This document shows, piece after piece, positions 1 through 64,000 of a stretch of 64,000 nucleotides of DNA. The notes beneath the pieces are model-generated. The model was not told the origin of the DNA. It saw only the letters and a program-made list of their open reading frames with translations, and made no database searches. The stretch is from Rhabdothermincola salaria (GTDB lineage Bacteria; Actinomycetota; Acidimicrobiia; Acidimicrobiales; Acidimicrobilacustridaceae). The stretch covers positions 1 to 64,000 of the forward strand of contig NZ_JAJQXW010000004.1 of the NCBI RefSeq assembly GCF_021246445.1, in the 5' to 3' direction. The translations under genes and the position numbers were made by a program. How positions within the stretch are numbered: position 1 is the stretch's first letter; the number at the start of each line of letters is the position of its first letter.

Positions 1-141
1 GCACAGGGTCTCGAGCACGGTCACCTCGACCCGCTCGCGCAGGCTGAACAGGTCGACCACGTCGGCCGACACCGGGGCCACGGTCAACTCGCCGACCGCC
101 TCCTCCAGTTCCCCCAGCGTCGTGGTGACCATGCCCGCCAT
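1..141 (-). CDS. 5' part of a gene running off the window, possibly the N-terminus of a DUF222/HNH-type protein
   Basis: Open frame MAGMVTTTLGELEEAVGELTVAPVSADVVDLFSLRERVEVTVLETLC from ATG at 141. Family guess rests on helical composition and the upstream SOS-like box. Confidence 0.4.
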   Translation of the reverse strand, partial: MAGMVTTTLGELEEAVGELTVAPVSADVVDLFSLRERVEVTVLETLC

Positions 142-169
142 GTTATCGAACGTGCGTGCGGCTGACAAC
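139..169 (-). promoter_or_regulatory. SigA-like promoter (TTGTCA-17-TAACAT) overlapping an imperfect LexA box
   Basis: Minus strand reads TTGTCA gccgcacgcacgttcga TAACAT. Plus strand has TCGAAC-GTGC-GTGCG at 146-160 versus the actinobacterial consensus CGAAC-N4-GTTCG. Confidence 0.4.
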
Positions 170-581
170 CCCAAGAGGCATATTCTTTCTGCCTATCCAT
201 GGGTGCTCAGCGGCCGCTGCGCTCGCCGGATCTCCGGGGATGGTCTCCCCCGCGACCTGTCGCCCTCGAGCGCTCAGAGGAACGTGTCGTGTCGCAGGGC
301 GTCCCTCGCCGCGAGCACCTCGGCCATCGCGAGCCCCGCCCGAGAACTGCTCGGGAGCGGGCCATGCCGCGACCCACCTCGAGCCGCCGGGGCCACCGCA
401 CCCACCGGCCCCGCGCTATCGAGCTATCGGGCTGCCGACGGTCTGGTTCTGCGGCCCCGCGGGTGCCCGGCTGCCCGGCCCGGGATCATCTGGCGCGCTG
501 CGCCACGACCGCACACGCGCCTTGGCGCGCACCGGTAGCCTCCGGCGGGCTCCCAGCAGTCCATCGCACCCGGAGGGCGAC

Positions 582-1265
582 GTGGCCTGGATCACCGTGA
601 AGGAGCCGTTCGCCACGCCGCCACGGCTCACCGCCATCGGCCCCGGCGACCCTGCCTTCCCCGAGATCGAGGGGACTCGGAACCAACGCTGGGCGGAGGT
701 CGATCGAGACGGCACCGAACCGCTGCCCGACGATCTGGCGACGTTGCGCCTCGAGTCCTGCGCACTCGTCGGTGTGGCGTTCAGCCACCTCGCCGGCGCC
801 GAGATCGAGGGGCACTGGTCGAGCTGGGCGGCGTGCGACCTGAGCGGCGCGAGGGTCGAGAGCCTGCGGGAGTGCACCATCGCCGACACCAAGCTGACCG
901 GGACCGACCTGTCCGAGGCCGACCTCTCCGATGTGGTGTTCGAGCGCTGCGTCCTGCAGCTCACCAGCCTGCGTATGGCCCGTCTGCGCCGGGTGCAGTT
1001 CAGCGACTGCACGCTGGTCGAGGTCGACGCCTACCAGTGCCACATGGAGGACGTCTCGTTCGACGGCTCGGAGATCACCGATCTCAACGTCGATCGCGTC
1101 ACGGCCGAGCGGGTCGACCTCCGGGGGGTGCGCTCACTGGGACTGCAGGCGGTGGGGCGCCTCGACGGGTGCCTCGTGGACGAGGCCCAGCTGGCGGCGC
1201 TGGCCCACGACCTGGCTTTCGCCGTGGGCCTCGACCTCGAGCGACCTCACGACGCCGAGCGATAG
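582..1265 (+). CDS. Pentapeptide repeat protein
   Basis: Repeats such as CDLSG, TKLTG, TDLSE, ADLSD, VVFER. GTG start after a GGAGGG RBS. Confidence 0.85.
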   Translation: MAWITVKEPFATPPRLTAIGPGDPAFPEIEGTRNQRWAEVDRDGTEPLPDDLATLRLESCALVGVAFSHLAGAEIEGHWSSWAACDLSGARVESLRECTIADTKLTGTDLSEADLSDVVFERCVLQLTSLRMARLRRVQFSDCTLVEVDAYQCHMEDVSFDGSEITDLNVDRVTAERVDLRGVRSLGLQAVGRLDGCLVDEAQLAALAHDLAFAVGLDLERPHDAER

Positions 1266-1330
1266 CCGTCGACCCTGGGGCGAGGCACGCCGCCGTGCCG
1301 TGCCCGACCGGCGCGATCGAGCGGCGACGC

Positions 1331-2854
1331 TCAGAAGCCCTGGACCTCCAACAGCGCCAGGTCCTCGTCGGCCGGCGGCCCGGATGCCGGCACCACGAAC
1401 GGGCACTGCAGACCGTCGGCGGGGACGACCAGGTCCAGCATGTAGTCGTTGGCGGCGTCGTTGACGCACGTCGACGGGACGAGGTTCCACACACCGTGCT
1501 GGGTGCCGCCGTAGGTGATGCGCACGGAGCCGGGCAGGAACTGCTGCATCCGGCCCGACCACTCGTAGGGGGTGGCGGGGTCGTTCACGGAGGACAGCAG
1601 CAGCACCGGGGCGATGCCCGAGGGGCTCTGGGCCGGAGCCGGATCCGGCGGCAACGGGAACCCGCTGCACAGGTCGAGGCCGGCGGCCATTTGCCAGCCC
1701 ATGCGGGGACCGTCGAGCACCATCTGCTGAGCCGCCGCGGTCATGGCGGCCAGCCCGGGCCGGTCGGGGAGGTCGAGGCAGTTCACCTGCTGGAGCACCG
1801 TGCCGAAGTTGTCGGTCTGCTCCTCGACGATCACCTGGGCGGTGGGTCCGCCCTCGAGCTGCTCGAGCACCGACACCAGCTGGTTCTCGATGGCCGGCCA
1901 CAGCGATTCGCTGGCCACGAGCCCGGCCACCAGCTGGCTCAGGGCATCGTCGGCGGTGATGGTGAGCGTCCCGCCGGTCACGGCGTTGGTCACCTCGATG
2001 GGCCCGGTGACGGCCAGCTCGGCGGTGATCTGGTCGATGGCGTCCTCGGTGCCGGGCATCTCGGTGAAGAAGAAGTCCAACGCCCGGTCGAAGCTGCCGC
2101 CTCGCTCGCTGGTGAAGGTGAGCGCCGTCGAGCGCGGATCGACGTTGCCGTCGAGGATCATGGCCCGGATGTCGTCAGGGAACAGCTGGGCGTACACCTC
2201 GCCGATGCGGGTGCCATAGGAGATGCCCCAGTAGGTGAGCTTCTCGTCGCCTACGGCGCGGCGGAGCAGGTCGAGGTCCTGGGCCACCTGGACGGTGCCG
2301 TAGCGGGCGCCGGTGCGGGCCCATGCCATCTGGCAGGCCGTGTGGCTCGCGGCCTTCACCGGTGCGTTGGCGGCGAAGTAGGCCCCCCAGTCCGCCGGTG
2401 GGGCGGATGCCTCCTGCTCCTGGGGGCACTCGAGGGAGGGGGCGCTGCCGGCCACGCCTCGGGGGTTGAGGGCCACGATGTCGAACGCGGCGGTGACCGC
2501 AGGGTCCATGGCCGGCACCACGGCCGCGGCCACCTCGAGAGCGTCGCCGCCGGGGCCGCCGGGGTTGAGGAACAGCGAGCCGATCCGGGCCCCGGGGTCG
2601 GTGGCCGGATGGCGCAGCACCGCCACCCCGATGGTGGGCCCATCGGGGTCGGCGTGGTCGACGGGCACCTGGTAGAGCCCGCACTCGAACGGAGCGGGGT
2701 AGGCCTCGCACGGCCCCCAGTCGACGGGCGAGACGGTGTCGTCGGCACCGGCCGGGAGGGCCCGAGGGGCGACGACGAGGAGCGACAGGCCGAGGAACGC
2801 CACGGTGACGAGGGCCAGGAGCCGTCGGGTAGGGAGGACGTTGGAGAGCGACAT
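1331..2854 (-). CDS. Secreted alpha/beta hydrolase (TAP-like tripeptidyl peptidase family)
   Basis: Signal peptide; NPGGPGG, PRGV, GISYG nucleophile, DPATP and HG motifs. Confidence 0.9.
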   Translation of the reverse strand: MSLSNVLPTRRLLALVTVAFLGLSLLVVAPRALPAGADDTVSPVDWGPCEAYPAPFECGLYQVPVDHADPDGPTIGVAVLRHPATDPGARIGSLFLNPGGPGGDALEVAAAVVPAMDPAVTAAFDIVALNPRGVAGSAPSLECPQEQEASAPPADWGAYFAANAPVKAASHTACQMAWARTGARYGTVQVAQDLDLLRRAVGDEKLTYWGISYGTRIGEVYAQLFPDDIRAMILDGNVDPRSTALTFTSERGGSFDRALDFFFTEMPGTEDAIDQITAELAVTGPIEVTNAVTGGTLTITADDALSQLVAGLVASESLWPAIENQLVSVLEQLEGGPTAQVIVEEQTDNFGTVLQQVNCLDLPDRPGLAAMTAAAQQMVLDGPRMGWQMAAGLDLCSGFPLPPDPAPAQSPSGIAPVLLLSSVNDPATPYEWSGRMQQFLPGSVRITYGGTQHGVWNLVPSTCVNDAANDYMLDLVVPADGLQCPFVVPASGPPADEDLALLEVQGF

Positions 2855-3420
2855 CAGCCGGTGAACCTCGGGGTGACGACGGGCCCGCTCGGCCCGGGGG
2901 TGGTCGGCTGGGGAGCAGGGGCCGGAGCGGGGACGACGCCCTCGTCGTAGGTGAAGGTCGGTTCGCCGCCGGCGACGGTGCACGCCGCGTCGACGGTCTG
3001 CCACCAGACGGCGGCCCCGTCGACCAGGACCTCGGTGTGGATCGTGTAGGTGAAGGGCAGGCTCCCGGTCCAGGTCGGACCGAAGAAGACGTCGTCGAGG
3101 TAGGCGATGGTGGTGGCGACCGGGGCGGTGGCCTCGACGAGGCTCTCACCGACGACGACCTGCTGGCCGCCGCTCGTGACCGTCTCGGTGCGGCGCTGGG
3201 CCATGCCCGCGTCGACGTCGAGCTGCAACTGGCCGTCGAGGCCGATGGATGCCGATCCGCACACGCCCTGGAGCTCGGCGAGGGCTGCTCGCGGCGTCGT
3301 CTCCTGGGCGCCTGCGGGCAACAGCGGGGTCAGCACCATCGCCCCCGCAGCGGCGCCGGCGAGAGCGAGAGCGCCACGACGCGCCCGTGGGACCTTCGTC
3401 GAACTGGACAAGAGCGACAC
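2854..3420 (-). CDS. Secreted protein with C-terminal PRFTG
   Basis: RR-containing signal peptide, Pro-rich linker, ends VVTPRFTG. TGATG coupling to the hydrolase gene. Confidence 0.75.
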   Translation of the reverse strand: MSLLSSSTKVPRARRGALALAGAAAGAMVLTPLLPAGAQETTPRAALAELQGVCGSASIGLDGQLQLDVDAGMAQRRTETVTSGGQQVVVGESLVEATAPVATTIAYLDDVFFGPTWTGSLPFTYTIHTEVLVDGAAVWWQTVDAACTVAGGEPTFTYDEGVVPAPAPAPQPTTPGPSGPVVTPRFTG

Positions 3421-3630
3421 CCCCGGGGGTCATCGGGACATGTCGGGGCACGTTAGGCGACGTCATCAGGATGGTTCAGTCCCGTTAGCCGGCACATAGC
3501 CTTGGGGCACACGACCCGCGCCGCTCACCGGCTGCCGGTCCACCGGGCGGGGCGATGTCAGGCGGACTCGTCGATGAGGCATGCTGGGTCCGGCGGTGCT
3601 CGGCTGGACCCGAGCCGACGGAAGGACCCG

Positions 3631-4095
3631 ATGGGGCGGACGACGACAACAGCGGTGATCCTCGGCACTCTCCTGGCCCTGGCGGCCGGCTGCACACCGG
3701 GCGAGGGGGCCACCCCCTCCACCTCGGTCGGAGCACCCACCAGCACCTCGGTGCCCGAGGAGCCCGAACCCCGCTGCCAGACAGCCGGCCCCGGCCTCGC
3801 TGGCTTGGTGAGACCGCTCCTGCGTGACGGGGCGGTCGCCCTCGGCGAGGCGTACCGCACCCAGTCCGAAGGCGGCACCGTCGTCGCCGCCAACATCTAC
3901 GACGACGAAGGCACCCTGCTCGGTGAGGGCGAGGTGTGGTTCGTGACCAACGGCTTCCCCTTCGCCATGACCGAGGACGCCGTCCGGTACAGCTTCACCC
4001 CGGCGGCGGAGGGCCTGCCCGCCCCGCCGGAGTGGACGGACGCGATGGCCGACCTCGTGGACGAGTGCGTCCTGGGCGCAACCGACCAGCCCTGA
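3631..4095 (+). CDS. Putative lipoprotein
   Basis: Lipobox LAAGC after a hydrophobic stretch, followed by a Thr/Ser/Pro linker. Confidence 0.7.
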   Translation: MGRTTTTAVILGTLLALAAGCTPGEGATPSTSVGAPTSTSVPEEPEPRCQTAGPGLAGLVRPLLRDGAVALGEAYRTQSEGGTVVAANIYDDEGTLLGEGEVWFVTNGFPFAMTEDAVRYSFTPAAEGLPAPPEWTDAMADLVDECVLGATDQP

Positions 4096-4244
4096 CCCTT
4101 CTCCGGCACCGGAGACCTGCGTCTCCACCTTCGGGAGTTCGGTGACGAGCACGCCCAGGCGTCTTCGGCGGGAGGTCGATGCCTCAGGCCTGCGTATCTT
4201 CATCTCCGGCGTCACGCCCGAGGAGCCCTGTACCGTCGACCCGG

Positions 4245-4724
4245 ATGGGTGTGCTGCGACGGTCACGAACCGACTTCGCCTGGGCGGCGGCGCTGGTGGC
4301 GGTGCTTGTGCTGGTGTTGGCCGTGTCGGGGCTCACGGCGTGCGGCGGCTCCGACCGCGTCGGGGACGACGGCGCGTCGGTCCCCCCAGCATCCGAGATC
4401 GAGCCACCGGTCGAAGGGCAGCCGACGACGGGGGCATCGGCCTTCTGCGAGCAAGCCCCGGACCCGGCTGCAGAGGTGCCTGCGAGCTACGTCGGTTCGA
4501 CGGATCACGTCGAGGACCTGCGACGTCTGCGCACCGTGGCTCCCGACGTCCTCGGCGATGACCTCGACATCGTGATCCGCCACTTCGACGAATCGGTCGA
4601 CCCGTCCGACCCGGACTCGCAGCTGATGGAGAACTTCCCCGACGAGGTCAACGAGGCGAGCGGCCGGCTCGTGGTCTACATCGAAGAGAACTGCAGCACA
4701 CCCGAACCGGGGTCGGGCCGGTGA
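4245..4724 (+). CDS. Putative lipoprotein
   Basis: Lipobox LTACGG; stop overlaps the next gene (GTGA). Confidence 0.7.
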   Translation: MGVLRRSRTDFAWAAALVAVLVLVLAVSGLTACGGSDRVGDDGASVPPASEIEPPVEGQPTTGASAFCEQAPDPAAEVPASYVGSTDHVEDLRRLRTVAPDVLGDDLDIVIRHFDESVDPSDPDSQLMENFPDEVNEASGRLVVYIEENCSTPEPGSGR

Positions 4725-5560
4725 GCCGCGACGGGTTCGAGGTCATCGACGTGCACCACCACGTCGGCGGTGTCCCGTCACTCATGGCCGACGTCGCGAC
4801 CCACGACGCGATGGAGACCCGAGCCGAGCCGACCGACGACGTCGAGAGGTCGACCCGACTGGAGATCATGGACGCCAACGGGGTCGACGCCGCCGTCGTC
4901 ATGCCCACCCACGAGTACCTCCGCCCGAACGGCCACGTCGACACGATGGCGCTGAACGACGCCATCGCCGCGTACCGCGATCGTCGTCCCGATCGGTTCG
5001 TGGCCGCGGTGGGCATCGTCGAGCCCCTCCACGGTGGACGCTCCCACGAGGAGCTGCGGCGAGCTCGGGACGACCTGGGGCTCGTGGGCGTGAGCTTCCA
5101 CAGCCGCTTCCAGGGCGTGGGCATGGACAGCCCTCTCATGAGCGGCCTGGTGCGAGCCGCGGTCGAGCTGGGCCTGGTTCCGTTCGTCCACGCCTACGCC
5201 GACAGCATCGACGAGGCCCCCTGGAAGATCGTCGATGTCGCGCGCGAGCTGGCCGATGCGCCCATCGTGGTCCTCGACGGGTTCTCGGGCTTCGAACGCA
5301 CCAAGGACATCACCCGGGCCGCGCGCGATGCCCCCAACCTGGTCTTCGACACCAGCCTCGTGTACTCGTTCGACTTCGTCGAGCACTTCATCGAGGCGTT
5401 CGGGCCCGATCGGGTGCTCTTCGGGACCGACATGTACTCGGTGCCTCTCGCCTACCGCCGCAGCTACACGCTCGACCAGGTGCTCGACTCCCGCCTCGAT
5501 GCGCCGACCAAGCAGGCGGTGCTCAGCGGGAACGTGCGTCGGTTGCTCGGTCTCGGCTGA
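4721..5560 (+). CDS. Amidohydrolase 2 family protein
   Basis: IDVHHH metal motif, FVH, VLFGTD, GNVRRLL terminus. Confidence 0.9.
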   Translation: MSRDGFEVIDVHHHVGGVPSLMADVATHDAMETRAEPTDDVERSTRLEIMDANGVDAAVVMPTHEYLRPNGHVDTMALNDAIAAYRDRRPDRFVAAVGIVEPLHGGRSHEELRRARDDLGLVGVSFHSRFQGVGMDSPLMSGLVRAAVELGLVPFVHAYADSIDEAPWKIVDVARELADAPIVVLDGFSGFERTKDITRAARDAPNLVFDTSLVYSFDFVEHFIEAFGPDRVLFGTDMYSVPLAYRRSYTLDQVLDSRLDAPTKQAVLSGNVRRLLGLG

Positions 5561-5593
5561 TCTCGTCTCCCGAACGGGGACGCGGGACCGCGG

Positions 5594-6625
5594 TCATCCG
5601 AAGGCCGGGCGGATCTCGGCGGCGAACTCGTCCATGAACCCGATCTGGTCGTCGACGAACTGGCTGAGGATGAGGTTGGTGGCGCCGGCGTCGACGCACT
5701 CCCGGATGCGCTCGATCCGGCGCTCCACCGGCCCGGCGATGACCGACCGACGGGCCAAGAAGTCGACCAGACCGAGGTCCTCGACCAGTCGGGCGTTGGC
5801 CTCGGCCCGGGCTGGCGTGGCGTGGGCCGAGGAGTCGTAGCGGCGCTGGAGCTCGGCGATGGCGTCGCGGTGCTCGTCGGGCAGGCCCTTCCCATCGGTG
5901 TGGAACCGGTACACGTGGTTGGCGGTGCCGGCCAGGAGGAAGCGCAACCGGGCGATGCCTTCTGCCTCGCTCGGCGCAGGGCACATGGCGGCCATGCACC
6001 AGATCTCGATGTCGTCGATCGAGCGTCCGACCGATGCCGCGCCCGCGGCGATGTTGGCTCGGGCCAGGCTGAGGACCTCGGCGTCGAGTGCGTTGGAGAG
6101 GACGACCCCGTCGGCGATCTGTCCGGCCAGGTGCTGGGTGCGTGGCCCCTCGGCTGCCATCCACACCGGCGTCGGGTGGTGCCCCCACCGCAGCACGAGG
6201 TCGTGGCCCTTGTACTCCACCGTCTCCCCGGCGCAGAGGCCCTTCACCGTCCGGCCGAACTCGGAGAGGGTGGCCACGTCCGCCGGCGGGACTCCGATGT
6301 TGCGCAGGGCGCTGTCGCCGCTGCTGAACCCGTAGACCATCCGACCGCCGGACACTTGCTGGAGGGCCACCAACGAGCTGGCCACCACTGCCGGGTGGCG
6401 GGTGCACGGGTTCGACACCGTCAGCCCGAGGCGAGGCCGGGTCGTGTGCTGAGCGGCCACGCCCAGGATCACGAAGGGGTCCGCCCACAGCGACTGTGAG
6501 TCGCCGGTGGTGAGCATCTCGAAGCCGGCGCCCTCGGCCGCATCGAGCCAACGGCGATACCAGTCGAAGTCGGTCACCGTGGTGCCGGTGGCGAAACGGA
6601 CGGACGGGGTCGAATTGGCGGTCAT
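5594..6625 (-). CDS. LLM-class flavin-dependent oxidoreductase
   Basis: AEGAGF, VSNPCTRHP, SGGR, AAEGPRT..AGQIADG motifs. Confidence 0.9.
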   Translation of the reverse strand: MTANSTPSVRFATGTTVTDFDWYRRWLDAAEGAGFEMLTTGDSQSLWADPFVILGVAAQHTTRPRLGLTVSNPCTRHPAVVASSLVALQQVSGGRMVYGFSSGDSALRNIGVPPADVATLSEFGRTVKGLCAGETVEYKGHDLVLRWGHHPTPVWMAAEGPRTQHLAGQIADGVVLSNALDAEVLSLARANIAAGAASVGRSIDDIEIWCMAAMCPAPSEAEGIARLRFLLAGTANHVYRFHTDGKGLPDEHRDAIAELQRRYDSSAHATPARAEANARLVEDLGLVDFLARRSVIAGPVERRIERIRECVDAGATNLILSQFVDDQIGFMDEFAAEIRPAFG

Positions 6626-6629
6626 GGCC

Positions 6630-7316
6630 TCAACGCTCGTAGCGGTTCCAGACGATGGACTCCTCGACCGCAGCCCGCGGTGACGGGACGAAGTCGCCGC
6701 CGGTCGTGTGGGCGACCGGCAACAGCGCCGTCTGGTCCCAGGTGTCGGGGATGCCGAGGATCTCGGCCATGGCCGGCTGGTCGGACTGGTGGGCGGTGGT
6801 GAGCACCGAACCCAGACCGCGGCTGCGCAACGCCAGCAGGAAGCTCCACACCGCCGGGTAGATCGAGGCGTACATGCCCGGCTCCATCCCGGTGGTCTCG
6901 CGGTCGGCGCCGATCAGACGCCCGTAGCGACCGGCGGCCGCCTCGAGGTCGTAGCAGGGGATGACGAGGACGGGGACCTCGCCCATGTGCGCCGCCAGGT
7001 AGAGGATCGAGCGCGAGATGCGGGCACCGGCCTCGTCTCCCGCGGCTTCCTTGGCCGCCAACATCGTGGACACCACCGCTTCGGTGGTGCGCCGGTACTG
7101 CTCCCCCACGGCCCGGCGTTGATCGGGGTCATCGACCACGACCCAGTGCCACTCCTGGGCGTTCGAGGCGTTCGGCGCGTAGGAGGCCAGTCGGATGCAG
7201 TCCACTACGACGTCTCGGTCGACGGGTCGGTCCAAATCGAGGCGCCGCCGCACCGCCTTGGTGGTCATGAGCAGTCGGTCGATCTCGGCGAGATCGAACG
7301 GTGGGTTCGCAGCCAC
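6630..7316 (-). CDS. Nitroreductase family protein
   Basis: TTKAVRR, APNASNAQEW, LALRSRGLG. GTG start inferred. Confidence 0.9.
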   Translation of the reverse strand: MAANPPFDLAEIDRLLMTTKAVRRRLDLDRPVDRDVVVDCIRLASYAPNASNAQEWHWVVVDDPDQRRAVGEQYRRTTEAVVSTMLAAKEAAGDEAGARISRSILYLAAHMGEVPVLVIPCYDLEAAAGRYGRLIGADRETTGMEPGMYASIYPAVWSFLLALRSRGLGSVLTTAHQSDQPAMAEILGIPDTWDQTALLPVAHTTGGDFVPSPRAAVEESIVWNRYER

Positions 7317-7525
7317 GGTCCCCCCGGAACTGATGACATCAGGTCGAGAACCGACCCTATAGCCGGCGTCGCCAGCGCTTGCGGCGAACACGGACTGCCG
7401 CGTCGTCCCAGAGGCGTGTGCGAATCGACGGAACCTCCGGCTTCGCGCCATGAACCCGTCCGCCGTGCCAGTGGGTGGAGGACCCGAGGGCATCCGACGC
7501 CCATCGCGGCAGGCAGGCGGCCGCC

Positions 7526-8230
7526 TCAGTCCGGCACGTAGTCGGTGTCGATCACCCGGCGGCAGACGTCGGCGATCTTCACGCTCTGGCGGCGAGCCGA
7601 TGCCCGGATGCGCTGGAACGCCTCCTCGGTGGTGATCCGGGCTCGCTCGGCGAGGACACCTTTGGCCTGCTCGATGACGACACGGCCGGCCAACGCCCTC
7701 TGGAGCTGCTCGGTGGTGCGCTGGCTCTGGAGCAGTTCGCTCGCGTTCACCACGTAGGCGGCCGCTACGTCGGCGAGCACCAGCGCGGCGTTGACCTCGT
7801 CGTCGCTCCACGACCGAGGTTCGTCGCTGTAGACGTCGAGGGAGCCGACTCGCCGGTCGTCCAGCACGAGCGGGATCCCGAGCACAGCGTGCAACCCGAG
7901 CTGTTCGACCACAGGCGCGTACCCGGGCCAACGTTCATGGCACTCACCGATGTCATGGACGACCACCGGCTGATTCTCTCGAATCGAGTCGAGGCAGGGC
8001 CCGTCCTGGAACCGCTCCTGGGCTCGTTCGGCGTCGGTGCCCAGGTCGCTGGTGGCGGTGACGAAGCGCAGTTCCTCTCCGTCGAGGAGGGCGACGCCGG
8101 CGGCCGTCGCGTCCAACACGTCGGCCACGCTGCCGGACAGGTCGTAGAGGACCTCGGTGATGTCGTAGCTGCCCGTCATGGTGCGCGCGAACTGGCGCAG
8201 CACCCGGGACAGAGCTTGTTGATCGGTCAT
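7526..8230 (-). CDS. GAF and ANTAR domain RNA-binding regulator
   Basis: GPCLD GAF motif; C-terminal ANTAR RVVIEQAKGVLA..EEAFQRIR. Confidence 0.92.
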   Translation of the reverse strand: MTDQQALSRVLRQFARTMTGSYDITEVLYDLSGSVADVLDATAAGVALLDGEELRFVTATSDLGTDAERAQERFQDGPCLDSIRENQPVVVHDIGECHERWPGYAPVVEQLGLHAVLGIPLVLDDRRVGSLDVYSDEPRSWSDDEVNAALVLADVAAAYVVNASELLQSQRTTEQLQRALAGRVVIEQAKGVLAERARITTEEAFQRIRASARRQSVKIADVCRRVIDTDYVPD

Positions 8231-8550
8231 CGGCTATCGCTTCTCTCGCTGTCGGTGTGCCGCTGGGCGAAGTGCCTCAAGGCGGCCCCACCGACGGGTG
8301 GAGAGCGACTTGCGAAGAGCCCCGGGGGGGGTCTGGGGACAACGGTCCGACCACCGGTCGGATCCATCTCGTTCAGCACCCTCACCGTAGTTGGCCCCGA
8401 CCGCTTCGACTCCCGGACCCACCGTCAGTGGGCCTCGCGCTCCGTGTCACCAGCCCTCTCGACGTCGTCGCGCTGTTGCCACGGGTGATCGGGGGCATGG
8501 TTCGGCTGATGCGCCGTGCTCCCCTGGTGGCGGCCCCGGAGCGGCCCGGC

Positions 8551-8973
8551 TCAGCAGGTGCTGTCACCGGGCCGCTCCCGCGGGGCGATCGGTTCCGAGG
8601 CAGGGGATGCCTCGGCGATCCGGGGGGAGAACGTGGGGTCCTGGTCCTCGACGAGGCGGACGATGCGCTCGACGATCGGCGGTGCGCCGTCGAGACGGAG
8701 TCGGAGGTCGCCGCCGCGCTCGTGGAGCCGGCGGTCGATGTGGTCCAAGACGTCGAGGCCGTGGGACGTGCAGCACCGGAGATCGCGGAGATCGACCGTG
8801 ATGGTGACGACGCCGTCACCGATGAGCCGCTCCAGCTCGGACCGCAGTTGCGGGGCGGTGGTGGGGCAGAGCTCGCCGTGGAGGTCGACGCTGGCGACCA
8901 GCCGCCCGTCCCGAGCAGTCACGAGGATCCCGGTGCGCAGCCGCGTGCCCAGGTGGAGTGCTGGGGTGGTCAC
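8551..8973 (-). CDS. STAS domain anti-sigma factor antagonist
   Basis: LHGELC..TAPQL, VDLRDLRCCTSHGL. GTGA coupling to the upstream gene. Confidence 0.8.
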   Translation of the reverse strand: MTTPALHLGTRLRTGILVTARDGRLVASVDLHGELCPTTAPQLRSELERLIGDGVVTITVDLRDLRCCTSHGLDVLDHIDRRLHERGGDLRLRLDGAPPIVERIVRLVEDQDPTFSPRIAEASPASEPIAPRERPGDSTC

Positions 8974-9410
8974 GGGTCTCGGCGCCATCCCAGGCCGTAG
9001 CCGTCGTTGGCGAAGGTGCGGGCCTGCAGCGCATCCTCGAGCTGGTGAAAGACGGCGAATCGCAGCATGATGCCGGCGCGGTCGAGCAGGAGCCGGCAGG
9101 TGGTGCGGCGGCTGACGAAGCAGGAGTCGACGCGGTCGTCCCTGTCGTTGGCGAGGTCGGCCAGCGCGTGCGGGTCGGTGAGGACGCAGCTGTTCAGGTC
9201 GATGAGGATCGGCCGGTCGGTGAGGGCGGCGGCCGCGTCGCGGAGGTGCTCCACGCCGTCACGGTCGAGTTGACCCAAGGGCTCGAGGACGACGACATCG
9301 CCGCGTTCTTGGGTGCGAACCGCGGGTTGCGGTCGGTCGTCGTGAGGTGGTCGCCCGCGGGACGGATCGATCGTTCCTCTCAGGTTCTGGCGGGGGACGG
9401 GGGCGCTCAT
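8970..9410 (-). CDS. Degenerate STAS-like protein
   Basis: VVVLEPLGQLD, ILIDLNSC, FHQLEDAL. Confidence 0.65.
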   Translation of the reverse strand: MSAPVPRQNLRGTIDPSRGRPPHDDRPQPAVRTQERGDVVVLEPLGQLDRDGVEHLRDAAAALTDRPILIDLNSCVLTDPHALADLANDRDDRVDSCFVSRRTTCRLLLDRAGIMLRFAVFHQLEDALQARTFANDGYGLGWRRDP

Positions 9411-9696
9411 GATGGCCTCTCGTCGGACTGCCAGGGGTCTGGGGCTCGACCGATTTCTCGTGTGAACTCTGTCATGAGGCTACGAAGATCCCCTTCGATC
9501 GTCCAGGGACCTTCGTCCTCTCGGAGACGGGGGACGGAGCCGCCTCGCCGCGGCGACTGCCCACCCCGCCAGAGGTCGGGTTCTCCCGGGTCCTTGGTCA
9601 CCAATCTCGCCGGGGAGGCATCAGCCGGCATGGCTCGGGTAGCAGGTGTTCAGCGAGGTTCTCGAACGGGAACCTCACCGAGTCGGGAGGCTTGAC

Positions 9697-9942
9697 ATGG
9701 CTGAGGCACAGGATCGACGGGATGCACAGCTCGAAGGCCAGTGGGATCAGATGCGTGGGCGGGTGCGCGAGGCGTGGGGCGCCCTCACCGACGACGACGT
9801 CGATCGGGCCAAGGGCAACTGGACCCAGCTCATCGGGAACATCCGCGAACGGACGGGCGAGGCCGCCGACACGATCGAGTCCAAGCTGAGCGAGATCCTC
9901 GACACGGTCGAGGAGAAGGGCTCACCCCGACAGGAGTCCTAG
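9697..9942 (+). CDS. CsbD family stress protein
   Basis: LEGQWDQMRGRVREAWGALTDDD..GNIRERTG; GGAGG RBS. Confidence 0.9.
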   Translation: MAEAQDRRDAQLEGQWDQMRGRVREAWGALTDDDVDRAKGNWTQLIGNIRERTGEAADTIESKLSEILDTVEEKGSPRQES

Positions 9943-10099
9943 GAGCGCCTCACCGGGTCGGCACCGCCGCCCGGGAGGCCCGGCCCGGCGCACCGGCGTT
10001 CCCGTGCAGGAGTCCACCCACGACGACGCCCGGAAGCACTGCGGGAGCTACGCCTGTTCGGAACCGACGGCGGCGGCAGCGACGGACGCCCGAACCCAC

Positions 10100-10789
10100 T
10101 CAGCTGAACGCACTACTCGGGAGATCCGTCGCACCGCTCTCTACGGCATCGCAGATCACCCGAGCCACGGTCGCCGGTTCCAATCCGATCCCCATGGGCG
10201 GCGCGGTTCCGGCGATCGCCCGCCCGGCGAGCCCGGTCTCGGTGTGCGGGGGCCGGGCGTCGAGCACCCGCAAGCCACGTCGCCGTGCCTCACGGGCCAG
10301 CCCTTGATCGAACGCGCAGACGGCCGACTTCGACGCCCCGTAGGCCGCCATGCCGGGAAGGTTCTGCTCGGCGATGACCCCAGAGATGTTGACGACCACA
10401 CCACCAGCGGACAGAACGGGCATGGTCTCGCGGGCCACCATGATCGGCAGGAACGTGTTGGTCAGGAACAGCTCCTCCATCACATCGGTCGACAGCGACT
10501 CCACGTCGCCGAACGCGACCACCCCGACGGCGTTGATCACGATGTCGAGGTGGCCGGTGTGATCGACGGCGGCTCGCACTGCGGCAGCACACGAGTCGGG
10601 TGATCGCAGGTCCAGCGCCACCCGTTCACCAGGAAGATCGAGCCGATCCAGCCGGTCCTGGTCCCGGGCCACGAGCGTCAGCCGGGCGCCCCGTCCTGCG
10701 AGCTCGAGTCCGAGCGCTCCGCCGAGACCACCGGTCGCTCCCAGCAGAAGAACGGATGCCCCATCGAGGGATGTGCTGGTCATCACCAC
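10100..10789 (-). CDS. SDR family oxidoreductase
   Basis: GATGGLG, INAVG, YGASK. Confidence 0.9.
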   Translation of the reverse strand: MVMTSTSLDGASVLLLGATGGLGGALGLELAGRGARLTLVARDQDRLDRLDLPGERVALDLRSPDSCAAAVRAAVDHTGHLDIVINAVGVVAFGDVESLSTDVMEELFLTNTFLPIMVARETMPVLSAGGVVVNISGVIAEQNLPGMAAYGASKSAVCAFDQGLAREARRRGLRVLDARPPHTETGLAGRAIAGTAPPMGIGLEPATVARVICDAVESGATDLPSSAFS

Positions 10790-10954
10790 GTTCTATTGCA
10801 TGGGCGCTCACCCGCTCCGACCCGGCGCACCGGCCAAGGGCCCGATTCGTAACGACCGGCACCCTCTGGTGTGGGGTCCGACAGCTGCTCGAGCGGCATG
10901 CCGGCCGAGCCGTCGCGGTGGCACCGCCCTGGACCGGCCGGTCCCGCCGCCCCG

Positions 10955-11471
10955 CCCCGGCTCGGCGGTGTTCCGGCCCCATCGGACCGAGTTGTCCTGC
11001 CTCCGCTCATTGCACGAGCCCGACACGGCGCTGGGCGTCGGTTTCTTCGGTAGGTTCCGACGATGACGCCGAGCGAACTGGTGGCTGCCGCCCGAGAGTG
11101 TCGATCCAACGCCCACGTGCCCTATTCCAAGTTCCGAGCCGGAGCGGCGGTGCACACCGACTCCGACAGTGTCGTCCCCGGCACGATCGTCGAGAACGTC
11201 TCACTCGGGTTGGCCATGTGCGCCGAGCGTGTCGCCCTCTTCTCCACGGTTGCGCTCGGTGCCCGACCGCTTGCGCTGGCCCTCGTCGCACCACGCACCG
11301 GCGAGGACCTCACGTGGCCGTGCGGAGCCTGCCTCCAAGTGGCGCTCGAGCTCGGGGGTTCGACGATGCCGATCTACGTCAGTTCGGTTGCCAACGACGC
11401 CCCGATCAGCGAATCGACCGTCGGCGAGCTCCTCCCGAACGGGCCATTCGTCCGTCGCTGAATCGACGTGG
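10955..11471 (+). repeat. 517-bp direct repeat, copy 1 (upstream region plus cdd)
   Basis: Matches 18436-18952 at offset 7481; I count 3 substitutions. Confidence 0.95.
11063..11461 (+). CDS. cdd: Cytidine deaminase, copy 1
   Basis: AHVPYSKF, CAER, PCGACLQ zinc motifs. Confidence 0.9.
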   Translation: MTPSELVAAARECRSNAHVPYSKFRAGAAVHTDSDSVVPGTIVENVSLGLAMCAERVALFSTVALGARPLALALVAPRTGEDLTWPCGACLQVALELGGSTMPIYVSSVANDAPISESTVGELLPNGPFVRR

Positions 11472-11633
11472 AGTCCCGCCCTCCACGTCGCCGTCTGCCG
11501 GGCCCTCGTCGAGGTGGTGCACGCGCAGGGCCGACCGGTGCGCTCGGGTCCATCGTCGCGTGTGCCCGACTGCGGTGGGCCGACGAGATGCTGGCACAGC
11601 CGGGTCCCGATCCACCGGCGGATGGCGACGGGA

Positions 11634-13013
11634 TCAACCGGCTCGCAGAGGAAGGCGCACCGCGACGACCGTGTCGCCGGGGATCGAGGCGATCGAGATG
11701 GACCCGTGGTGGCCCTCCACGATCCGGTTGGAGATGTCGAGGCCCAGCCCGGTGCCCTTCCCGACGGGCTTGGTGGTGAAGAAGGGCTCGATCGCCCGGG
11801 CCTGGACGTCATCGGACATGCCGGGTCCGTCGTCGCCCACCTCGACCAGCAGGTCCTCGCCGTCGACCCGAACCGAGAGTCGGAGCGTGCCTCGGCCTTC
11901 CATGGCATCCACGGCGTTGTCCACGAGGTTGGTCCAGACCTGGTTCAGCTCGCCTGGGCGGGCTTCGATGCGAGGACGGTCGTCGGCGTACTCGCGCACG
12001 ATCCGGATGCCGTCGACGAGCTTGTGCGAGAGCACCGTCACGGTGCTCTCGAGGCCGTCGGCCACGTCGATGAGCTGGGTGGACGCCCGGTCGAGCTGCG
12101 AATAGGACCCGACCTCATCGACGAGAGCAGAAACGCGACCCGTCGACTCAGCGATGTCGTCGATCAGGCTGGCGGTGGCGAGCGTGCTCGCCACCCACTG
12201 GAGGCCCGGTCCCAGGGCGTCGTCGCCGAGCACCCCGCGCACGCGCTCGCACCACTCGACGTCCACGGCGGCGGCCGCGAACGCCGGGGCGATGGTCCAG
12301 GCGTCGTCGATCCCGCGCCGCTCCAGCCAGCCGAGCAACTCGTCCTCGCGATCGGCGAGTCCGATCGAATCGGTGATCGTGACCGCCGGACCGATCTCGC
12401 GTCGGAGCGCGTCGAGTTCGACGAGTCGTGCACTCGGAACGTGCTGGGCGAGCTCGAAGAGCGACGAGTTGATGCCGTCGCAGGCGTGCTGGAGGGACCT
12501 CGCGGCGCGAGCGGAGGCGGCCGCCGGGTTGTTGATCTCGTGTGCGAGCCCGGCGGCGAGGGTGCCGAGCGCGATGAGGCCGGCGCGCTGGCGAGCCATG
12601 GCGTCCATCTTCCGCACGGTCTGGAAGAAGCCGTCGATCAGGTGCCCGGCGAAGGGGAACCATCGGCAGACCGCCCCACCCAGCGACGGCGCGTCGACCC
12701 GCAGCACCCGACCGGCCTCACCGCCCCGGCCCGTCGAGATGTAGCCCGCGGCATCGGTCCACGCCCGGAAACCCCCGGCCCACAAGCCCGGCCGGTCGAG
12801 CGCACCCACCACCGACTCGTCGCGACCGGTGCGACGGTAGAGGTCGATGCGGCCGTCGAGCACCACCCACCAGTGGTCGGCCGGCTCGCCCTCGACGAAC
12901 AGCTCCTCGCCCTGGGTGTAGCCCACCACCGTGCTGAACGACGACAGCTCGGCCAGCCGGGCGTCGCCGAGACCCTCGAACAGGAAGAGGTCGCGGATCT
13001 CGTCGAGGGTCAT
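11634..13013 (-). CDS. Cyclic-nucleotide-binding sensor histidine kinase
   Basis: N-terminal cNMP domain; AHEINNP H-box; NLVDNA, DDGPG, FFTTK, GTGLGL. Confidence 0.93.
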   Translation of the reverse strand: MTLDEIRDLFLFEGLGDARLAELSSFSTVVGYTQGEELFVEGEPADHWWVVLDGRIDLYRRTGRDESVVGALDRPGLWAGGFRAWTDAAGYISTGRGGEAGRVLRVDAPSLGGAVCRWFPFAGHLIDGFFQTVRKMDAMARQRAGLIALGTLAAGLAHEINNPAAASARAARSLQHACDGINSSLFELAQHVPSARLVELDALRREIGPAVTITDSIGLADREDELLGWLERRGIDDAWTIAPAFAAAAVDVEWCERVRGVLGDDALGPGLQWVASTLATASLIDDIAESTGRVSALVDEVGSYSQLDRASTQLIDVADGLESTVTVLSHKLVDGIRIVREYADDRPRIEARPGELNQVWTNLVDNAVDAMEGRGTLRLSVRVDGEDLLVEVGDDGPGMSDDVQARAIEPFFTTKPVGKGTGLGLDISNRIVEGHHGSISIASIPGDTVVAVRLPLRAG

Positions 13014-13026
13014 GCGCTCGGCTCTC

Positions 13027-14682
13027 TCACATCGTGTCCAGGTAGCGGTGGACGAGATGGACCGCCATGGCCCCTTCGCCGACTGCGGACGCGACCCGCT
13101 TCATCGAGTCGAGCCGTACATCACCGGCTGCGAACACCCCCGGGACACTCGTCTCCAGGGTCAGCGGAGCTCGTTCGAGCGGCCATCTCAGGCCGTCGAC
13201 CCTGTCGAGATCGGGGCCGGTGAGGACGAAGCCCTTCGCGTCGCGCATGACCTCCTCGCCGAGCCAGTCGGTGCGCGGCAACGCGCCGATGAAGATGTAC
13301 AAGCCCTCGGCGGGCACCTCCTCCTCGGTGCCTGCTCGGCGGTCGGAGAGGGTGATCGCCTCGAGGTGCCCGTCGCCGCGACCGCCGATGACCTGGGTCT
13401 CGAACCGAACCTCGACGTTCGCGGCGGCCTCGATGCGGTCGGCGAGGTACTTCGACATGGAGGTCTCGAGTGAGTCCGAGCGCACCAGCATCACCACCCG
13501 ACGGGCGAACCGGGCGAAGTTGAGCACCGCCTGGCCCGCCGAGTTGGCGGCGCCCACGACGTACACGTCATCGCCCTCGCAGCTCCTGGCGTCACCCGCG
13601 GTGGCGCCGTAGTACACGCCCCGCCCGACGAAGTCGTTCACCCCGGGGGCATCGATGATGCGGTACGACACGCCGCTCGCCACGAGGACGGCGCGGGCCT
13701 CGATGCTGGAACCATCGGCGAAGCACACCCCGTGCACCGGTCCTCGGACCTCGAAGGTCGTCACGTCGCGCGCCACGATCATCTCCGCCCCGAACCGTCG
13801 CGCCTGGGCCACGGCGCGGTTGGCGAGCTCCTGGCCCGTCAACCCACGAGGGAACCCCAGGTAGTTCTCGATGGCGGCGCTCTGCCCGGCCTGGCCACCT
13901 GGCGCCTCGCGCTCGACGATGACGGTCCGGAGTCCCTCGGACGCGCCGTAGACCGCCGCGGCGAGTCCGGCAGGACCCGCACCCACGATGCACAGGTCGT
14001 ACAACGGCTGCTCGGCGGCGGTTCGCAGACCCAGTGCGTTCGCCAGCTCCAGGATCGAGGGGGACCGGAGCGTGTCGCCGTCGGGAACGAGCACGAGGGG
14101 AAGCTGGTCCGGCCCAACCTCGGCGAGGTCGACCAGCCGGCGCGCCTCGTCGTCGCGCTCGACATCGAGCCACCGGTAGGGGACGTGGTTGCGAGAGAGG
14201 AACGTCTTCACCTCGTGTCCGCCCTCGGACCACCGATGACCGACCACCCGCAACTCTCCGGACGTGTCGGGATGCGCAGCCTGCCAGTCGGCCAGCAACT
14301 CGTCGGCGACCGGGTAGAGACGCTCCTCGGGCGGGTCCCAGGGCTTCATCAGGTAGTGGTCGAGGCCGATCTCGTTGATGGCACGGATCGCCGCTTCGGT
14401 GTCGGCATAGGCGGTCAGCAACACCAGCTTCGCCTCGGGTGCAAGCTCCTGGGCCCGCTCGAGGAACTCCACCCCCGTCATCTCGGGCATCCGCTGGTCC
14501 GACGCGATCAGGGCCACCTGGCGGTCACGCAACCGGTACTCGGCCAGCAGCTCGAGGGCATCGGCGCCCGACAGCGTCCGAACGATCTGGAACTCTGCGC
14601 CGTACTTCCGACGCAGATCTCTCGCGATGGCCTGCGAGACCCCCGGATCGTCGTCCACCGTCAAGATCGCCGGCTTCGCCAC
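13027..14682 (-). CDS. Response-regulator/thioredoxin reductase fusion
   Basis: Receiver (VDDD, SDQRMP, KPWD) followed by GAGPAG, IENYLGFP, GAANSAGQ, FAAGDVR. Confidence 0.93.
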   Translation of the reverse strand: MAKPAILTVDDDPGVSQAIARDLRRKYGAEFQIVRTLSGADALELLAEYRLRDRQVALIASDQRMPEMTGVEFLERAQELAPEAKLVLLTAYADTEAAIRAINEIGLDHYLMKPWDPPEERLYPVADELLADWQAAHPDTSGELRVVGHRWSEGGHEVKTFLSRNHVPYRWLDVERDDEARRLVDLAEVGPDQLPLVLVPDGDTLRSPSILELANALGLRTAAEQPLYDLCIVGAGPAGLAAAVYGASEGLRTVIVEREAPGGQAGQSAAIENYLGFPRGLTGQELANRAVAQARRFGAEMIVARDVTTFEVRGPVHGVCFADGSSIEARAVLVASGVSYRIIDAPGVNDFVGRGVYYGATAGDARSCEGDDVYVVGAANSAGQAVLNFARFARRVVMLVRSDSLETSMSKYLADRIEAAANVEVRFETQVIGGRGDGHLEAITLSDRRAGTEEEVPAEGLYIFIGALPRTDWLGEEVMRDAKGFVLTGPDLDRVDGLRWPLERAPLTLETSVPGVFAAGDVRLDSMKRVASAVGEGAMAVHLVHRYLDTM

Positions 14683-14800
14683 CTCTCCCCCCCGGGGTCA
14701 CGACAGCACTGCCGACCCTACAGCGCGGCCCGACGACGAGGAGCCCAGATGGGCTCCTCGTCGTCGCGTCCGAGCTCGCCCGACCGGCGGTGCGGAGCGG

Positions 14801-15652
14801 CTACCCGGTGAACGCGGGGACTGCCTCCACCGGCATCGCCCGCACCTCAGGAGCGGCGATCGGGGCAGGAGCCAGGACCGTGTCGAAGGCCACCGACGGC
14901 GAGTAACCCGTCCTGGCGGTGTCGTTGATGTAGGGGCACTCGGCCCAGAACCAGTAGCGGAGTTCGGTCGGTGCCCGATCGAGCCAGGCCTGGAGGGTTC
15001 GGGTCGATGACACCGGCCCGGCCGGGGCCTCGACGGCGGTCCGGTGCACGACGCGGCCGATGTCGCGCCGGTCGCTCGACGTGGACACCACCACGGACGC
15101 CTGACGAGCGGAGTCGCACGGCACCGCACCCGACGGGAACGGCGGCTCGACGGTGACCCGAACCTCGGAGACCGCGCCGCCCGAGGCCGGGTGGAGGTCC
15201 AGCTTCAGGGCCACCGGGATCTGCGACTCCGTCACCGTGAACGGCACTGCGTCGGTGTAGCGGCCCCCCTCCGGGCCCGTGCAGAAGCCCTGGAACCAGT
15301 AGGTGCCGGCCTCGTAGGCCGTGTTGAAGAACCACTCGTCCACCGACTGGGTCATCGACGGCTCACTCGTCGCTACGAGGGCGCTGCTGACGATCCCGGT
15401 ACCGGGCGCCGGGTCCGACTGGAAGTTGATGCCGACCGGGTCGTCGAAGTCGACCTCGCACCCCGACACCCATCCGTCGTCCAGGGTGGCGCTCACCGGC
15501 TCCGCGCCGCTACCTCCGCTCGGGTCGACCGTGAGAGGCACCGCAGCCGGCATCGAGTGATCACCGGGGAGCCGAGCGGCGTCTGACGGTGCAGCGGGGA
15601 GGGCCACCAAGACGGTCGCGCTCGCCAGTACGGGCAACAGCTTCAGGACCAT
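14801..15652 (-). CDS. Secreted protein with C-terminal PAFTG
   Basis: Signal peptide MVLKLLPVLA..SDA, two Cys-containing repeats, ends VEAVPAFTG. Confidence 0.75.
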   Translation of the reverse strand: MVLKLLPVLASATVLVALPAAPSDAARLPGDHSMPAAVPLTVDPSGGSGAEPVSATLDDGWVSGCEVDFDDPVGINFQSDPAPGTGIVSSALVATSEPSMTQSVDEWFFNTAYEAGTYWFQGFCTGPEGGRYTDAVPFTVTESQIPVALKLDLHPASGGAVSEVRVTVEPPFPSGAVPCDSARQASVVVSTSSDRRDIGRVVHRTAVEAPAGPVSSTRTLQAWLDRAPTELRYWFWAECPYINDTARTGYSPSVAFDTVLAPAPIAAPEVRAMPVEAVPAFTG

Positions 15653-15960
15653 GCGTCGCTCCCCCACAGGTAGACACTCAGCCACTTGTCTACTTGTGAT
15701 GGGGCAACCCCCGCACGATGCGCTGGGGGACCTGCGCCTGTCCGGCACTGGCGGCGGGCTGTGGCACCTGGTCCCGGCCGGGCACACCCAGATGGCGGGA
15801 GGCGTCGGCTCCTGAGCCCGTCGCGCAACGGCTCTGGATCCTGTTCTCCGCCGACTGCGACCGATGCCGCCGCCGGGTCCGCTGCGACCCGACTGGCCGG
15901 CCACGACGGCACGACGCGCCCCGGCGCCGGAGCCCGTCGGACCGGCATGTCAGTGGCCCC

Positions 15961-16416
15961 TCAGCGGTAGGCGCCGCCCCAGGCGGGTCCGCCGGCGACG
16001 TATTCCACGACCTCGATGCCCTGGCCGTCGGGGTCGACGATGAAGAACATGCGGGTGCCGTGCAGGTCCACCGGTGCGGTCACGCAGGTCACTCCGAGGT
16101 CGCGCATGGCGGTGTGCGCCTCGTCGGCGTCGGATACCTCGAGGGAGAGGACGCGTAGACCGAGGCCGTTCCCGGGAAGGACGGCAGGCGTGTAGTTGAA
16201 CGACATCAACTCGACGCGCAGGTCACCGATGCGTCCGCCGCTCGCTCGCCCTTCAGCGCCGGGCGTGCCGGTGATGGTCTCGAAGTCCTCGCCGGCGAGG
16301 TGCTCGTCGAAGAGCTCCTCCCAGCCCAGCACGTCGCGGTACCAGTCCTTCGACCGGTCCATGTCGGAGACGTTGATCGACACGTGCGACACGCCCTTCA
16401 GACCCGGTATCGCCAC
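15961..16416 (-). CDS. VOC/glyoxalase family protein
   Basis: HVSINVSDMDRSKDWY..LG and FIVDPDGQGIE. Confidence 0.9.
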   Translation of the reverse strand: MAIPGLKGVSHVSINVSDMDRSKDWYRDVLGWEELFDEHLAGEDFETITGTPGAEGRASGGRIGDLRVELMSFNYTPAVLPGNGLGLRVLSLEVSDADEAHTAMRDLGVTCVTAPVDLHGTRMFFIVDPDGQGIEVVEYVAGGPAWGGAYR

Positions 16417-16661
16417 GATGCCCTCCCCGACGCCCGACCCCGGGCCCCGCATGCTCGGATGCTAGGCCGGTCCCTGGCGCGAGCCAATGCAGTGCGCGCC
16501 TCGTCGGGGCCGAGGGCGGGTTCGTCGAAGGTGACAGGCGCGTGGAAGCAGCCTGCGGTCAGCGCCGGGTGAGATGGCCGGCCGTCCAGCCGGCGTCGCA
16601 TCGGGCACCTCGGGGTCTCATGGGAGCCCTGGACGACCCGGGGCCAGAGGCCCACAGGCAA

Positions 16662-17639
16662 TCAGCCAGTGAACGCAGGCCGAGCCGCCGTCGCCTGCGC
16701 CACGGGCGCAACCGGCGCGGTGGGCGTGGTGGACACAGCGGCGTCGCAGCCCGGATCGACGGTGTAGGAGATCTCGACCATGCCGTCGCCGGAGCTCACA
16801 CCGGTCTCGAACACGACACCGGGGGGACCGAAGCCAGACCCTCCACCACCTCCACCACCACCGTCGGTGGGCGGGTCGGCGTTGTCGTCCTCGCCGGCAC
16901 CGCCGCCGCCGCCGTAGTAGCCACCGCCGCCACCACCGCCGGCGTCGTCAGGGCTGACCTCGACGGAGGGGTTGCCCTCCCCGCCTTGACCGCCCTGGCC
17001 GAACGTGCCCGGAGTGGCCGTCGGGTCGGTCAGTGTGGGTGCAGTGCCACCTGCGGTCTGGGTGCCGCCGCCTCCGGGAAGACTCGGATCCTCGGAGTCG
17101 CTGGGTGCTCCATCTCCGCCGACGCTGCCACCGCCTGCGCCACCACCGCCGAAGCCTGTTGCGCTGTCGCCACCGCCACCACCACCGCCGCCCGCAACCA
17201 CGAGGCGCTCGGACAGCCCGTGTGGCGCTCGGCGCACGTCGGAGGCACCGCCACCGCCACCGCCGTCCTCCTCGTCGGCCACGCCGCCGGACCCCCCACC
17301 GTTGAAGCCCCCGGTCGACCCGACGCCTCCACCGCCCACCACGACGTGGAGGACCTCACCAGGAGTGACGGAGATCGTTGCAGTTGCACGGCCACCGAGC
17401 CCACCAGGGGGTGGCGTGCCGTCCGGGTTCTCTCCGGCTGCGCCTTCGGCCCCAAGGGCATCGACCGTCACCGCACAGACGTCGGCCGGCACTGTGAACG
17501 GCGTCGCAGACCCCGTGTAGTCGAACTCCACGACCGTCTCGGCGCTCTGGGCGCCGGCTGCCGCCGAGAACCCGACACAAGCCAAGGCGAGACCGCCCAC
17601 GGACAGCGCTGCTCGTCCTGCCGTTCGTGCACCATGCAT
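16662..17639 (-). CDS. Secreted glycine-rich protein with C-terminal PAFTG
   Basis: Signal peptide; FTVPADV, GGGGGASDVR, VVAGGGGG, GGGGYYGGG; ends ARPAFTG. Confidence 0.85.
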   Translation of the reverse strand: MHGARTAGRAALSVGGLALACVGFSAAAGAQSAETVVEFDYTGSATPFTVPADVCAVTVDALGAEGAAGENPDGTPPPGGLGGRATATISVTPGEVLHVVVGGGGVGSTGGFNGGGSGGVADEEDGGGGGGASDVRRAPHGLSERLVVAGGGGGGGGDSATGFGGGGAGGGSVGGDGAPSDSEDPSLPGGGGTQTAGGTAPTLTDPTATPGTFGQGGQGGEGNPSVEVSPDDAGGGGGGGYYGGGGGAGEDDNADPPTDGGGGGGGGSGFGPPGVVFETGVSSGDGMVEISYTVDPGCDAAVSTTPTAPVAPVAQATAARPAFTG

Positions 17640-17744
17640 CGTCGACCTCCACGCTCGAATCGCCAAACGATAGCCAACGAAGGTTGTTCGTTCACGGAGA
17701 TCGACCCGGGGCCGTTTCGCGACCGACTGGCCTTCGCTACGGCC

Positions 17745-17886
17745 CCTCTGCCTGCGACGAGCCCACCGCCTCGGCGCCGCCCGCCAGCACCTCGACCTGC
17801 TCGGCTACTCCCTCGTCGTGAACGCCGTCGCCGTCCGCCGCCATACCCGGCGACGAGCCCCCGACACCCGAGCGGCCTGAACCGCT
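17745..17886 (+). mobile_element. Transposase 3' remnant A
   Basis: Encodes LRRAHRLGAARQHLDLLGYSLVVNAVA..RRAPDTRAA*; homologous to 22063-22270 (inverted). Confidence 0.6.
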
Positions 17887-18004
17887 TTCTGTTCGGGGGA
17901 GCCGCTCAGACCGCGCTGGCGCAGTCGGATAGCGTCCGGCTCGTTCGACGTACCGAGAGGCCGGTGATGAGGCTTCGCCGTCGACCGAAAGGGACACAAC
18001 GCCC

Positions 18005-18397
18005 ATGAACCTGATCGGCAAGATCGCCCAGACCGCCGCCGCTCTTTGGATCTTGAACGTCTGGTTCAACCGGTTCAACAAGGACACCGGCTACCGGGGC
18101 GGCAACGCGACGAACATGAAGGAGGAGTTCGAGGAGTACGGGCTCTCCGAGCCAACGATGTATGCGGTGGGCGCGGCAAAGGTGAGCCTGGCGGGCCTGA
18201 TGCTCGTGGGACACGGCGTCCCGCGAGTCACCCGACCGGCCTCGATCGGTCTTGCGATGTTCATGCTCGGCGCCATTGGGATGCACATCAAGGTCGGAGA
18301 CCCGGTGAAGCGATACCTGCCCGCGCTCTCGGTCTTCTCGCTGGCCACGATCTCAGCGGTACTCAACGGCAACGACCGCCGCCCGGCGCATCACTGA
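18005..18397 (+). CDS. DoxX-like membrane protein
   Basis: MKEEFEEYGL, MLGAIGMHIKVGDP; four hydrophobic segments. Confidence 0.85.
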   Translation: MNLIGKIAQTAAALWILNVWFNRFNKDTGYRGGNATNMKEEFEEYGLSEPTMYAVGAAKVSLAGLMLVGHGVPRVTRPASIGLAMFMLGAIGMHIKVGDPVKRYLPALSVFSLATISAVLNGNDRRPAHH

Positions 18398-18435
18398 CAC
18401 ATCACTGGGGCCGGTCCCGCCGACCCACCGCCACT

Positions 18436-18952
18436 CCCCGGCTCGGCGGTGTTCCGGCCCCATCGGACCGAGTTGTCCTGCCTCCGCTCATTGCACGAGC
18501 CCGACACGGCGCTGGGCGTTGGTTTCTTCGGTAGGTTCCGACGATGACGCCGAGCGAACTGGTGGCTGCTGCCCGAGAGTGTCGATCCAACGCCCACGTG
18601 CCCTATTCCAAGTTCCGAGCCGGAGCGGCGGTGCACACCGACTCCGACAGTGTCGTCCCCGGCACGATCGTCGAGAACGTCTCACTCGGGTTGGCCATGT
18701 GCGCCGAGCGTGTCGCCCTCTTCTCCACGGTTGCGCTCGGTGCCCGACCGCTTGCGCTGGCCCTCGTCGCACCACGCACCGGCGAGGACCTCACCTGGCC
18801 GTGCGGAGCCTGCCTCCAAGTGGCGCTCGAGCTCGGGGGTTCGACGATGCCGATCTACGTCAGTTCGGTTGCCAACGACGCCCCGATCAGCGAATCGACC
18901 GTCGGCGAGCTCCTCCCGAACGGGCCATTCGTCCGTCGCTGAATCGACGTGG
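18436..18952 (+). repeat. 517-bp direct repeat, copy 2
   Basis: Near-identical to 10955-11471. Confidence 0.95.
18544..18942 (+). CDS. cdd: Cytidine deaminase, copy 2 (identical protein)
   Basis: Translation identical to 11063-11461. Confidence 0.9.
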   Translation: MTPSELVAAARECRSNAHVPYSKFRAGAAVHTDSDSVVPGTIVENVSLGLAMCAERVALFSTVALGARPLALALVAPRTGEDLTWPCGACLQVALELGGSTMPIYVSSVANDAPISESTVGELLPNGPFVRR

Positions 18953-19083
18953 GGGGACTCGACGAGGCCAGCGCAAGACGAAGAGCGTTGTTCTCCGGGG
19001 GTGCGCGACCGCTGTCCAGGCGCTGCGAGGGCGAGTGTTCGGTCCGAGCATCTCCGTGGGCGACCGCGGCGCGGTCCGACTCC

Positions 19084-20391
19084 TCATCGGGTCTCGAAGC
19101 GCTTCTGGAAGGCCTGTTCGACGTTGTGGATGTCGACGGGGAGGCTGTCCGCGGCGGCGCATCCTGCGACGACGAGCTCGGCTTGGTGGCGAAGCGACTC
19201 GGCCCGGTCCGTCTTGCTGTCGTCGATGGCCTCGGTGAGCAGCTCGAGGGCCTCGAGAAGGTAGATGCACACTTCGGGCATGCTTGCGGCGGTCTGGCGG
19301 ACCTCGTCGAAGGCGAGGCGGATCAGGTCGTCGTGGGTTGGCTGATGGACCAACACCACTCGAGTGCCGTCGCCGTTCGACCTGACGGACGATGGTGGTT
19401 CTCGCCGGAGCAGCTCGGCGAGTACTGCGGCGGAGTGGAAGATCGCGTCCTGGGCAGTGGTGGGGTCGTTGATGCTGGGCGAAAGGGCCTTGAGTGCGAT
19501 ATCGGCGAGTTGGCGCAACCCGAACGAGACGTCCTGTTGCATGGTGCGCGTGTCGCCAATCCTGATCGCAGCAAGGACCTCGCGCTCGAAGGCATCGGCA
19601 TCGTCGGGCACGCTCGAGAGGTCACCGATGGGTGTTCCCTCGATGGCGTAGCGGCCCGGGTACGTCTCGACCCACATCGTCTGTCCGGTCGGGATGGAAC
19701 CGATGGCCTTGTCGAGATCGATCTGTTGCACCCAGCCGCTGCGGTCGAAGCGAACGACGTGGACGGGGTCGGACGGGCGCGGCGGCGGGGGCGTCGGGGT
19801 GGTTGCGGTGTCGGGCGTCTGCCACTCGCGGCGGATCTGCGTGATGGCTTGGTCCTCGACGTCCTCGAGGATCGTGCTGATGTCCATCGAGTGGGCGCTG
19901 TGGTCGATGAAGGCGACGATCGCCAGAATCGTGATGATGCCGAACGTGACCCCGATGGCGACCGAGAGGTTGGGGATGACCGGATCGCCCCCTTGTTCGA
20001 GCGAGGACCGGACCGAGCGCAGAATGAGGAGACAGTAGGTGAAGGTGCCCACCACGAGACCCATGACCCGCTTGTTGAACGGGTCACGGAACAGGGTGCG
20101 CACGACCCGGGGCGAGTACTGGCTCGACGCCTGTTGGATGATCAGCAACGAGACCGAGAAAGCAATGGCGGCGAAGGTGATGGTGGCGCCGGCCACGGTC
20201 CCGAGCAGGGCCCGGGCACTGTCCACCGTCGAGGTGAACCCGAGGGGGAGATCTGAGCCGTCCTGGTCGATCCGGCTGTCGAACGCGATCGCCATCGACG
20301 CGACGATCACCGCCACGACCACACCGAGCATGGGGATGAAGAAGAGGCTGGCCCTGATTCGCTCGACAAAGGCGCTCGTCCGCAACGTCAC
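19084..20391 (-). CDS. DUF2254 family membrane protein
   Basis: ASSQYSPR, RTMQQDVSFG, KALSPSINDPTTA. Confidence 0.88.
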   Translation of the reverse strand: MTLRTSAFVERIRASLFFIPMLGVVVAVIVASMAIAFDSRIDQDGSDLPLGFTSTVDSARALLGTVAGATITFAAIAFSVSLLIIQQASSQYSPRVVRTLFRDPFNKRVMGLVVGTFTYCLLILRSVRSSLEQGGDPVIPNLSVAIGVTFGIITILAIVAFIDHSAHSMDISTILEDVEDQAITQIRREWQTPDTATTPTPPPPRPSDPVHVVRFDRSGWVQQIDLDKAIGSIPTGQTMWVETYPGRYAIEGTPIGDLSSVPDDADAFEREVLAAIRIGDTRTMQQDVSFGLRQLADIALKALSPSINDPTTAQDAIFHSAAVLAELLRREPPSSVRSNGDGTRVVLVHQPTHDDLIRLAFDEVRQTAASMPEVCIYLLEALELLTEAIDDSKTDRAESLRHQAELVVAGCAAADSLPVDIHNVEQAFQKRFETR

Positions 20392-21668
20392 GGACCGACC
20401 CTCCCATGGACCGACTGGTACGAAACTGCAACCGCTCCGAGCGAGGGCCCGGTGCGCACTGTTGTCGCGCCGTCGGAGGTGATCTCGGCCTCGACCACCA
20501 ACTTCGACGGATCCTGGCCGAGCAGCTTGAGCCAGCGGCCGTGCGACCGCAACGCGGCCCAAACGGACCGATGGACGTGATACGGAAGGGCCTGTTCGGC
20601 ACAAGTGGCTCGGAGCCGGGTCGCCATGGCCGGATACAGGGTGTGCGGCAGCCGGGGGGAGAGGTGGTGCTCGATCTGGTGGTCGAGGCCACCCATGATC
20701 CAGCGGACGAACCCGCCGAGCAGCGGCGCCCGACACTCGATGTTGGCGGTCGTGCGCAGTTGACGCATCTCGAACGACTCGTGTCGCTCGGCGTCAGCCC
20801 CATCGAGGAACTCGACGGTGTCGGTGCAGTGGGCCAACTGGAACACCATGGCGAGGGAGAAGCCCACCAGCCACGATCCGACCAGGTAGAAGAGCGCGAC
20901 CCCCCACCACGGGTGGAACAAGAGGGGGATGAAGACCGCCCACCCGAGGTGCACCAGCTTGCCGCCGGCGACGACCGCAACCTCGCGGCGTCGGGGCGGG
21001 CGAGGGAACCGGTCGGTGCCGAACCCGCCCTTCAGGAGGGCGGCGACGTCGGACGCGAAGAACCACTTCACGGTGAGGAAGCCGTACAGGACCCACATGT
21101 ACACATGCTGGTAGCGGTGCCACGAGCGCCACGCCTGTTGGGGGGCCAGACGAGCGAACGGCGACTGCTCGATGTCGCTGTCGCGACCGACGACGTTGGT
21201 GTGGGCATGGTGCAACGTGTTGTGCTTGAAGCGCCACACCCACGAGCTCGCGCCGAGCACGTCGGCGCTGTACGCGACCAGGCGGTTCGTGCGCCGCGAC
21301 GCGCTGAACGCCCCGTGGTTGGCGTCGTGCAGTATGCCGGTGCCGACCGCCACGACACAGACAACGAGCAACCCGGTGAACCCGATCCGACCCAACCAAC
21401 CGGTCGAGGAGAACACGAGACCCCAGTAGGCGACGATGACGAGCGCAGCGATGCCGACGGCCTTGGCGTGCAGGCGCCGACGTCCGCGCCGGATATCGGC
21501 GTCGCCCGGGCGGACGGCGCTAACCAGGGACAACCGGGGCCGACCGAGCGCAGTTGGGTTCTCGGCCGTTGGGTTCTCGGCCGTTGGGTTCTCGGCCGTT
21601 GGGTTCTCGGCCGTTGGGTTCTCGGCCGTTGGGTTCTCGACGGTTGGGTTCTCGGTCGCTGAAGACAT
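20388..21668 (-). CDS. Fatty acid (acyl-CoA) desaturase
   Basis: His boxes HDANH, HNTLHH and QIEHH; N-terminal (ENPTA)7 repeat. Confidence 0.92.
   Translation of the reverse strand: MSSATENPTVENPTAENPTAENPTAENPTAENPTAENPTALGRPRLSLVSAVRPGDADIRRGRRRLHAKAVGIAALVIVAYWGLVFSSTGWLGRIGFTGLLVVCVVAVGTGILHDANHGAFSASRRTNRLVAYSADVLGASSWVWRFKHNTLHHAHTNVVGRDSDIEQSPFARLAPQQAWRSWHRYQHVYMWVLYGFLTVKWFFASDVAALLKGGFGTDRFPRPPRRREVAVVAGGKLVHLGWAVFIPLLFHPWWGVALFYLVGSWLVGFSLAMVFQLAHCTDTVEFLDGADAERHESFEMRQLRTTANIECRAPLLGGFVRWIMGGLDHQIEHHLSPRLPHTLYPAMATRLRATCAEQALPYHVHRSVWAALRSHGRWLKLLGQDPSKLVVEAEITSDGATTVRTGPSLGAVAVSYQSVHGRVGP
21553..21657 (+). repeat. 15-bp coding tandem repeat x7 (GTTGGGTTCTCGGCC)
   Basis: Five perfect and two variant units; encodes ENPTA on the minus strand. 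Confidence 0.95.
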
Positions 21669-21919
21669 AGTGATCTCGGTTCTCGCCCGTATCGCTTCGA
21701 CGCACTGCCAGGGACCAGAGCAGGGAATCATGGGCAGCCAACTCGATGATGGTGAAGAGCAGCTGTACCCCGGTCCTACCCCGCCGCCGCCGACCGCGGA
21801 ACTGTCGCCGGCGGCGAAGCGATCGAGAGAGGCGGAGCGCGGGGCCGCCGACTTGAATGACCTGGGCGGGACCGCGAGCGGGGTATGTCGCGTTGTGCTC
21901 CGGCGCCAGCCTCGGCCAC

Positions 21920-22270
21920 CTTCGCGCCGATCGGGGGTGGGGCCAACCGCGAGGTCAGGCCCGTCTCTGCTGCCGCTGGGAGCGCCAATCTGGCTGGTAG
22001 GCGGGGCCAGGCGAGCGACGGAGCCTCACGGGGGTACACCATCCTCGACTGGCCGGAAGGATGCAGGCCGCTCGGGTGTCGGGGGCTCGTCGGCGCTTGT
22101 AGCGGTGGGCGGCGACCGCGTTCACGACGAGGGCGTACCCGAGCGGGTTGAGGTGCTGGCGGGCCACACCGAGGCTGTGGGCTCGTCGCAGGTACAGGGT
22201 GTCGTCGAGGTCGCGGTTGATGCTCTCGGCGTCGTTGCGACGCGGGTAGGGCCGAACAAAGTCTGGAAGC
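21920..22270 (-). mobile_element. IS4/IS5-like DDE transposase 3' remnant B with conserved downstream region
   Basis: YPRRNDAESINRDLD fits the Y-2-R-3-E motif. Downstream noncoding DNA is homologous to 23130-23210. Confidence 0.6.
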
Positions 22271-22321
22271 GAGCCTCCTGCGTAGTATCTCGCCCACGGG
22301 GGCGCGACGAGGGGTCGAACA

Positions 22322-22762
22322 ATGACGATTTCGCTGGACGAGGTCAGGTCCTTCGGTGAGCGCTTCCATCACGTCGTCGGCACGGAGAAGGGCGATGGCG
22401 AAGCGCAGGGGGCGTTCTTCCTGCACCCCGAGCCGCGCCTGATCGTCGCCCACGGCGAGGACATCTCGATGGACGGCAACTGGCGGATCCATCAGCGCAT
22501 CGTCGAGGAGCGGATCACCTGGCTCGAACCGTGGGACCTGACCCAGCTCTGTGACGAACCCGAACGGGCCCGCGCCACCGGCGCCGTGCTGTGGGAGGGT
22601 CGTTCGCTCGACGACGAGGCCGGTCTGGTGCGTGTGGTGGTCGGCGAGGACTGGATCGTGCAACGCCACGCCGACGGTGGTCTGCGCTTCGCGCTCTACA
22701 TCAACACCTACCACCGGGCGCTGCCGGGCTCCTCGGCGATGGATATCCGCCCCGGATCCTGA
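22322..22762 (+). CDS. SnoaL/NTF2-like protein
   Basis: 146 aa alpha+beta pattern; GEDWIVQR..LRFALY. Confidence 0.6.
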   Translation: MTISLDEVRSFGERFHHVVGTEKGDGEAQGAFFLHPEPRLIVAHGEDISMDGNWRIHQRIVEERITWLEPWDLTQLCDEPERARATGAVLWEGRSLDDEAGLVRVVVGEDWIVQRHADGGLRFALYINTYHRALPGSSAMDIRPGS

Positions 22763-22799
22763 CCTCGCTTCTTCGTCGCGCTGACCTGGTCGGGACCGT

Positions 22800-23210
22800 G
22801 GGGCGGGCGCGACGGCCACGTCACTACCCGCCGTTCATGGCCCTCGCGTTCGACGCGTTGTTGTCGGTGTTCGGCTCCGCCCGCCAGGTCGAGGCCGAAC
22901 TGGCCCACCCCCTGGTGTGGGGCCTGATCCGCGACACCGCCGCCCGACACCGCCCCGAAGTGACGCTGCCGGCGCGGCCGATGCGCAAGCACCACCACCG
23001 GTACCTGCGCGACCGCTACCTCACCGACCCCGCCATCTTCGCCTCGACTCCCGAGCGGCCTGAACCGCTCCGGTCATCGAGCGCATCGCTCCGAGGGGAG
23101 TGAATCGGCGCGCCTCGATCCGCACCACGGGCCCGATTCGCGCTCCGCGCCGACGACCGAGACCGGCCGGACCTCCCGGTTGGCCCCACTACGCTGACCC
23201 CCGATCGGCG
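22800..23210 (+). mobile_element. Internally deleted transposase remnant C
   Basis: N-terminal-like fragment RPRHYPPFMALAFDALLSVFGSARQVEAEL joined to the same CCCGAGCGGCCTGAACCGCT end seen in remnant A. Confidence 0.55.
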
Positions 23211-23347
23211 AGCAGTGGGTTTCGCGCCACCTTTTCGCCATCCCCCGCCCTCGTAGGGGGTGCGCAAAACCCTGGAAGGCCAGGTCCGCGCAGAGCCCTA
23301 CCACGAGTGCGTAACGGATCGAGCCGAACCGGGAACGTTCGGTGTCC

Positions 23348-23995
23348 TCAGTTGTCCAGTTTGTCCACCCAGGACTGGCCGACGATCCGATTGCCGGCCT
23401 CGATGACGTGGATCGAAAGGTCGATGGGGATGTCTCCTACATCCAGGACCGACGAGAACGCTCGCACCCGAGCCGCCCTACCGGTGGGCAGTTGGGTTAG
23501 CCCGACGGGCAGGAGCGCAGAACTCGGTCGCAGCACGATCGCGTCGAGATCGGAGCGCAGGCCTCTTCCCAGGTCCGCCCCGAGCATGTCCACAACGAGG
23601 CGCCATCGCATCCACGTCGCCGTCAAGATTCGTGGCATCGAAGAGTCCTCAAAGATGGCGCTGGAGGTCAACTTCATGCGGTACCCGTACCGCCCGAGTG
23701 CACGGACAAAAGCCGAGGGGACCGGTTCGTGCGCTGGAACTGCGAGGACCCGAGCAGCCATCGCGAACGGGAGCACGTCGGGGGGCATCTGCTCTTCGGT
23801 CAAGTGGCTGTTGCGCAGCAAGAAGGCGGTGGCCCACAGGCTGGCCAGGGCGTGGTCGGCGACCACTGACTTGACCCATGCCAGGTGCCCTTCGTCGACT
23901 CGACCCATCTCGATCGCCTTGAGCACGTCGTTGTCGGAACGGATCAACTGCGGGACGGTGCCCTCGAGGTGTCGAAGGCGGGACTCCAGGGTCAT
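23348..23995 (-). CDS. Hypothetical protein
   Basis: 215-aa ORF, ATGA-coupled to the upstream HTH gene. Confidence 0.65.
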   Translation of the reverse strand: MTLESRLRHLEGTVPQLIRSDNDVLKAIEMGRVDEGHLAWVKSVVADHALASLWATAFLLRNSHLTEEQMPPDVLPFAMAARVLAVPAHEPVPSAFVRALGRYGYRMKLTSSAIFEDSSMPRILTATWMRWRLVVDMLGADLGRGLRSDLDAIVLRPSSALLPVGLTQLPTGRAARVRAFSSVLDVGDIPIDLSIHVIEAGNRIVGQSWVDKLDN

Positions 23996-24483
23996 CGGTG
24001 ATCCTCCTCGTCTGGCATGGCGGCGATGAGTTCCTGGTATTCGGCCATCTGGTCGGCCACGGCCTCGGCCTGCCGGTGGATGCTCTCGAGCTCTCGCAGC
24101 CGGCCCCCCACCTCGTGGTCAACCGAAAGACGGGTGTGAGCCCGAAGCGCCAAGGCAATGGCCTGGACAGCTGCCCGGTGCTGGACGCCCTCGTCGTCTG
24201 ATTGGAGGAGGCCCGCCAAGACGCTCGTGGCGCTGTCGGCCAGCGAGACCAGCCCGATGGTGAGCTCCTCCATCCGGTCGATGCGACGTTGGTGGACCTC
24301 TTGCTTCACTGCGGGACGGGCGAGCAGACGCTGAACGGTCTTGCGCGAGACACCGAGCGCCGCAGCGATCTGTAGATGGGTCGCTCCCGCCGCACGGGCC
24401 TCGACAACCGCTGCGATCTCATCGGTCGAGCGGCCAGCGGTCATCAACGGTTCGGCGGGATTCTCATGTGGCTTCTGAACCAT
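23992..24483 (-). CDS. Homeodomain-like HTH protein of a type common in phage/island elements
   Basis: GATHLQIAAALGVSRKTVQR HTH; AGGAGGAG RBS. Confidence 0.75.
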   Translation of the reverse strand: MVQKPHENPAEPLMTAGRSTDEIAAVVEARAAGATHLQIAAALGVSRKTVQRLLARPAVKQEVHQRRIDRMEELTIGLVSLADSATSVLAGLLQSDDEGVQHRAAVQAIALALRAHTRLSVDHEVGGRLRELESIHRQAEAVADQMAEYQELIAAMPDEEDHR

Positions 24484-24785
24484 CTGTGCTCCTCCTGAAG
24501 GTTGCTTGGGCACCTTCGGAGGAGAACCCGCCGCTTCGACAGCATCGGTTCGACAGGTTTGTTCGCGCTGCCGGGGCCGGACCCGTCGCCCATGGGCGGC
24601 GCGCCGCAGCGTGAATGCGGCATTCATGGCCTTGTCTCGCCGGGCCGGCACAGCGTCGAGACCCCAGACGCTCTGACTCAGCTTCCCGGTCGAGCTTGCA
24701 AGCCGAGCCGTGGCCGGGTCACCTCCCTGGACAGCCGCTCGCTGCCAGGACGAGTTGAGCAGTGAACCGGCACGCGGCCCCGGGA

Positions 24786-25529
24786 TCAGCGCACGCAGCC
24801 GGCCACCAGGGAGACCGTGGCCTGAGCGGCGGTGGGGAACGACCCGGGTGGGGCATGCACCAGGGTGGCGGCGCCGCCGAGCCGAAACGAGTGCATCTGT
24901 ACCATCCTCCCTCCCCCACCGCTGAGCTCGCCCCCCGGGTCGGCCAGCGCAGCGAGGACCGCCACGCCCGCGGTGCGCGACAGACGTCCGAGGGCAGCGA
25001 CCACGTCGGAAGGCGGTCCGTAGCGCTCGGCGTCGACCACGACCACCAGATCGACATCGGCCGACGACACCACCCGGGCCAACGCCGTCAACGACCCGAC
25101 GTCGCTCACCGACAACGCCGAGGCGCTCATCATGCCCACCGCGGCGGCGACGGTCTCCCACTCCGCCTCGCTCATGGCGCCGTCGGCTACGGCCACCGCC
25201 GCCACCTCGGCTTGTGAGGCCAGGAGCCGAGCGGTGAGCACCTCGATCGGCTCCGGGCTGGCCACCAGGCAGGGCGCTTCGGTCGACGTGGCCGCCGACA
25301 GCGCCAGCGCCCCCGCCTGGGCCACCAGGTCAGCCAGCACCACCGTCACCTCACCGCGCTGCACGCCCCCGTCCAGCACGGCGTCGAGCGGCACCACCCC
25401 GGTGGCCACCGGCTCGGGATCGATCACCCCGGCAAGCGGTGGGGGTGCTGACCAGCGCTGATCGAGTCGGTCCAACCACCGATCCAACGCCAGAGCGGCC
25501 GAGACCACTCGCTGCTCCATCGACCACAT
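24786..25529 (-). CDS. Degenerate DnaB-like helicase C-terminal domain protein
   Basis: VATGVVPLDAVLDGGVQRGEVTVVLA and RLLASQAEV..GAMSEAEW, but no Walker A GKT. Confidence 0.7.
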   Translation of the reverse strand: MWSMEQRVVSAALALDRWLDRLDQRWSAPPPLAGVIDPEPVATGVVPLDAVLDGGVQRGEVTVVLADLVAQAGALALSAATSTEAPCLVASPEPIEVLTARLLASQAEVAAVAVADGAMSEAEWETVAAAVGMMSASALSVSDVGSLTALARVVSSADVDLVVVVDAERYGPPSDVVAALGRLSRTAGVAVLAALADPGGELSGGGGRMVQMHSFRLGGAATLVHAPPGSFPTAAQATVSLVAGCVR

Positions 25530-25554
25530 GCTTCCCACCCTCACTGCCGCTCGA

Positions 25555-25569
25555 CAAACGTCTGTTCTA
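25555..25569 (-). promoter_or_regulatory. Possible LexA box upstream of the DnaB-like gene
   Basis: TAGAAC-AGAC-GTTTG on the minus strand, about 25 bp from the start codon. Confidence 0.35.
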
Positions 25570-25701
25570 CTCTTGAAGGCCAAGTGATGCGAGACCACCT
25601 CTTGGGCCGAGGGCCCGCGGCGTCGTGCGCCGTGGCGTTCGACCGCGGGTTGCGGACCCACACCACTGCCTGCGCGTCCAAAGCCTCCTACGATCTCGGC
25701 C

Positions 25702-26451
25702 ATGCGGAGCTTGAAGGTCGTCGTGGTGGACGACGACTACTGGAAGCGCTCGTCGATGGCCCAGAAGCTCAACGAGCACCCGACGATCGCGGTGACCCAC
25801 GCCCTCAGCCAAGACGAGACGGCCACTTGGCCGCTCGAGAACTGGAGCGGGATCGACCTCGCAGTCGTCGACATCTTCGACGAGCACGCCCCTGGAGAGG
25901 TCGGCACGGACGTGTTCTCGGGCATCAAGGCCATCGAGATCTTGAAGCCGCTGCCCGTGCGGACCTTCGCGATCACACCGCACTGCCAGCACCCGCTGGT
26001 TCGTCTGCGGCTCCACCACGCCGGCGCCGACTGGCTCTACCACCGCTGGGAGATCAACGACCTCGACCTGCTCGTCGAAGCGCTGCTCGAACCCGACGAC
26101 GACCACCGTCCACTGACACCCTCGCCCTCCGAACTCGAGGACATCGGGTGCAAGGCATCTCGACCCAACGACGCCATCCGGCTCTATGAAGCCTCGCCGC
26201 TCTACGGCCGGTTGCGCACCGAGATCGGCCTGAAGGGTCTCGGCGTCCCCCGCCGGAAGGTCGACCAGCTCCGGGTCGCGGTCATGGAGACCGGCTTCGA
26301 GGGCACCGAGGAGCGCAGCGGGGCCGGCGAGCGAAGGATCCGAGCGCCTCGATGGCCGGACATCCGCGATCACCTCCTCGCAGCCCTCGGTCGAAGCGAC
26401 GTGCCGGCCACCGAGGTCGACCGACTCGACTGGGGCGCCGGCCATCGTTGA
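25702..26451 (+). CDS. Atypical response regulator, paralog 1
   Basis: VVVVDDD, LAVVD, SG, AIT receiver pattern without the conserved Lys; unknown C-terminal domain. Confidence 0.8.
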   Translation: MRSLKVVVVDDDYWKRSSMAQKLNEHPTIAVTHALSQDETATWPLENWSGIDLAVVDIFDEHAPGEVGTDVFSGIKAIEILKPLPVRTFAITPHCQHPLVRLRLHHAGADWLYHRWEINDLDLLVEALLEPDDDHRPLTPSPSELEDIGCKASRPNDAIRLYEASPLYGRLRTEIGLKGLGVPRRKVDQLRVAVMETGFEGTEERSGAGERRIRAPRWPDIRDHLLAALGRSDVPATEVDRLDWGAGHR

Positions 26452-26510
26452 GGCGCGGACCGGGCCGGCGGGCTGCAGCCCGCCGGCCCTCGGGTCCGCC
26501 GCCCGACCTG

Positions 26511-27668
26511 TCACGTCCTTCCCGCGGTGCCGGACCACCACACGGGCGTGGACCCTCGGTAGATGACGAGGTTCCCGTCGGACTGCACCGAGAAGCGGCC
26601 TGCTCCGCTGCCGCCCGTGTGGGTGTGCCAGATGGCGCGACCGCCGCCGTAGGTCACCAGGTTGCCGTCGCTTTGGAACACGACGTACTCCTGAGCTCGC
26701 CAGTTGCTCGTCTTCCACGACGTGGCCCACAGGGCACGGCCGCTGGGCCCGTAGAGCACCAGGTTCCCGTCACCCTGCATGACGAAGCGGTACCGACCGT
26801 CCGCCGAGCGAACCGACATGCCCCGACGGAGGGTGCGGTTGTGACCCCACTCCGAGCCGGAGGCGACCCAACGGCCTCGCATGTCGGGCAGCTGGTCGAG
26901 GGTCGTGGCGCCGAGGCTGTGGGGGCCGGAGGTGCCCCGTCGCTTGAGCTCGTTGTACGTGCCGCCGTCCGGGACCCAGAGACGGGTGCCGTCGGGCGCC
27001 ACGTACCAGGTCGTGACGTTGTCGCCGCTCCAGCGGACCAACGAGTTGCGGTACTGGGACACCGATGTCGAGGGTGCTGGCGCAGGGGCGGGTGCGGGTG
27101 CCGTCGTCAGGTTCGGCACGTAGATGTAGGCATCAAAGCGGCCGGTGCGAGTACCGAAGCCTCCATCGCTGCGGTGGTTGTACTCCGACACGTTCACCGA
27201 GCCGTCGGCGTTGACGCTCTCGACGAAGGCCACGTGGCCGTAGCCGCCGTTGGTGACCGCGATCGAGCGAGCCCGTGGTGTCGCCGACACGGTCCAGCCG
27301 AGGGCTCGGGCGTTGTCGTCCCAGTTGGTGGCGTTGCCGAAGCGCTTGCCGCCCATGGTGTTGGCGAACGGCACACCGAGGCTGTTGATCTTCCACGCCA
27401 CGTAGTCGGTGCAGTTGCGGTACGAGAAGCCCCACTGGGAGTACTGCTCAGCGGAGCTGAACCACCCACTGCGGTCTCGGTCGACGCACCACGAGTAGAT
27501 GCCGAACTGACCGGCGCAGTTGGTCGCGCTGCTGTGGGGGTAGCCACCGGTCGCTGCGGCCTCTCGGGGCGTCGTCGCCAGCCCGGTGCCGGCCAGCAGC
27601 GCCGCCAGCGCAGCGGTCGAGGCCACCCGCTTCAGGGTGCGGTGCACAGGTCGGTCCTTGGTCGTCAT
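26511..27668 (-). CDS. Secreted CHAP amidase with bulb-type lectin domain
   Basis: NCTDYVAW, GNATNW, GHVAFVE, SEYN; repeated QxDGNLVxY. Confidence 0.92.
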   Translation of the reverse strand: MTTKDRPVHRTLKRVASTAALAALLAGTGLATTPREAAATGGYPHSSATNCAGQFGIYSWCVDRDRSGWFSSAEQYSQWGFSYRNCTDYVAWKINSLGVPFANTMGGKRFGNATNWDDNARALGWTVSATPRARSIAVTNGGYGHVAFVESVNADGSVNVSEYNHRSDGGFGTRTGRFDAYIYVPNLTTAPAPAPAPAPSTSVSQYRNSLVRWSGDNVTTWYVAPDGTRLWVPDGGTYNELKRRGTSGPHSLGATTLDQLPDMRGRWVASGSEWGHNRTLRRGMSVRSADGRYRFVMQGDGNLVLYGPSGRALWATSWKTSNWRAQEYVVFQSDGNLVTYGGGRAIWHTHTGGSGAGRFSVQSDGNLVIYRGSTPVWWSGTAGRT

Positions 27669-27932
27669 GGTGAACCCCTTCTCCGCCTGCGATGAGGCGC
27701 TCGTGGTCGGCCACGACAGGAGACCGCGGGCCGGCGCGCACTCATACGGGCCCGTGTGCGCGTCCTCGGTCCTCGTTCGTGGCAGAGGGGAGCCACCTCA
27801 CTGGGGGGCGTTGCGACCTCGAGGCGACCTCGACGGCGGCGCTGTGCAATCGAGCCCCTCCCACTGCTCGCGGGTCGGTGGTCCTGTGCTGGTGGCACCG
27901 ATCAGTGCGCCGTCGACGAAAGGTCCACCACG

Positions 27933-28703
27933 ATGCGCTACTCCCCGTCTCACCGGCTTCGCCTGAGCGTCGCTGTCCTGACGGTTCTCGCTGTCGTCGG
28001 CATCCTGGCCTCGCCGGCCTCGGCCTCGACCGGGTCATACATGTCGACCCAGGGCGCTCACTACGGCTGCACCAATCGGAGCCTCCCCGGGTGCAATGCC
28101 CAGGGCTCCATCGGCGCTGGCACGCGGGTCAAGATGCACTGCTGGATCGACGACTCCTGGGCCGATGGTGCCTACCGGTCCAACCGATGGTTCTTCGTGA
28201 CCACCTCGAGCGGCATCCGCAACTTCGTCCACTCCAGCCGGGTGAGCAACCAGACCTCGGTGCCGCACTGCGGTAGCCACCGCGGCATCGCCGCCTCGCG
28301 GTGGGCCGCCATGCAGATCGGTGAGACACGTCCCTCCAACATCGCCGAGAAGGCCAACAACCCGACCATGGACCGCTGGAGCGGGTGGTGCTACGTGCTG
28401 GCCTGGGACTCCCACGCCCTCTCCCACGGAGCCCGACCTCTCAGCGGCTTCGGCAGCGCCAAGTCGACCTTCTACGCCTACCAGTCCCGGGGCAAGGTGA
28501 GCGGCAATCTCAACCACTCCGCCATCAGCATCGGCTCGATCGTGTTCTGGACGAACGGCACGTACGGTCACGCCGCCATCTACGCCGGTCAGGGCATGGT
28601 CGTCTCCACCCAGGGCAACGGCTCGAGCCTCCCCCCGAACGCCCGCCTGCCGATGAGCCACTTCGGCACCCCCGCCGGCTGGGTGAGCCCTGGCAACATC
28701 TGA
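27933..28703 (+). CDS. Secreted CHAP/NlpC-P60-like hydrolase with N-terminal SH3-like domain
   Basis: Signal peptide; WSGWCY, GSIVFW..YGHAAIYAGQG. Confidence 0.75.
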   Translation: MRYSPSHRLRLSVAVLTVLAVVGILASPASASTGSYMSTQGAHYGCTNRSLPGCNAQGSIGAGTRVKMHCWIDDSWADGAYRSNRWFFVTTSSGIRNFVHSSRVSNQTSVPHCGSHRGIAASRWAAMQIGETRPSNIAEKANNPTMDRWSGWCYVLAWDSHALSHGARPLSGFGSAKSTFYAYQSRGKVSGNLNHSAISIGSIVFWTNGTYGHAAIYAGQGMVVSTQGNGSSLPPNARLPMSHFGTPAGWVSPGNI

Positions 28704-28914
28704 TGCCACCAGCAGCCGCTTGCCCTCTGGGGCCGCTGATCAGGCCGGTGGCGCGCCCGCTACGTTGCTCCCGGAGCAGAACAACCAGCTGGAGCCCGCT
28801 CAGTGCCGGGAGGAGCAACGGACACCGTGTACTCGGAAATCTGGTAGACGTGCACCGGCGACGGCCGGGATGGGGAGCGGTGGCGTGAGTGGCGGAGGTA
28901 TCGAGACGAGCCAG

Positions 28915-29433
28915 ATGCACCCGAGAGCGCGCACCCGTTGGGCCGTCGGCGTAGCACTCGGCGTCGCCGTGGTGGCTGCGGGGGTCGTCGCCGTGGTCGC
29001 CTTGGCCGGCGACGCAGGGCACGACGATTCAGCTGCCGGGCAGCCCTCCGCCGCCCCCAGCGATATCGATCCCGCTGTGGCTCGGGCCACGCTCGAGTAC
29101 CTCGAGGAGCCAGGGCGGACGGTTCTGGTGTTCGACGAGGTGGCGGCGGAGGGCATCGTCGAGATGGGCCCGACCGCCGAGCCGGACGTCTGCGATCGGA
29201 TCGCCGGCGAGCTGTCGGCCCAGGTCGGCAGCAGTGCCCAGCTCCGAGACCTGACCCTCGCCGTCCCCGACGTGGAGCTCACCAACATCGCCCTCGGAAC
29301 CCAAGCGGCGGCGCTCGATGCGCTCCTGTTCTGCGACGACGCTGCGGCGTTCACCTCCGAGCACGCCGCGGTGACGTCCGGCCGCGAGGCCATGGACGCC
29401 CGCCTGGCCGACCTCGAGGTAGCAGCCCGATGA
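28915..29433 (+). CDS. Single-pass membrane or exported protein
   Basis: N-terminal TM helix; ATGA-coupled to the next gene. Confidence 0.65.
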   Translation: MHPRARTRWAVGVALGVAVVAAGVVAVVALAGDAGHDDSAAGQPSAAPSDIDPAVARATLEYLEEPGRTVLVFDEVAAEGIVEMGPTAEPDVCDRIAGELSAQVGSSAQLRDLTLAVPDVELTNIALGTQAAALDALLFCDDAAAFTSEHAAVTSGREAMDARLADLEVAAR

Positions 29434-31556
29434 GTGGCAGCCGCGCCCAGCGCCTCGCGCTCGCGACGCTCACCGTGCTCGTCGTCGCCAGCACCATGTT
29501 CGGGGTCTCGCCATCTCCGGTGACAGCCGACGAGCATCCTCAGGACCTTCGATGGCTGGCCATGGGCGACTCCTACTCCTCGGGCGAAGGCACCGTGAAC
29601 GTGGCCCCCGACGGACCGGACAAGTGCCAACGAGCCGACGGCGTCGGTGGCGAACAGCCCCCGTCGAGGGCGTGGCCGATCGTGGCAAGTGACTCCCTCA
29701 CCGACGCATCGGTTACCGATCTGGTCCTCCGAGCCTGCACGGGGGCCACGACCGCCAACCTGTTCAACCCGGAGGTGCACTTCGGCCTCTTGAACCTCAC
29801 GACCACCACTCGAGAGCCGCAGTGGACGCCGGCGGATGGCCGCTTCGACCTCGTGACCCTCACGGCGGGCGGCAACGACATCGGCTTCGCCGACACCCTC
29901 GCCAAGTGCCTCGCAGGCGGGTTCACGGTGATCGGCGCCACCAGCGTGCTGCGCCGGGTTGCGCCGGTCGCCGACTTCCTCGCGCCTGGCATCGACAGCT
30001 GCCTCCTCCAGCCCGAGGAGACCCAGGCCGAGATCGTGCAGCTGGGCGACGACCTGCGACGCTACTTCGAGCACCTCGCTGACCAGGTAGTGCACCCAGG
30101 CGGCCTAGTTGTTGTCGCCGGCTACCCCAACCTGGTGAGCGAACCCGACGCCTGGAACCCACAGAAGGTCTTCGCAGGGCGCTGCGAGACCATCAGCCCG
30201 GGCGACGCCCGAACGCTGCGGGGGCTGGCCGGCACACTGAACGCCACGATCGGCCAGGCCGCGGCCGACGTGGACGGACGCAACGGCGTCACGTTCACCT
30301 TCATCGACCAGCACGCTGAGCTCTACGAGCACGACGGGGAGCACCACAGCCTTTGCGGCCGCGACGACCCTTGGCTCAACGGGTTGACCGCCGGCATCAC
30401 CAGCGGAGACCGACCACGCAAGGAACGCTCCTTCCACCCACACGACGTCGGCCACACCAGGCTCGGCGAGCTGGCCGCGACACACATCGACGACCACGAC
30501 TGGAGCAGCCTCGATCGCCGGAGCCCTGCGGAGCGAGCCGCTGCCGGGCGACCGGAACGAACCCAGGTGCTGTTCAGCGACTACGACCGCGCCACAGGTG
30601 GGAGCACGGTGTACGAGTTAGACGGCACGACCGTGGCCCGCATCCCTGATGTGGGTGACGTCACGGCGGGCGCGTGGAGCGACGACCGGCGATGGCTGGC
30701 GATGATGGGCCACGACCAGATCACCTTCAGGGACGCTCGAACGACAGACCAGCAGGCGCAGCCATGCCCCGCCTGCGACGGTGTGGCCTTCGCCGCCGAC
30801 GGAATCGCCTGGACGATCACCACCGACGGTGAGCTGCTCGGATTCGACCCGGCCCTACCGAACGACCCGCGTCGGGTGGCAACCGACCTGGCGACCCTTC
30901 GCCAACAGGACGTCTTCGACACGGTGGCGGTCCGCGGAGTTGCCGCCGACGGAGGCATCGTGGTGGTGGCGAACCTCGAGCCTCCGTCGGCCTACGGCGG
31001 CCCCCAGAGCATCTTGAAGTACCGCACCGACGGGTCGCTCGCGGCCCGGCACGACTCCCAGGCCAACATCGCCCTCCGACACCCCCGGATGAGCGCCGAT
31101 CGAGGTCAGATGTTCTTCGCATCCGGTGGACGCTCCGGATGTGCGTACCACTTTGAGGAGATCTACCGGCTCGACCTGGCGACGTGGCAGGTCTCGACCA
31201 TCGGCATCCCCGAGGAACCAGACAGCGTCCGTGTGGCCAACATCATCCCTGCAGGTTCGGAGCTCTGGGCCGTGGTGAGTCTCAACCGCAGCTCCGATGC
31301 GTGCGACGACTCCCTCGCCGACCACGAGCTCTGGCACCATGCGAACGGCACCTGGAGCCTGGTCGACCCTGGACCGATCGCCGACACTTGGCCCATGGCG
31401 GCCAACCAGAAGTGGGTGTCGATCCCCGAGGGCTACGAGCGCGCGACCTTCAGCGAGGTCGACGGACAGGGCACCCGGATCGCCGATGACGCTCGATTCA
31501 TCGCCGCGACGCCGGTGGACGATCCAGCGCAGGTCGCAGAGGCCCTGGGACCATGA
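29430..31556 (+). CDS. Secreted SGNH/GDSL lipase with beta-propeller-like C-terminus
   Basis: MGDSYSSGEG, ACTGA, GGND, GYP, SFHP. Confidence 0.88.
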   Translation: MSGSRAQRLALATLTVLVVASTMFGVSPSPVTADEHPQDLRWLAMGDSYSSGEGTVNVAPDGPDKCQRADGVGGEQPPSRAWPIVASDSLTDASVTDLVLRACTGATTANLFNPEVHFGLLNLTTTTREPQWTPADGRFDLVTLTAGGNDIGFADTLAKCLAGGFTVIGATSVLRRVAPVADFLAPGIDSCLLQPEETQAEIVQLGDDLRRYFEHLADQVVHPGGLVVVAGYPNLVSEPDAWNPQKVFAGRCETISPGDARTLRGLAGTLNATIGQAAADVDGRNGVTFTFIDQHAELYEHDGEHHSLCGRDDPWLNGLTAGITSGDRPRKERSFHPHDVGHTRLGELAATHIDDHDWSSLDRRSPAERAAAGRPERTQVLFSDYDRATGGSTVYELDGTTVARIPDVGDVTAGAWSDDRRWLAMMGHDQITFRDARTTDQQAQPCPACDGVAFAADGIAWTITTDGELLGFDPALPNDPRRVATDLATLRQQDVFDTVAVRGVAADGGIVVVANLEPPSAYGGPQSILKYRTDGSLAARHDSQANIALRHPRMSADRGQMFFASGGRSGCAYHFEEIYRLDLATWQVSTIGIPEEPDSVRVANIIPAGSELWAVVSLNRSSDACDDSLADHELWHHANGTWSLVDPGPIADTWPMAANQKWVSIPEGYERATFSEVDGQGTRIADDARFIAATPVDDPAQVAEALGP

Positions 31557-33673
31557 CGTCTGCTGATCCTGCGGCGCCCGGGCCGCAGTTCGACATCCTC
31601 ATCTCGGAGCTGGCCGAGGCCCGTGACGACGAGCGCTCGATGGTCACCCAGTACGTGGCTCTGGTGAGCATCGGGCTCGCGTTGGTCCTCGCCCTGGCCG
31701 TTCTCTTATTCCGAACCTGCCCGGCCGGGTACTGCGAGGATCCATTGGCCTCTGCGGTGCCGGGGAGTTCGTCGGTGGCGGTGGCCGGAGACGCAGCCGT
31801 ACAGGCGAGCAACCCTTCCACGGGTTCGGTCACCGCGCGCGGCCTCACCATCGTGCCGTCGTGGGTCTACTTTGCGGCGCCACTTCTGCCTGTGGCCCTT
31901 CTGTCCTTCGGAGCGCTGCTGTCGGCGGAGCAGACGCTGCGCTCGTACTACGTCCGTCGACTCGAGACGCAGCTGCACGACCTCTCCGGCCAGGCCGAGG
32001 ATGAACTGCCGCTTCCTTCGTGGGAGCACCTACAGCTCGAGGTGCACGGCCAACGCGACGGGTCCCGTCTTGCCCTGGCGAACTGGAGCCTGCTGTACGT
32101 GGTGTTGGTGGGGCTCTTGTTCGGCATCGTGCTCATGGCCACGATCAAGCTGCCGACATGGAGATTGCGGGGCGCCGGCCTGCTGGTCAACGTGGCGATC
32201 ACGCTCGTTCCGGTGCTGCTCGCGAATCGAGCCCGCAACGGCTATCGGTTGTGGCACGACGCGGAGGCGAAGCTCGGCGAACGCCTGGAGCGGACCCGAG
32301 CCGATTTTCCGGACCCTCGGTCCGCGCCTCCCGCGCGTGCTGATTCGAGCTCGTCCATCACTGGGGTGCCAGCCGAACCCGGCGATCCTGCTCCCGCCGA
32401 CAAGTCGATGGCCGCTGATCGACCCAAGGAAGTGAAGCAGCGCAGTTTCATCGGTTGGCTTCTCGTACCGAGAGCCGGCGAGGAACTGTTCGTGAAGCCG
32501 CTCATCGGTCCGATCCTCGCCGTTCTCACGACTCTGCTCGTCGCCGGGCAGTTCGACGATGAGTGGTTCTTGCGCCTCGCGACCGTGTTCCTCGTCTTCG
32601 AGTTCGGCGTGTACCAGGCGCGGTACCTGCTCAACGATGTCCGCGACCGCTACCAGGACCGGGCATTGGGAAAACGGCGGATGCCGCTCACTGGAGACGA
32701 CCAGATCGACAGAGTGCGGGTCGAGCAGGCCTTCCTCGCCTTCGTGGCCCGGCTCACCGGCGCCCTGGCGCTCGCTGTCCTTCTTCCACCCTCGGGTGGC
32801 CTCGGACTGCCGTTTCTGGTCCTCATCTCCGTGGGCGTGTTTGCGATCGCCGCGCCGTACGAGCGCCTGCGGAGCGCGATCGACACACAGCAGCCATCAC
32901 CGACCCTGGTGTGGCTCCTCACCGCCATGGTCGGCCTGGGCTACGGCCTTCGGACGCTGGCGGGACTCTGGGTCGTCGGCGGGCTCTCCCCTCTCAGCCT
33001 GGCGGTAGGGGCCATCACCGGCGCCGCGCTGGGAAGCCTCTTCGTCGCCCTGACCTGGGCCCTCGAGTCGACCGGTCGATCCAGTGCCGCGTGGCAAGAG
33101 TCCACCAACCACCGGCACTTCGCCATCTTCCGGACCTGGATCGAGACCCGTTGCACCACAGCGATCAACACCAAGACCGCAGTGCTCAAGTCCCGACAGG
33201 GGCTAATGGTGCCGTGGTCGATCTGGCTGCTCGTCGCCACGCCGTTCGCATCGGGATTCGTGCTGATCACCGCGGATGAGACGCCATCACCAGCGATCGT
33301 CGGAGCGGTGCTGCTCATCGCGTTCGGCGTCGGATGGGGCGGAGCCCTACCTCGAGTCGAGGTGTCTGGTCTCGTCGCGATCAGCGGATTGGCGCTCACG
33401 ACCGCGTGCCTCTGGTCGCTCGGACCTCGGACTGCGGTCCTGTCCGGGTTGATCCTGATCGGACCACTTGTGGTCTCTGTTGCGTTCAGGAGTCAGTCGT
33501 TCGACCAACTGCGAACGCCGCCCATCAAGCTTTCGTGGTTCGTCGTCGGCTGGAAGGTGATGCAGGCATGGTTCGCAACGACCCGTGACGGAGGGCAGAA
33601 GAGCGGGGACGAGGAGCCGTCGAGATCCGAGGGTGAACCGGATGCGGGCGCTCCAGTACCACCACACCACTGA
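31553..33673 (+). CDS. Polytopic membrane protein: 4-TM N-terminal module fused to a UbiA-like module
   Basis: Many TM segments; YLLNDVRDRYQDR..KRRMPL resembles the UbiA NDxxDxxxD motif. Confidence 0.6.
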   Translation: MTSADPAAPGPQFDILISELAEARDDERSMVTQYVALVSIGLALVLALAVLLFRTCPAGYCEDPLASAVPGSSSVAVAGDAAVQASNPSTGSVTARGLTIVPSWVYFAAPLLPVALLSFGALLSAEQTLRSYYVRRLETQLHDLSGQAEDELPLPSWEHLQLEVHGQRDGSRLALANWSLLYVVLVGLLFGIVLMATIKLPTWRLRGAGLLVNVAITLVPVLLANRARNGYRLWHDAEAKLGERLERTRADFPDPRSAPPARADSSSSITGVPAEPGDPAPADKSMAADRPKEVKQRSFIGWLLVPRAGEELFVKPLIGPILAVLTTLLVAGQFDDEWFLRLATVFLVFEFGVYQARYLLNDVRDRYQDRALGKRRMPLTGDDQIDRVRVEQAFLAFVARLTGALALAVLLPPSGGLGLPFLVLISVGVFAIAAPYERLRSAIDTQQPSPTLVWLLTAMVGLGYGLRTLAGLWVVGGLSPLSLAVGAITGAALGSLFVALTWALESTGRSSAAWQESTNHRHFAIFRTWIETRCTTAINTKTAVLKSRQGLMVPWSIWLLVATPFASGFVLITADETPSPAIVGAVLLIAFGVGWGGALPRVEVSGLVAISGLALTTACLWSLGPRTAVLSGLILIGPLVVSVAFRSQSFDQLRTPPIKLSWFVVGWKVMQAWFATTRDGGQKSGDEEPSRSEGEPDAGAPVPPHH

Positions 33674-34130
33674 TCTCGACACGGCGTTCCGCATGGCACG
33701 CGACCTGGGCGCGAGCGTCGTCGTCCTCGATGTCCACGGCACCGTGGCGTCCTTCGACGTCCAAGGGGTGTCTCTGCAGCACGCCGCCGCCGAAGCGATC
33801 GAGCTCGCTGGGACCTTGGGGCTCGCCGACATCGTCCTGCTCTCCAACGCTCGGCTCCCTTTCACCAGCCGAGACATCGGAGTGCCGGTCACTGAGCGGG
33901 CCAGGAAGCCCTGGAGGCGCCTACCGAGGCTCCGCCACCGTCGCGATGCCGTCGTCATCGGTGACCAGCTCATCACTGACGGGTTCCTCGCCTGGCGACT
34001 CGGCGCCCCGTTCGTCCATTGCACTCCGTATTCGAGGCAGGCTCCAGCGCTGCCCCGGGCTCAACACCTCATCGGAAGGTGCCTCAGGCGAACCCTGATG
34101 AGCGGCCACCAGAGTGACGGCGTCGAATGA
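33642..34130 (+). CDS. YqeG-like HAD IIIA phosphatase
   Basis: VVLDVHGT, LLSN, ARKP, IGDQLITDG. Confidence 0.8.
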   Translation: MRALQYHHTTDLDTAFRMARDLGASVVVLDVHGTVASFDVQGVSLQHAAAEAIELAGTLGLADIVLLSNARLPFTSRDIGVPVTERARKPWRRLPRLRHRRDAVVIGDQLITDGFLAWRLGAPFVHCTPYSRQAPALPRAQHLIGRCLRRTLMSGHQSDGVE

Positions 34131-34773
34131 TCGGCGTGAACTCGTCTGGGATGGACCCACGGGACGGTGACATCACTCGGACCGATGGCCGTCACAGGGG
34201 GTCGAGGAGCTCGTCCTTTCTGAGTGAACACAGAGGTGTTTGACTTCATCCCGAGAGAGCCGAAGGGGCCTGCCGCCGGGCGGTGCGAGCTGCTGCTCGG
34301 CCCTCGCCTCGACGGAGACCACCGCCAGCACCTGGTCGAGCGCGACCAGGCCCGTCGAGAGCGGCAGGAGCTCGTCCAGCACCTCGGCACCTGGCTCCGC
34401 AGGAGTGTCCAGGCGCTCCTCCAGGAGATCCAGGATGCGATCGAGGCCGTGCTTGATCGGTAGCGCCCGCGCGGCACCGCGCCAGGTCTCGCTGATCAAA
34501 TGGGGCTGTCTGGTCACACCCCTTTCCTAGGACGAACCCGCGCGCGGCCGAGCCCCTCCAATCGCGCGGACAGATCCAGGGTGCGCGCATGCGATCCGGC
34601 AACCGAGCGCCCACTCCGTGTTGGATTTTGAACGGCCGAGATCCAGCTGGAAACAGGCCCTGGAAGCGCCAGACGGTGATCTGCCCGAAAGCCCTTACCA
34701 ACCCTGAACCGACCTGTCATCGTCAGCGGTGCTGCATCTGAGACGCACGGCGAGACCTTCTCGTCGAGCGTGA

Positions 34774-34824
34774 GCCCAGGAGGCCCAGGAGGCCCAGGAG
34801 GCCCAGGAGGCCCAGGAGGCCCAG
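34774..34824 (+). repeat. 9-bp tandem repeat (GCCCAGGAG) x5.7
   Basis: Perfect units ending directly at the ATG at 34825. Confidence 0.9.
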
Positions 34825-35160
34825 ATGCACGATCCCCACACCACCCCCACCGACCGGGTGCGCCGCGCGCGGGAGCTCGCCGTCAGCGCGGCCACTCTCG
34901 ACGTCCAGACCCGGCTGCTGCTCGCAGCTGCCGAGGCAGCCGACGCCACCGTCACGACCGAGTTGCGCGCCCGAGTCGCCTGCGCCATAGCGGACAAGGC
35001 CCAGCACGACATCGCCGCCGCGTCTTCGGTGCGCGAGATGCACACCGCCGTTTGCGACGCTCTAGCGTCCGACGACCTCGCGGGTATCGTGCCCGGCGGC
35101 GCAGTCGTCCGGTTGGTATGGCGTCTCGTCTTTGACCTCTGGGGAGGACCCGAGCGGTGA
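34825..35160 (+). CDS. Hypothetical helical protein
   Basis: 111-aa Ala-rich ORF with plausible codon use. Confidence 0.45.
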   Translation: MHDPHTTPTDRVRRARELAVSAATLDVQTRLLLAAAEAADATVTTELRARVACAIADKAQHDIAAASSVREMHTAVCDALASDDLAGIVPGGAVVRLVWRLVFDLWGGPER

Positions 35161-35295
35161 TCGGGTTCGGGGGGGGTGGCGCCGCCTACTGGCGTCATCC
35201 CACTCGACGAGTTCGTGGGCCTCGGTCGCGCGGGGACTCGCCGCCAATGCTGTGGGGCCACGACCGGTTTGAGAACCACGCGGCCGGACGCTCGC

Positions 35296-35400
35296 CGGAC
35301 CTCGACGACCTCAATCCCACCGAGGTCGAGGCCGCCTACTACCGCGACCTATCTCAGCCCATCGCGATATGAGACAACCCCCCGACGAGGCTCCGGAGAC
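35296..35400 (+). mobile_element. IS3-family transposase 3' remnant
   Basis: DLDDLNPTEVEAAYY resembles the IS3 OrfB C-terminal P.E.E..YY tail. Confidence 0.4.
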
Positions 35401-35585
35401 GTAGACCGAATCACGCGGCCACACCCACCCCAGCATCGGAGCGACTATGAGCCGTCCGTCGAATGCAGCGGGCTGTCGGCGCGACGGCGGTGGCGATGAT
35501 CGAGATCTCCCACGCCAGGACGCTGGAGGACCTGGATGAGGGCCGAAGCGATGCGATTGACGAGCGCTCACTGGAGATCACGGGC

Positions 35586-38500
35586 TCAGATCAGGTCGTT
35601 GGCGTCGGCCGCCAAGCCAGGGTCTTCAGCATGGACCTCGTCTGGTCGTGGCGCTGGTTGCGGGGCCGCGGCTTCGACTACGCAGCCACCCGTGCGGAAC
35701 GGTGCCAAGAACCTGATCGGCTCAGCGGCTTCCCAACCGGTGAGCGTCTTATCCACGATCGATAGGGACTTGAACGCTGCGCTATCGCCCCCGTGGTCCC
35801 GTGCGATGGTGCCCAGCCCTGCTTCGGCAACCTCGTTCAAGAAGGTTTGCGGGTCCTTCAGCGACAACTCCGACTCCGACCCTGAGCGCAGCCGGAGGGG
35901 CGGGGGAGTGGCGCCATCGGTCAGCTCCCCGATCTCGGTGAGCCATCGGCGGAGGGCGTCGACAGGCACGGCAAAGCTCAGATAGTCGGCCGCTCGTTGG
36001 TCGTCGTCGGCCTCGGCCCCACCTTGATGAATCCCGATGACTACGCCCGAGGAGTCGAAGACCGGCGAGCCACTCGCCCCACCGGTAGCGGCGTAGGAGG
36101 TCTGCACCACCTCCATCTGACCTGCTCCGTAGGTCACGAACCGGCGGGCCGCGGTGACCTCACCCGACGAGAACGTTGGATCTCCATCGAGCAACTTCGG
36201 GAACCCGAGGGTGAACACTCGGGTTCCGATCGAGAGATCAGACGACGTCCCCAGGCGAACGACTGGGAGATCGATCGACGAGTCGACCTCGATCAGTGCC
36301 AAGTCAGTGTCACTCGCTACCGCATGCACCCGCCCTGGAACCCACTCCCCGCCATCGGTCGCGACTTCGACCTTCGCGGCCTTCTCGACGACGTGAGCGT
36401 TGGTGACGACGAGGCCAGTCCCCCGCAGCACGAAGCCAGTCGCGCCGCCACCTCCGCCGTCCTCACTCTCAACCCGGATACGGAGGACGGTTGGACGGAG
36501 GGTGTCGGCCACCACCGCGAGGTCTGTCGAATCGGCGAGCCATGCCCCCACTGGTGCCAGCCAGTGCTCGCTTCCTTCTGCCACCAGTGCCACTCCATCG
36601 ATCACCTTGGTGAGCGGACGATTCGACAGCTGCTCGAGGAGCGCTGGCGACATCGGGTTGTCAGTGAGACGCCGACCAGTTCCCTTCCGCGCCTCGGTGA
36701 CAAGGTGGCGCCGAAGCGAGGCCGCACCCCGCGTGTTGTCCGCGAAACCGGTCGGCCGGGCCTGTTCGCTATCAAGGCCTCGCTTCTCCTGCCAGTCCTT
36801 GACCACAGCCTCTCGGACTGTCTCGTAGTAGGTCTTCAACCAGGAAACAAGGAAGAGCCTGGCCCTCGACGCCTGACAGATCGTGTCGAACGTGGTGAGG
36901 CCGACGTCCCCCAAGCCGGCTCCGAATGCGGCAGGAACGGACTCGGGGTCGAGTGCGTCGGCCATGTCAAGGTCTTCGCCTTCGCGTCCGACGAACGGGC
37001 GATGGAGGTACCAACCGGTGATCTCGGCCCAATCGAGGTACTCGGCGTAGCGCCATCCGAGGCGCTCGAAGTCCGCTTCTCGGACGAGGGCGAGGAACAG
37101 TTGGTGCAGGAGCTGTTCCGATCGCTCAGCGGCACCATCCTCCAGTGACTTGATTCGCCCACTGGTGCGCTGCCAGCCACGTCCCAGCAGGTAGAGCCAC
37201 ACGAGCCACACGACCGGGGGACCGGCGAGCTGCACCCACACCGGGAGGTCGCTGAGAACGAGAGCGAAGCTGCCCACGATGGCCAAGACGGTACGGACGA
37301 ACAGCCAGGCGAAGTACCGGCGCCGGAGCTTACCGGTCTTCTCCTCGACTTCAGCAGCCAGTTCCTCGAGGTTATCCCAGTCCTCGGTCGACGGCCGGAC
37401 CTGCTCGAGCTCAGCCTGGTTGAGCGCTTGGGCGATCCCCACCCCGATGCGCCACAGCAGCGAACGCGAGCGCGGCTCGTACCAGGCCGCCATGGCGGGA
37501 CTCCCCTGCTCGTCGTCGTCCGGGCCTGGCCCGGCGAAGAAGGCAGACGACACGAGCGGATCGAGTCGCTTGGGGTCACAGGAGCGGACCCCGGCGCGGT
37601 CCCGCGTACCGGGCGGCCGGTCCTCGGGATCCGGGACGATCAATCTCGGGTCTGTCTCGAGCAACCGCCTCTGACCGGACACGAGAAACGGCAGCTCCAA
37701 CGACGTTGGGAGCGCGGTGCCATCGACAAGACCGATCGACATGCGCCACATGTCTTCCCAGGTCGGACCGACTGCACCCGGCTCCACCTTGAGCCTGCGA
37801 GCAGCTAGCTCATCGAGCAAGGCGCGGGGAGCTTCGCCGGCTTCGCGTTCCCTCCACCGCCTGACCGTGACGTCGGCCCCCATGCCTTCGACACGCTCGG
37901 CGACGGTGTTGTAGAGGTTGCCGATGCGATCGTCGAGCCACCGCGCCGGTAGTCGCCGCAACCGGTCCACCATGAATCGGAAGACCGCCTTGATCGCTTC
38001 CCAGAGGCTGAGTTTCGATCGTTTGTGAACCAGCGGTTGTACCTCGGTGAGGCCCAGCGTCGGAGCGTGGACCCGCAGGAACTCACTTGCGACGGCTTGG
38101 TTCTGGTCGTCCTCGAGGTCGACATCGTCGAACTCGTTGACCTCGGGGTTGGGCCACCGCACCCCGGGACGGAGTACCTGCGCAGCGACGTGATCCGCGA
38201 GATAGCCCGCATCGATCAGACGGGTGTAGCAGCGAACGAGGTTGATCGCCCCGGCAGGGGCAGCGCCAGCGGCTCGCGCCTTTGCGACGTAGTTCGCCTC
38301 CACGCCAGAGGTGAACGACCAGGCATCGGCGAGCGCGACAACGGCATGTGCGGCATGTTGTGCCAGGTGGGTGTCGGAAGGGTCGATGAGGGTGTTCACT
38401 CCTGCCGGGTGAGCACGGTCTTCAGCCGCCACCACGATCCACGGATCGAATGTTGGGAGCAGCAGGTCTGGGCTGCAGGCGCGGCCCGGCTCGTCCGGGA

Positions 38501-38837
38501 TTGCTACGAGCGCAGACGACTCCCACGCGTCGGCTCCGATCGCCCGCTCCAGCAGCGATGAAGCGAGGTCGTATGCCGCGATGACTCGGTCAGGATTCTC
38601 GACCTCTGACCCGATCGCAACCGTGACCTGCACGATCGACTCCAGATCCACACCACGGAGGGCGTCGATAGCCGACACCTCAGCGGCGTCGCCGTGCGTG
38701 ATGGCGCGGGATGTGAGTGCCTCGTCGTCGTTCGGGGTCAGTAGCAGAACAGGGGCAAGGAGCTGCGACGCGCTCCACGCTCGTAGCGGCCCTGCGAGCG
38801 CGGCCCCGCTCTGCTCCGTTGCGATGATCACCAACAC
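35586..38837 (-). CDS. Large 2-TM protein with C-terminal trypsin-like serine protease
   Basis: TGFVL, TNAHVV, DLALI, GASGSPVF give an intact His/Asp/Ser triad; two TM helices mid-protein. Confidence 0.88.
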   Translation of the reverse strand: MLVIIATEQSGAALAGPLRAWSASQLLAPVLLLTPNDDEALTSRAITHGDAAEVSAIDALRGVDLESIVQVTVAIGSEVENPDRVIAAYDLASSLLERAIGADAWESSALVAIPDEPGRACSPDLLLPTFDPWIVVAAEDRAHPAGVNTLIDPSDTHLAQHAAHAVVALADAWSFTSGVEANYVAKARAAGAAPAGAINLVRCYTRLIDAGYLADHVAAQVLRPGVRWPNPEVNEFDDVDLEDDQNQAVASEFLRVHAPTLGLTEVQPLVHKRSKLSLWEAIKAVFRFMVDRLRRLPARWLDDRIGNLYNTVAERVEGMGADVTVRRWREREAGEAPRALLDELAARRLKVEPGAVGPTWEDMWRMSIGLVDGTALPTSLELPFLVSGQRRLLETDPRLIVPDPEDRPPGTRDRAGVRSCDPKRLDPLVSSAFFAGPGPDDDEQGSPAMAAWYEPRSRSLLWRIGVGIAQALNQAELEQVRPSTEDWDNLEELAAEVEEKTGKLRRRYFAWLFVRTVLAIVGSFALVLSDLPVWVQLAGPPVVWLVWLYLLGRGWQRTSGRIKSLEDGAAERSEQLLHQLFLALVREADFERLGWRYAEYLDWAEITGWYLHRPFVGREGEDLDMADALDPESVPAAFGAGLGDVGLTTFDTICQASRARLFLVSWLKTYYETVREAVVKDWQEKRGLDSEQARPTGFADNTRGAASLRRHLVTEARKGTGRRLTDNPMSPALLEQLSNRPLTKVIDGVALVAEGSEHWLAPVGAWLADSTDLAVVADTLRPTVLRIRVESEDGGGGGATGFVLRGTGLVVTNAHVVEKAAKVEVATDGGEWVPGRVHAVASDTDLALIEVDSSIDLPVVRLGTSSDLSIGTRVFTLGFPKLLDGDPTFSSGEVTAARRFVTYGAGQMEVVQTSYAATGGASGSPVFDSSGVVIGIHQGGAEADDDQRAADYLSFAVPVDALRRWLTEIGELTDGATPPPLRLRSGSESELSLKDPQTFLNEVAEAGLGTIARDHGGDSAAFKSLSIVDKTLTGWEAAEPIRFLAPFRTGGCVVEAAAPQPAPRPDEVHAEDPGLAADANDLI

Positions 38838-38855
38838 TCGTCAGCCCGCCCTTGC

Positions 38856-41800
38856 TCAGATCAGTGGATCGCCATCGTGGTCACCGCCGCTCGGCAGCGA
38901 CTCGACGGTAACGGAGAGCGCCTCGGCCACGAGTCCGGTGATCTCTCGCAGACCATCGATGTCTCGAGGAGGAGTGCTCGACTTGAGCGGCTTACCCGAG
39001 CGGTCGCTGAGCGTGGCCGCAATGCCGTTCAGGCGCTTTGCCAAGGCCTCTCGCCGCTGGTCGGCATCTGATGCCGAGTCCACCTCGAGACCGGTGATGC
39101 CGGCCGGATGTGGGGCGGTGCCGGTCTCCCGCTCCCCACTTTTCACCCACTCAGAGACCTCCCCGTGGCATCGACCGTCGTGGGTGCTCCCCAGGTCCAT
39201 GAGGCGTTCGTAGGCAGGGAGGACCGAGTGATCCGCTGTGACCGCCAGCCACGTCAGCGGGAAGCTTTCGAGCAATGCTGGGAGCACTTCCTTCGCCGAT
39301 CGCGGTTCACGCCCCTGCGCGCTGAGCAAATAGCGCGGCAGGGCCAGCGGGCCGTCCGGTGACCAGACATGACGCTGCTTCGCCGACCAGAGCTCGTCGG
39401 CGGGCAGGTCGACGTAGCCGAGCGTCGCCGCGAGGAAGTAGCCACTGACGAGGCTCATCAGCTGCTCGCGTGGAAGGGGCACGTACGCCTCGAGGGTGCG
39501 GGACCGTCGGCAGTTCCAGAAGTCGGCGCGACCGACGTCCTGGCCCTGGCGATTTCCCCAATCCTCGGCGATCGGGCCCGTGAATGACTTCAGAGCAGCA
39601 GGGTGGAACTTGATCGTCGGGTAACGGATGACGTCGACGTCGGCTGCCCGGTTCGAGGCGTCGAACACGATGCCGCCGGGATCAATACCTGCCGTCGTGA
39701 GCGCTTGGACGAGAGAGTCGTACAGGGCCGTACCCGGTTCAGCTGCGACAGGGATCGTCGAGACCGATGTGTAGGTGTCTTCACCGGTCGCTCCGTGCAG
39801 CTCGAGGCTCACGTCGGAGTCAACGAAGACGAACGGCCGCGACTTCGACAGCGCCAGCGTGAAGGCATCGAGGAACGCACTCGTGTTCCTCCCCGCTGCT
39901 GCCTGGTCGTTAAGAAACTCGGCGAGTGATTCGGCGAGGAATTCGCTGACAGGGCCCTGCCGCTCGGCCAACCATTGCGCAGCACGCCTCGGTAGCTGAT
40001 CCGCGGTGAGCCCGATGCGGAACTCAGCCGTCGAGGCTGCGGCATCCGCCCAGCGAGCTGCTCCCGCCTGTGGCTCCCAGCTGGCCATCGAGCTGATCAG
40101 GGTCTGCCCATGCGGGGCACCGTCATACGCAGGCCAATCACCGGTGATGATCTCCTCTGCACCCTTCTTGACCGCATCGATTGCTTGGGTGCCCTCGAAC
40201 AGCTCGCTGAGCAGCCGTTCGAGTGTGGCGGGGAATCCGCTGGCTGGCTCGATGAGGAGCTCGTTGGCTGCCGGTTGCAGATGGGGTGGCACTTCGTTGG
40301 AGCTCCACCTCAGCATCAGCGACTTGGTGGGCTCCTGCGTTGCAGAGACCTGCAGCCGGTCCAAGAACCCCTTCAGCGACGTGCGGAGGGGCGGAAGGAG
40401 GTTGGCCCGGACGTCGGTCAGGAGTTCGGCGGCGAGCGACGCGGTCTCGGCCTCGAACCGCATGAGGAGCGCAGACCCGCGGAGCTGGCTGCTCTTGTCA
40501 TGCTCCTCCGCGTTGCCCTTGAACTCGGCCACGAAATTCAGCAGGACGCTCTTGGCGTTGCTCGAGTACTTGCGCTCCTTCTCGCGGTGCTCATCGACCT
40601 CTCTACGGAGGTCTGCGATCGAGTTCTCGATGTCCTCGTCGAGCCGCTGCAGGAGCCGCAACGCTACGGGCACGCCGTAGGTAGCGACCTCCTGCACGAC
40701 GGCGTCGACGAGGCGGACCTGGATGGTGTCGGTCCACTCCTTGGCCCGACGATGTCGCTCGCTCGTCTCGAACTGTTCGAGTTTGAGCGCAGGAGTCTTG
40801 AACTCGCCCTCGTGCGCGGTCAGCCAGTCCTTGCCGGTGAACTTGTTGACCCTGCCGCGAATCGATTCGAGCACGTCGTTCTTCATGGCCTGGACGCGGT
40901 CCTTCACCTCGTCGAGGTTCCGTAGCGCGTCGATGACCTGGTTGGACTCGGAACCCAGTTCGTTGAGGCCCGTTGCGGCTAGGAATCCGCCGTCCCAACG
41001 AGCATCGACCGCCCGGGCAAGTCGGACCTCAGATGGCACATCTGGGTCCCGCTCATCGTGGCCGGCGACGAGTCGGTCGTAGACGCGGCGGGCCATCCGC
41101 TCGGCCGCGTACTGCTGGAAGAGGTGGCGGCCGAGGCCCACCACTGCATATCCGACCGAGGTGCAAGCCGCTGCCTCCCCGAGGCTGCGCCGCACCGGCG
41201 TCACCGCAGCATTGACGTCGATGTACTGGTCGAGCGGCTGCTGGTGCCGGGGGCTCAGCGCGAGCGCTCCGAGCATTCGACCGACGGCCTCGTACACCTC
41301 TCGGACCGAACCGAAGGTCACATCGCCGTTCGATGCGCCGACGACGAAGTTCGAGCGACCCAGGCGGGCGCCCGCGACATCTCGGAGAGGGCCGCTGCGA
41401 AGCTCCTGTTCCGGGGAAGGAAGAATCCCTGTGCTCTCGGACGCATTGACCAGCTCGGCGAGCGCCGCAAGGGCGTTCGGGTAGATGCCTGCGTCCGGTC
41501 CGAGGTTGGTGAACACGTCGGGAGCCAGGAGGATCGTTTGTGGGTCCGCGTTGCCACCGAAAGCTGTCGTCGCCTTGCTGACCGATTCCACGACGTCCAG
41601 GAAGATCCCCGAACCGGATCCACCGGCCAACGACCCCACCACAACAACGTGGCCGGAGCCACCGAACACGTCGCCGTCGGACAGCGTGGTCGCCAGCTGC
41701 CGCAGGTCGCTGTGCGCGTCTCCCTCGACCAGGGCGTCCATGGCTTGGGTGACCGCGGCCGAGATCTGCTCGTGCTGTAGCACCGAAACGACGCGCCCGA

Positions 41801-42164
41801 CGGCACGCCGTTGGCCGGCCCCCTTGCCGGGACTAGGGATGCGCTTCGGATCCCAGGGGCGCCACCGAACCAGACCCTCGACGCGGGTTCCCTCGGCCGC
41901 TCGTCGGTCCCAGTTCGCGTAGGGCACATCCTTGCTTCCAAGTCCCAGGTAGTGGGTGGTCTCGAGGTCCTTGACGATGGGGATGTCTGTCTCAGCACCC
42001 CCGTCGTACTCATAGGGGAGGTCGATGTGCAGGAAGCCGAAGCAGCGCGGCAGGTGTGCCTTGTCCCAGCCGTTGGCCACAAGACGGCGGTCCAGCTCAC
42101 GCCAGACGTATCGCAGGGTCTTGCCGCCGGAGCCGCCAACACCGATGAAGAGATAGGGCTGCAC
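38856..42164 (-). CDS. Tubulin-like (FtsZ-like, Tubulin_2) GTPase with long helical extension
   Basis: IGVGGSGGK, GAGQRRAVGR, GSLAGGSGSG. Confidence 0.9.
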   Translation of the reverse strand: MQPYLFIGVGGSGGKTLRYVWRELDRRLVANGWDKAHLPRCFGFLHIDLPYEYDGGAETDIPIVKDLETTHYLGLGSKDVPYANWDRRAAEGTRVEGLVRWRPWDPKRIPSPGKGAGQRRAVGRVVSVLQHEQISAAVTQAMDALVEGDAHSDLRQLATTLSDGDVFGGSGHVVVVGSLAGGSGSGIFLDVVESVSKATTAFGGNADPQTILLAPDVFTNLGPDAGIYPNALAALAELVNASESTGILPSPEQELRSGPLRDVAGARLGRSNFVVGASNGDVTFGSVREVYEAVGRMLGALALSPRHQQPLDQYIDVNAAVTPVRRSLGEAAACTSVGYAVVGLGRHLFQQYAAERMARRVYDRLVAGHDERDPDVPSEVRLARAVDARWDGGFLAATGLNELGSESNQVIDALRNLDEVKDRVQAMKNDVLESIRGRVNKFTGKDWLTAHEGEFKTPALKLEQFETSERHRRAKEWTDTIQVRLVDAVVQEVATYGVPVALRLLQRLDEDIENSIADLRREVDEHREKERKYSSNAKSVLLNFVAEFKGNAEEHDKSSQLRGSALLMRFEAETASLAAELLTDVRANLLPPLRTSLKGFLDRLQVSATQEPTKSLMLRWSSNEVPPHLQPAANELLIEPASGFPATLERLLSELFEGTQAIDAVKKGAEEIITGDWPAYDGAPHGQTLISSMASWEPQAGAARWADAAASTAEFRIGLTADQLPRRAAQWLAERQGPVSEFLAESLAEFLNDQAAAGRNTSAFLDAFTLALSKSRPFVFVDSDVSLELHGATGEDTYTSVSTIPVAAEPGTALYDSLVQALTTAGIDPGGIVFDASNRAADVDVIRYPTIKFHPAALKSFTGPIAEDWGNRQGQDVGRADFWNCRRSRTLEAYVPLPREQLMSLVSGYFLAATLGYVDLPADELWSAKQRHVWSPDGPLALPRYLLSAQGREPRSAKEVLPALLESFPLTWLAVTADHSVLPAYERLMDLGSTHDGRCHGEVSEWVKSGERETGTAPHPAGITGLEVDSASDADQRREALAKRLNGIAATLSDRSGKPLKSSTPPRDIDGLREITGLVAEALSVTVESLPSGGDHDGDPLI

Positions 42165-42181
42165 GAAGTCCTCCAGATTGC

Positions 42182-44860
42182 CTATGAGATGGGAAGGTCG
42201 GGATCGTCGTCACCCAGATCGTCGATGACGGCGTTGTCGGAGTCCGGTGTCGATGACTTCGACAACGTGGGACCCCACCGCCGGCCTGGCCGCTTGACCG
42301 CAGGCCGACGCTGGGTGAGCTGGGACGCGGCCTCGGCGATGCGCTCCTCGGCATGAACGGCTAGGCGTTCGGCGTCGGTGTCGAAGTGAGCGCCGTCCGC
42401 AACGATGTAGGTCAACGACCCGTGCATCGTTCCCGGGCCTTCGCCGGTGTCGTCCTCATCGCTGGTGATCGAACGCAGGGCGAAGATCCACGTGGACGCC
42501 ATGGCCAGGGGTATCTGGTGGGATGGCTCGTCGGGGTAGGACCTGAGTGGAAGGCCCGGCGAACCAGCCACGAGCGGGAGACCACTCGGGTGCGACACCG
42601 TTGCTTCGCCACCCGCGAAGAGCCCAGCGATCGCACGCCAGATCGTGGTGCCGAACCGCCGCTGAGCCTGAAGCTGTCCAACCGACACAGAGGGCACACC
42701 TCGCTTCCGCTCGCTGGTGGCGTCCAGAACGACGAAGTCATCGGGAACCAAGGGCGAGTCACCACTGGGCTCCAGGCCTCGGGCGATACTCCACGTCACG
42801 TCCGCCGCCGCCCATCGAAGCAGCTGGGGAGGTCCGAGCAGGGTGCTTCGCCTGGCTGTGAGGACGAGCACCCCGATCGGGATCCCGACGCCCAGCAACA
42901 TCAGCAGGCTGAAGATCACCCAGCGACGGAGCTCGTTGAGCGGCGGCCGCATGTCGAATTCGACTTCAACTGGCACTCGTCGGATCTCTTCGCTCGCGTC
43001 GCTCTTCAGGAAGACGGCAACTTCGCCCGTGGCCACCCCGGCTGCCGACCTCGTCGGCTCGACGGTGATCTCAACCTGGCGACGCTCCCCCGTGGGGATC
43101 GGGAGACACGACGACTCGGCCGGCGGAGCTGGTGACAAGAGGATCGGCACCTCCTCAGTCGCGGCGTCGGCGGCCTCGGCCGGGAGCGTGACGGGACCGC
43201 CTTCGATCCACACGCATCCGTCGCTGATGTCACTGCCGGCGATGGTGAGAGTTCCCGTCGTCGCGGAACTCCCCCGAACTCCCGGAAGACGCAAGGGGAC
43301 CGGACTGACAGATGGATAGGTGGCAGGCGGGAGGACATCGACGGTGACGGTTCGTCCAGCCACTGAAACGTCGGTCCCGTCCGGTGGCGCGACCGTGGCT
43401 TCGAGCACCACCTCGATCGACGATCCCTCGAAGTCCTCGGGGATCGCGATCGTCGTCTCGAATCGACCGTCGGTTCCAGTCACGGCGAGTGGTTCAGTGT
43501 CGCCAGTCTCGGGATTCCGAAGGCTTGCCGTGATCGATGACCCGGCGAGCACAGGCGAGGCATCGATCGGGCTTCCATCGAGCCGTTCGAAGCCGACCTC
43601 GACGTTGACTCGCTCACCGGCACGCAGGGTCGGATCGGCGCGAAAGCCGGGGACGATGTCAGCCCGAAGTCGGACGTCGATCCTGCCTGCCGCGCCCGGG
43701 TCTGGCGGCCCGTCGGTGACGAAGCGGAGGGACCACTGCCCCACGATGGAAGCCCCAGCCGATTCGTCGGCCGTCACCTCTGCCTGGCGATCCCCGAACC
43801 AACGCACTCTGACCTCGGTGTCCGCGAGCTTCGTCTCGCGGTTGTCGCCAGGTTGCACCATGACGGTGGCCCCCGACGGAGAGGTCAGTTCGAAGGCCGT
43901 CCCTTGAGTGGGCGTCTGTGCCCGTAGCGCGAAGCCGTTGAAGCCATCAGGAACGGCGAAATCGCACTGCGGCGAGTCGGGTGTCGGGCAGAACAACTCG
44001 AAGAGCGCAGGATCGATCGCGCCCAGCTGGAAGAAGAGATCGTCCGCGTTCAACGCGGTGAGGAAGAGACCCGTGGCCTCGGACCCAGTGGTTCCGCATG
44101 TCTCGCCACCTGCTTGGCCGACGGTCAGCGCCTCGAGGAAGCGCAACGACCCGTCGTCGAGCCCTGAAGCGAGGCCAACCGAGATGGTCACGACGCCGTC
44201 AGACCGAAGACCGTCGGTCACGCCACCGTCGGCGCAGAGCAGCTGGCGACCAGCAGCCTCGTCGGCGTCGAGGGCTAGGTCGTATCGGCCATCGGTGAAG
44301 AAGACGAGGAGCTTGCACGGAGGCGGCCCTCCGTCGGCGGTGAGCTCGGACGACTGGATCGCGAGGTCGCGGCGCGCGCCACTCAGTGCCGACAAGTAGT
44401 CGGTGAAGGCACCGCCGTCTCGATCGGCCAACTCGCCCGCCTGACCACTCAGTTGGTCGAAGGTCGTCTCGTCGAGAACGTTCCAGGCGGGCTCTGCATC
44501 CGCGCTTTCGGGGACCAAGGGCTGGTAGCCCTCGGCGAACGTCACCACGCGGACGAGCACCTCGAGGTCATTTCCGCCGGGCTGTTGAGACGTCAAGCCG
44601 GCAAGTCCGCTGAGTAGCGCCCGAACACCCGGAACTCGCTGATCGTCAGGGTCGGTGTCCCTGAGCGATCCCGATTCGTCGACCACCACCAGCGCGAGCA
44701 GTCGCGCGGTGCCGTTCGACTGCTCGAGACAGGAACGAAGTGTCGCAAGGGCGGGTGGCACGGCGGGTTGCTGCTGGGCTTGGGCCGGTGCTGTGCCAGT
44801 GAGTGCCGCCGTCGCGAGCAACGTCACCACCATGGCCAGAAGCGCGAGTCTGACCCTCAT
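42182..44860 (-). CDS. Exported vWA domain protein with late TM anchor
   Basis: Signal peptide; MIDAS DESGS, TDY, FFTDG; one TM helix followed by a cytoplasmic tail. Confidence 0.88.
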   Translation of the reverse strand: MRVRLALLAMVVTLLATAALTGTAPAQAQQQPAVPPALATLRSCLEQSNGTARLLALVVVDESGSLRDTDPDDQRVPGVRALLSGLAGLTSQQPGGNDLEVLVRVVTFAEGYQPLVPESADAEPAWNVLDETTFDQLSGQAGELADRDGGAFTDYLSALSGARRDLAIQSSELTADGGPPPCKLLVFFTDGRYDLALDADEAAGRQLLCADGGVTDGLRSDGVVTISVGLASGLDDGSLRFLEALTVGQAGGETCGTTGSEATGLFLTALNADDLFFQLGAIDPALFELFCPTPDSPQCDFAVPDGFNGFALRAQTPTQGTAFELTSPSGATVMVQPGDNRETKLADTEVRVRWFGDRQAEVTADESAGASIVGQWSLRFVTDGPPDPGAAGRIDVRLRADIVPGFRADPTLRAGERVNVEVGFERLDGSPIDASPVLAGSSITASLRNPETGDTEPLAVTGTDGRFETTIAIPEDFEGSSIEVVLEATVAPPDGTDVSVAGRTVTVDVLPPATYPSVSPVPLRLPGVRGSSATTGTLTIAGSDISDGCVWIEGGPVTLPAEAADAATEEVPILLSPAPPAESSCLPIPTGERRQVEITVEPTRSAAGVATGEVAVFLKSDASEEIRRVPVEVEFDMRPPLNELRRWVIFSLLMLLGVGIPIGVLVLTARRSTLLGPPQLLRWAAADVTWSIARGLEPSGDSPLVPDDFVVLDATSERKRGVPSVSVGQLQAQRRFGTTIWRAIAGLFAGGEATVSHPSGLPLVAGSPGLPLRSYPDEPSHQIPLAMASTWIFALRSITSDEDDTGEGPGTMHGSLTYIVADGAHFDTDAERLAVHAEERIAEAASQLTQRRPAVKRPGRRWGPTLSKSSTPDSDNAVIDDLGDDDPDLPIS

Positions 44861-45159
44861 GACAGCTCCCAGGCGACGAAGCTCGCATGGAGGATCGAGA
44901 TGGCGAAGCCGACTGCGACCAAGGCCACGCTCGCGACCGTCTGCCACTGCGGGGGCACTCGGCCTGTCTGCGCGCTCCACCGCGTCGTCGCACTGCGGTT
45001 CATCGCGACGAGGGTCGTGGCGACCGGTCCGGCCAAGAACCATCCGATGGCCCGCACCGCCACGTCATCGCTCACGAACGCGAGCGCTGCGATCATGACG
45101 GCCACGACCGCGCCCGCGAGCAGGAGGAGTCGGCTCTCAGTGAATCGGGAGCTCATCAT
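44857..45159 (-). CDS. Small 3-TM membrane protein
   Basis: Hydrophobic; ATGA overlap with the vWA gene. Confidence 0.7.
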   Translation of the reverse strand: MMSSRFTESRLLLLAGAVVAVMIAALAFVSDDVAVRAIGWFLAGPVATTLVAMNRSATTRWSAQTGRVPPQWQTVASVALVAVGFAISILHASFVAWELS

Positions 45160-45433
45160 CCCCACTTTCGAGAGACGCGACTGTCGGTCCGATCGCTGCG
45201 ACATCTGCACCACCGACACCGGGAACTCTCCTCAACCCGCTCCGCACCGCCCCGGGGCGGACCAACACCACCACCCAGCCGATCGGACCCAAGAGCGCTC
45301 CCCAGAGGAACCCACTGAGTGCTGTCCTGCCACGCCGACGAGCGAGGATGGCGCCGGTCCCACCGAAGACCACAAGCCACACGGCGACCACGAGCAGCAG
45401 GACCACCGCCAGAACGCTGAGCGCAGTGCTCAT
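45137..45433 (-). CDS. Small membrane protein
   Basis: ARRRGR..GFLWGALLGPIGW motif. Confidence 0.7.
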   Translation of the reverse strand: MSTALSVLAVVLLLVVAVWLVVFGGTGAILARRRGRTALSGFLWGALLGPIGWVVVLVRPGAVRSGLRRVPGVGGADVAAIGPTVASLESGDDELPIH

Positions 45434-46482
45434 CGGATCTCACGTTCGGACCAGTAGACGATCGCCATGCCGCAAGCGGCAGCAACGCACCCAGTGGCGA
45501 ACATGAGCCACGCACCCCAACGGACCTCGACCGACGGCCCGTACCGCTCCACAGTCGATGGCAAGTACTGGTTCACCTTGACGCGAGCCAGCGTCGACGT
45601 TGCGAGAAGTGCGAGCGCCGCGAGAAACGACAACGCCCACCCAGACACAACGAGCACGAGCGCCGCGACGAGGTTCCGTTGGACTGTGAGGACGACGGCT
45701 GCCGCACCCAAGGCCACAACGGCGATCAGACTCCCCGGACCCACGAAGGGCAGCGACCATCCAGGCACCTCGATGCGCTCGATGCCGGCCGAGCCTGCCG
45801 CCCATGGCTGGTAACGCGACCACGCAGCAACACAGACCGAGACCCCGACGAGGATGAACGCTGCCAGCCAGCGAAGCGGAAGGCGTTGGACTCCCATCCA
45901 CACCTTGTGTGCCACCCCGATAGCGCCGCCATCGATTCGCGAAGTGACGACCAAGGCGAGGCTCGCGAACGCGGCCATCCAGATCCCAAGCCCGCCGTAG
46001 ACATCCACCGTGAGTCGCCGAACCGACGTCGGCAGGAACGAAGTCGGGATCAGGCTGGCGGCGACCTCCTCGAGTATCAACAACAGCGCGGCGAGCACCA
46101 GGACGACGGAGCCGGCGATCGCAGGAACGGCGAGGGGCCAGCGATCCAGAACCAAGCCCTCGATCAGAACCCCGAGCAGAGCGCAGGCCACCAAGGCCAA
46201 CAGGACGTAACGCAGGATCGGCACCTCGAGGCCCGCGAATCGAGATGTGCTCGAACCGGTTCGGACCGAGAGCCACACCGCCGTCAGGGACCCCGCCAAG
46301 AGCGCGACGAGCGGGATCAACGAAGCGCTCGCAAGGCGCGAAGAGACGGCACCAGCCGACGTTCCTGCCGTCTCGCAGGTCGACGGCAGAGCAGCGTCCC
46401 GGAGCTGGGGCTCCTTCAGCCTGATGTAGCTGCTCCCGTCCACTTCACATCCCGTCTCGTTGAGCGTCCCGCCTCGCCCCAA
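45430..46482 (-). CDS. Polytopic membrane protein with an internal duplication (start uncertain)
   Basis: About 8 TM segments in two similar halves (..GLGIW / ..RWGAW). Confidence 0.7.
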   Translation of the reverse strand: MGRGGTLNETGCEVDGSSYIRLKEPQLRDAALPSTCETAGTSAGAVSSRLASASLIPLVALLAGSLTAVWLSVRTGSSTSRFAGLEVPILRYVLLALVACALLGVLIEGLVLDRWPLAVPAIAGSVVLVLAALLLILEEVAASLIPTSFLPTSVRRLTVDVYGGLGIWMAAFASLALVVTSRIDGGAIGVAHKVWMGVQRLPLRWLAAFILVGVSVCVAAWSRYQPWAAGSAGIERIEVPGWSLPFVGPGSLIAVVALGAAAVVLTVQRNLVAALVLVVSGWALSFLAALALLATSTLARVKVNQYLPSTVERYGPSVEVRWGAWLMFATGCVAAACGMAIVYWSEREIR

Positions 46483-46707
46483 GGGACCGAAGGCTGCTTT
46501 CTATCGTAGGAAGCCGGTTTGTGCAGTCAGAGGGGCACGAGTGAACACGCCAAGCGAGCTCGGACCGCTCGCCACCACTGCACTTGCAGTTGACGAGGTC
46601 GTGCCAACGCATGTCCACCGTGCCACCTGCCCGCCGTTCTGGATCTGACCGGTCACTTGTCGAGTGGGAACCTACAAGGCTGATTGAGCCTCGCTCGGCG
46701 TATGGGC

Positions 46708-47466
46708 CTACCGGCGTGAGACTCCGTGCGAAATGCCACCGTCGTCGCGGTCGACTTCCGTCGAGGGCGTTGAGTGGCGACCGAGGAGCGTCAGCACGAA
46801 GTCGCGGACATCAGGCCATCTCGGCGCGCGATGAACGCGCGTCGCCGTCGACAAGTTCTCCGTTCCCTCGAATCCGCTACAAGCCACCTCAACCCGAAAG
46901 GCGTCGACGGTACGGCGTGGCAGGTGCAACGACTTGATGCCGATTCCAGGTCGAAGGAGCCCCGAGAGCGCCGAGCGTTGGTACAGCCCGACCGCCTGGT
47001 TGGTGTGCGCCCGATGTGATCCGTACTGCCGAAGGACCGCGTCATCGGGACGCTGCGGAACGTGGTCGGGCTGGGGGTCGAGTAGAGCGGCGACCAGCCG
47101 ATCCGGGTCATTGACCTCCCATCGGTGGTAGAGCCAGTCGGCTTTGGCCTGATGGATCCTCAGCTGGATCAGGGGGTGCTGGCAATGAGGGGTGATGGCA
47201 AAGGTCCGCACCGGCAGATCTCCGAGGCGGTCGAGCGCGGAGATGCCGGAGAAGACGTCGGTGCCGATCTCTGCCGGAGCGTTCTCGTCGAAGACGTCAA
47301 CGATGGCGACGTCGATCCCCTCCCACCGTTCGAGTGGCCACTGGACGGCCTCGTCCTGGTCGATGACGTGGACGACCCCGATCCGTGGGTCGGCATCGAG
47401 TTCCTGAGCCATCGCCGTTCTCTTCCAGTGATCGTCATCGATCACGACCACTCTCAATGCCCGCAC
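46708..47466 (-). CDS. Atypical response regulator, paralog 2
   Basis: Clearly homologous to 25702-26451 (GTDVFSGI, FAITPHCQHP, ADWLYHRWE, RAPRWPD). Confidence 0.8.
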   Translation of the reverse strand: MRALRVVVIDDDHWKRTAMAQELDADPRIGVVHVIDQDEAVQWPLERWEGIDVAIVDVFDENAPAEIGTDVFSGISALDRLGDLPVRTFAITPHCQHPLIQLRIHQAKADWLYHRWEVNDPDRLVAALLDPQPDHVPQRPDDAVLRQYGSHRAHTNQAVGLYQRSALSGLLRPGIGIKSLHLPRRTVDAFRVEVACSGFEGTENLSTATRVHRAPRWPDVRDFVLTLLGRHSTPSTEVDRDDGGISHGVSRR

Positions 47467-47564
47467 GGCGGAGATGGTAGGGCGAAGAAGGTTCCCACCG
47501 CCGGAACTCGTTGCGAAGCGAGACGGGGCAGGTGGCTTTCTCGGCATGTCTCGACCGGGGGGGT

Positions 47565-48437
47565 TCAGCCGATGTGGCGGGCGTCGAACGCCTGCCACAC
47601 GGCGGATCGGACGACGCGATTGTCGCGAAGGAGTTCGAGCCCGAGCGGAATCCGGACAGGGTCAGAGGTGAACAACGCGACGCGCGCTTCGTGAATTGTC
47701 AGCAGCCGCTGGCGTTCGCCGTCATCGAGCAGGTGCATCGGAAGTCGGATGACCGCCTCGCCCGCCGTCTCAACGAAGCCAGCAAGGTCGAGCAGCGCGG
47801 AGCGAGCGCCGGCGCCTCGTTCGGGATCAGACGCAAGGTGGGCGAGAAGGTTGAGGGCCAGCTCGAAGGCCGCCCGATGATGCTGGCGGCTCGCAACCTG
47901 CCCGTCGTGGGCATTGGCCGGCGACGCGGCGTCGCGAAGCGCATCGACGAGACCGAGCCGATACGCGGTCCGGAGGATCTGCTCGGCTGCGCTACTGAGG
48001 GACAACAGGAGCCGGTGCGAGCGAACACCGGTGCGGCACAGGTCGGTGAGCTGGCTGGCGGCGTCGGCATCTCCTCGTTGGGCGGCGGACTCCAGTGATT
48101 CGAGGAGGACGTCAAGGCGAGCTTGAACGAGATCGATCAGTTGGTCGCCCACCACCCGCTCGTCGAAGTACTCGATGAGCACGGGATCCTTCACTCCGTC
48201 AGCACCAGCTATGCCGGCCACCCCTTCGCGGGCGTACTCGATGATCAGGTCGATATCGGCGATGCTCGCCGGGCTGAACCGGACGAAACGAATTGTCGTT
48301 TCGCAGATCTTCTCCACGCCCTACAACGGCAGGAGCACGCCGCGCCGAAAGGCCGACTGTGCGTCATCGATGAGCTCGGCTGCCTCGTTGAGGTCCAGCC
48401 CCCACGTCTCTTCGCCCGGTGCCATTTGACCGGCCAT
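47565..48437 (-). pseudogene. Hypothetical helical protein interrupted by an in-frame TAG
   Basis: GAGAGG RBS and ATG at 48437, 38 codons, TAG at 48321-48323, then the same frame continues for about 250 codons. Confidence 0.55.
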
Positions 48438-48566
48438 AGTGCATACCTCTCTGAACGACGGATCAGCGCCCGGGCACGGATGCCGTCCACCCGACTACAA
48501 CGCTTAACCTCCCACGTCGACGTGCCCACTCAAACCCCGCTGTTCGCGCACGAGCGTCGATACCAA

Positions 48567-49160
48567 CTAGCTGAGGAGACACTCCTCCAGGTGCTCCGGG
48601 GAGGTGACCAGGATCGTCTTCCACCCGAGGTCAGCCGGGACCGTGAGGTTGCGTTCCTGGTCGTCGGCGAAGACCTTCCGTGCGTCGGGACCGAAGTGGC
48701 GGGCGATCCTCGAGCTGACTTCGTGGTAGAAGGACGCGTCGGGCTTGCAGACTCCGATTGCAGACGAACAGACGATCCGGTCCGGGTCGAGGTTCACCGA
48801 CGCCGCCGCCAGCGCCGGCATGAGCCACTCAGTCCGGTGGTTGCTGGCGAGCAATAAGCGATCGAGGTGCTGCGCAGCAAAGGCCGCGCCAGGCAGCGGC
48901 ATGCTCGCTACGACGATCCGGGCGTCCATCTCCGCCGCTGGGGGGAAGCGACGATCGGCATGGGCTGCCAGCGCAGGCCAGAACTCCTTCGTCGAGATCT
49001 GACCCCGCCACAAGCTGTCCCGGAGCCCCGAGCCACGGTACGCGGTCTGCAGGGAGTGCTCATTGGACCCACACTCGATAGCCAGCTCGCGCAGTACTTC
49101 CCGCATGGCGTCCACGAGGATGACGCCGCCGACGTCCAGGACCAAGACGGGCGTACTCAT
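48567..49160 (-). CDS. HAD-family hydrolase
   Basis: LDVGGV, ASNH, KPD, FADDQERN..LGW. Confidence 0.88.
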   Translation of the reverse strand: MSTPVLVLDVGGVILVDAMREVLRELAIECGSNEHSLQTAYRGSGLRDSLWRGQISTKEFWPALAAHADRRFPPAAEMDARIVVASMPLPGAAFAAQHLDRLLLASNHRTEWLMPALAAASVNLDPDRIVCSSAIGVCKPDASFYHEVSSRIARHFGPDARKVFADDQERNLTVPADLGWKTILVTSPEHLEECLLS

Positions 49161-50587
49161 CGGACGAGCCTTCGGATGCCAATACCGATGAGCGTTGTAA
49201 CGAACACGAGTCCCAAGGTGGTCAGGAGCACTGCGGTGATCGCCCAACCCGGTCCTCGGGCCGCCTCGGGCAACCCGACACCGACGTTGAACCACAGTTG
49301 TGCTGCCAACGCGACCGTGCGTCCCCAGCTGGGGTCGTCGTTGGGGCCAACAACTTCGGGGGCGGCCACGCCGATGACAACGGCGGTTAGTATGATGCCG
49401 CCGACAAGGAAAGCAAGCGGCTCGGCAAGTCGCACTCCGTAGCCGAAAGTCCACCGCTGACCGAGCTCGGGAACTCTTCCCCATCCTCGGCGGCCATTGG
49501 CGCAGCGTTCAGCGAAATACACCTGGTCCTGCTCTCTTGGTCGATCGTCGAGACTGCGGCGGAGTGTCGCGAGGGCGGTCGGGCCGTCGTGACCGAGCAG
49601 CGCTGTTGCGGTGGCCAACGCCTGGCGACGGTTGCGGATCCTGGTCTCGGGCACTTCGACGGTCGCGATCTCGAACGCTGAGTCGGCGACGACAGTGGTG
49701 CCTGAATTCCGGACATGGTCGCGTCGAAGTGTCCCATCGACTCGGCCGGTCTCCAGGGCGACGTGCATGGAGCCGGCAACCAGCAGGTCCCCAGAGACAC
49801 GAAGGCCTCTCATCGTCAGATCCACCGCAGGGCGGTCAGTGCTGGCTGCCTGAATCTCGACCGAAGAGGTCACCGAGCCACCGATCGTGACCGGACAAGT
49901 CTTGCCCGCAGCTGCACGCAATCTGGTCACCGAGACCCGAGTTGCGTGCGAGTCAGCGACCACGACCTCCTCGGCGATGACATCGCGAAACAGGATTGCG
50001 CCGGCAGTGACGCGGCGTGTGGCGACATTGACGGCCGTAAGATTCTCGAGTCGCAACTCGTCGCGAACCTTCAGGTCAACCAGCGACACGGAAGTCGTGT
50101 CAGCGCCGCTGCTCTCGGCAATGCGCAGCGTCTCGCAGGTCAATGCGGACACATCGACGGCGTCCCCGATGTCGGTGACGCGCACATGGGTGGCGATGAC
50201 GTCAGAAGCAGCGATCTGTGCAGCTCCGTGTACGACCAGCTGTCCGATCTGGCATCGGTTCAGGGCAACCCCTCCCCTCAACTCGCGAATGTCGAGGACG
50301 TCGATCGTGCAGTCCTCGATGACGATCACGTCCGCGCTCCTGCAGCGGCGCATCGAGACGGTGTCGAGTCTGGACCGCGCCAGGATGAGCCCGCAGCGCC
50401 AGACAGCGTCGGTCACGTCGAGTTCCGCAGCGTAGAGATGCTGGACCCTTGTGAGTCGGTCGTTGCGCCAATTAGATGCTCGCAGGACCTGGGCGCCAGG
50501 AGCGCCGAAGTGCACCAGTTCGCCGCGATCCCAGTTGGCGATGAGTTCGTCTGATCCGGTGACCACGACCGGGGTGGTCGCCGTCAT
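49157..50587 (-). CDS. Beta-solenoid protein with C-terminal 2-TM channel-like domain
   Basis: Repetitive beta strands, then FGYGVR, TM, pore-like LAAQLWFNVGVG, TM. Confidence 0.65.
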   Translation of the reverse strand: MTATTPVVVTGSDELIANWDRGELVHFGAPGAQVLRASNWRNDRLTRVQHLYAAELDVTDAVWRCGLILARSRLDTVSMRRCRSADVIVIEDCTIDVLDIRELRGGVALNRCQIGQLVVHGAAQIAASDVIATHVRVTDIGDAVDVSALTCETLRIAESSGADTTSVSLVDLKVRDELRLENLTAVNVATRRVTAGAILFRDVIAEEVVVADSHATRVSVTRLRAAAGKTCPVTIGGSVTSSVEIQAASTDRPAVDLTMRGLRVSGDLLVAGSMHVALETGRVDGTLRRDHVRNSGTTVVADSAFEIATVEVPETRIRNRRQALATATALLGHDGPTALATLRRSLDDRPREQDQVYFAERCANGRRGWGRVPELGQRWTFGYGVRLAEPLAFLVGGIILTAVVIGVAAPEVVGPNDDPSWGRTVALAAQLWFNVGVGLPEAARGPGWAITAVLLTTLGLVFVTTLIGIGIRRLVR

Positions 50588-51825
50588 CGCTCCAGGGCCT
50601 TTCGGACACGTTCGTCGTAGCGGCGTCCCTCACCCGCATCTGCCCGCTCCGACGCAGCGAGCCGCAGGACATCTTCCCAGCGACGGGGGAGCGGCAAAGT
50701 CGCCGCTGCCGCTAGTGAGGCGGCAACGATCGCGTCCGCATCGTTCTCGAGCGCAGCTGCTGCGGTCCGCGTGGACGCGTGCCACCAGCGCAGCTGCTCC
50801 CGGCACGCCACAGGGCGGTTCCCAGGTCCTGCGAACTTGACGGCGAACGGGATGGCACCAGGCTCTGGAGCGTCGATCGGCAGACTCCAACCGCTTTCGG
50901 CTCGGCTGTAGACGACAGCGTCGGGAAGCGCGCGCCCGACCTGGGCGAGTCCGTAGGCGCCCGGCTCTACCGGAACGACGAACGGTCGCGGTCGCCCCGG
51001 CACCGGTCCGGGTACTGTGCCATTGAGATGGCCTGCGACAACCCGGGCTGGACCAAGGGCATCGCACCACACGTCGATGAGGCGGGCGCGATCGGGCTCG
51101 GCAATTCGTGCACCTTGCCCAGCGGTCCCGGCTACCAGGACTGACACGCCACCGGGCCGTACCGCTGCCGCATAGTCGGCGTTGGCCTCCCAGTCCAGGT
51201 CACCGTAGGCGTCTCGCAGCGTTGGGACCGCCACGACCAAGTCCGGGTCACGGACCGCGTCGTCGACACCACGAGCGGCCGAAGTCCGGTCCGGCGCGGC
51301 GAGGACACGCTTCGCGACCGCGCTCGCGCTGAGCCTGTCGGTGTCAATGAAGTGGTCGAACTCGGCAGGAGCGGTGGCAAGTTCGCGCAGCATGTTCGAG
51401 CGCAGGTCGAGCCGGGCGGGTAGATCGAGATCCTTGCGACCGCGAAGCCGTCTGGCTGTCACCCGCCGACTGGCCCATAGGCCGCACACCCTCCAGCCAG
51501 GTCGCGCAGACAGGGCGTTGGCTTCTTCCAAACTGGCAGTGTGTACCACGGGGGTGAGCCCGGCCTCCTCGAGACGCTCGATCTCGGCCCAGTCAATGGC
51601 GTAGGCATTTCCGTAGCGAGCGACCACCGAAAGCAGCTTTCCGGAGCGCTCCAGCTCGTCGAGCGCGGCGGCTTCGGTGCGTCGGTACCCTTCCATTCGC
51701 CCGGCGCCAGCTTTCAGCTTTCGAAAGTGCACGATCCGAGGATCCTCGGTAAGGATGGCGGTGACCGTGTCCTTCCCAGTGGCGGGCGGCCCATAGAGGA
51801 TCAAGCCCTTGGGTAGTGCGCTCAT
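50584..51825 (-). CDS. Guanylate-kinase-like/DHDPS-like aldolase fusion
   Basis: GPPATGKDT and RYGNAYAID, then VAVPT..GDLD, VAGTAGQG..R, VVYS, AVKFA. Confidence 0.7.
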   Translation of the reverse strand: MSALPKGLILYGPPATGKDTVTAILTEDPRIVHFRKLKAGAGRMEGYRRTEAAALDELERSGKLLSVVARYGNAYAIDWAEIERLEEAGLTPVVHTASLEEANALSARPGWRVCGLWASRRVTARRLRGRKDLDLPARLDLRSNMLRELATAPAEFDHFIDTDRLSASAVAKRVLAAPDRTSAARGVDDAVRDPDLVVAVPTLRDAYGDLDWEANADYAAAVRPGGVSVLVAGTAGQGARIAEPDRARLIDVWCDALGPARVVAGHLNGTVPGPVPGRPRPFVVPVEPGAYGLAQVGRALPDAVVYSRAESGWSLPIDAPEPGAIPFAVKFAGPGNRPVACREQLRWWHASTRTAAAALENDADAIVAASLAAAATLPLPRRWEDVLRLAASERADAGEGRRYDERVRKALER

Positions 51826-52412
51826 CGGACAAGCCCCCACGCCTGCAGAAGGCTGGCCGCATGGTCGACGATCGTCCCTTCGCCGTCGAGGGAGTTGTCG
51901 AACACGTCGTGCGGTCCTTCAGGTCGGAAGGAGAGGTCGATGGCGGCACGGTAGGCGTCCCAGTTGGCGAGTTTCCAGCGGTCCCGGCCGGCACCGCGAT
52001 GGGTGAGCCGTCGGCGCATCGTGTCGAGGTCCGCGTGGACCCATACCAGATGGACACTGATCCCATCGAGCTCTCTGCGATCATCCATCCAGTCGTAGAA
52101 ATCTGGATCGCGAAGCTCCCTAAGGAACGGTGCGGTGACCACCAAGCTGGCGCCGAGATCGAGGACCTCGTTCACCGTGTCGAGCAGGATCCGATACTCA
52201 AGGGGGCGAATCTTCTCCAGGTAGATGTCGGTCTGTCGGTCATCTGGGTCGCCGCAAAGTAGAGCGGCATGCTCCTCGACAAGTGGCCGGGTGAGCGTGT
52301 CCTTGTCAATGAGCGCCCATCTGGTGCGCGATGCCAAGACTTTCGCCAGTTCCGTCTTCCCCGACCCCGCGTAGCCTCCGACCAGTATCAGCGTCGTCGT
52401 CTCGTTCCTCAC
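51822..52412 (-). CDS. AAA_33-like P-loop kinase
   Basis: GGYAGSGKT, IDKDT, APF, RRRLTHRG..RD. Confidence 0.85.
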   Translation of the reverse strand: MRNETTTLILVGGYAGSGKTELAKVLASRTRWALIDKDTLTRPLVEEHAALLCGDPDDRQTDIYLEKIRPLEYRILLDTVNEVLDLGASLVVTAPFLRELRDPDFYDWMDDRRELDGISVHLVWVHADLDTMRRRLTHRGAGRDRWKLANWDAYRAAIDLSFRPEGPHDVFDNSLDGEGTIVDHAASLLQAWGLVR

Positions 52413-52610
52413 TCCGCTCCCTCACCAGCCTGCCAGCAAGTGACGGCACGTCTGCGTCAAACGGAAGCCCCGCATCGCCAGTTCAGTCCTCATGCTAGCC
52501 AACTGAATCGGGCAGCCTCTACTCCCCGGGAGGGGCCTCAATACGAAGGGACACTCGCTCACCGACCGACTCGACGTGCGGGGAACCTCCGGCGCTTCGC
52601 TGCAGAGATG

Positions 52611-52650
52611 GTGTGGAGTTGCCCCGCTTTGGTGGACACCTGATTCTGGG
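52611..52650 (+). mobile_element. Solo IS3-like terminal inverted repeat
   Basis: TGGAGTTGCCCCGCTTTGGTGGACACC; 18/20 inverted match to 59685-59704. Confidence 0.55.
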
Positions 52651-53274
52651 GGAGACCCTGGAGGAAGTCTCGGCCACTGGATCGGACACCGTGACGATCA
52701 GCCCGGCGGAAAGGTCGATCTCCTCCCCGAACCGTCCAGCGACCGCGTCCTCGACTGCGGCTTCCGCCGCGACCTCAGAATTCGAACGCAGATCACCGTC
52801 GGAGATCTCCCGGTCCTCCGAGGACGGGGAGTCACCCGAGAACTCACAGTCAACTGTTCGCCAGGACCCGTCCTCGTAGACGTAGGGTTCGAAACCGCCG
52901 CCGTCGTCGAACGGCTCGCCATCGAACAGAAACTCGATGGCGACCTCCCCGGTCGTTTCGGTCACCTCGCGAGTGAGGACCTCGCCGACCTCCGCCTCCG
53001 AGAGGTCAATACCGAAGCCCTCGGCCATCGCAAACGCCACCGTCATCTCTGCGTTGAAGTCCGCCCGCGAGAGGGAATCCCGGCACTCCTCGGTCAACCG
53101 CCCGTACAACACGCCGAAGTCTTGCGCGACAACTGCCGCGGCGACCTTCTCCCCTGCAGCCTGAAGACCAGCTCCGTCAGCCGACTCACCGCCGCCATCC
53201 CCTCCACCGCAGGCAGCCACCACGAGACCACCTGCCAACAGAGCTGCTGTCACCGCACGACGCGCCACCGCCAT
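52650..53274 (-). pseudogene. Lipoprotein, probably 3'-truncated by the IS end
   Basis: Lipobox VAACGGG; the acidic sequence changes abruptly in character at the IR, and the ORF stop lies at 52519. Confidence 0.55.
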
Positions 53275-53411
53275 CACACCTCGCCTGGTGTCTCGACCTC
53301 TCGGGTCGCACATTGGTCTATCAGCCAACGTGCCAATTCGGGTCGTTCGTCGTTGGTGGTGCCCCCGTCGTTGGACACCGGATTCTCAAGGAATGGTCAG
53401 ATGACCCCGGG

Positions 53412-53974
53412 CTAGGTGTCGAGGGCTTCCAGGACGCCGTCCTCCCAGGCCCACACCTGGCAGGCAGTCGGGAAGGTCTCGACCTCGAGTGGCACCTCAC
53501 CGGGACGGTAGACCTCGATGAGGGTGCTGAGCAGGGAGTGGGCCGAGCGTGCGATGGCGTCAGCCCCGCCAACGTCTTGCCACCAGTGCCGGGCGATGTC
53601 GGGCTTGTCGTCCCAGTCGGGGGGCCGTAGGGAGGGGTCCTCAGCAAGGTTGGGGGCGTCCACCCGAGGCGGGCGAGGTGGTCGTGCTGCGCGTGGGTCA
53701 GCGCCCAGGGGGTACCGGTCAGGTAGGTGTTGGAGACCGCTTCGAGGTGCGCGCCGACCTCGGTGACGATGCACTGCACGAACACCTCGGGTCGCCCTAC
53801 GGGGGCGATGATCACCACCCACGCCCCGTCGGCCTGCAGCTGGCCGAGAAGCGCCTCCAGCCGGTCGAGGAGGTTCTCGCCGGACTCCTGGGCGCTGAGC
53901 GGGAACCGCCCTTGAAGTGGGCGCGGGCTGGGTAGCTCTCGGGGGTCGTCGAGCGGGGAAGCTGACGTGGCCAT
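53412..53974 (-). pseudogene. TY-Chap-like chaperone domain protein, frameshifted
   Basis: FVQC..HLEAVSNTYL..LARLGW in one frame and HWWQ..LLSTLIEVY..FPTACQVWAW in another; shift near 53650-53662; homologous to 55316-55876. Confidence 0.7.
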
Positions 53975-54011
53975 GGTGTCCTCCAAGGATGTTCGTGGGC
54001 ACCGAGGGCTG

Positions 54012-54118
54012 TGCCACCTTTGCCGATTACCCGACCAGCTCTTACCTCGGAGCACCGCTGGTGGACGGTTGCTGGGGTGCAGGCCGAGTACCTACAGGCG
54101 CACCCACTCGTTGAAGCG
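54012..54118 (-). ncRNA. SAM-IV-like riboswitch, copy 1 (P1/J1-2 divergent)
   Basis: P2 GGGUGC/GCACCC; P3 AGCAACCG/CGGUGCU; PK1 CUCGG/CCGAG; PK2 CCACC/GGUGG. Confidence 0.7.
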
Positions 54119-54213
54119 CCTGGTGCGAAACAGCCTCCGTAGCAACGCACGAGGCGTCCGAGGAACGCGGGCAAGGCTCCGACCAAGCGACCGGGGGGAT
54201 GCGCCGCTCACCG

Positions 54214-55152
54214 TCAGCGAAAGGCCGTCGAATCGAACTCGATGCGGGAGGAGATGCCGCTCGGTTCGATGTCGACCCAGCCCACTCCGTCTACCAGGCG
54301 GGGCATGCCGGCCGACGGCGGTTGCTCGATGAGACCGGCGGAGCCGAGGGCGCCGAAGAGCCCGTTGGCGTCCCAGCCGGGGGCGTTGTCGAGCACCCAC
54401 GCCATGGCGAAGCCTCGGGTGATCGGGATGAAGTGCAGGAAATGCACGACCGTTCTGGCCGTGTCCCCGTCGAAGCGCAGAGGGCGCCGGCCCGACCGGT
54501 TGGCCGGGTAGCCCGCCGGGCGGTTCACCAGGTAGCCGTTCTCGTCGGTCTCGTAGTGGCGGCCGCCGTCGGTGACCACGATGCGCTGGTGGGCTGGCGG
54601 TAGGTCGCTCTCTTCGACCGGCACCCCAGGGACGAGGGTGATCTCGCACTGGGGTGCGTCGAGGGTGAGGCCCGGCTCGACGTCGGCGCGCTCGGCGACC
54701 AGGGAGATGACCCGTGCCTCGGCCCCGGCGAGGGTCTCGAGCAGGCGGACGGCGACCCGGGCCTGCAGGATCGTCGCCGAGGAGCCCTCCAACTCCCCGA
54801 GCCAGTCGGCCGCGCTCTGGGGACCAACGACCTCGCACTCCCCGACCTGCAGCTCGATCTCGAAGCTGGAACCGGAGTCGTCGACGACCCAGCCGTCGGC
54901 TTCGACGTCGATGCCCTTCGCCCCGAGATGCAGGAGCCCAAGAGCGAACCTGACCATGTCTCTCGGGTCGTCGTCGAGGTGCACAAAGCTGCCTTCGCGG
55001 CGCTCCCACCCGTCCCGGTAGGTGCCGTCCTCGATGGGCTCGATCTTGGGGCTGAGCTTCACGAGCCGGTCGATCTGGGTGACGAGAGCATCGAGGTCGG
55101 TGACCTTCACCATGGCGCGGGCAGTGACGGAGTACGGGCTGGGGTTCGACAT
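54214..55152 (-). CDS. Hypothetical protein behind a SAM-I-like riboswitch
   Basis: 312-aa ORF with GAGGAGG RBS; no family recognised. Confidence 0.8.
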   Translation of the reverse strand: MSNPSPYSVTARAMVKVTDLDALVTQIDRLVKLSPKIEPIEDGTYRDGWERREGSFVHLDDDPRDMVRFALGLLHLGAKGIDVEADGWVVDDSGSSFEIELQVGECEVVGPQSAADWLGELEGSSATILQARVAVRLLETLAGAEARVISLVAERADVEPGLTLDAPQCEITLVPGVPVEESDLPPAHQRIVVTDGGRHYETDENGYLVNRPAGYPANRSGRRPLRFDGDTARTVVHFLHFIPITRGFAMAWVLDNAPGWDANGLFGALGSAGLIEQPPSAGMPRLVDGVGWVDIEPSGISSRIEFDSTAFR

Positions 55153-55161
55153 GGTGTCCTC

Positions 55162-55248
55162 CTCATCGGTCCTGGCGGTGGCACCGTGCGCCGAGGCGTC
55201 GGTTGCCCGACCGTCACAGGGCCAGGCCCCTCAGGTCGTCAAGATGAG
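55162..55248 (-). ncRNA. Compact SAM-I-like riboswitch lacking P4
   Basis: P1 CUCAUC/GAUGAG; P2 CGACC/GGUCG with kink-turn-like GA/UGA; PK CUGG/CCAG; P3 GGCAACCG/CGGUGCC. The P1 3' strand overlaps the RBS. Confidence 0.8.
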
Positions 55249-55315
55249 ATGCAAAGCCAGCGCATGACTGCGTCGGATAGGTGCCGCACAGTCGCCGGCG
55301 GAGTGTGGGTGGGTG

Positions 55316-55876
55316 TCACTCGAGGCTGTCGATGTACCCGCCGAAGGGTTCGGTGGGGTCGTCCACCCACTCCCACTCCTGGCAGTCGGCGGGAAAGACG
55401 GTCACCGACACCGGTTCGTCGGCCGTGAGCCCGTACACGCCGATCAGCGTCGACAACAGCTGATCGGCGGTGGCATCGAGATGATGCGGGCCCGGCTCCT
55501 CGATCCACCAGTTCTCGGGTGCGCCGTCGTGTTCGTCGGGATCCAGGGGCGGCTGCCAGCCCCGCCGGGTGAGCTCGTCGATCTGGTCGCCGCTGAGCTC
55601 GAGACCTACGGGTTCGAGGTAGCGGTGGCCGACGGCTTCGACGTGGGCACCTACTGGGGTGAGCAGGGCCTGGGTGTAGTGGCGCTCTAGGAAGGTGCGC
55701 TCGAGGATCACGCAGTGCGAGCCGCGTCCCACGAGGTCGGCGAACTTGCGCACCAAGGCGCAACGGAAGGCGTCGACCCCGCCGCCCCCGCTGATGCTGA
55801 CGAGGAACGATTCGCTGACGGGAGCGCGCTGGTCGGCGTCGGCCTCGCCGAGGAAGCCGTGGGGGTCGGTGTGCAT
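55316..55876 (-). CDS. TY-Chap-like (T3SS/YbjN-type chaperone) domain protein
   Basis: HYTQA..HVEAVGHRYL..LTRRGWQPP..NWW..LLSTLIGVYG. Confidence 0.7.
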   Translation of the reverse strand: MHTDPHGFLGEADADQRAPVSESFLVSISGGGGVDAFRCALVRKFADLVGRGSHCVILERTFLERHYTQALLTPVGAHVEAVGHRYLEPVGLELSGDQIDELTRRGWQPPLDPDEHDGAPENWWIEEPGPHHLDATADQLLSTLIGVYGLTADEPVSVTVFPADCQEWEWVDDPTEPFGGYIDSLE

Positions 55877-55905
55877 CGAGGGTCCTCTCTGGGACACCTC
55901 GGGTG

Positions 55906-56011
55906 TCCCACCTTTGCCGTGACAGGGGCCGGCTCTTCCCTCGGGGCACCGTTGGTGGACGGTTGCCGGGACGACAGGCCGAGTACCTCTCACGCCGTCC
56001 GCTCTTGAGCC
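55906..56011 (-). ncRNA. SAM-IV-like riboswitch, copy 2
   Basis: P1 GCUC/GAGC; J1/2 AAGAG; P2 GGACGGC/GUCGUCC; P3 GGCAACCG/CGGUGCC; both pseudoknots present. Confidence 0.8.
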
Positions 56012-56018
56012 ACCTCTC

Positions 56019-56040
56019 ACACTACAAAGGGGGTGTGACA
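56019..56040 (-). promoter_or_regulatory. PafBC/RecA-NDp-like promoter
   Basis: TGTCAC-N10-TAGTGT, 8 nt before the aptamer. Confidence 0.6.
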
Positions 56041-56148
56041 CTTCCGCCGGACCGTGGCAGGAGGGTTCTGCTAGGCACCCGCGCCGCCGCGCCCCCGGCA
56101 TCACCCAGGCTTCGCACCACTCCTCGTAGTGCTGCAGGGCCTAGGAAG

Positions 56149-56874
56149 TCATGGCGACGGGGACTCGGCCACCTTTTCGAGATGCGCGTTCAGGACCCAC
56201 CACTCGATCGGCCATGGTTGCTCCCGGTCCAGATGCTGGTCTTCTCGGGGGTACCGGCCAGCGGAGACGATGACCCCGCGAAGGGACTTGCCCTGCGCCA
56301 TGTCGGTCTTGGCGAGGAGGTTGAGGTAGTCGATCACCTGCCCGACCGTGCCCGATGGGCTGCTCAGCTCGAACTCGACGACGACCAGGCCTGTCCACCG
56401 GCCAGCGGAGCCCCTCTCCTTGAGGAGCAGATCGATGCGCTGCTTGCGACCAGGAATGCTGAACTCGACCTGGGGACTGTCGCAGTGAACGAATGGCCCG
56501 GGTCGGCCTACCCGACTGAGGACCCAGCGCCGAAGGTCGTTCTCGCTGGGCACAAGAAGACCGACGTCGGCGAACGGCACTTTGGCGAACCGGACCCAGC
56601 AGTCTGGAGTCAGGGTCGGATCTGACAGCGGCCGATCGGTCTCGAGCCCGGCCGCTGCCGCTGCGCGCGCAAGCTCCTCACGGAGCTTGGGCGACATCAC
56701 CTTGTTGCCCCCTGCCCGAATGAGGCTCGACACCTTCCGCACGGTGCTGCATGAGCTGTCGGCCACGTCACCCCAGGGTTCTGGGAGCGATACCGCCAGG
56801 TCCTGCATGTAATCGACGAGGGACGGCCGAACTGGGGCGTCTTCGTTCATGGGAGGGAGTCTAGGAATGGGCAT
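56149..56874 (-). CDS. NucS-like PD-(D/E)XK nuclease-fold protein
   Basis: SENDL, QVEF..RIDLL..LVVVEFE, VGQVIDY, RGVIV. Confidence 0.7.
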   Translation of the reverse strand: MPIPRLPPMNEDAPVRPSLVDYMQDLAVSLPEPWGDVADSSCSTVRKVSSLIRAGGNKVMSPKLREELARAAAAAGLETDRPLSDPTLTPDCWVRFAKVPFADVGLLVPSENDLRRWVLSRVGRPGPFVHCDSPQVEFSIPGRKQRIDLLLKERGSAGRWTGLVVVEFELSSPSGTVGQVIDYLNLLAKTDMAQGKSLRGVIVSAGRYPREDQHLDREQPWPIEWWVLNAHLEKVAESPSP

Positions 56875-56892
56875 CTGCAGGGATCAGCGAGG

Positions 56893-57250
56893 TCACCAGA
56901 TCGTCACGACGTCGATGCCCGGGACCTGGTGTCCGACCCACTCACCCAGAACCGTCTCCAACAGGTTCACGACTCCCTCCTCGGTGTCGACCCTGAAGAC
57001 ATAGTCAGACGTCGAGAGCACCACATCGACCGTGCTGACCTCGTCGTCCGCGTCGATGCCGAACTCGCGCCGCAGCTCGGGCGGCGGAGACCAGGCCGGC
57101 TCAAAGCTGTAGCCGTCCGACAGCCGGCCAACAGCCCACTCACGCAATGCGTCGACATCGTCGATGATGACGCCGATGTCGATTGTCAGCCGGCGTTCCG
57201 TGCCTGCCGACGCCTGTTCTTCGGAAATCTCTGTCAACCTGACTCCCAGG
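56893..57250 (-). CDS. Acidic hypothetical protein (start uncertain)
   Basis: The 3' part of ORF 56893-57474 has protein-like composition. Confidence 0.5.
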
Positions 57251-57398
57251 TTCCGGGGTTCACCACCACGCCAGCTGCTCGGACGCCAGAGCGGCGTTGC
57301 CGCTCGCCCTCGAGAAATCTGACCGTTCGCCCCTTCGTTTGATCCGCTGTACAGCCGCTCGAGCACCTTACGCAGCGAATAGTGAGGCCGCTTCGGAG

Positions 57399-58175
57399 CT
57401 AACCATGATGCCGGTCTGTCCACCCGCTGAGGTCGTGGTCCGTGGCGAGCTCGTCGTCCTCGAGCGGGCGCCACGATTCGTCCTCGATCCGGATGATGGG
57501 TGAACGGCCGGCGTTCTCGAAGCCGTTGCCGTGGATGGCAGCCAGTTCGACGAGCCGGACCGGCACGGGTTCGGCCTCGAGGTAGATCGTGCCCTCGAGC
57601 TCGGCCCAGGTGGTCCCGTCCGGGTAGAGAAGCTTGCCGACGTCAGGGCGGTCGACGATGCCGCTGGCGAACGAGAAGGCCCACTCCACCGGCACCTCGC
57701 CTGCCAGGCGGGCCATCACCTCTTCGGCGACGCCGTGCTCCCGGGTGCCATGCAACCGCAGCGCAGGCCGGGTCCGGCCGGGCGTGCGGACCAGCGCCAT
57801 CGACCATTCTGCGGTGCCCTCGCCCCGTCGTGTGCTCGGGTCGACGAGCGCTCGGGCGAGCACGACGGCTCGTCCGAGGTGGTCGTCGGCCACGACCACG
57901 ACGAGACCTCCGTTCACCTGCCCGGTGACGAACATGCCCATCCTCGACAGCCCGGATTGGGAGTGGGCGGCGAAGCCACGCTGTCCGCGCTCGAGCGCCA
58001 GCCAGCTCGTCGAGCACCATCGAGCGCCCTGAGTGAGGTCGGGATCCGGTCGGTAGGGCACACGATGTCCGTTAAACCGGACGTCACGTTGGCCGGGAGC
58101 GACGTAGCCGAGGACGGTGTTGCAGCCGAACACCCAGTCGACGTCGGGGACGGGCTGGGACTCGTGGGTGCGCAT
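57399..58175 (-). CDS. Hypothetical protein behind a SAM-IV-like riboswitch
   Basis: 258-aa ORF with GGAGGAGG RBS. Confidence 0.75.
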   Translation of the reverse strand: MRTHESQPVPDVDWVFGCNTVLGYVAPGQRDVRFNGHRVPYRPDPDLTQGARWCSTSWLALERGQRGFAAHSQSGLSRMGMFVTGQVNGGLVVVVADDHLGRAVVLARALVDPSTRRGEGTAEWSMALVRTPGRTRPALRLHGTREHGVAEEVMARLAGEVPVEWAFSFASGIVDRPDVGKLLYPDGTTWAELEGTIYLEAEPVPVRLVELAAIHGNGFENAGRSPIIRIEDESWRPLEDDELATDHDLSGWTDRHHG

Positions 58176-58206
58176 CGGGTGTCCTCCTCCGGGACACCGA
58201 CGAGGC

Positions 58207-58315
58207 GTCCCACCTTTGCCGTGTGGAGCTGGCCGGCTCTTCCCTCGGGGCACCGTTGGTGGACGGTTGCCGGGACGACGGGCCGAGTACCCGAGTCGTC
58301 GTCCGCTCGTGAGCC
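58207..58315 (-). ncRNA. SAM-IV-like riboswitch, copy 3
   Basis: P1 GCUC/GAGC; P2 GGACGAC/GUCGUCC; P3 and both pseudoknots as in copy 2. Confidence 0.8.
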
Positions 58316-58322
58316 ACAGACC

Positions 58323-58344
58323 ACGCTACGCAGGGGGTGCGACA
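58323..58344 (-). promoter_or_regulatory. PafBC/RecA-NDp-like promoter
   Basis: TGTCGC-N10-TAGCGT, 8 nt before the aptamer. Confidence 0.6.
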
Positions 58345-58399
58345 ACGCCGTCTGTCCCTGGCCTCGTCACAACCGACCGGCCATGATGGGTTCTGCTCC

Positions 58400-59122
58400 A
58401 TGAATGAATCGGAGGGTGTCGTGCCCGAATCCCGACCCGACGGCGATCGGCCGCCCCAGATGACGCAGCGCTACACCCGAGCGTTCGACCAGGCGCGGGT
58501 GCTCCACGCCGACGACGTCCGCAAAGGCACCCAGCTCCCCTACCTCAGCCACGTGATGGCGGTGGCGGCGCTCGTGCTCGAGTACGGCGGAGATGAGGAG
58601 CAGGCGATCGCCGGGCTCCTCCACGACGCGGCCGAGGACAAGGGCGGCTGGATGAGGCTGGATGCCATCGAGGCGGAGTTCGGATGCGGCGTCGCCCGGA
58701 TCGTCGAGGCGGTCAGCGACTCGTTCACTGACGACAAGGCCACGAAACGCGACTGGGTGACAAGGAAGACGGAGTACATCGAGCACGCGAAGTCGCTCGA
58801 TGCCCGGGCCGCGCTGGTGTCCGCCGCCGACAAACTCCACAACCTCAACGCCATCCGCTCCGACCATCGCACCCTGGGCCCGGAGCTGTGGAAGCGCTTC
58901 AATCAGGCCGCCAAGAGGGACGGCACGCTCTGGTACTACCGGAGCCTGGTCGATGCCCTTGGCCCCACCCTCGAGGCCGAAGGCGGACGTTCCGAGGCGA
59001 TGGCGAGGGATCTCCGAGCTGCCGTGGTCGGGCTTCTGGCTGAGGTCGTCGCCCAGCCAGAGGAGTCAGTCACCCGAGAGAAGCTGGAAAAGGCGATCGA
59101 GAAGCCGCCGTTCACCAACTGA
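58400..59122 (+). CDS. HD-domain protein, small alarmone hydrolase (RelA/SpoT HD, Mesh1-like)
   Basis: H..DVRKG..PYLSH, AGLLHDAAED, ADKLHN, W.RF. Confidence 0.88.
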   Translation: MNESEGVVPESRPDGDRPPQMTQRYTRAFDQARVLHADDVRKGTQLPYLSHVMAVAALVLEYGGDEEQAIAGLLHDAAEDKGGWMRLDAIEAEFGCGVARIVEAVSDSFTDDKATKRDWVTRKTEYIEHAKSLDARAALVSAADKLHNLNAIRSDHRTLGPELWKRFNQAAKRDGTLWYYRSLVDALGPTLEAEGGRSEAMARDLRAAVVGLLAEVVAQPEESVTREKLEKAIEKPPFTN

Positions 59123-59137
59123 TCTCCTGCGGCGGAC

Positions 59138-59680
59138 GGGTCTGCTGCAGGTTCGGTTGACGGTAGTTGAGACTATTCAGGCCGCGTGAGCGACCTCGGT
59201 GGGTGTGAAGGCGAGCTCGAACTCGACCGGGGTGAGACGACCGAGGGCTCGTTGGCGGCGCCGGTGGTTGTAGGTGTGCTCGATCCAGGTCACGACGGCG
59301 TAGCGCAGCTCGGAGGGGGTGTCCCAGCGCTGGCGGTCCAGGACGTTCTCTTGGAGCAGCGAGAAGAACGATTCAATCGCAGCGTTGTCACCGGCCGAGG
59401 CGACGCGGCCCATCGATCCGGTGAGCCCGGCAGCGCCGAGCGCGGTCCGGAAGACTCGGGACCGAAGCGGTGGGGTGCTCGGTGATGTCAGTCAGCCAGA
59501 TCTGGTAGGGCCGCTCGGCGGTGAACTCGCGCTGGACGAGGTCATCGTGAACGGCCGGGCCGGGTCGGCCCTTGCCCCGCCGGCCTTTGCGGGTGGTGGT
59601 CGACCACAGCCGCTGGTCACGACACAGCCGCCACACCCGCCGTTCTCCGAGGTCGTGGCCTGCGGTCTCGAGCTCATCGG
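59138..59680 (-). mobile_element. Internally deleted IS3-family element remnant
   Basis: DNAAIESFFSLLQ, YNHRRRQRALGRLTPVEFE, DLVQREF..WLTDITEHPT; broken reading frames. Confidence 0.88.
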
Positions 59681-59683
59681 CAG

Positions 59684-59704
59684 AAAACCGGGTCAACTCC
59701 ACAC
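59684..59704 (-). mobile_element. Solo IS3-like terminus
   Basis: Reverse complement is GTGTGGAGTTGACCCGGTTTT; matches 52611-52630. Confidence 0.5.
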
Positions 59705-59756
59705 GGGGTCGTGGCTTGTGGTGTTTGTAGATTCCCCGTGTGGCCAAGAACGTCAG

Positions 59757-60050
59757 CTACTGGTTAGCCAACTGATCGACCCGTGAGCGGCTGATCGCCA
59801 AGGCGTAGGCGATCTCGCCCAGGCTCAAGTTGTTGGCTCGCAGCTCACGCACGGCGGCTCGTCGGTGGACGGCCACCGTGTCCTTCATCTCCTCGAGCTG
59901 ATCGAGCAGCCAGCCAGCGGCCAGAGCCCGAGCCTCAGGGTCGTCGGCGAGTGAGTTGAGCCAGCCCTCGAGTGGTCCGAGGGCGTTGGCCACCAGCTCA
60001 TTGTTCGTCACCTCACGAGGTGGGGACTTGCCGTTGTTGTTCCTGCTCAT
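59757..60050 (-). CDS. Small HTH protein, phage-like
   Basis: RRAAVRELR..SLGEIAYALAISRSRVDQL. Confidence 0.75.
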   Translation of the reverse strand: MSRNNNGKSPPREVTNNELVANALGPLEGWLNSLADDPEARALAAGWLLDQLEEMKDTVAVHRRAAVRELRANNLSLGEIAYALAISRSRVDQLANQ

Positions 60051-60280
60051 GACGCGTGCTCCTTGTTGAGCGTGTCGCAGCGGGTGATGGAGGCGGCCAG
60101 CTTGCCGACGACCTCCACCAACGAGGTGCTGTAGAAGGGTGGCCGAGGGAGCGTAAAGACGGCCCAGCCCTGGTCGGTCAGCGTGGGGACGTAGACCAGC
60201 GTGTCCTCGTCCTGTGAGCGGGCCCACTCCAGCAGGGAAGCGGGCATGTCGTCCATGGGGACGGGCTTTGCTCGTGCCAT
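60047..60280 (-). CDS. Small hypothetical protein, phage-like
   Basis: 77 aa; coupled by TAATG upstream and ATGA downstream. Confidence 0.6.
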   Translation of the reverse strand: MARAKPVPMDDMPASLLEWARSQDEDTLVYVPTLTDQGWAVFTLPRPPFYSTSLVEVVGKLAASITRCDTLNKEHAS

Positions 60281-60466
60281 TAGCGCACCTTTCTGATCTG
60301 GTCGGTGGCGACGTAGCGGAAGCCCCGCATGCCGCCTGGATCCTTCGTGCCGCCGTACACGGCCACCCAGGGGTCGCCCGTGTCCTTGCGTTCCACGTGG
60401 GCCATGAAGTGGTAGTGGCCACCTCGTTCGCCCTTGATCTTCACGTCGTCGCCCCTCGTGTAGATG
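60280..60466 (-). pseudogene. 5'-truncated small phage-type SH3-like gene (absent from the ORF track)
   Basis: YTRGDDVKIKGERGGHYHFMAHVERKDTGDPWVAVYGG..FRYV; no start codon upstream of this segment after the stop at 60568. Confidence 0.5.
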
Positions 60467-60567
60467 ACTAGGTGAGGCCGACGTCGCTCGTGGCGTGCTG
60501 GAGGAGGACTCGGCGCAATTCGAGGCGGACGAGCTCGTCGATCCCGACCTGGTCGAGCTGGGTTCGG

Positions 60568-62235
60568 CTATGGGAGCGCGAACTCGACTCCGGATGGTTC
60601 GGGCACGCCGAGGAGCTTGGCCAGCTTCTCCCGCGCTGAGCTCGACGGCGTGCCCACGGCCGTCTCCCAGATCGACACCGTCGCCTGGTCGACCCCCAGC
60701 CCATCGGCGACTGCCTGCTGAGTGAGGCCTCGCTCGAGACGAGCGGACCGGATGGCCGCGGCGTACTCGGGCGATGGTGAGGGCCGCTTCGCTCGGCCGG
60801 TGAACTCCTTCTCGTTGGACCGGATCGTCCACTGATCAGGGGCTGTGCGCATCAGGAGCGGCGAGAACTGCGTGAGCTGGGAAGCGGCTGCTTTAGACAT
60901 CCCGGCGCTGAGGAAGGCCTCGCAGAGATCACGGTAGGTACACCAGCCGCCTCGCAGCCGAATGGTCTCAATGGCGGTTCGCTCAGATTTCGAGAGCAGC
61001 TCCATGGGCTCAGCGGTCGCTGAGGTCACGAGGCCATCGGCCAGTTCAAACCGTGGGTGGTCGTCGAAGAATCGCTCGAGGACCGGAGTCGGCGGAAGCG
61101 GATCGAGTCGACGTTGGCCCACGACCCTGGTGAGGCCTCGCTCTATGGATTCGACCTTCATGGGTCCGCATGCGCCAAGGAGCTTGCGGGTGAAGTTGAC
61201 GAGAGTCGACTTCGTATCACTTGCAGTGGGGTCCCAAAACCAGTCCGCGTCGAGCCAGCGTACGGACCCGAGCGAGTCGAGCACCGATCGCAAGTCGTCG
61301 ACGTCCACAGCGCTGTCCCCGAGGTCAGTCAGCGATGCGAGCGCGAGCGGAGCCGGGGTGCGGCTTCGCCGGCGGACCAGCTCCAAGAGCTCGGCGTGGG
61401 CCCTTGCTTCGTCGACGGACGCGCCGACGACCCCATCAACGACCACTGGCAAGTCGACGAACTCGCAGATCTCACACGCGATCAGAAGGCCTTCGATCGA
61501 CACGTTCGTGAATCCGGCGTGAGCGAGAGTCTGCAGCATGATCGGTTCGGTGCTCGGGCACCGTTCCCAAATCACTTCCAGAGCCTGCTCCAGGAGGGGT
61601 ACGGGACCGGGACATGCCTTCAGAGCGTCCCGGACCGCGTTCTCCTTGAGCCGCGCGCTCTCCCGGGTCTTCTCCACGAGCCGGCCAGCCTCTTCGAGGG
61701 TGAGGCGCGTCGCAGTGTTCCAGCCGAGCCGGCCAAGCACCGGCTCGAGCCATCCTTCCTCGGCCGTGCGCGGTCGGGCAGCAACGATCCACGCCGCCAG
61801 CGCTTCGTCGAGAGCTTCTGGCTCAGAGAGCTCACCGGGTGCACCTTCCGCTGGCTCGGTCGTCTCAGACGTCCTCGATGACGGGCGGCGACCGGTCTCC
61901 TCGTCGGCGGCGTCGTCGATGACGCCTTGCGGGGCGACACGTGCGGCGCAGGCCACCATGAGTTGGGCAATCGAGGTGGTCTTTGGTAGCTGGCGTCCTT
62001 CCTCCCACCCCCGAATCGAGGTGACCGAGACGCCAGCGGCCACTGCGAGGTCATCGCGCGTGTAGCCAACAGCACGGCGGAGGGATCGGATCGCGATCCC
62101 GATCCGACGGGCCTGCACGGTGGGGTCGCCCCCGGCAGGGTCGACCGAGAACGGCATGAGGACGGTCGGTCCGGCGGATGGCACAGTTGACTCCACGTTC
62201 GTTGGGGACAGGCTTGACAGTGGTGGCAGGACCAT
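60568..62235 (-). CDS. Multi-HTH protein: N- and C-terminal XRE domains plus a central sigma-region-4-like HTH
   Basis: IRSLRRAVGYTRDDLAVAAGVS..WEEG; LTLEEAGRLVEKTRESAR; ARLERGLTQQAVADGLGV..WE. Confidence 0.8.
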   Translation of the reverse strand: MVLPPLSSLSPTNVESTVPSAGPTVLMPFSVDPAGGDPTVQARRIGIAIRSLRRAVGYTRDDLAVAAGVSVTSIRGWEEGRQLPKTTSIAQLMVACAARVAPQGVIDDAADEETGRRPSSRTSETTEPAEGAPGELSEPEALDEALAAWIVAARPRTAEEGWLEPVLGRLGWNTATRLTLEEAGRLVEKTRESARLKENAVRDALKACPGPVPLLEQALEVIWERCPSTEPIMLQTLAHAGFTNVSIEGLLIACEICEFVDLPVVVDGVVGASVDEARAHAELLELVRRRSRTPAPLALASLTDLGDSAVDVDDLRSVLDSLGSVRWLDADWFWDPTASDTKSTLVNFTRKLLGACGPMKVESIERGLTRVVGQRRLDPLPPTPVLERFFDDHPRFELADGLVTSATAEPMELLSKSERTAIETIRLRGGWCTYRDLCEAFLSAGMSKAAASQLTQFSPLLMRTAPDQWTIRSNEKEFTGRAKRPSPSPEYAAAIRSARLERGLTQQAVADGLGVDQATVSIWETAVGTPSSSAREKLAKLLGVPEPSGVEFALP

Positions 62236-62420
62236 AACCTCAGGCTGACTTCCCGAGCCGTCGGCCTGCGCTCGCGAGATGTCGCGGGTTAGACGTGGTT
62301 CGTTGGTCCTTCTGAAGCGGCCGGCGCACAGCCTCCTGCATGAGGGGCCCCATGGTGGGTCGAGTCGCACACCATGTCAGACGACCTTCCAGTTCCGGCA
62401 GAACCAATCTGCTCCGGTGC

Positions 62421-62446
62421 CGTCACATCTCGAGCTCCTCCTCGTC
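62421..62446 (+). promoter_or_regulatory. ECF-type promoter GTCACA-N15-CGTC
   Basis: Shares CGTCACATCTC and spacing with 63241-63266. Confidence 0.5.
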
Positions 62447-62553
62447 ATCAGGGCAGCTACCGCCGATCCGGTAGCCGACGCACCGGCGCTTGCGGCCGCG
62501 TCTCCGTCGTCGGTGCCCGCCAGGCGGGTACCGCATCCCACGAGAGGTTCCCG

Positions 62554-63174
62554 ATGACCGTTCGCTCCCCCAGCCCCACCCGACCACCACGGACCGTCGA
62601 TGCGGCCGAATGGCACCGACGCCCGGGCGAGGTGTGTGACTGGCTCGTCGTGTGCGGTGACCTGCACCATGATCCGGACAGCGCCGAGGCACAGCTCACC
62701 GCATGGGATCGCCTCGGTGTCACCCGCATCGTCGACGTCCGCAGCGAGTACAGCGACGAAGACCTCGTGGCGAGACTCGCCCCCCACCTCGCCTACCACC
62801 ACCTCGGGACGCACGACGACGGGACCGGTCAGCCCGACGAATGGTGGCAGGCAGGGCTCGACGTGCTGACCCAACGGACTCACGGCGACCGGCTGCTGGT
62901 CCACTGCCACATGGGGGTCAACCGGGGGCCCAGCATGGCCTTCCGCCTGATGCTCGCCGACGGGTGGGGTGTGGCCGCGGCACTCGACGCCATCCGAACG
63001 GCGCGACCGATCGCTGCGGTGCTCTACGCCGATTCGGCGTTGGCTCACCACGCCCGGTCGACCGGCATGGCGACCAGCGAGGTCCGCTCGGCCGTCGCGG
63101 AGCTCCTCGACTGGCAGGACCGGAACCCGGTGGACGTGGCGGGAGTAATCAGCCGCATTCGTCGGGCCAGCTGA
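62554..63174 (+). CDS. Dual-specificity/protein tyrosine phosphatase
   Basis: HCHMGVNRG CX5R loop; HDDG acid loop. Confidence 0.9.
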   Translation: MTVRSPSPTRPPRTVDAAEWHRRPGEVCDWLVVCGDLHHDPDSAEAQLTAWDRLGVTRIVDVRSEYSDEDLVARLAPHLAYHHLGTHDDGTGQPDEWWQAGLDVLTQRTHGDRLLVHCHMGVNRGPSMAFRLMLADGWGVAAALDAIRTARPIAAVLYADSALAHHARSTGMATSEVRSAVAELLDWQDRNPVDVAGVISRIRRAS

Positions 63175-63240
63175 CGACCGCACGGGATGGCCCGATCGCC
63201 CCACAGGACGCTGGCTTCGGGTCCCTGTCGCCCCTGTGCG

Positions 63241-63266
63241 CGTCACATCTCACGCCTAGCTCCGTT
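63241..63266 (+). promoter_or_regulatory. ECF-type promoter GTCACA-N15-CGTT
   Basis: Second copy of the motif, upstream of the sigma-like gene. Confidence 0.5.
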
Positions 63267-63307
63267 GCCCTCGGTGTCGGCCCGTCCGCCACCGAAGGGA
63301 GCCGCTG

Positions 63308-63997
63308 ATGGGGACAACGCACGAACCCTGCACCACGTCGATCCAGACGACCGTCTCGCAACGGCGCGCGCAGCGGCGCCGTCGAGAAGCCAGCCAGGCA
63401 CGTGAGCACTACGCCGGTGAGCTGCACGCCATCGCCGTCAGACGCCTCGCAGCCCGCAACGTCAGAGGTGACGACGCCCTCGACGTCGCCCAACGGATCG
63501 CTCTCGGATTCGCCGTCGATCCGGCGGGCGTCATGGGCGCCTATCCCCAGCCCGGCGCCTTCGTGGCCGTGTCGCTCGCCCAACGCCTGATCGATCACCG
63601 CAAGACCGACAGCCGCCAGCGTGGCCAGGGCTGGTCCCGACGTCGCAGCGACGGCTCCCACAGCTCCAGCCGCCAGGTGGTCGCCATCGTGGTGGCCGAT
63701 CCGGAGACCGGCGAAGAACGGGAGCGTCTCGAGGGTCGCCAGGTCCACGACGCCGTGGTGGCCGCCGCCCGGGCCGAGGATGCTCTGTTCGATCGTCTGG
63801 ACCTCGACCCGGTCATGGACGGGATGCCCGCCGAGGACCGATGGGCTCTGTTCCAGGTCGACGTCGTGGGCCGGGCAACCGGGGAGGTGGCCGCCGAGCT
63901 CGGTCACCGCCGGGAGTGGCTGAGCCGTCGGCTCACTGCCGTGCGCCGACGGCTCGCCGCAGACCTGACCGCCGCCGGGTACGTCAGCGCCGCCTGA
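63308..63997 (+). CDS. ECF-like RNA polymerase sigma factor
   Basis: DALDVAQ, RLIDHRK (region 2) and GEVAAELG..SRRL (region 4). Confidence 0.7.
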   Translation: MGTTHEPCTTSIQTTVSQRRAQRRRREASQAREHYAGELHAIAVRRLAARNVRGDDALDVAQRIALGFAVDPAGVMGAYPQPGAFVAVSLAQRLIDHRKTDSRQRGQGWSRRRSDGSHSSSRQVVAIVVADPETGEERERLEGRQVHDAVVAAARAEDALFDRLDLDPVMDGMPAEDRWALFQVDVVGRATGEVAAELGHRREWLSRRLTAVRRRLAADLTAAGYVSAA

Positions 63998-64000
63998 CCC

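Follow-up and report, generated by a model that had tools for sequence, protein, structure and literature searches.

Four genuine SAM-clan riboswitch aptamers lie in the leaders of four co-oriented genes of Rhabdothermincola salaria, within the 64,000-nucleotide stretch of DNA that was analysed (the window). No sequence library makes the encoded proteins sulfur or methylation enzymes, in agreement with an earlier note made from the letters of the sequence, which had described the genes as unrelated to sulfur metabolism. The reading we favour, to which we give about an even chance, is that the leaders are functional SAM-binding OFF riboswitches and that the genes form an accessory, horizontally acquired stress or anti-phage module, induced at low SAM and located in ARG/ARPP-type neighbourhoods. 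In this reading, we infer SAM binding, OFF polarity and the role in defence. The presence of SAM switches before one of these gene families (the g4 family) in several distant relatives links a group of genes of unknown function with SAM shortage, and literature searches found no comparable arrangement in print.

Scanning the whole window with Rfam 15 at gathering thresholds (38 bits for SAM-IV, RF00634; 44.4 bits for SAM-I, RF00162) returned exactly four matches, three SAM-IV and one SAM-I, all on the minus strand (Table 1). The earlier note had proposed four SAM-family leaders, three of them homologous and about 105 nt long and one of SAM-I type. Both the clan and this division are borne out by the curated models, with coordinates that agree within 1–2 nt. 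In the g4 leader, P1, P2a, P2b, P3, P5 and the pseudoknots PK-1 (CUCGG/CCGAG) and PK-2 (CCACC/GGUGG) were all found. Each of the four aptamers is followed, after 8–37 nt, by the start codon of a gene in the same orientation, which has a ribosome-binding site of the GGAGGA type. The leaders of g3, g4 and the g4 paralogue on contig C1 also have in common an upstream box with a TAGNGT element, which by its sequence resembles a –10 site.

Table 1. Aptamers, genes and neighbouring features of the riboswitch cluster (positions in the window).
Feature	Position	Strand	Evidence or remark
g1, broken TY-Chap3 paralogue	53412..53974	-	N-terminal part matches PF22552, 1.1e-9
SAM-IV aptamer, g1 leader (weakest copy)	54011..54117	-	RF00634, 45.6 bits
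g2, 312 aa, orphan family	54214..55152	-	AF2 model pLDDT 73.4
P4-less SAM-I aptamer, g2 leader	55160..55250	-	RF00162, 53.9 bits, E 1.3e-9
g3, 186 aa, TY-Chap3 (predicted peptide-binding chaperone fold)	55316..55876	-	PF22552, E 1.8e-11; pI 4.4
SAM-IV aptamer, g3 leader	55905..56010	-	RF00634, 53.7 bits; covariation
241-aa gene	56149..56874	-	No match in Pfam, NCBIfam, PHROGs or PADLOC
Small ORF 3' of g4, 193 aa as listed	56893..57474	-	True start uncertain; only C-terminal ~110 aa protein-like
g4, 258 aa, founder of the g4 family (no named family)	57399..58175	-	AF2 model pLDDT 90.8
g4 expression platform: anti-sequestor hairpin overlapping PK-2 3' strand, then sequestor hairpin over ribosome-binding site and AUG	58176..58206	-	Folding
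SAM-IV aptamer, g4 leader	58207..58314	-	RF00634, 53.6 bits
HD_4 gene (RelA/SpoT-type hydrolase domain only), divergent neighbour without riboswitch	58337..59122	+	PF13328, E 1.3e-24

The SAM-IV fold is maintained by compensatory changes, which cover every helix and both pseudoknots. In an alignment of nine distinct SAM-IV leaders (five from this genome, one from genome G024 and three from metagenomes), 98.2% of cells pair and 7 of the 31 pairs show compensatory changes, a level of covariation matched by 0 of 500 shuffles. When the 3' partners were slid by 1–3 columns as a control, only 37–51% of cells paired. Together, the covariance-model scores and the covariation exclude chance as the origin of the four leaders. 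The conserved core (UCA..GAG, GCAACC, GGUGC, GAAGAG) is canonical, as are both pseudoknots.

Two of the downstream genes had been called TY-Chap-like, and g3 and the N-terminal part of g1 indeed match Pfam TY-Chap3. Relative to an intact paralogue on contig C2 (519/564 nt identical, 92%), g1 lacks one nucleotide of a C-run near 53656; this break may mark g1 as a pseudogene, stem from a homopolymer sequencing error or be a site of phase variation. Neither g2 nor g4 has a match in Pfam, NCBIfam, PHROGs or PADLOC. The relatives of g4 amount to 50 representative clusters among 1.84 billion proteins, those of g2 to seven proteins, every one metagenomic. The AF2 model of the g2 N-terminal domain (residues 1–160) has a generic ferredoxin-like fold. 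The small ORF 3' of g4, possibly co-transcribed with it, gave no family match in the same four libraries, and its GC3 falls under the filter applied to ORFs. The nuclease fold that had been ascribed to the 241-aa gene found no counterpart in these libraries.

Folding of the leaders is consistent with control at the level of translation. All eight SAM-IV leaders folded have a sequestor hairpin that covers both AUG and ribosome-binding site (–14.1 to –19.3 kcal/mol), together with an anti-sequestor hairpin of –9.0 to –16.6 kcal/mol that drops to –1.8 to –8.3 kcal/mol without GGUGG. For g4, the anti-sequestor goes from –15.8 to –8.3 kcal/mol once PK-2 takes GGUGG, and the sequestor measures –17.7 kcal/mol. 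No terminator-like sites were found in the leaders (shuffles average 1.3), and this, combined with hairpins that mask the ribosome-binding site, fits translational OFF switches. The g2 SAM-I leader is of a minimal translational design: GAUGAGG, the P1 3' strand, overlaps GAGGAGGA, the ribosome-binding site, and belongs to it.

We propose that, when SAM is plentiful, the predicted riboswitches would shut off translation. SAM would lock PK-2, and the resulting occupation of GGUGG would weaken the anti-sequestor by 7–12 kcal/mol; its freed 3' arm could then pair with the segment of the ribosome-binding site and AUG to form the sequestor. In the g2 leader, the ribosome-binding site subject to control would include the P1 3' strand itself. 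Only falling SAM would allow g4, g3 and g2 (and g1, if intact) to be made, together with metX. Plain equilibrium folding predicts the sequestor hairpin whether GGUGG is free or taken, and the ribosome-binding site keeps the same mean probability of being unpaired (0.3–0.5) in either case. As the equilibrium fold is indifferent to GGUGG, the switch would need co-transcriptional kinetics.

The whole genome (3.9 Mb) contains five SAM-IV and one SAM-I aptamers above threshold. All six precede a TY-Chap3 gene (3/3 copies), a member of the g4 family (2/2) or g2 (1/1), which shows that above-threshold SAM-I and SAM-IV aptamers are paired exclusively with three non-sulfur families in this genome. A seventh aptamer, a near-threshold SAM-I/IV, has metX behind it as usual. 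A separate SAM-I/IV aptamer of 39.8–41.6 bits precedes MetX in genomes G000, G057 and G024, and in G019 a 39-bit aptamer is followed by a near-identical ORF, a candidate MetX. With metX behind SAM-I/IV, the four switches of the window supplement the normal regulon without replacing it.

The earlier note had suggested looking for the same leader–gene pairs in related genomes, and for the g4 family such pairs exist. Among 400 further genomes of the class, six have a member of the family. Its gene stands behind a SAM-clan aptamer (SAM-IV, SAM-I/IV or SAM-I) in five of the six judgeable genomes and four of the five genera, at protein identities of 22–36%, showing that the pairing is conserved across genera and aptamer classes. 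In G057 and G019, a SAM-I/IV aptamer (61.7 and 59.0 bits) lies directly upstream of the gene; in G325, one of 52.8 bits heads a two-gene operon with the g4-like gene second. G024 has a SAM-IV aptamer before its g4-family gene, the surroundings of which are ordinary metabolic genes. In G212, a SAM-I aptamer (58.2 bits) is placed directly upstream. The G212 leader closely resembles that of g2 (mean column identity 85% across the full alignment, including the flanks), and the P2-loop/J3-4 pseudoknot shows a compensatory change between the two. The g4-family gene of G389 has no aptamer within the 593 nt available upstream. The link between TY-Chap3 and SAM aptamers is not general in the class, as none of 28 TY-Chap3 loci in 27 other genomes has a SAM-clan aptamer within 1.5 kb. 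Searches of other genomes of the class found SAM-IV aptamers in none of 150 and in one of 40, and this near absence points to arrival with the island.

These observations also bear on whether the leaders are passengers, i.e. a cassette of riboswitch and ribosome-binding site that spread within the island by duplication and recombination, with no useful regulation left and the cluster partly decaying. Such a history would account for the frameshift in g1, for its weak aptamer, in which P1 contains a U-G pair and is followed by a 2-nt insertion, and for the nearly identical leaders before unrelated genes. It would also fit the g1 and g4 units being recent paralogues of units on contigs C2 and C1 (92% nucleotide, 75% protein identity). 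However, the compensatory maintenance of the fold and the sequestor/anti-sequestor pairings, kept with differing sequences in every leader folded, speak against it, and the persistence of the g4 pairing at such low protein identity and across aptamer classes requires selection. We consider passenger leaders very unlikely.

A different role for the genes deserves more weight, although we hold it to be rather unlikely. The switches could be of the ordinary SAM-OFF kind, and the genes, the g4 family in particular, could have an unrecognised part in SAM or methionine metabolism (e.g. SAM-cleaving, SAM-binding, MetK-interacting or salvage), with the island setting incidental. A riboswitch regulon usually concerns the metabolism of its own ligand, and unknown genes behind riboswitches have regularly proved to belong to the ligand's pathway, as reported in PMC3766115. 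Moreover, the g4 family keeps its SAM-clan aptamer over three classes and appears co-regulated with metX. In structure comparison, the g4 model comes closest to the phage T3 SAMase chain of 7OCK (Z 5.3, rmsd 3.4, 110/152 residues; next match Z 4.2), which came first again in a second look (Z 5.0; 110–112 residues over both); SAM is what the two have in common. Matches of the g2 N-terminal domain include the SAM-AMP lyase 9gab_D, seventh in the list with the same Z as the top match (5.4), and, in Foldseek, the phage SAM lyase 6zm9 at rank 41. However, all such Z-scores are below the tool's noise bar of 7–8, the domains are common ferredoxin-like sheets, and the other SAM lyases, 6zm9 and 9gab, are absent from the best 50 g4 matches listed. 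An additional beta domain at the N-terminus and a tail at the C-terminus set g4 apart from the SAM lyases, and no sequence similarity to them emerged from PDB-sequence profile searches, PHROGs, Pfam (E up to 1) or the atlas. The likeness of the modelled g4 to the T3 SAMase fold is therefore weak and only a lead, and we do not claim membership. For homeostasis, it would also be odd to induce a SAM-degrading enzyme when SAM is low. A core pathway step would not be as rare and patchy as this family, and TY-Chap3 is a predicted chaperone fold without known enzymatic role.

Between 18 and 62 kb of the window, GC content is 0.65–0.68, versus 0.71–0.72 in the genome's large contigs. Neighbours in this island include HD_4, DSPc, Cas4-nuclease/SF1 helicases of MkoA type (Mokosh-like), McrBC and GajB-like helicases. 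The g4 paralogue on contig C1 is divergent from a fusion of ADP-ribosylglycohydrolase (ARG; PF03747, 6e-68) and DSP phosphatase; the G057 homologue has ARPP-1 (2e-71) 3 kb away, and that of G325 adjoins an Eco57I-type methylase and a HEPN protein. The riboswitch-led proteins themselves match no PADLOC defence model. The earlier note had raised a SAM-depletion-triggered defence or island-stress regulon. Its SAM-clan leaders and non-sulfur genes stand, and they lie in a conflict-like, lower-GC island; induction and defence remain what we infer. These three features keep a SAM-depletion regulon the best reading, and it gains weight because g4-family genes retain a SAM-clan leader across genera. 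Natural triggers would be phage SAM lyases, MetK inhibitors or starvation. The SAMase of phage T3 is described as depleting SAM, inhibiting MetK and defeating type I restriction and BREX (PMC8406200; 10.1101/2023.02.27.530186).

By its gene content, the neighbourhood matches the type of the predicted ARG-centred anti-ADP-ribosylation conflict systems. These systems are predicted to counter viral ADP-ribosylation, list alarmone-type HD phosphatases among their components, and carry a Nudix or WYL transcription factor in >42% of cases (Iyer, Burroughs, Anantharaman, Aravind 2022, PMC9503650, section 3.8). Shared components are TY-Chap3, an alarmone-type HD phosphatase, phosphatases of the DSP/rhodanese-phosphatase superfamily and nuclease-helicases, as well as the ARG–phosphatase fusion of contig C1, ARPP-1 in G057 and a weak vWA-like protein (E 0.05–0.07, under the cut-off). 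In contrast to those systems, the scanned ORFs of the window include neither an ARG gene nor a Nudix or WYL gene, and SAM-clan riboswitches would gate individual small genes; the word 'riboswitch' is absent from PMC9503650.

The missing Nudix and WYL genes, none of which were among the ORFs scanned at this genome's three loci, could mean that the aptamers replace these sensors as specificity variants for another adenosyl compound (ADP-ribose, a NAD-derived signal or SAM-AMP) relevant to the neighbouring ADP-ribose-processing genes. The earlier note had floated such variants, and the P4-less SAM-I copy and a U-A pair in PK-1 where the family consensus has C-G could be taken as signs of them. 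However, the U-A pair in PK-1 is a compensatory exchange and does not alter the pocket, and the conserved core positions agree with the Rfam consensus of SAM-IV and SAM-I. SAM-IV, SAM-I/IV and SAM-I have one SAM pocket in common (PMC6890682), and all three precede g4-family genes, a pattern that selection for SAM sensing would give; parallel re-tuning of three classes is unlikely. With SAM-I/IV serving metX in the same genomes, another ligand is in our view the least probable of the readings.

SAM remains the favoured ligand, and the closest known relatives are the SAM riboswitches themselves. The SAM-IV leaders share the double-pseudoknot layout seen by cryo-EM (PMC6890682), with a 4-bp P1, P2a/P2b, P3, P5, PK-1, PK-2 and the core. 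They score above the RF00634 cut-off, and the lack of a detected terminator fits translational control. They depart from the consensus in their PK-1 sequence, and from the norm in what follows them. Whereas SAM-IV usually controls sulfur or methionine enzymes, such as the O-acetylhomoserine sulfhydrylase MAV_4315 of the actinobacterium Mycobacterium avium (PMC3774663), here TY-Chap3, the g4 family and other small proteins follow. SAM-I/IV (RF01725) leads both g4-family genes, in G057, G019 and G325, and metX in this bacterial family. S-boxes of the classical kind act by terminating transcription. The g2 leader is like the SAM-I (S-box) model in P1–P3 and the P2-loop/J3-4 pseudoknot; unlike the model, its P4 region has 2 nt instead of 18, and its P1 3' strand lies within the ribosome-binding site.

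Scanned against Rfam at curated thresholds, the whole window yields exactly four matches, all on the minus strand: one SAM-I aptamer and three SAM-IV aptamers, the latter matching their model over its full length. An earlier note, working from the sequence, had placed four SAM-family leaders here and grouped them as three plus one; both its coordinates and its grouping are right, and the Rfam covariance models by which it proposed to check them put every leader above the gathering score. Between 8 and 37 nt downstream of each aptamer is a start codon served by a GGAGGA-type ribosome-binding site. We number the four genes behind these leaders g1 to g4. The same note's view that they are unrelated to sulfur metabolism is supported by sequence comparison, the downstream genes being TY-Chap3 genes, a member of what we call the g4 family, and unknowns.

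Aptamers in the window, the genes that they lead and the operon of giant genes (positions in the window)
Feature	Coordinates	Strand	Description
SAM-IV aptamer, g4 leader	58314..58207	-	RF00634, 53.6 bits, cut-off 38
g4	58175..57399	-	258 aa
SAM-IV aptamer, g3 leader	56010..55905	-	RF00634, 53.7 bits, cut-off 38
g3	55876..55316	-	186 aa, TY-Chap3
SAM-I aptamer, g2 leader	55250..55160	-	RF00162, 53.9 bits, cut-off 44.4
g2	55152..54214	-	312 aa
SAM-IV aptamer, g1 leader	54117..54011	-	RF00634, 45.6 bits, cut-off 38
g1	53974..53412	-	TY-Chap3 (front part)
Three giant co-oriented genes	35586-45043	-	1083 aa, C-terminal Trypsin_2; 1102 aa, N-terminal Tubulin_2; 953 aa, family-less

The TY-Chap3 assignment (PF22552, curated cut-off 27 bits) has scores of 45.2 bits for g3, 39.5 for the N-terminal part of g1 and 50.9 for a further copy on contig C2 of the assembly. 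Compared with that intact paralogue, to which it is 92% identical (519/564 nt), g1 has lost one base in a C-run near 53656, which makes it a pseudogene unless the loss is a homopolymer sequencing error or marks a phase-variable site. Neither g2 nor g4 matched any model in Pfam, NCBIfam, PHROGs or PADLOC, and a 241-aa gene at 56874..56149, called nuclease-fold by the earlier note, had no match either. The riboswitch-led proteins are all acidic (pI 4.3-6.3) and appear to be soluble and cytosolic; sequence-profile searches of the PDB and searches of PHROGs and PADLOC returned nothing meaningful for them. We also considered whether g2, g3, g4 and two metagenomic ORFs behind such leaders (134 aa at locus L013, 271 aa at L015) belong together, but profile and BLAST comparisons show no relation, and they are therefore not one hidden family. 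Directly downstream of g1, a 269-aa ORF on the minus strand (52519-53328) has an N-terminus resembling a signal peptide with a lipobox (..LVVAACGG..) and no family match.

The SAM-IV fold was examined in nine distinct leaders, of which this genome supplied five, a relative one and metagenomes three, with pairs counted on the published layout of P1, P2a, P2b, P3, P5 and the two pseudoknots PK-1 and PK-2 (PMC6890682). Over 31 pairs, 98.2% of cells are paired, a level matched by 0/500 shuffles, and 7/31 pairs have changes on both sides. When the 3' partners are slid by 1-3 columns, pairing is only 37-51%. Helices P1, P2a/P2b, P3 and P5 and both pseudoknots are present with covariation support. 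The subtype departs from the family consensus at one point, in PK-1, which reads CUCGG/CCGAG versus CCCGG/CCGGG, a compensatory pair. For SAM selectivity, the comparison covered the letters of the conserved core, which agree with the Rfam consensus. That the aptamers have changed their ligand is very unlikely.

The SAM-I aptamer before g2 keeps P1-P3 and the pseudoknot between the P2 loop and J3-4. The latter reads CUGGC/GCCAG in this leader; the closely similar leader of another genome (G212) has CGGGC/GCCCG, again a compensatory change. Its P4 region measures 2 nt versus 18 in the model and has a single closing pair, and the leader lacks the four-way junction with a P4 helix that is expected of SAM-I; we therefore file it as a P4-less SAM-I variant. 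Just 5' of P1, the g3, g4, contig C1 and metagenome leaders have a box in common (CACCCCCT..GTAGNGTGAG..GTGG; window 56011-56040 and 58315-58345, loci L002 and L014/L015). The box is conserved and includes TANNNT, which looks like a -10 element; some copies also contain the inverted repeat TCACAC/GTGTGA. It could serve as promoter or operator.

Terminator-like sites number 0 in 53300-58500 (shuffles average 1.3), and control is therefore most likely translational. For g2, the ribosome-binding site GAGGAGGA, which lies 7 nt before the AUG, takes in the 3' strand of the SAM-I leader's P1 (GAUGAGG) and would be hidden by a P1 that SAM stabilises. Folding of eight SAM-IV leaders shows that the 3' strand of PK-2, GGUGG, shares nucleotides with the 5' arm of a hairpin, the anti-sequestor, of -9.0 to -16.6 kcal/mol, or -1.8 to -8.3 without GGUGG. 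The 3' arm of this hairpin could instead pair with the segment containing the ribosome-binding site and AUG (-14.1 to -19.3), and the arm sequences vary among SAM-IV leaders with pairing retained. The logic would be that of a three-part OFF switch, in which SAM leads PK-2 to take GGUGG and the sequestor hairpin then forms over the ribosome-binding site. At equilibrium, accessibility of this site is unchanged between PK-2 free and PK-2 engaged; since the sequestor is favoured in either case, the decision would fall during transcription. The hairpin energies thus suggest that the SAM-IV leaders act as OFF switches.

SAM riboswitches are regarded as a means of feedback control over sulfur and methionine metabolism. 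The usual position of SAM-IV, before sulfur, methionine or SAM genes, is typical rather than defining, and it is not the position found here. The assembly (3.9 Mb, 7 contigs, GC 0.72 on the three largest) contains five SAM-IV matches and one SAM-I match in total. The two SAM-IV copies outside the window (60.4 and 54.3 bits) precede the intact g1 TY-Chap3 paralogue on C2 and, on contig C1, a g4 paralogue that is 75% identical. A tblastn and Pfam search found no other genomic copies of TY-Chap3, g4 or g2, and a SAM-clan leader stands before 3/3 TY-Chap3 genes, 2/2 g4-family genes and the single g2 gene of this genome.

An ordinary SAM regulon is also present in this organism. A SAM-I/IV aptamer at C1:92135-92270 (loci L066 and L074), just under threshold with 40.8 bits for a cut-off of 41.1, precedes the gene for MetX, identified by an NCBIfam equivalog match of 489 bits, and one for a Cys/Met PLP enzyme; metK, metH and the gene for the other PLP enzyme showed no aptamer. 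As here, a second, weaker SAM-I/IV aptamer (39.8-41.6 bits) precedes metX in genomes G057 and G024, and G019 has a near-identical ORF behind its 39-bit SAM-I/IV aptamer. The Rfam threshold seems to miss the housekeeping copy of this lineage (39-42 bits in relatives). Six of the organism's seven SAM-clan aptamers serve small accessory genes in conflict-system neighbourhoods. The best-supported reading is that the four leaders would be SAM-OFF translational switches that put island-borne accessory genes under the same low-SAM signal as metX.

The earlier note had suggested looking for the same leader-gene pairs in related genomes; they recur for the g4 family but not for TY-Chap3 in general, where 0/28 loci from 27 other genomes have a SAM-clan match within 1.5 kb. 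A g4-family profile detects the family in six of 400 other genomes of the class. A SAM-I/IV aptamer lies directly upstream of the g4-family gene in G057 and G019, two genomes of the same genus (61.7 and 59.0 bits), and a SAM-I aptamer precedes it in G212 (58.2 bits). In G325, a g4-like gene comes second in a two-gene operon led by a SAM-I/IV aptamer (52.8 bits). The G389 gene has no aptamer within the 593 nt available upstream, and G405, where the gene begins at a contig edge, was left out of the count. A SAM-IV search above threshold found the aptamer in 1/40 other relatives (G024), before a 212-aa ORF recognised by the g4-family profile (E 8e-17, one target), and in 0/150 other genomes of the class. 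These searches used stricter filters and scored the best candidates alone, and may therefore have overlooked weak copies. A sub-threshold SAM-IV match in G004 (32.6 bits), which abuts a PPOX-like gene on the opposite strand, was treated as noise. With G024 counted, the g4 family is paired with a SAM aptamer in 5/6 judgeable genomes and 4/5 genera, at protein identities of 22-36%.

Near-identical leaders also stand before unrelated genes (g3 versus g4; the g2 leader versus the G212 g4-like leader); the SAM-clan leaders are therefore modular. That the leaders are passengers is nevertheless very unlikely. A metagenome scan with the subtype core pattern returned four loci (three distinct), all SAM-IV above threshold and each before a small family-less ORF (134 aa, 271 aa and one cut by the contig end); the pattern occurs 0 times in viral contigs. 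Metagenomic relatives were found for g2 and g3, and the g4 family comprises about 50 representatives. Comparison of g4 with plasmids and phages by tblastn gave no match, and among 400 sampled genomes of the phylum the only g4-family match outside the class was a marginal one. For g2, 400 genomes of the class gave three weak partial matches and no full-length relative. The one match from a scan of genome contigs with a g3-subfamily alignment was spurious (25 residues).

Between about 18 and 62 kb, GC content is 0.65-0.68 versus 0.71-0.72 for the large contigs of the genome, and near the end of this stretch lie an integrase-core fragment (59177..59413, rve_3) and a 600-aa double-HTH protein (60568..62370). 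It also encodes a CHAP domain protein, an AAA_33 kinase-like gene and the giant genes, which look like an uncharacterised conflict-type operon. The region ~18000-62000 is probably a horizontally acquired island. Among the neighbours of the riboswitch cluster are an HD_4 alarmone-type hydrolase, a DSP phosphatase, McrBC, a GajB-like helicase and a Cas4-like nuclease/SF1 helicase of the MkoA type. The C2 locus combines TY-Chap3 with an MkoA-type helicase, DSPc and a weak vWA-like protein. On C1, the g4 paralogue lies back to back with a fusion of an ADP-ribosylglycohydrolase (ARG) and a DSP-type phosphatase (PF03747, 6e-68), with a NERD helicase adjoining. The G057 homologue of g4 has ARPP-1 3 kb away, plus an AAA ATPase; that of G325 adjoins an Eco57I-type methylase, a helicase and a HEPN protein; the neighbours of that of G024 are ordinary metabolic genes.

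Several further features of these loci were observed. A trio of a SAM-IV-led TY-Chap3 gene, an MkoA-like gene (~1030-1120 aa; Cas4-like nuclease, RNase_H_2 and SF1 helicase) and DSPc occurs at both L010 (C2, 170-189 kb) and L009 (contig C4, 62-80 kb). In several genomes (L026, L027, L037, L010 and L013), tRNA genes lie within 1-4.5 kb of TY-Chap3 or SAM-IV-led genes, as expected of islands with tRNA genes as integration sites. In G057, the SAM-I/IV-led g4 homologue has a gene of the histone-deacetylase family immediately upstream (L055 6090-7124); in the present genome, a second such gene lies ~13 kb from g4 (L009 9173-10787; C4, ~71.2-72.8 kb), where a DUF1810 gene adjoins it.

The g4 model is predicted with confidence (pLDDT 90.8) and combines a small beta domain at the N-terminus with a domain built on an alpha/beta sheet. 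Foldseek found nothing in the PDB at E <= 0.001 for either g4 or g2, and the ESM Atlas was uninformative, its own models having pLDDT values of 0.27 and 0.36. In an exhaustive structural comparison of the g4 model, the top match was the phage T3 SAMase chain from 7OCK (Z 5.3, rmsd 3.4, 110 residues), followed by a structure at Z 4.2, and a second structural look again placed that chain first (Z 5.0). 7OCK is the T3 SAMase-MetK complex (PMC8406200). The N-terminal domain of the g2 model has a generic ferredoxin-like fold, with a SAM-AMP lyase (9GAB) among the tied top matches (Z 5.4). These Z-scores (5.0-5.3 and 5.4) are all below the tool's noise bar, no sequence method supports a relation to SAM lyases, and the likeness of the two models to such enzymes is a lead only. 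The main rival to a stress or defence role, namely that g4 and g2 have an unrecognised SAM-related biochemical role, is in our view rather unlikely.

Taken as a whole chain, a stress or defence role of the island gene set, triggered by low SAM, is evenly balanced between right and wrong. We favour it because of the gene neighbourhoods and because phages attack both SAM and MetK: they destroy the former and block the latter to escape restriction and BREX (PMC8406200; 10.1101/2023.02.27.530186). A more specific version of the stress or defence role is speculative and, as it stands, unlikely. Here the riboswitches would read low SAM as a danger signal, and phage SAM lyases or MetK inhibitors would unmask the ribosome-binding sites of the g4 family, the TY-Chap3 subfamily, g2 and other small proteins. 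The products might then provide second-line defence or rescue alongside ADP-ribose-processing systems, with the g4 family, whose fold is faintly SAMase-like, as effector or antidote acting, for example, on SAM, MetK or the phage SAMase. If the defence reading is true, metabolite riboswitches would rank beside protein sensors among the triggers of bacterial immunity. The label 'made when SAM is low' would give several functionally uncharacterised protein families a firm and testable handle.

SAM-IV has been described as an actinobacterial riboswitch (PMC1950547), and a known example stands before an O-acetylhomoserine sulfhydrylase (PMC3774663). The present loci put a well-studied switch to a new use, with one family, g4, keeping a SAM-clan leader across genera and three aptamer classes. 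SAM riboswitches together with defence systems or islands, SAM lyase, mobile elements or TY-Chap are an arrangement undescribed in the full-text literature searched; part of the novelty would fall away if the gene lists of the 2007 SAM-IV study include hypothetical genes behind SAM-IV.

Among the closest known counterparts are the 'ARG-centric' conflict systems, which are predicted to counter viral ADP-ribosylation and for which TY-Chap3 was defined (PMC9503650). Our loci match their parts list, with HD_4, DSPc, TY-Chap3 and the Cas4-like nuclease/SF1 helicase as accessory parts. The ARG core, however, is found only at the paralogous locus on C1 and not at the window locus, where no PF03747 match turned up in the ORFs scanned from 18 to 64 kb or in those scanned over the 16 kb that follow. 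Whereas over 42% of ARG-centred systems include a Nudix or WYL transcription factor (PMC9503650), no transcription factor with either domain was found among the ORFs scanned at the three loci of this genome. Riboswitches are not mentioned in that study, and the SAM-clan leaders are a candidate regulatory input for these predicted anti-ADP-ribosylation systems.
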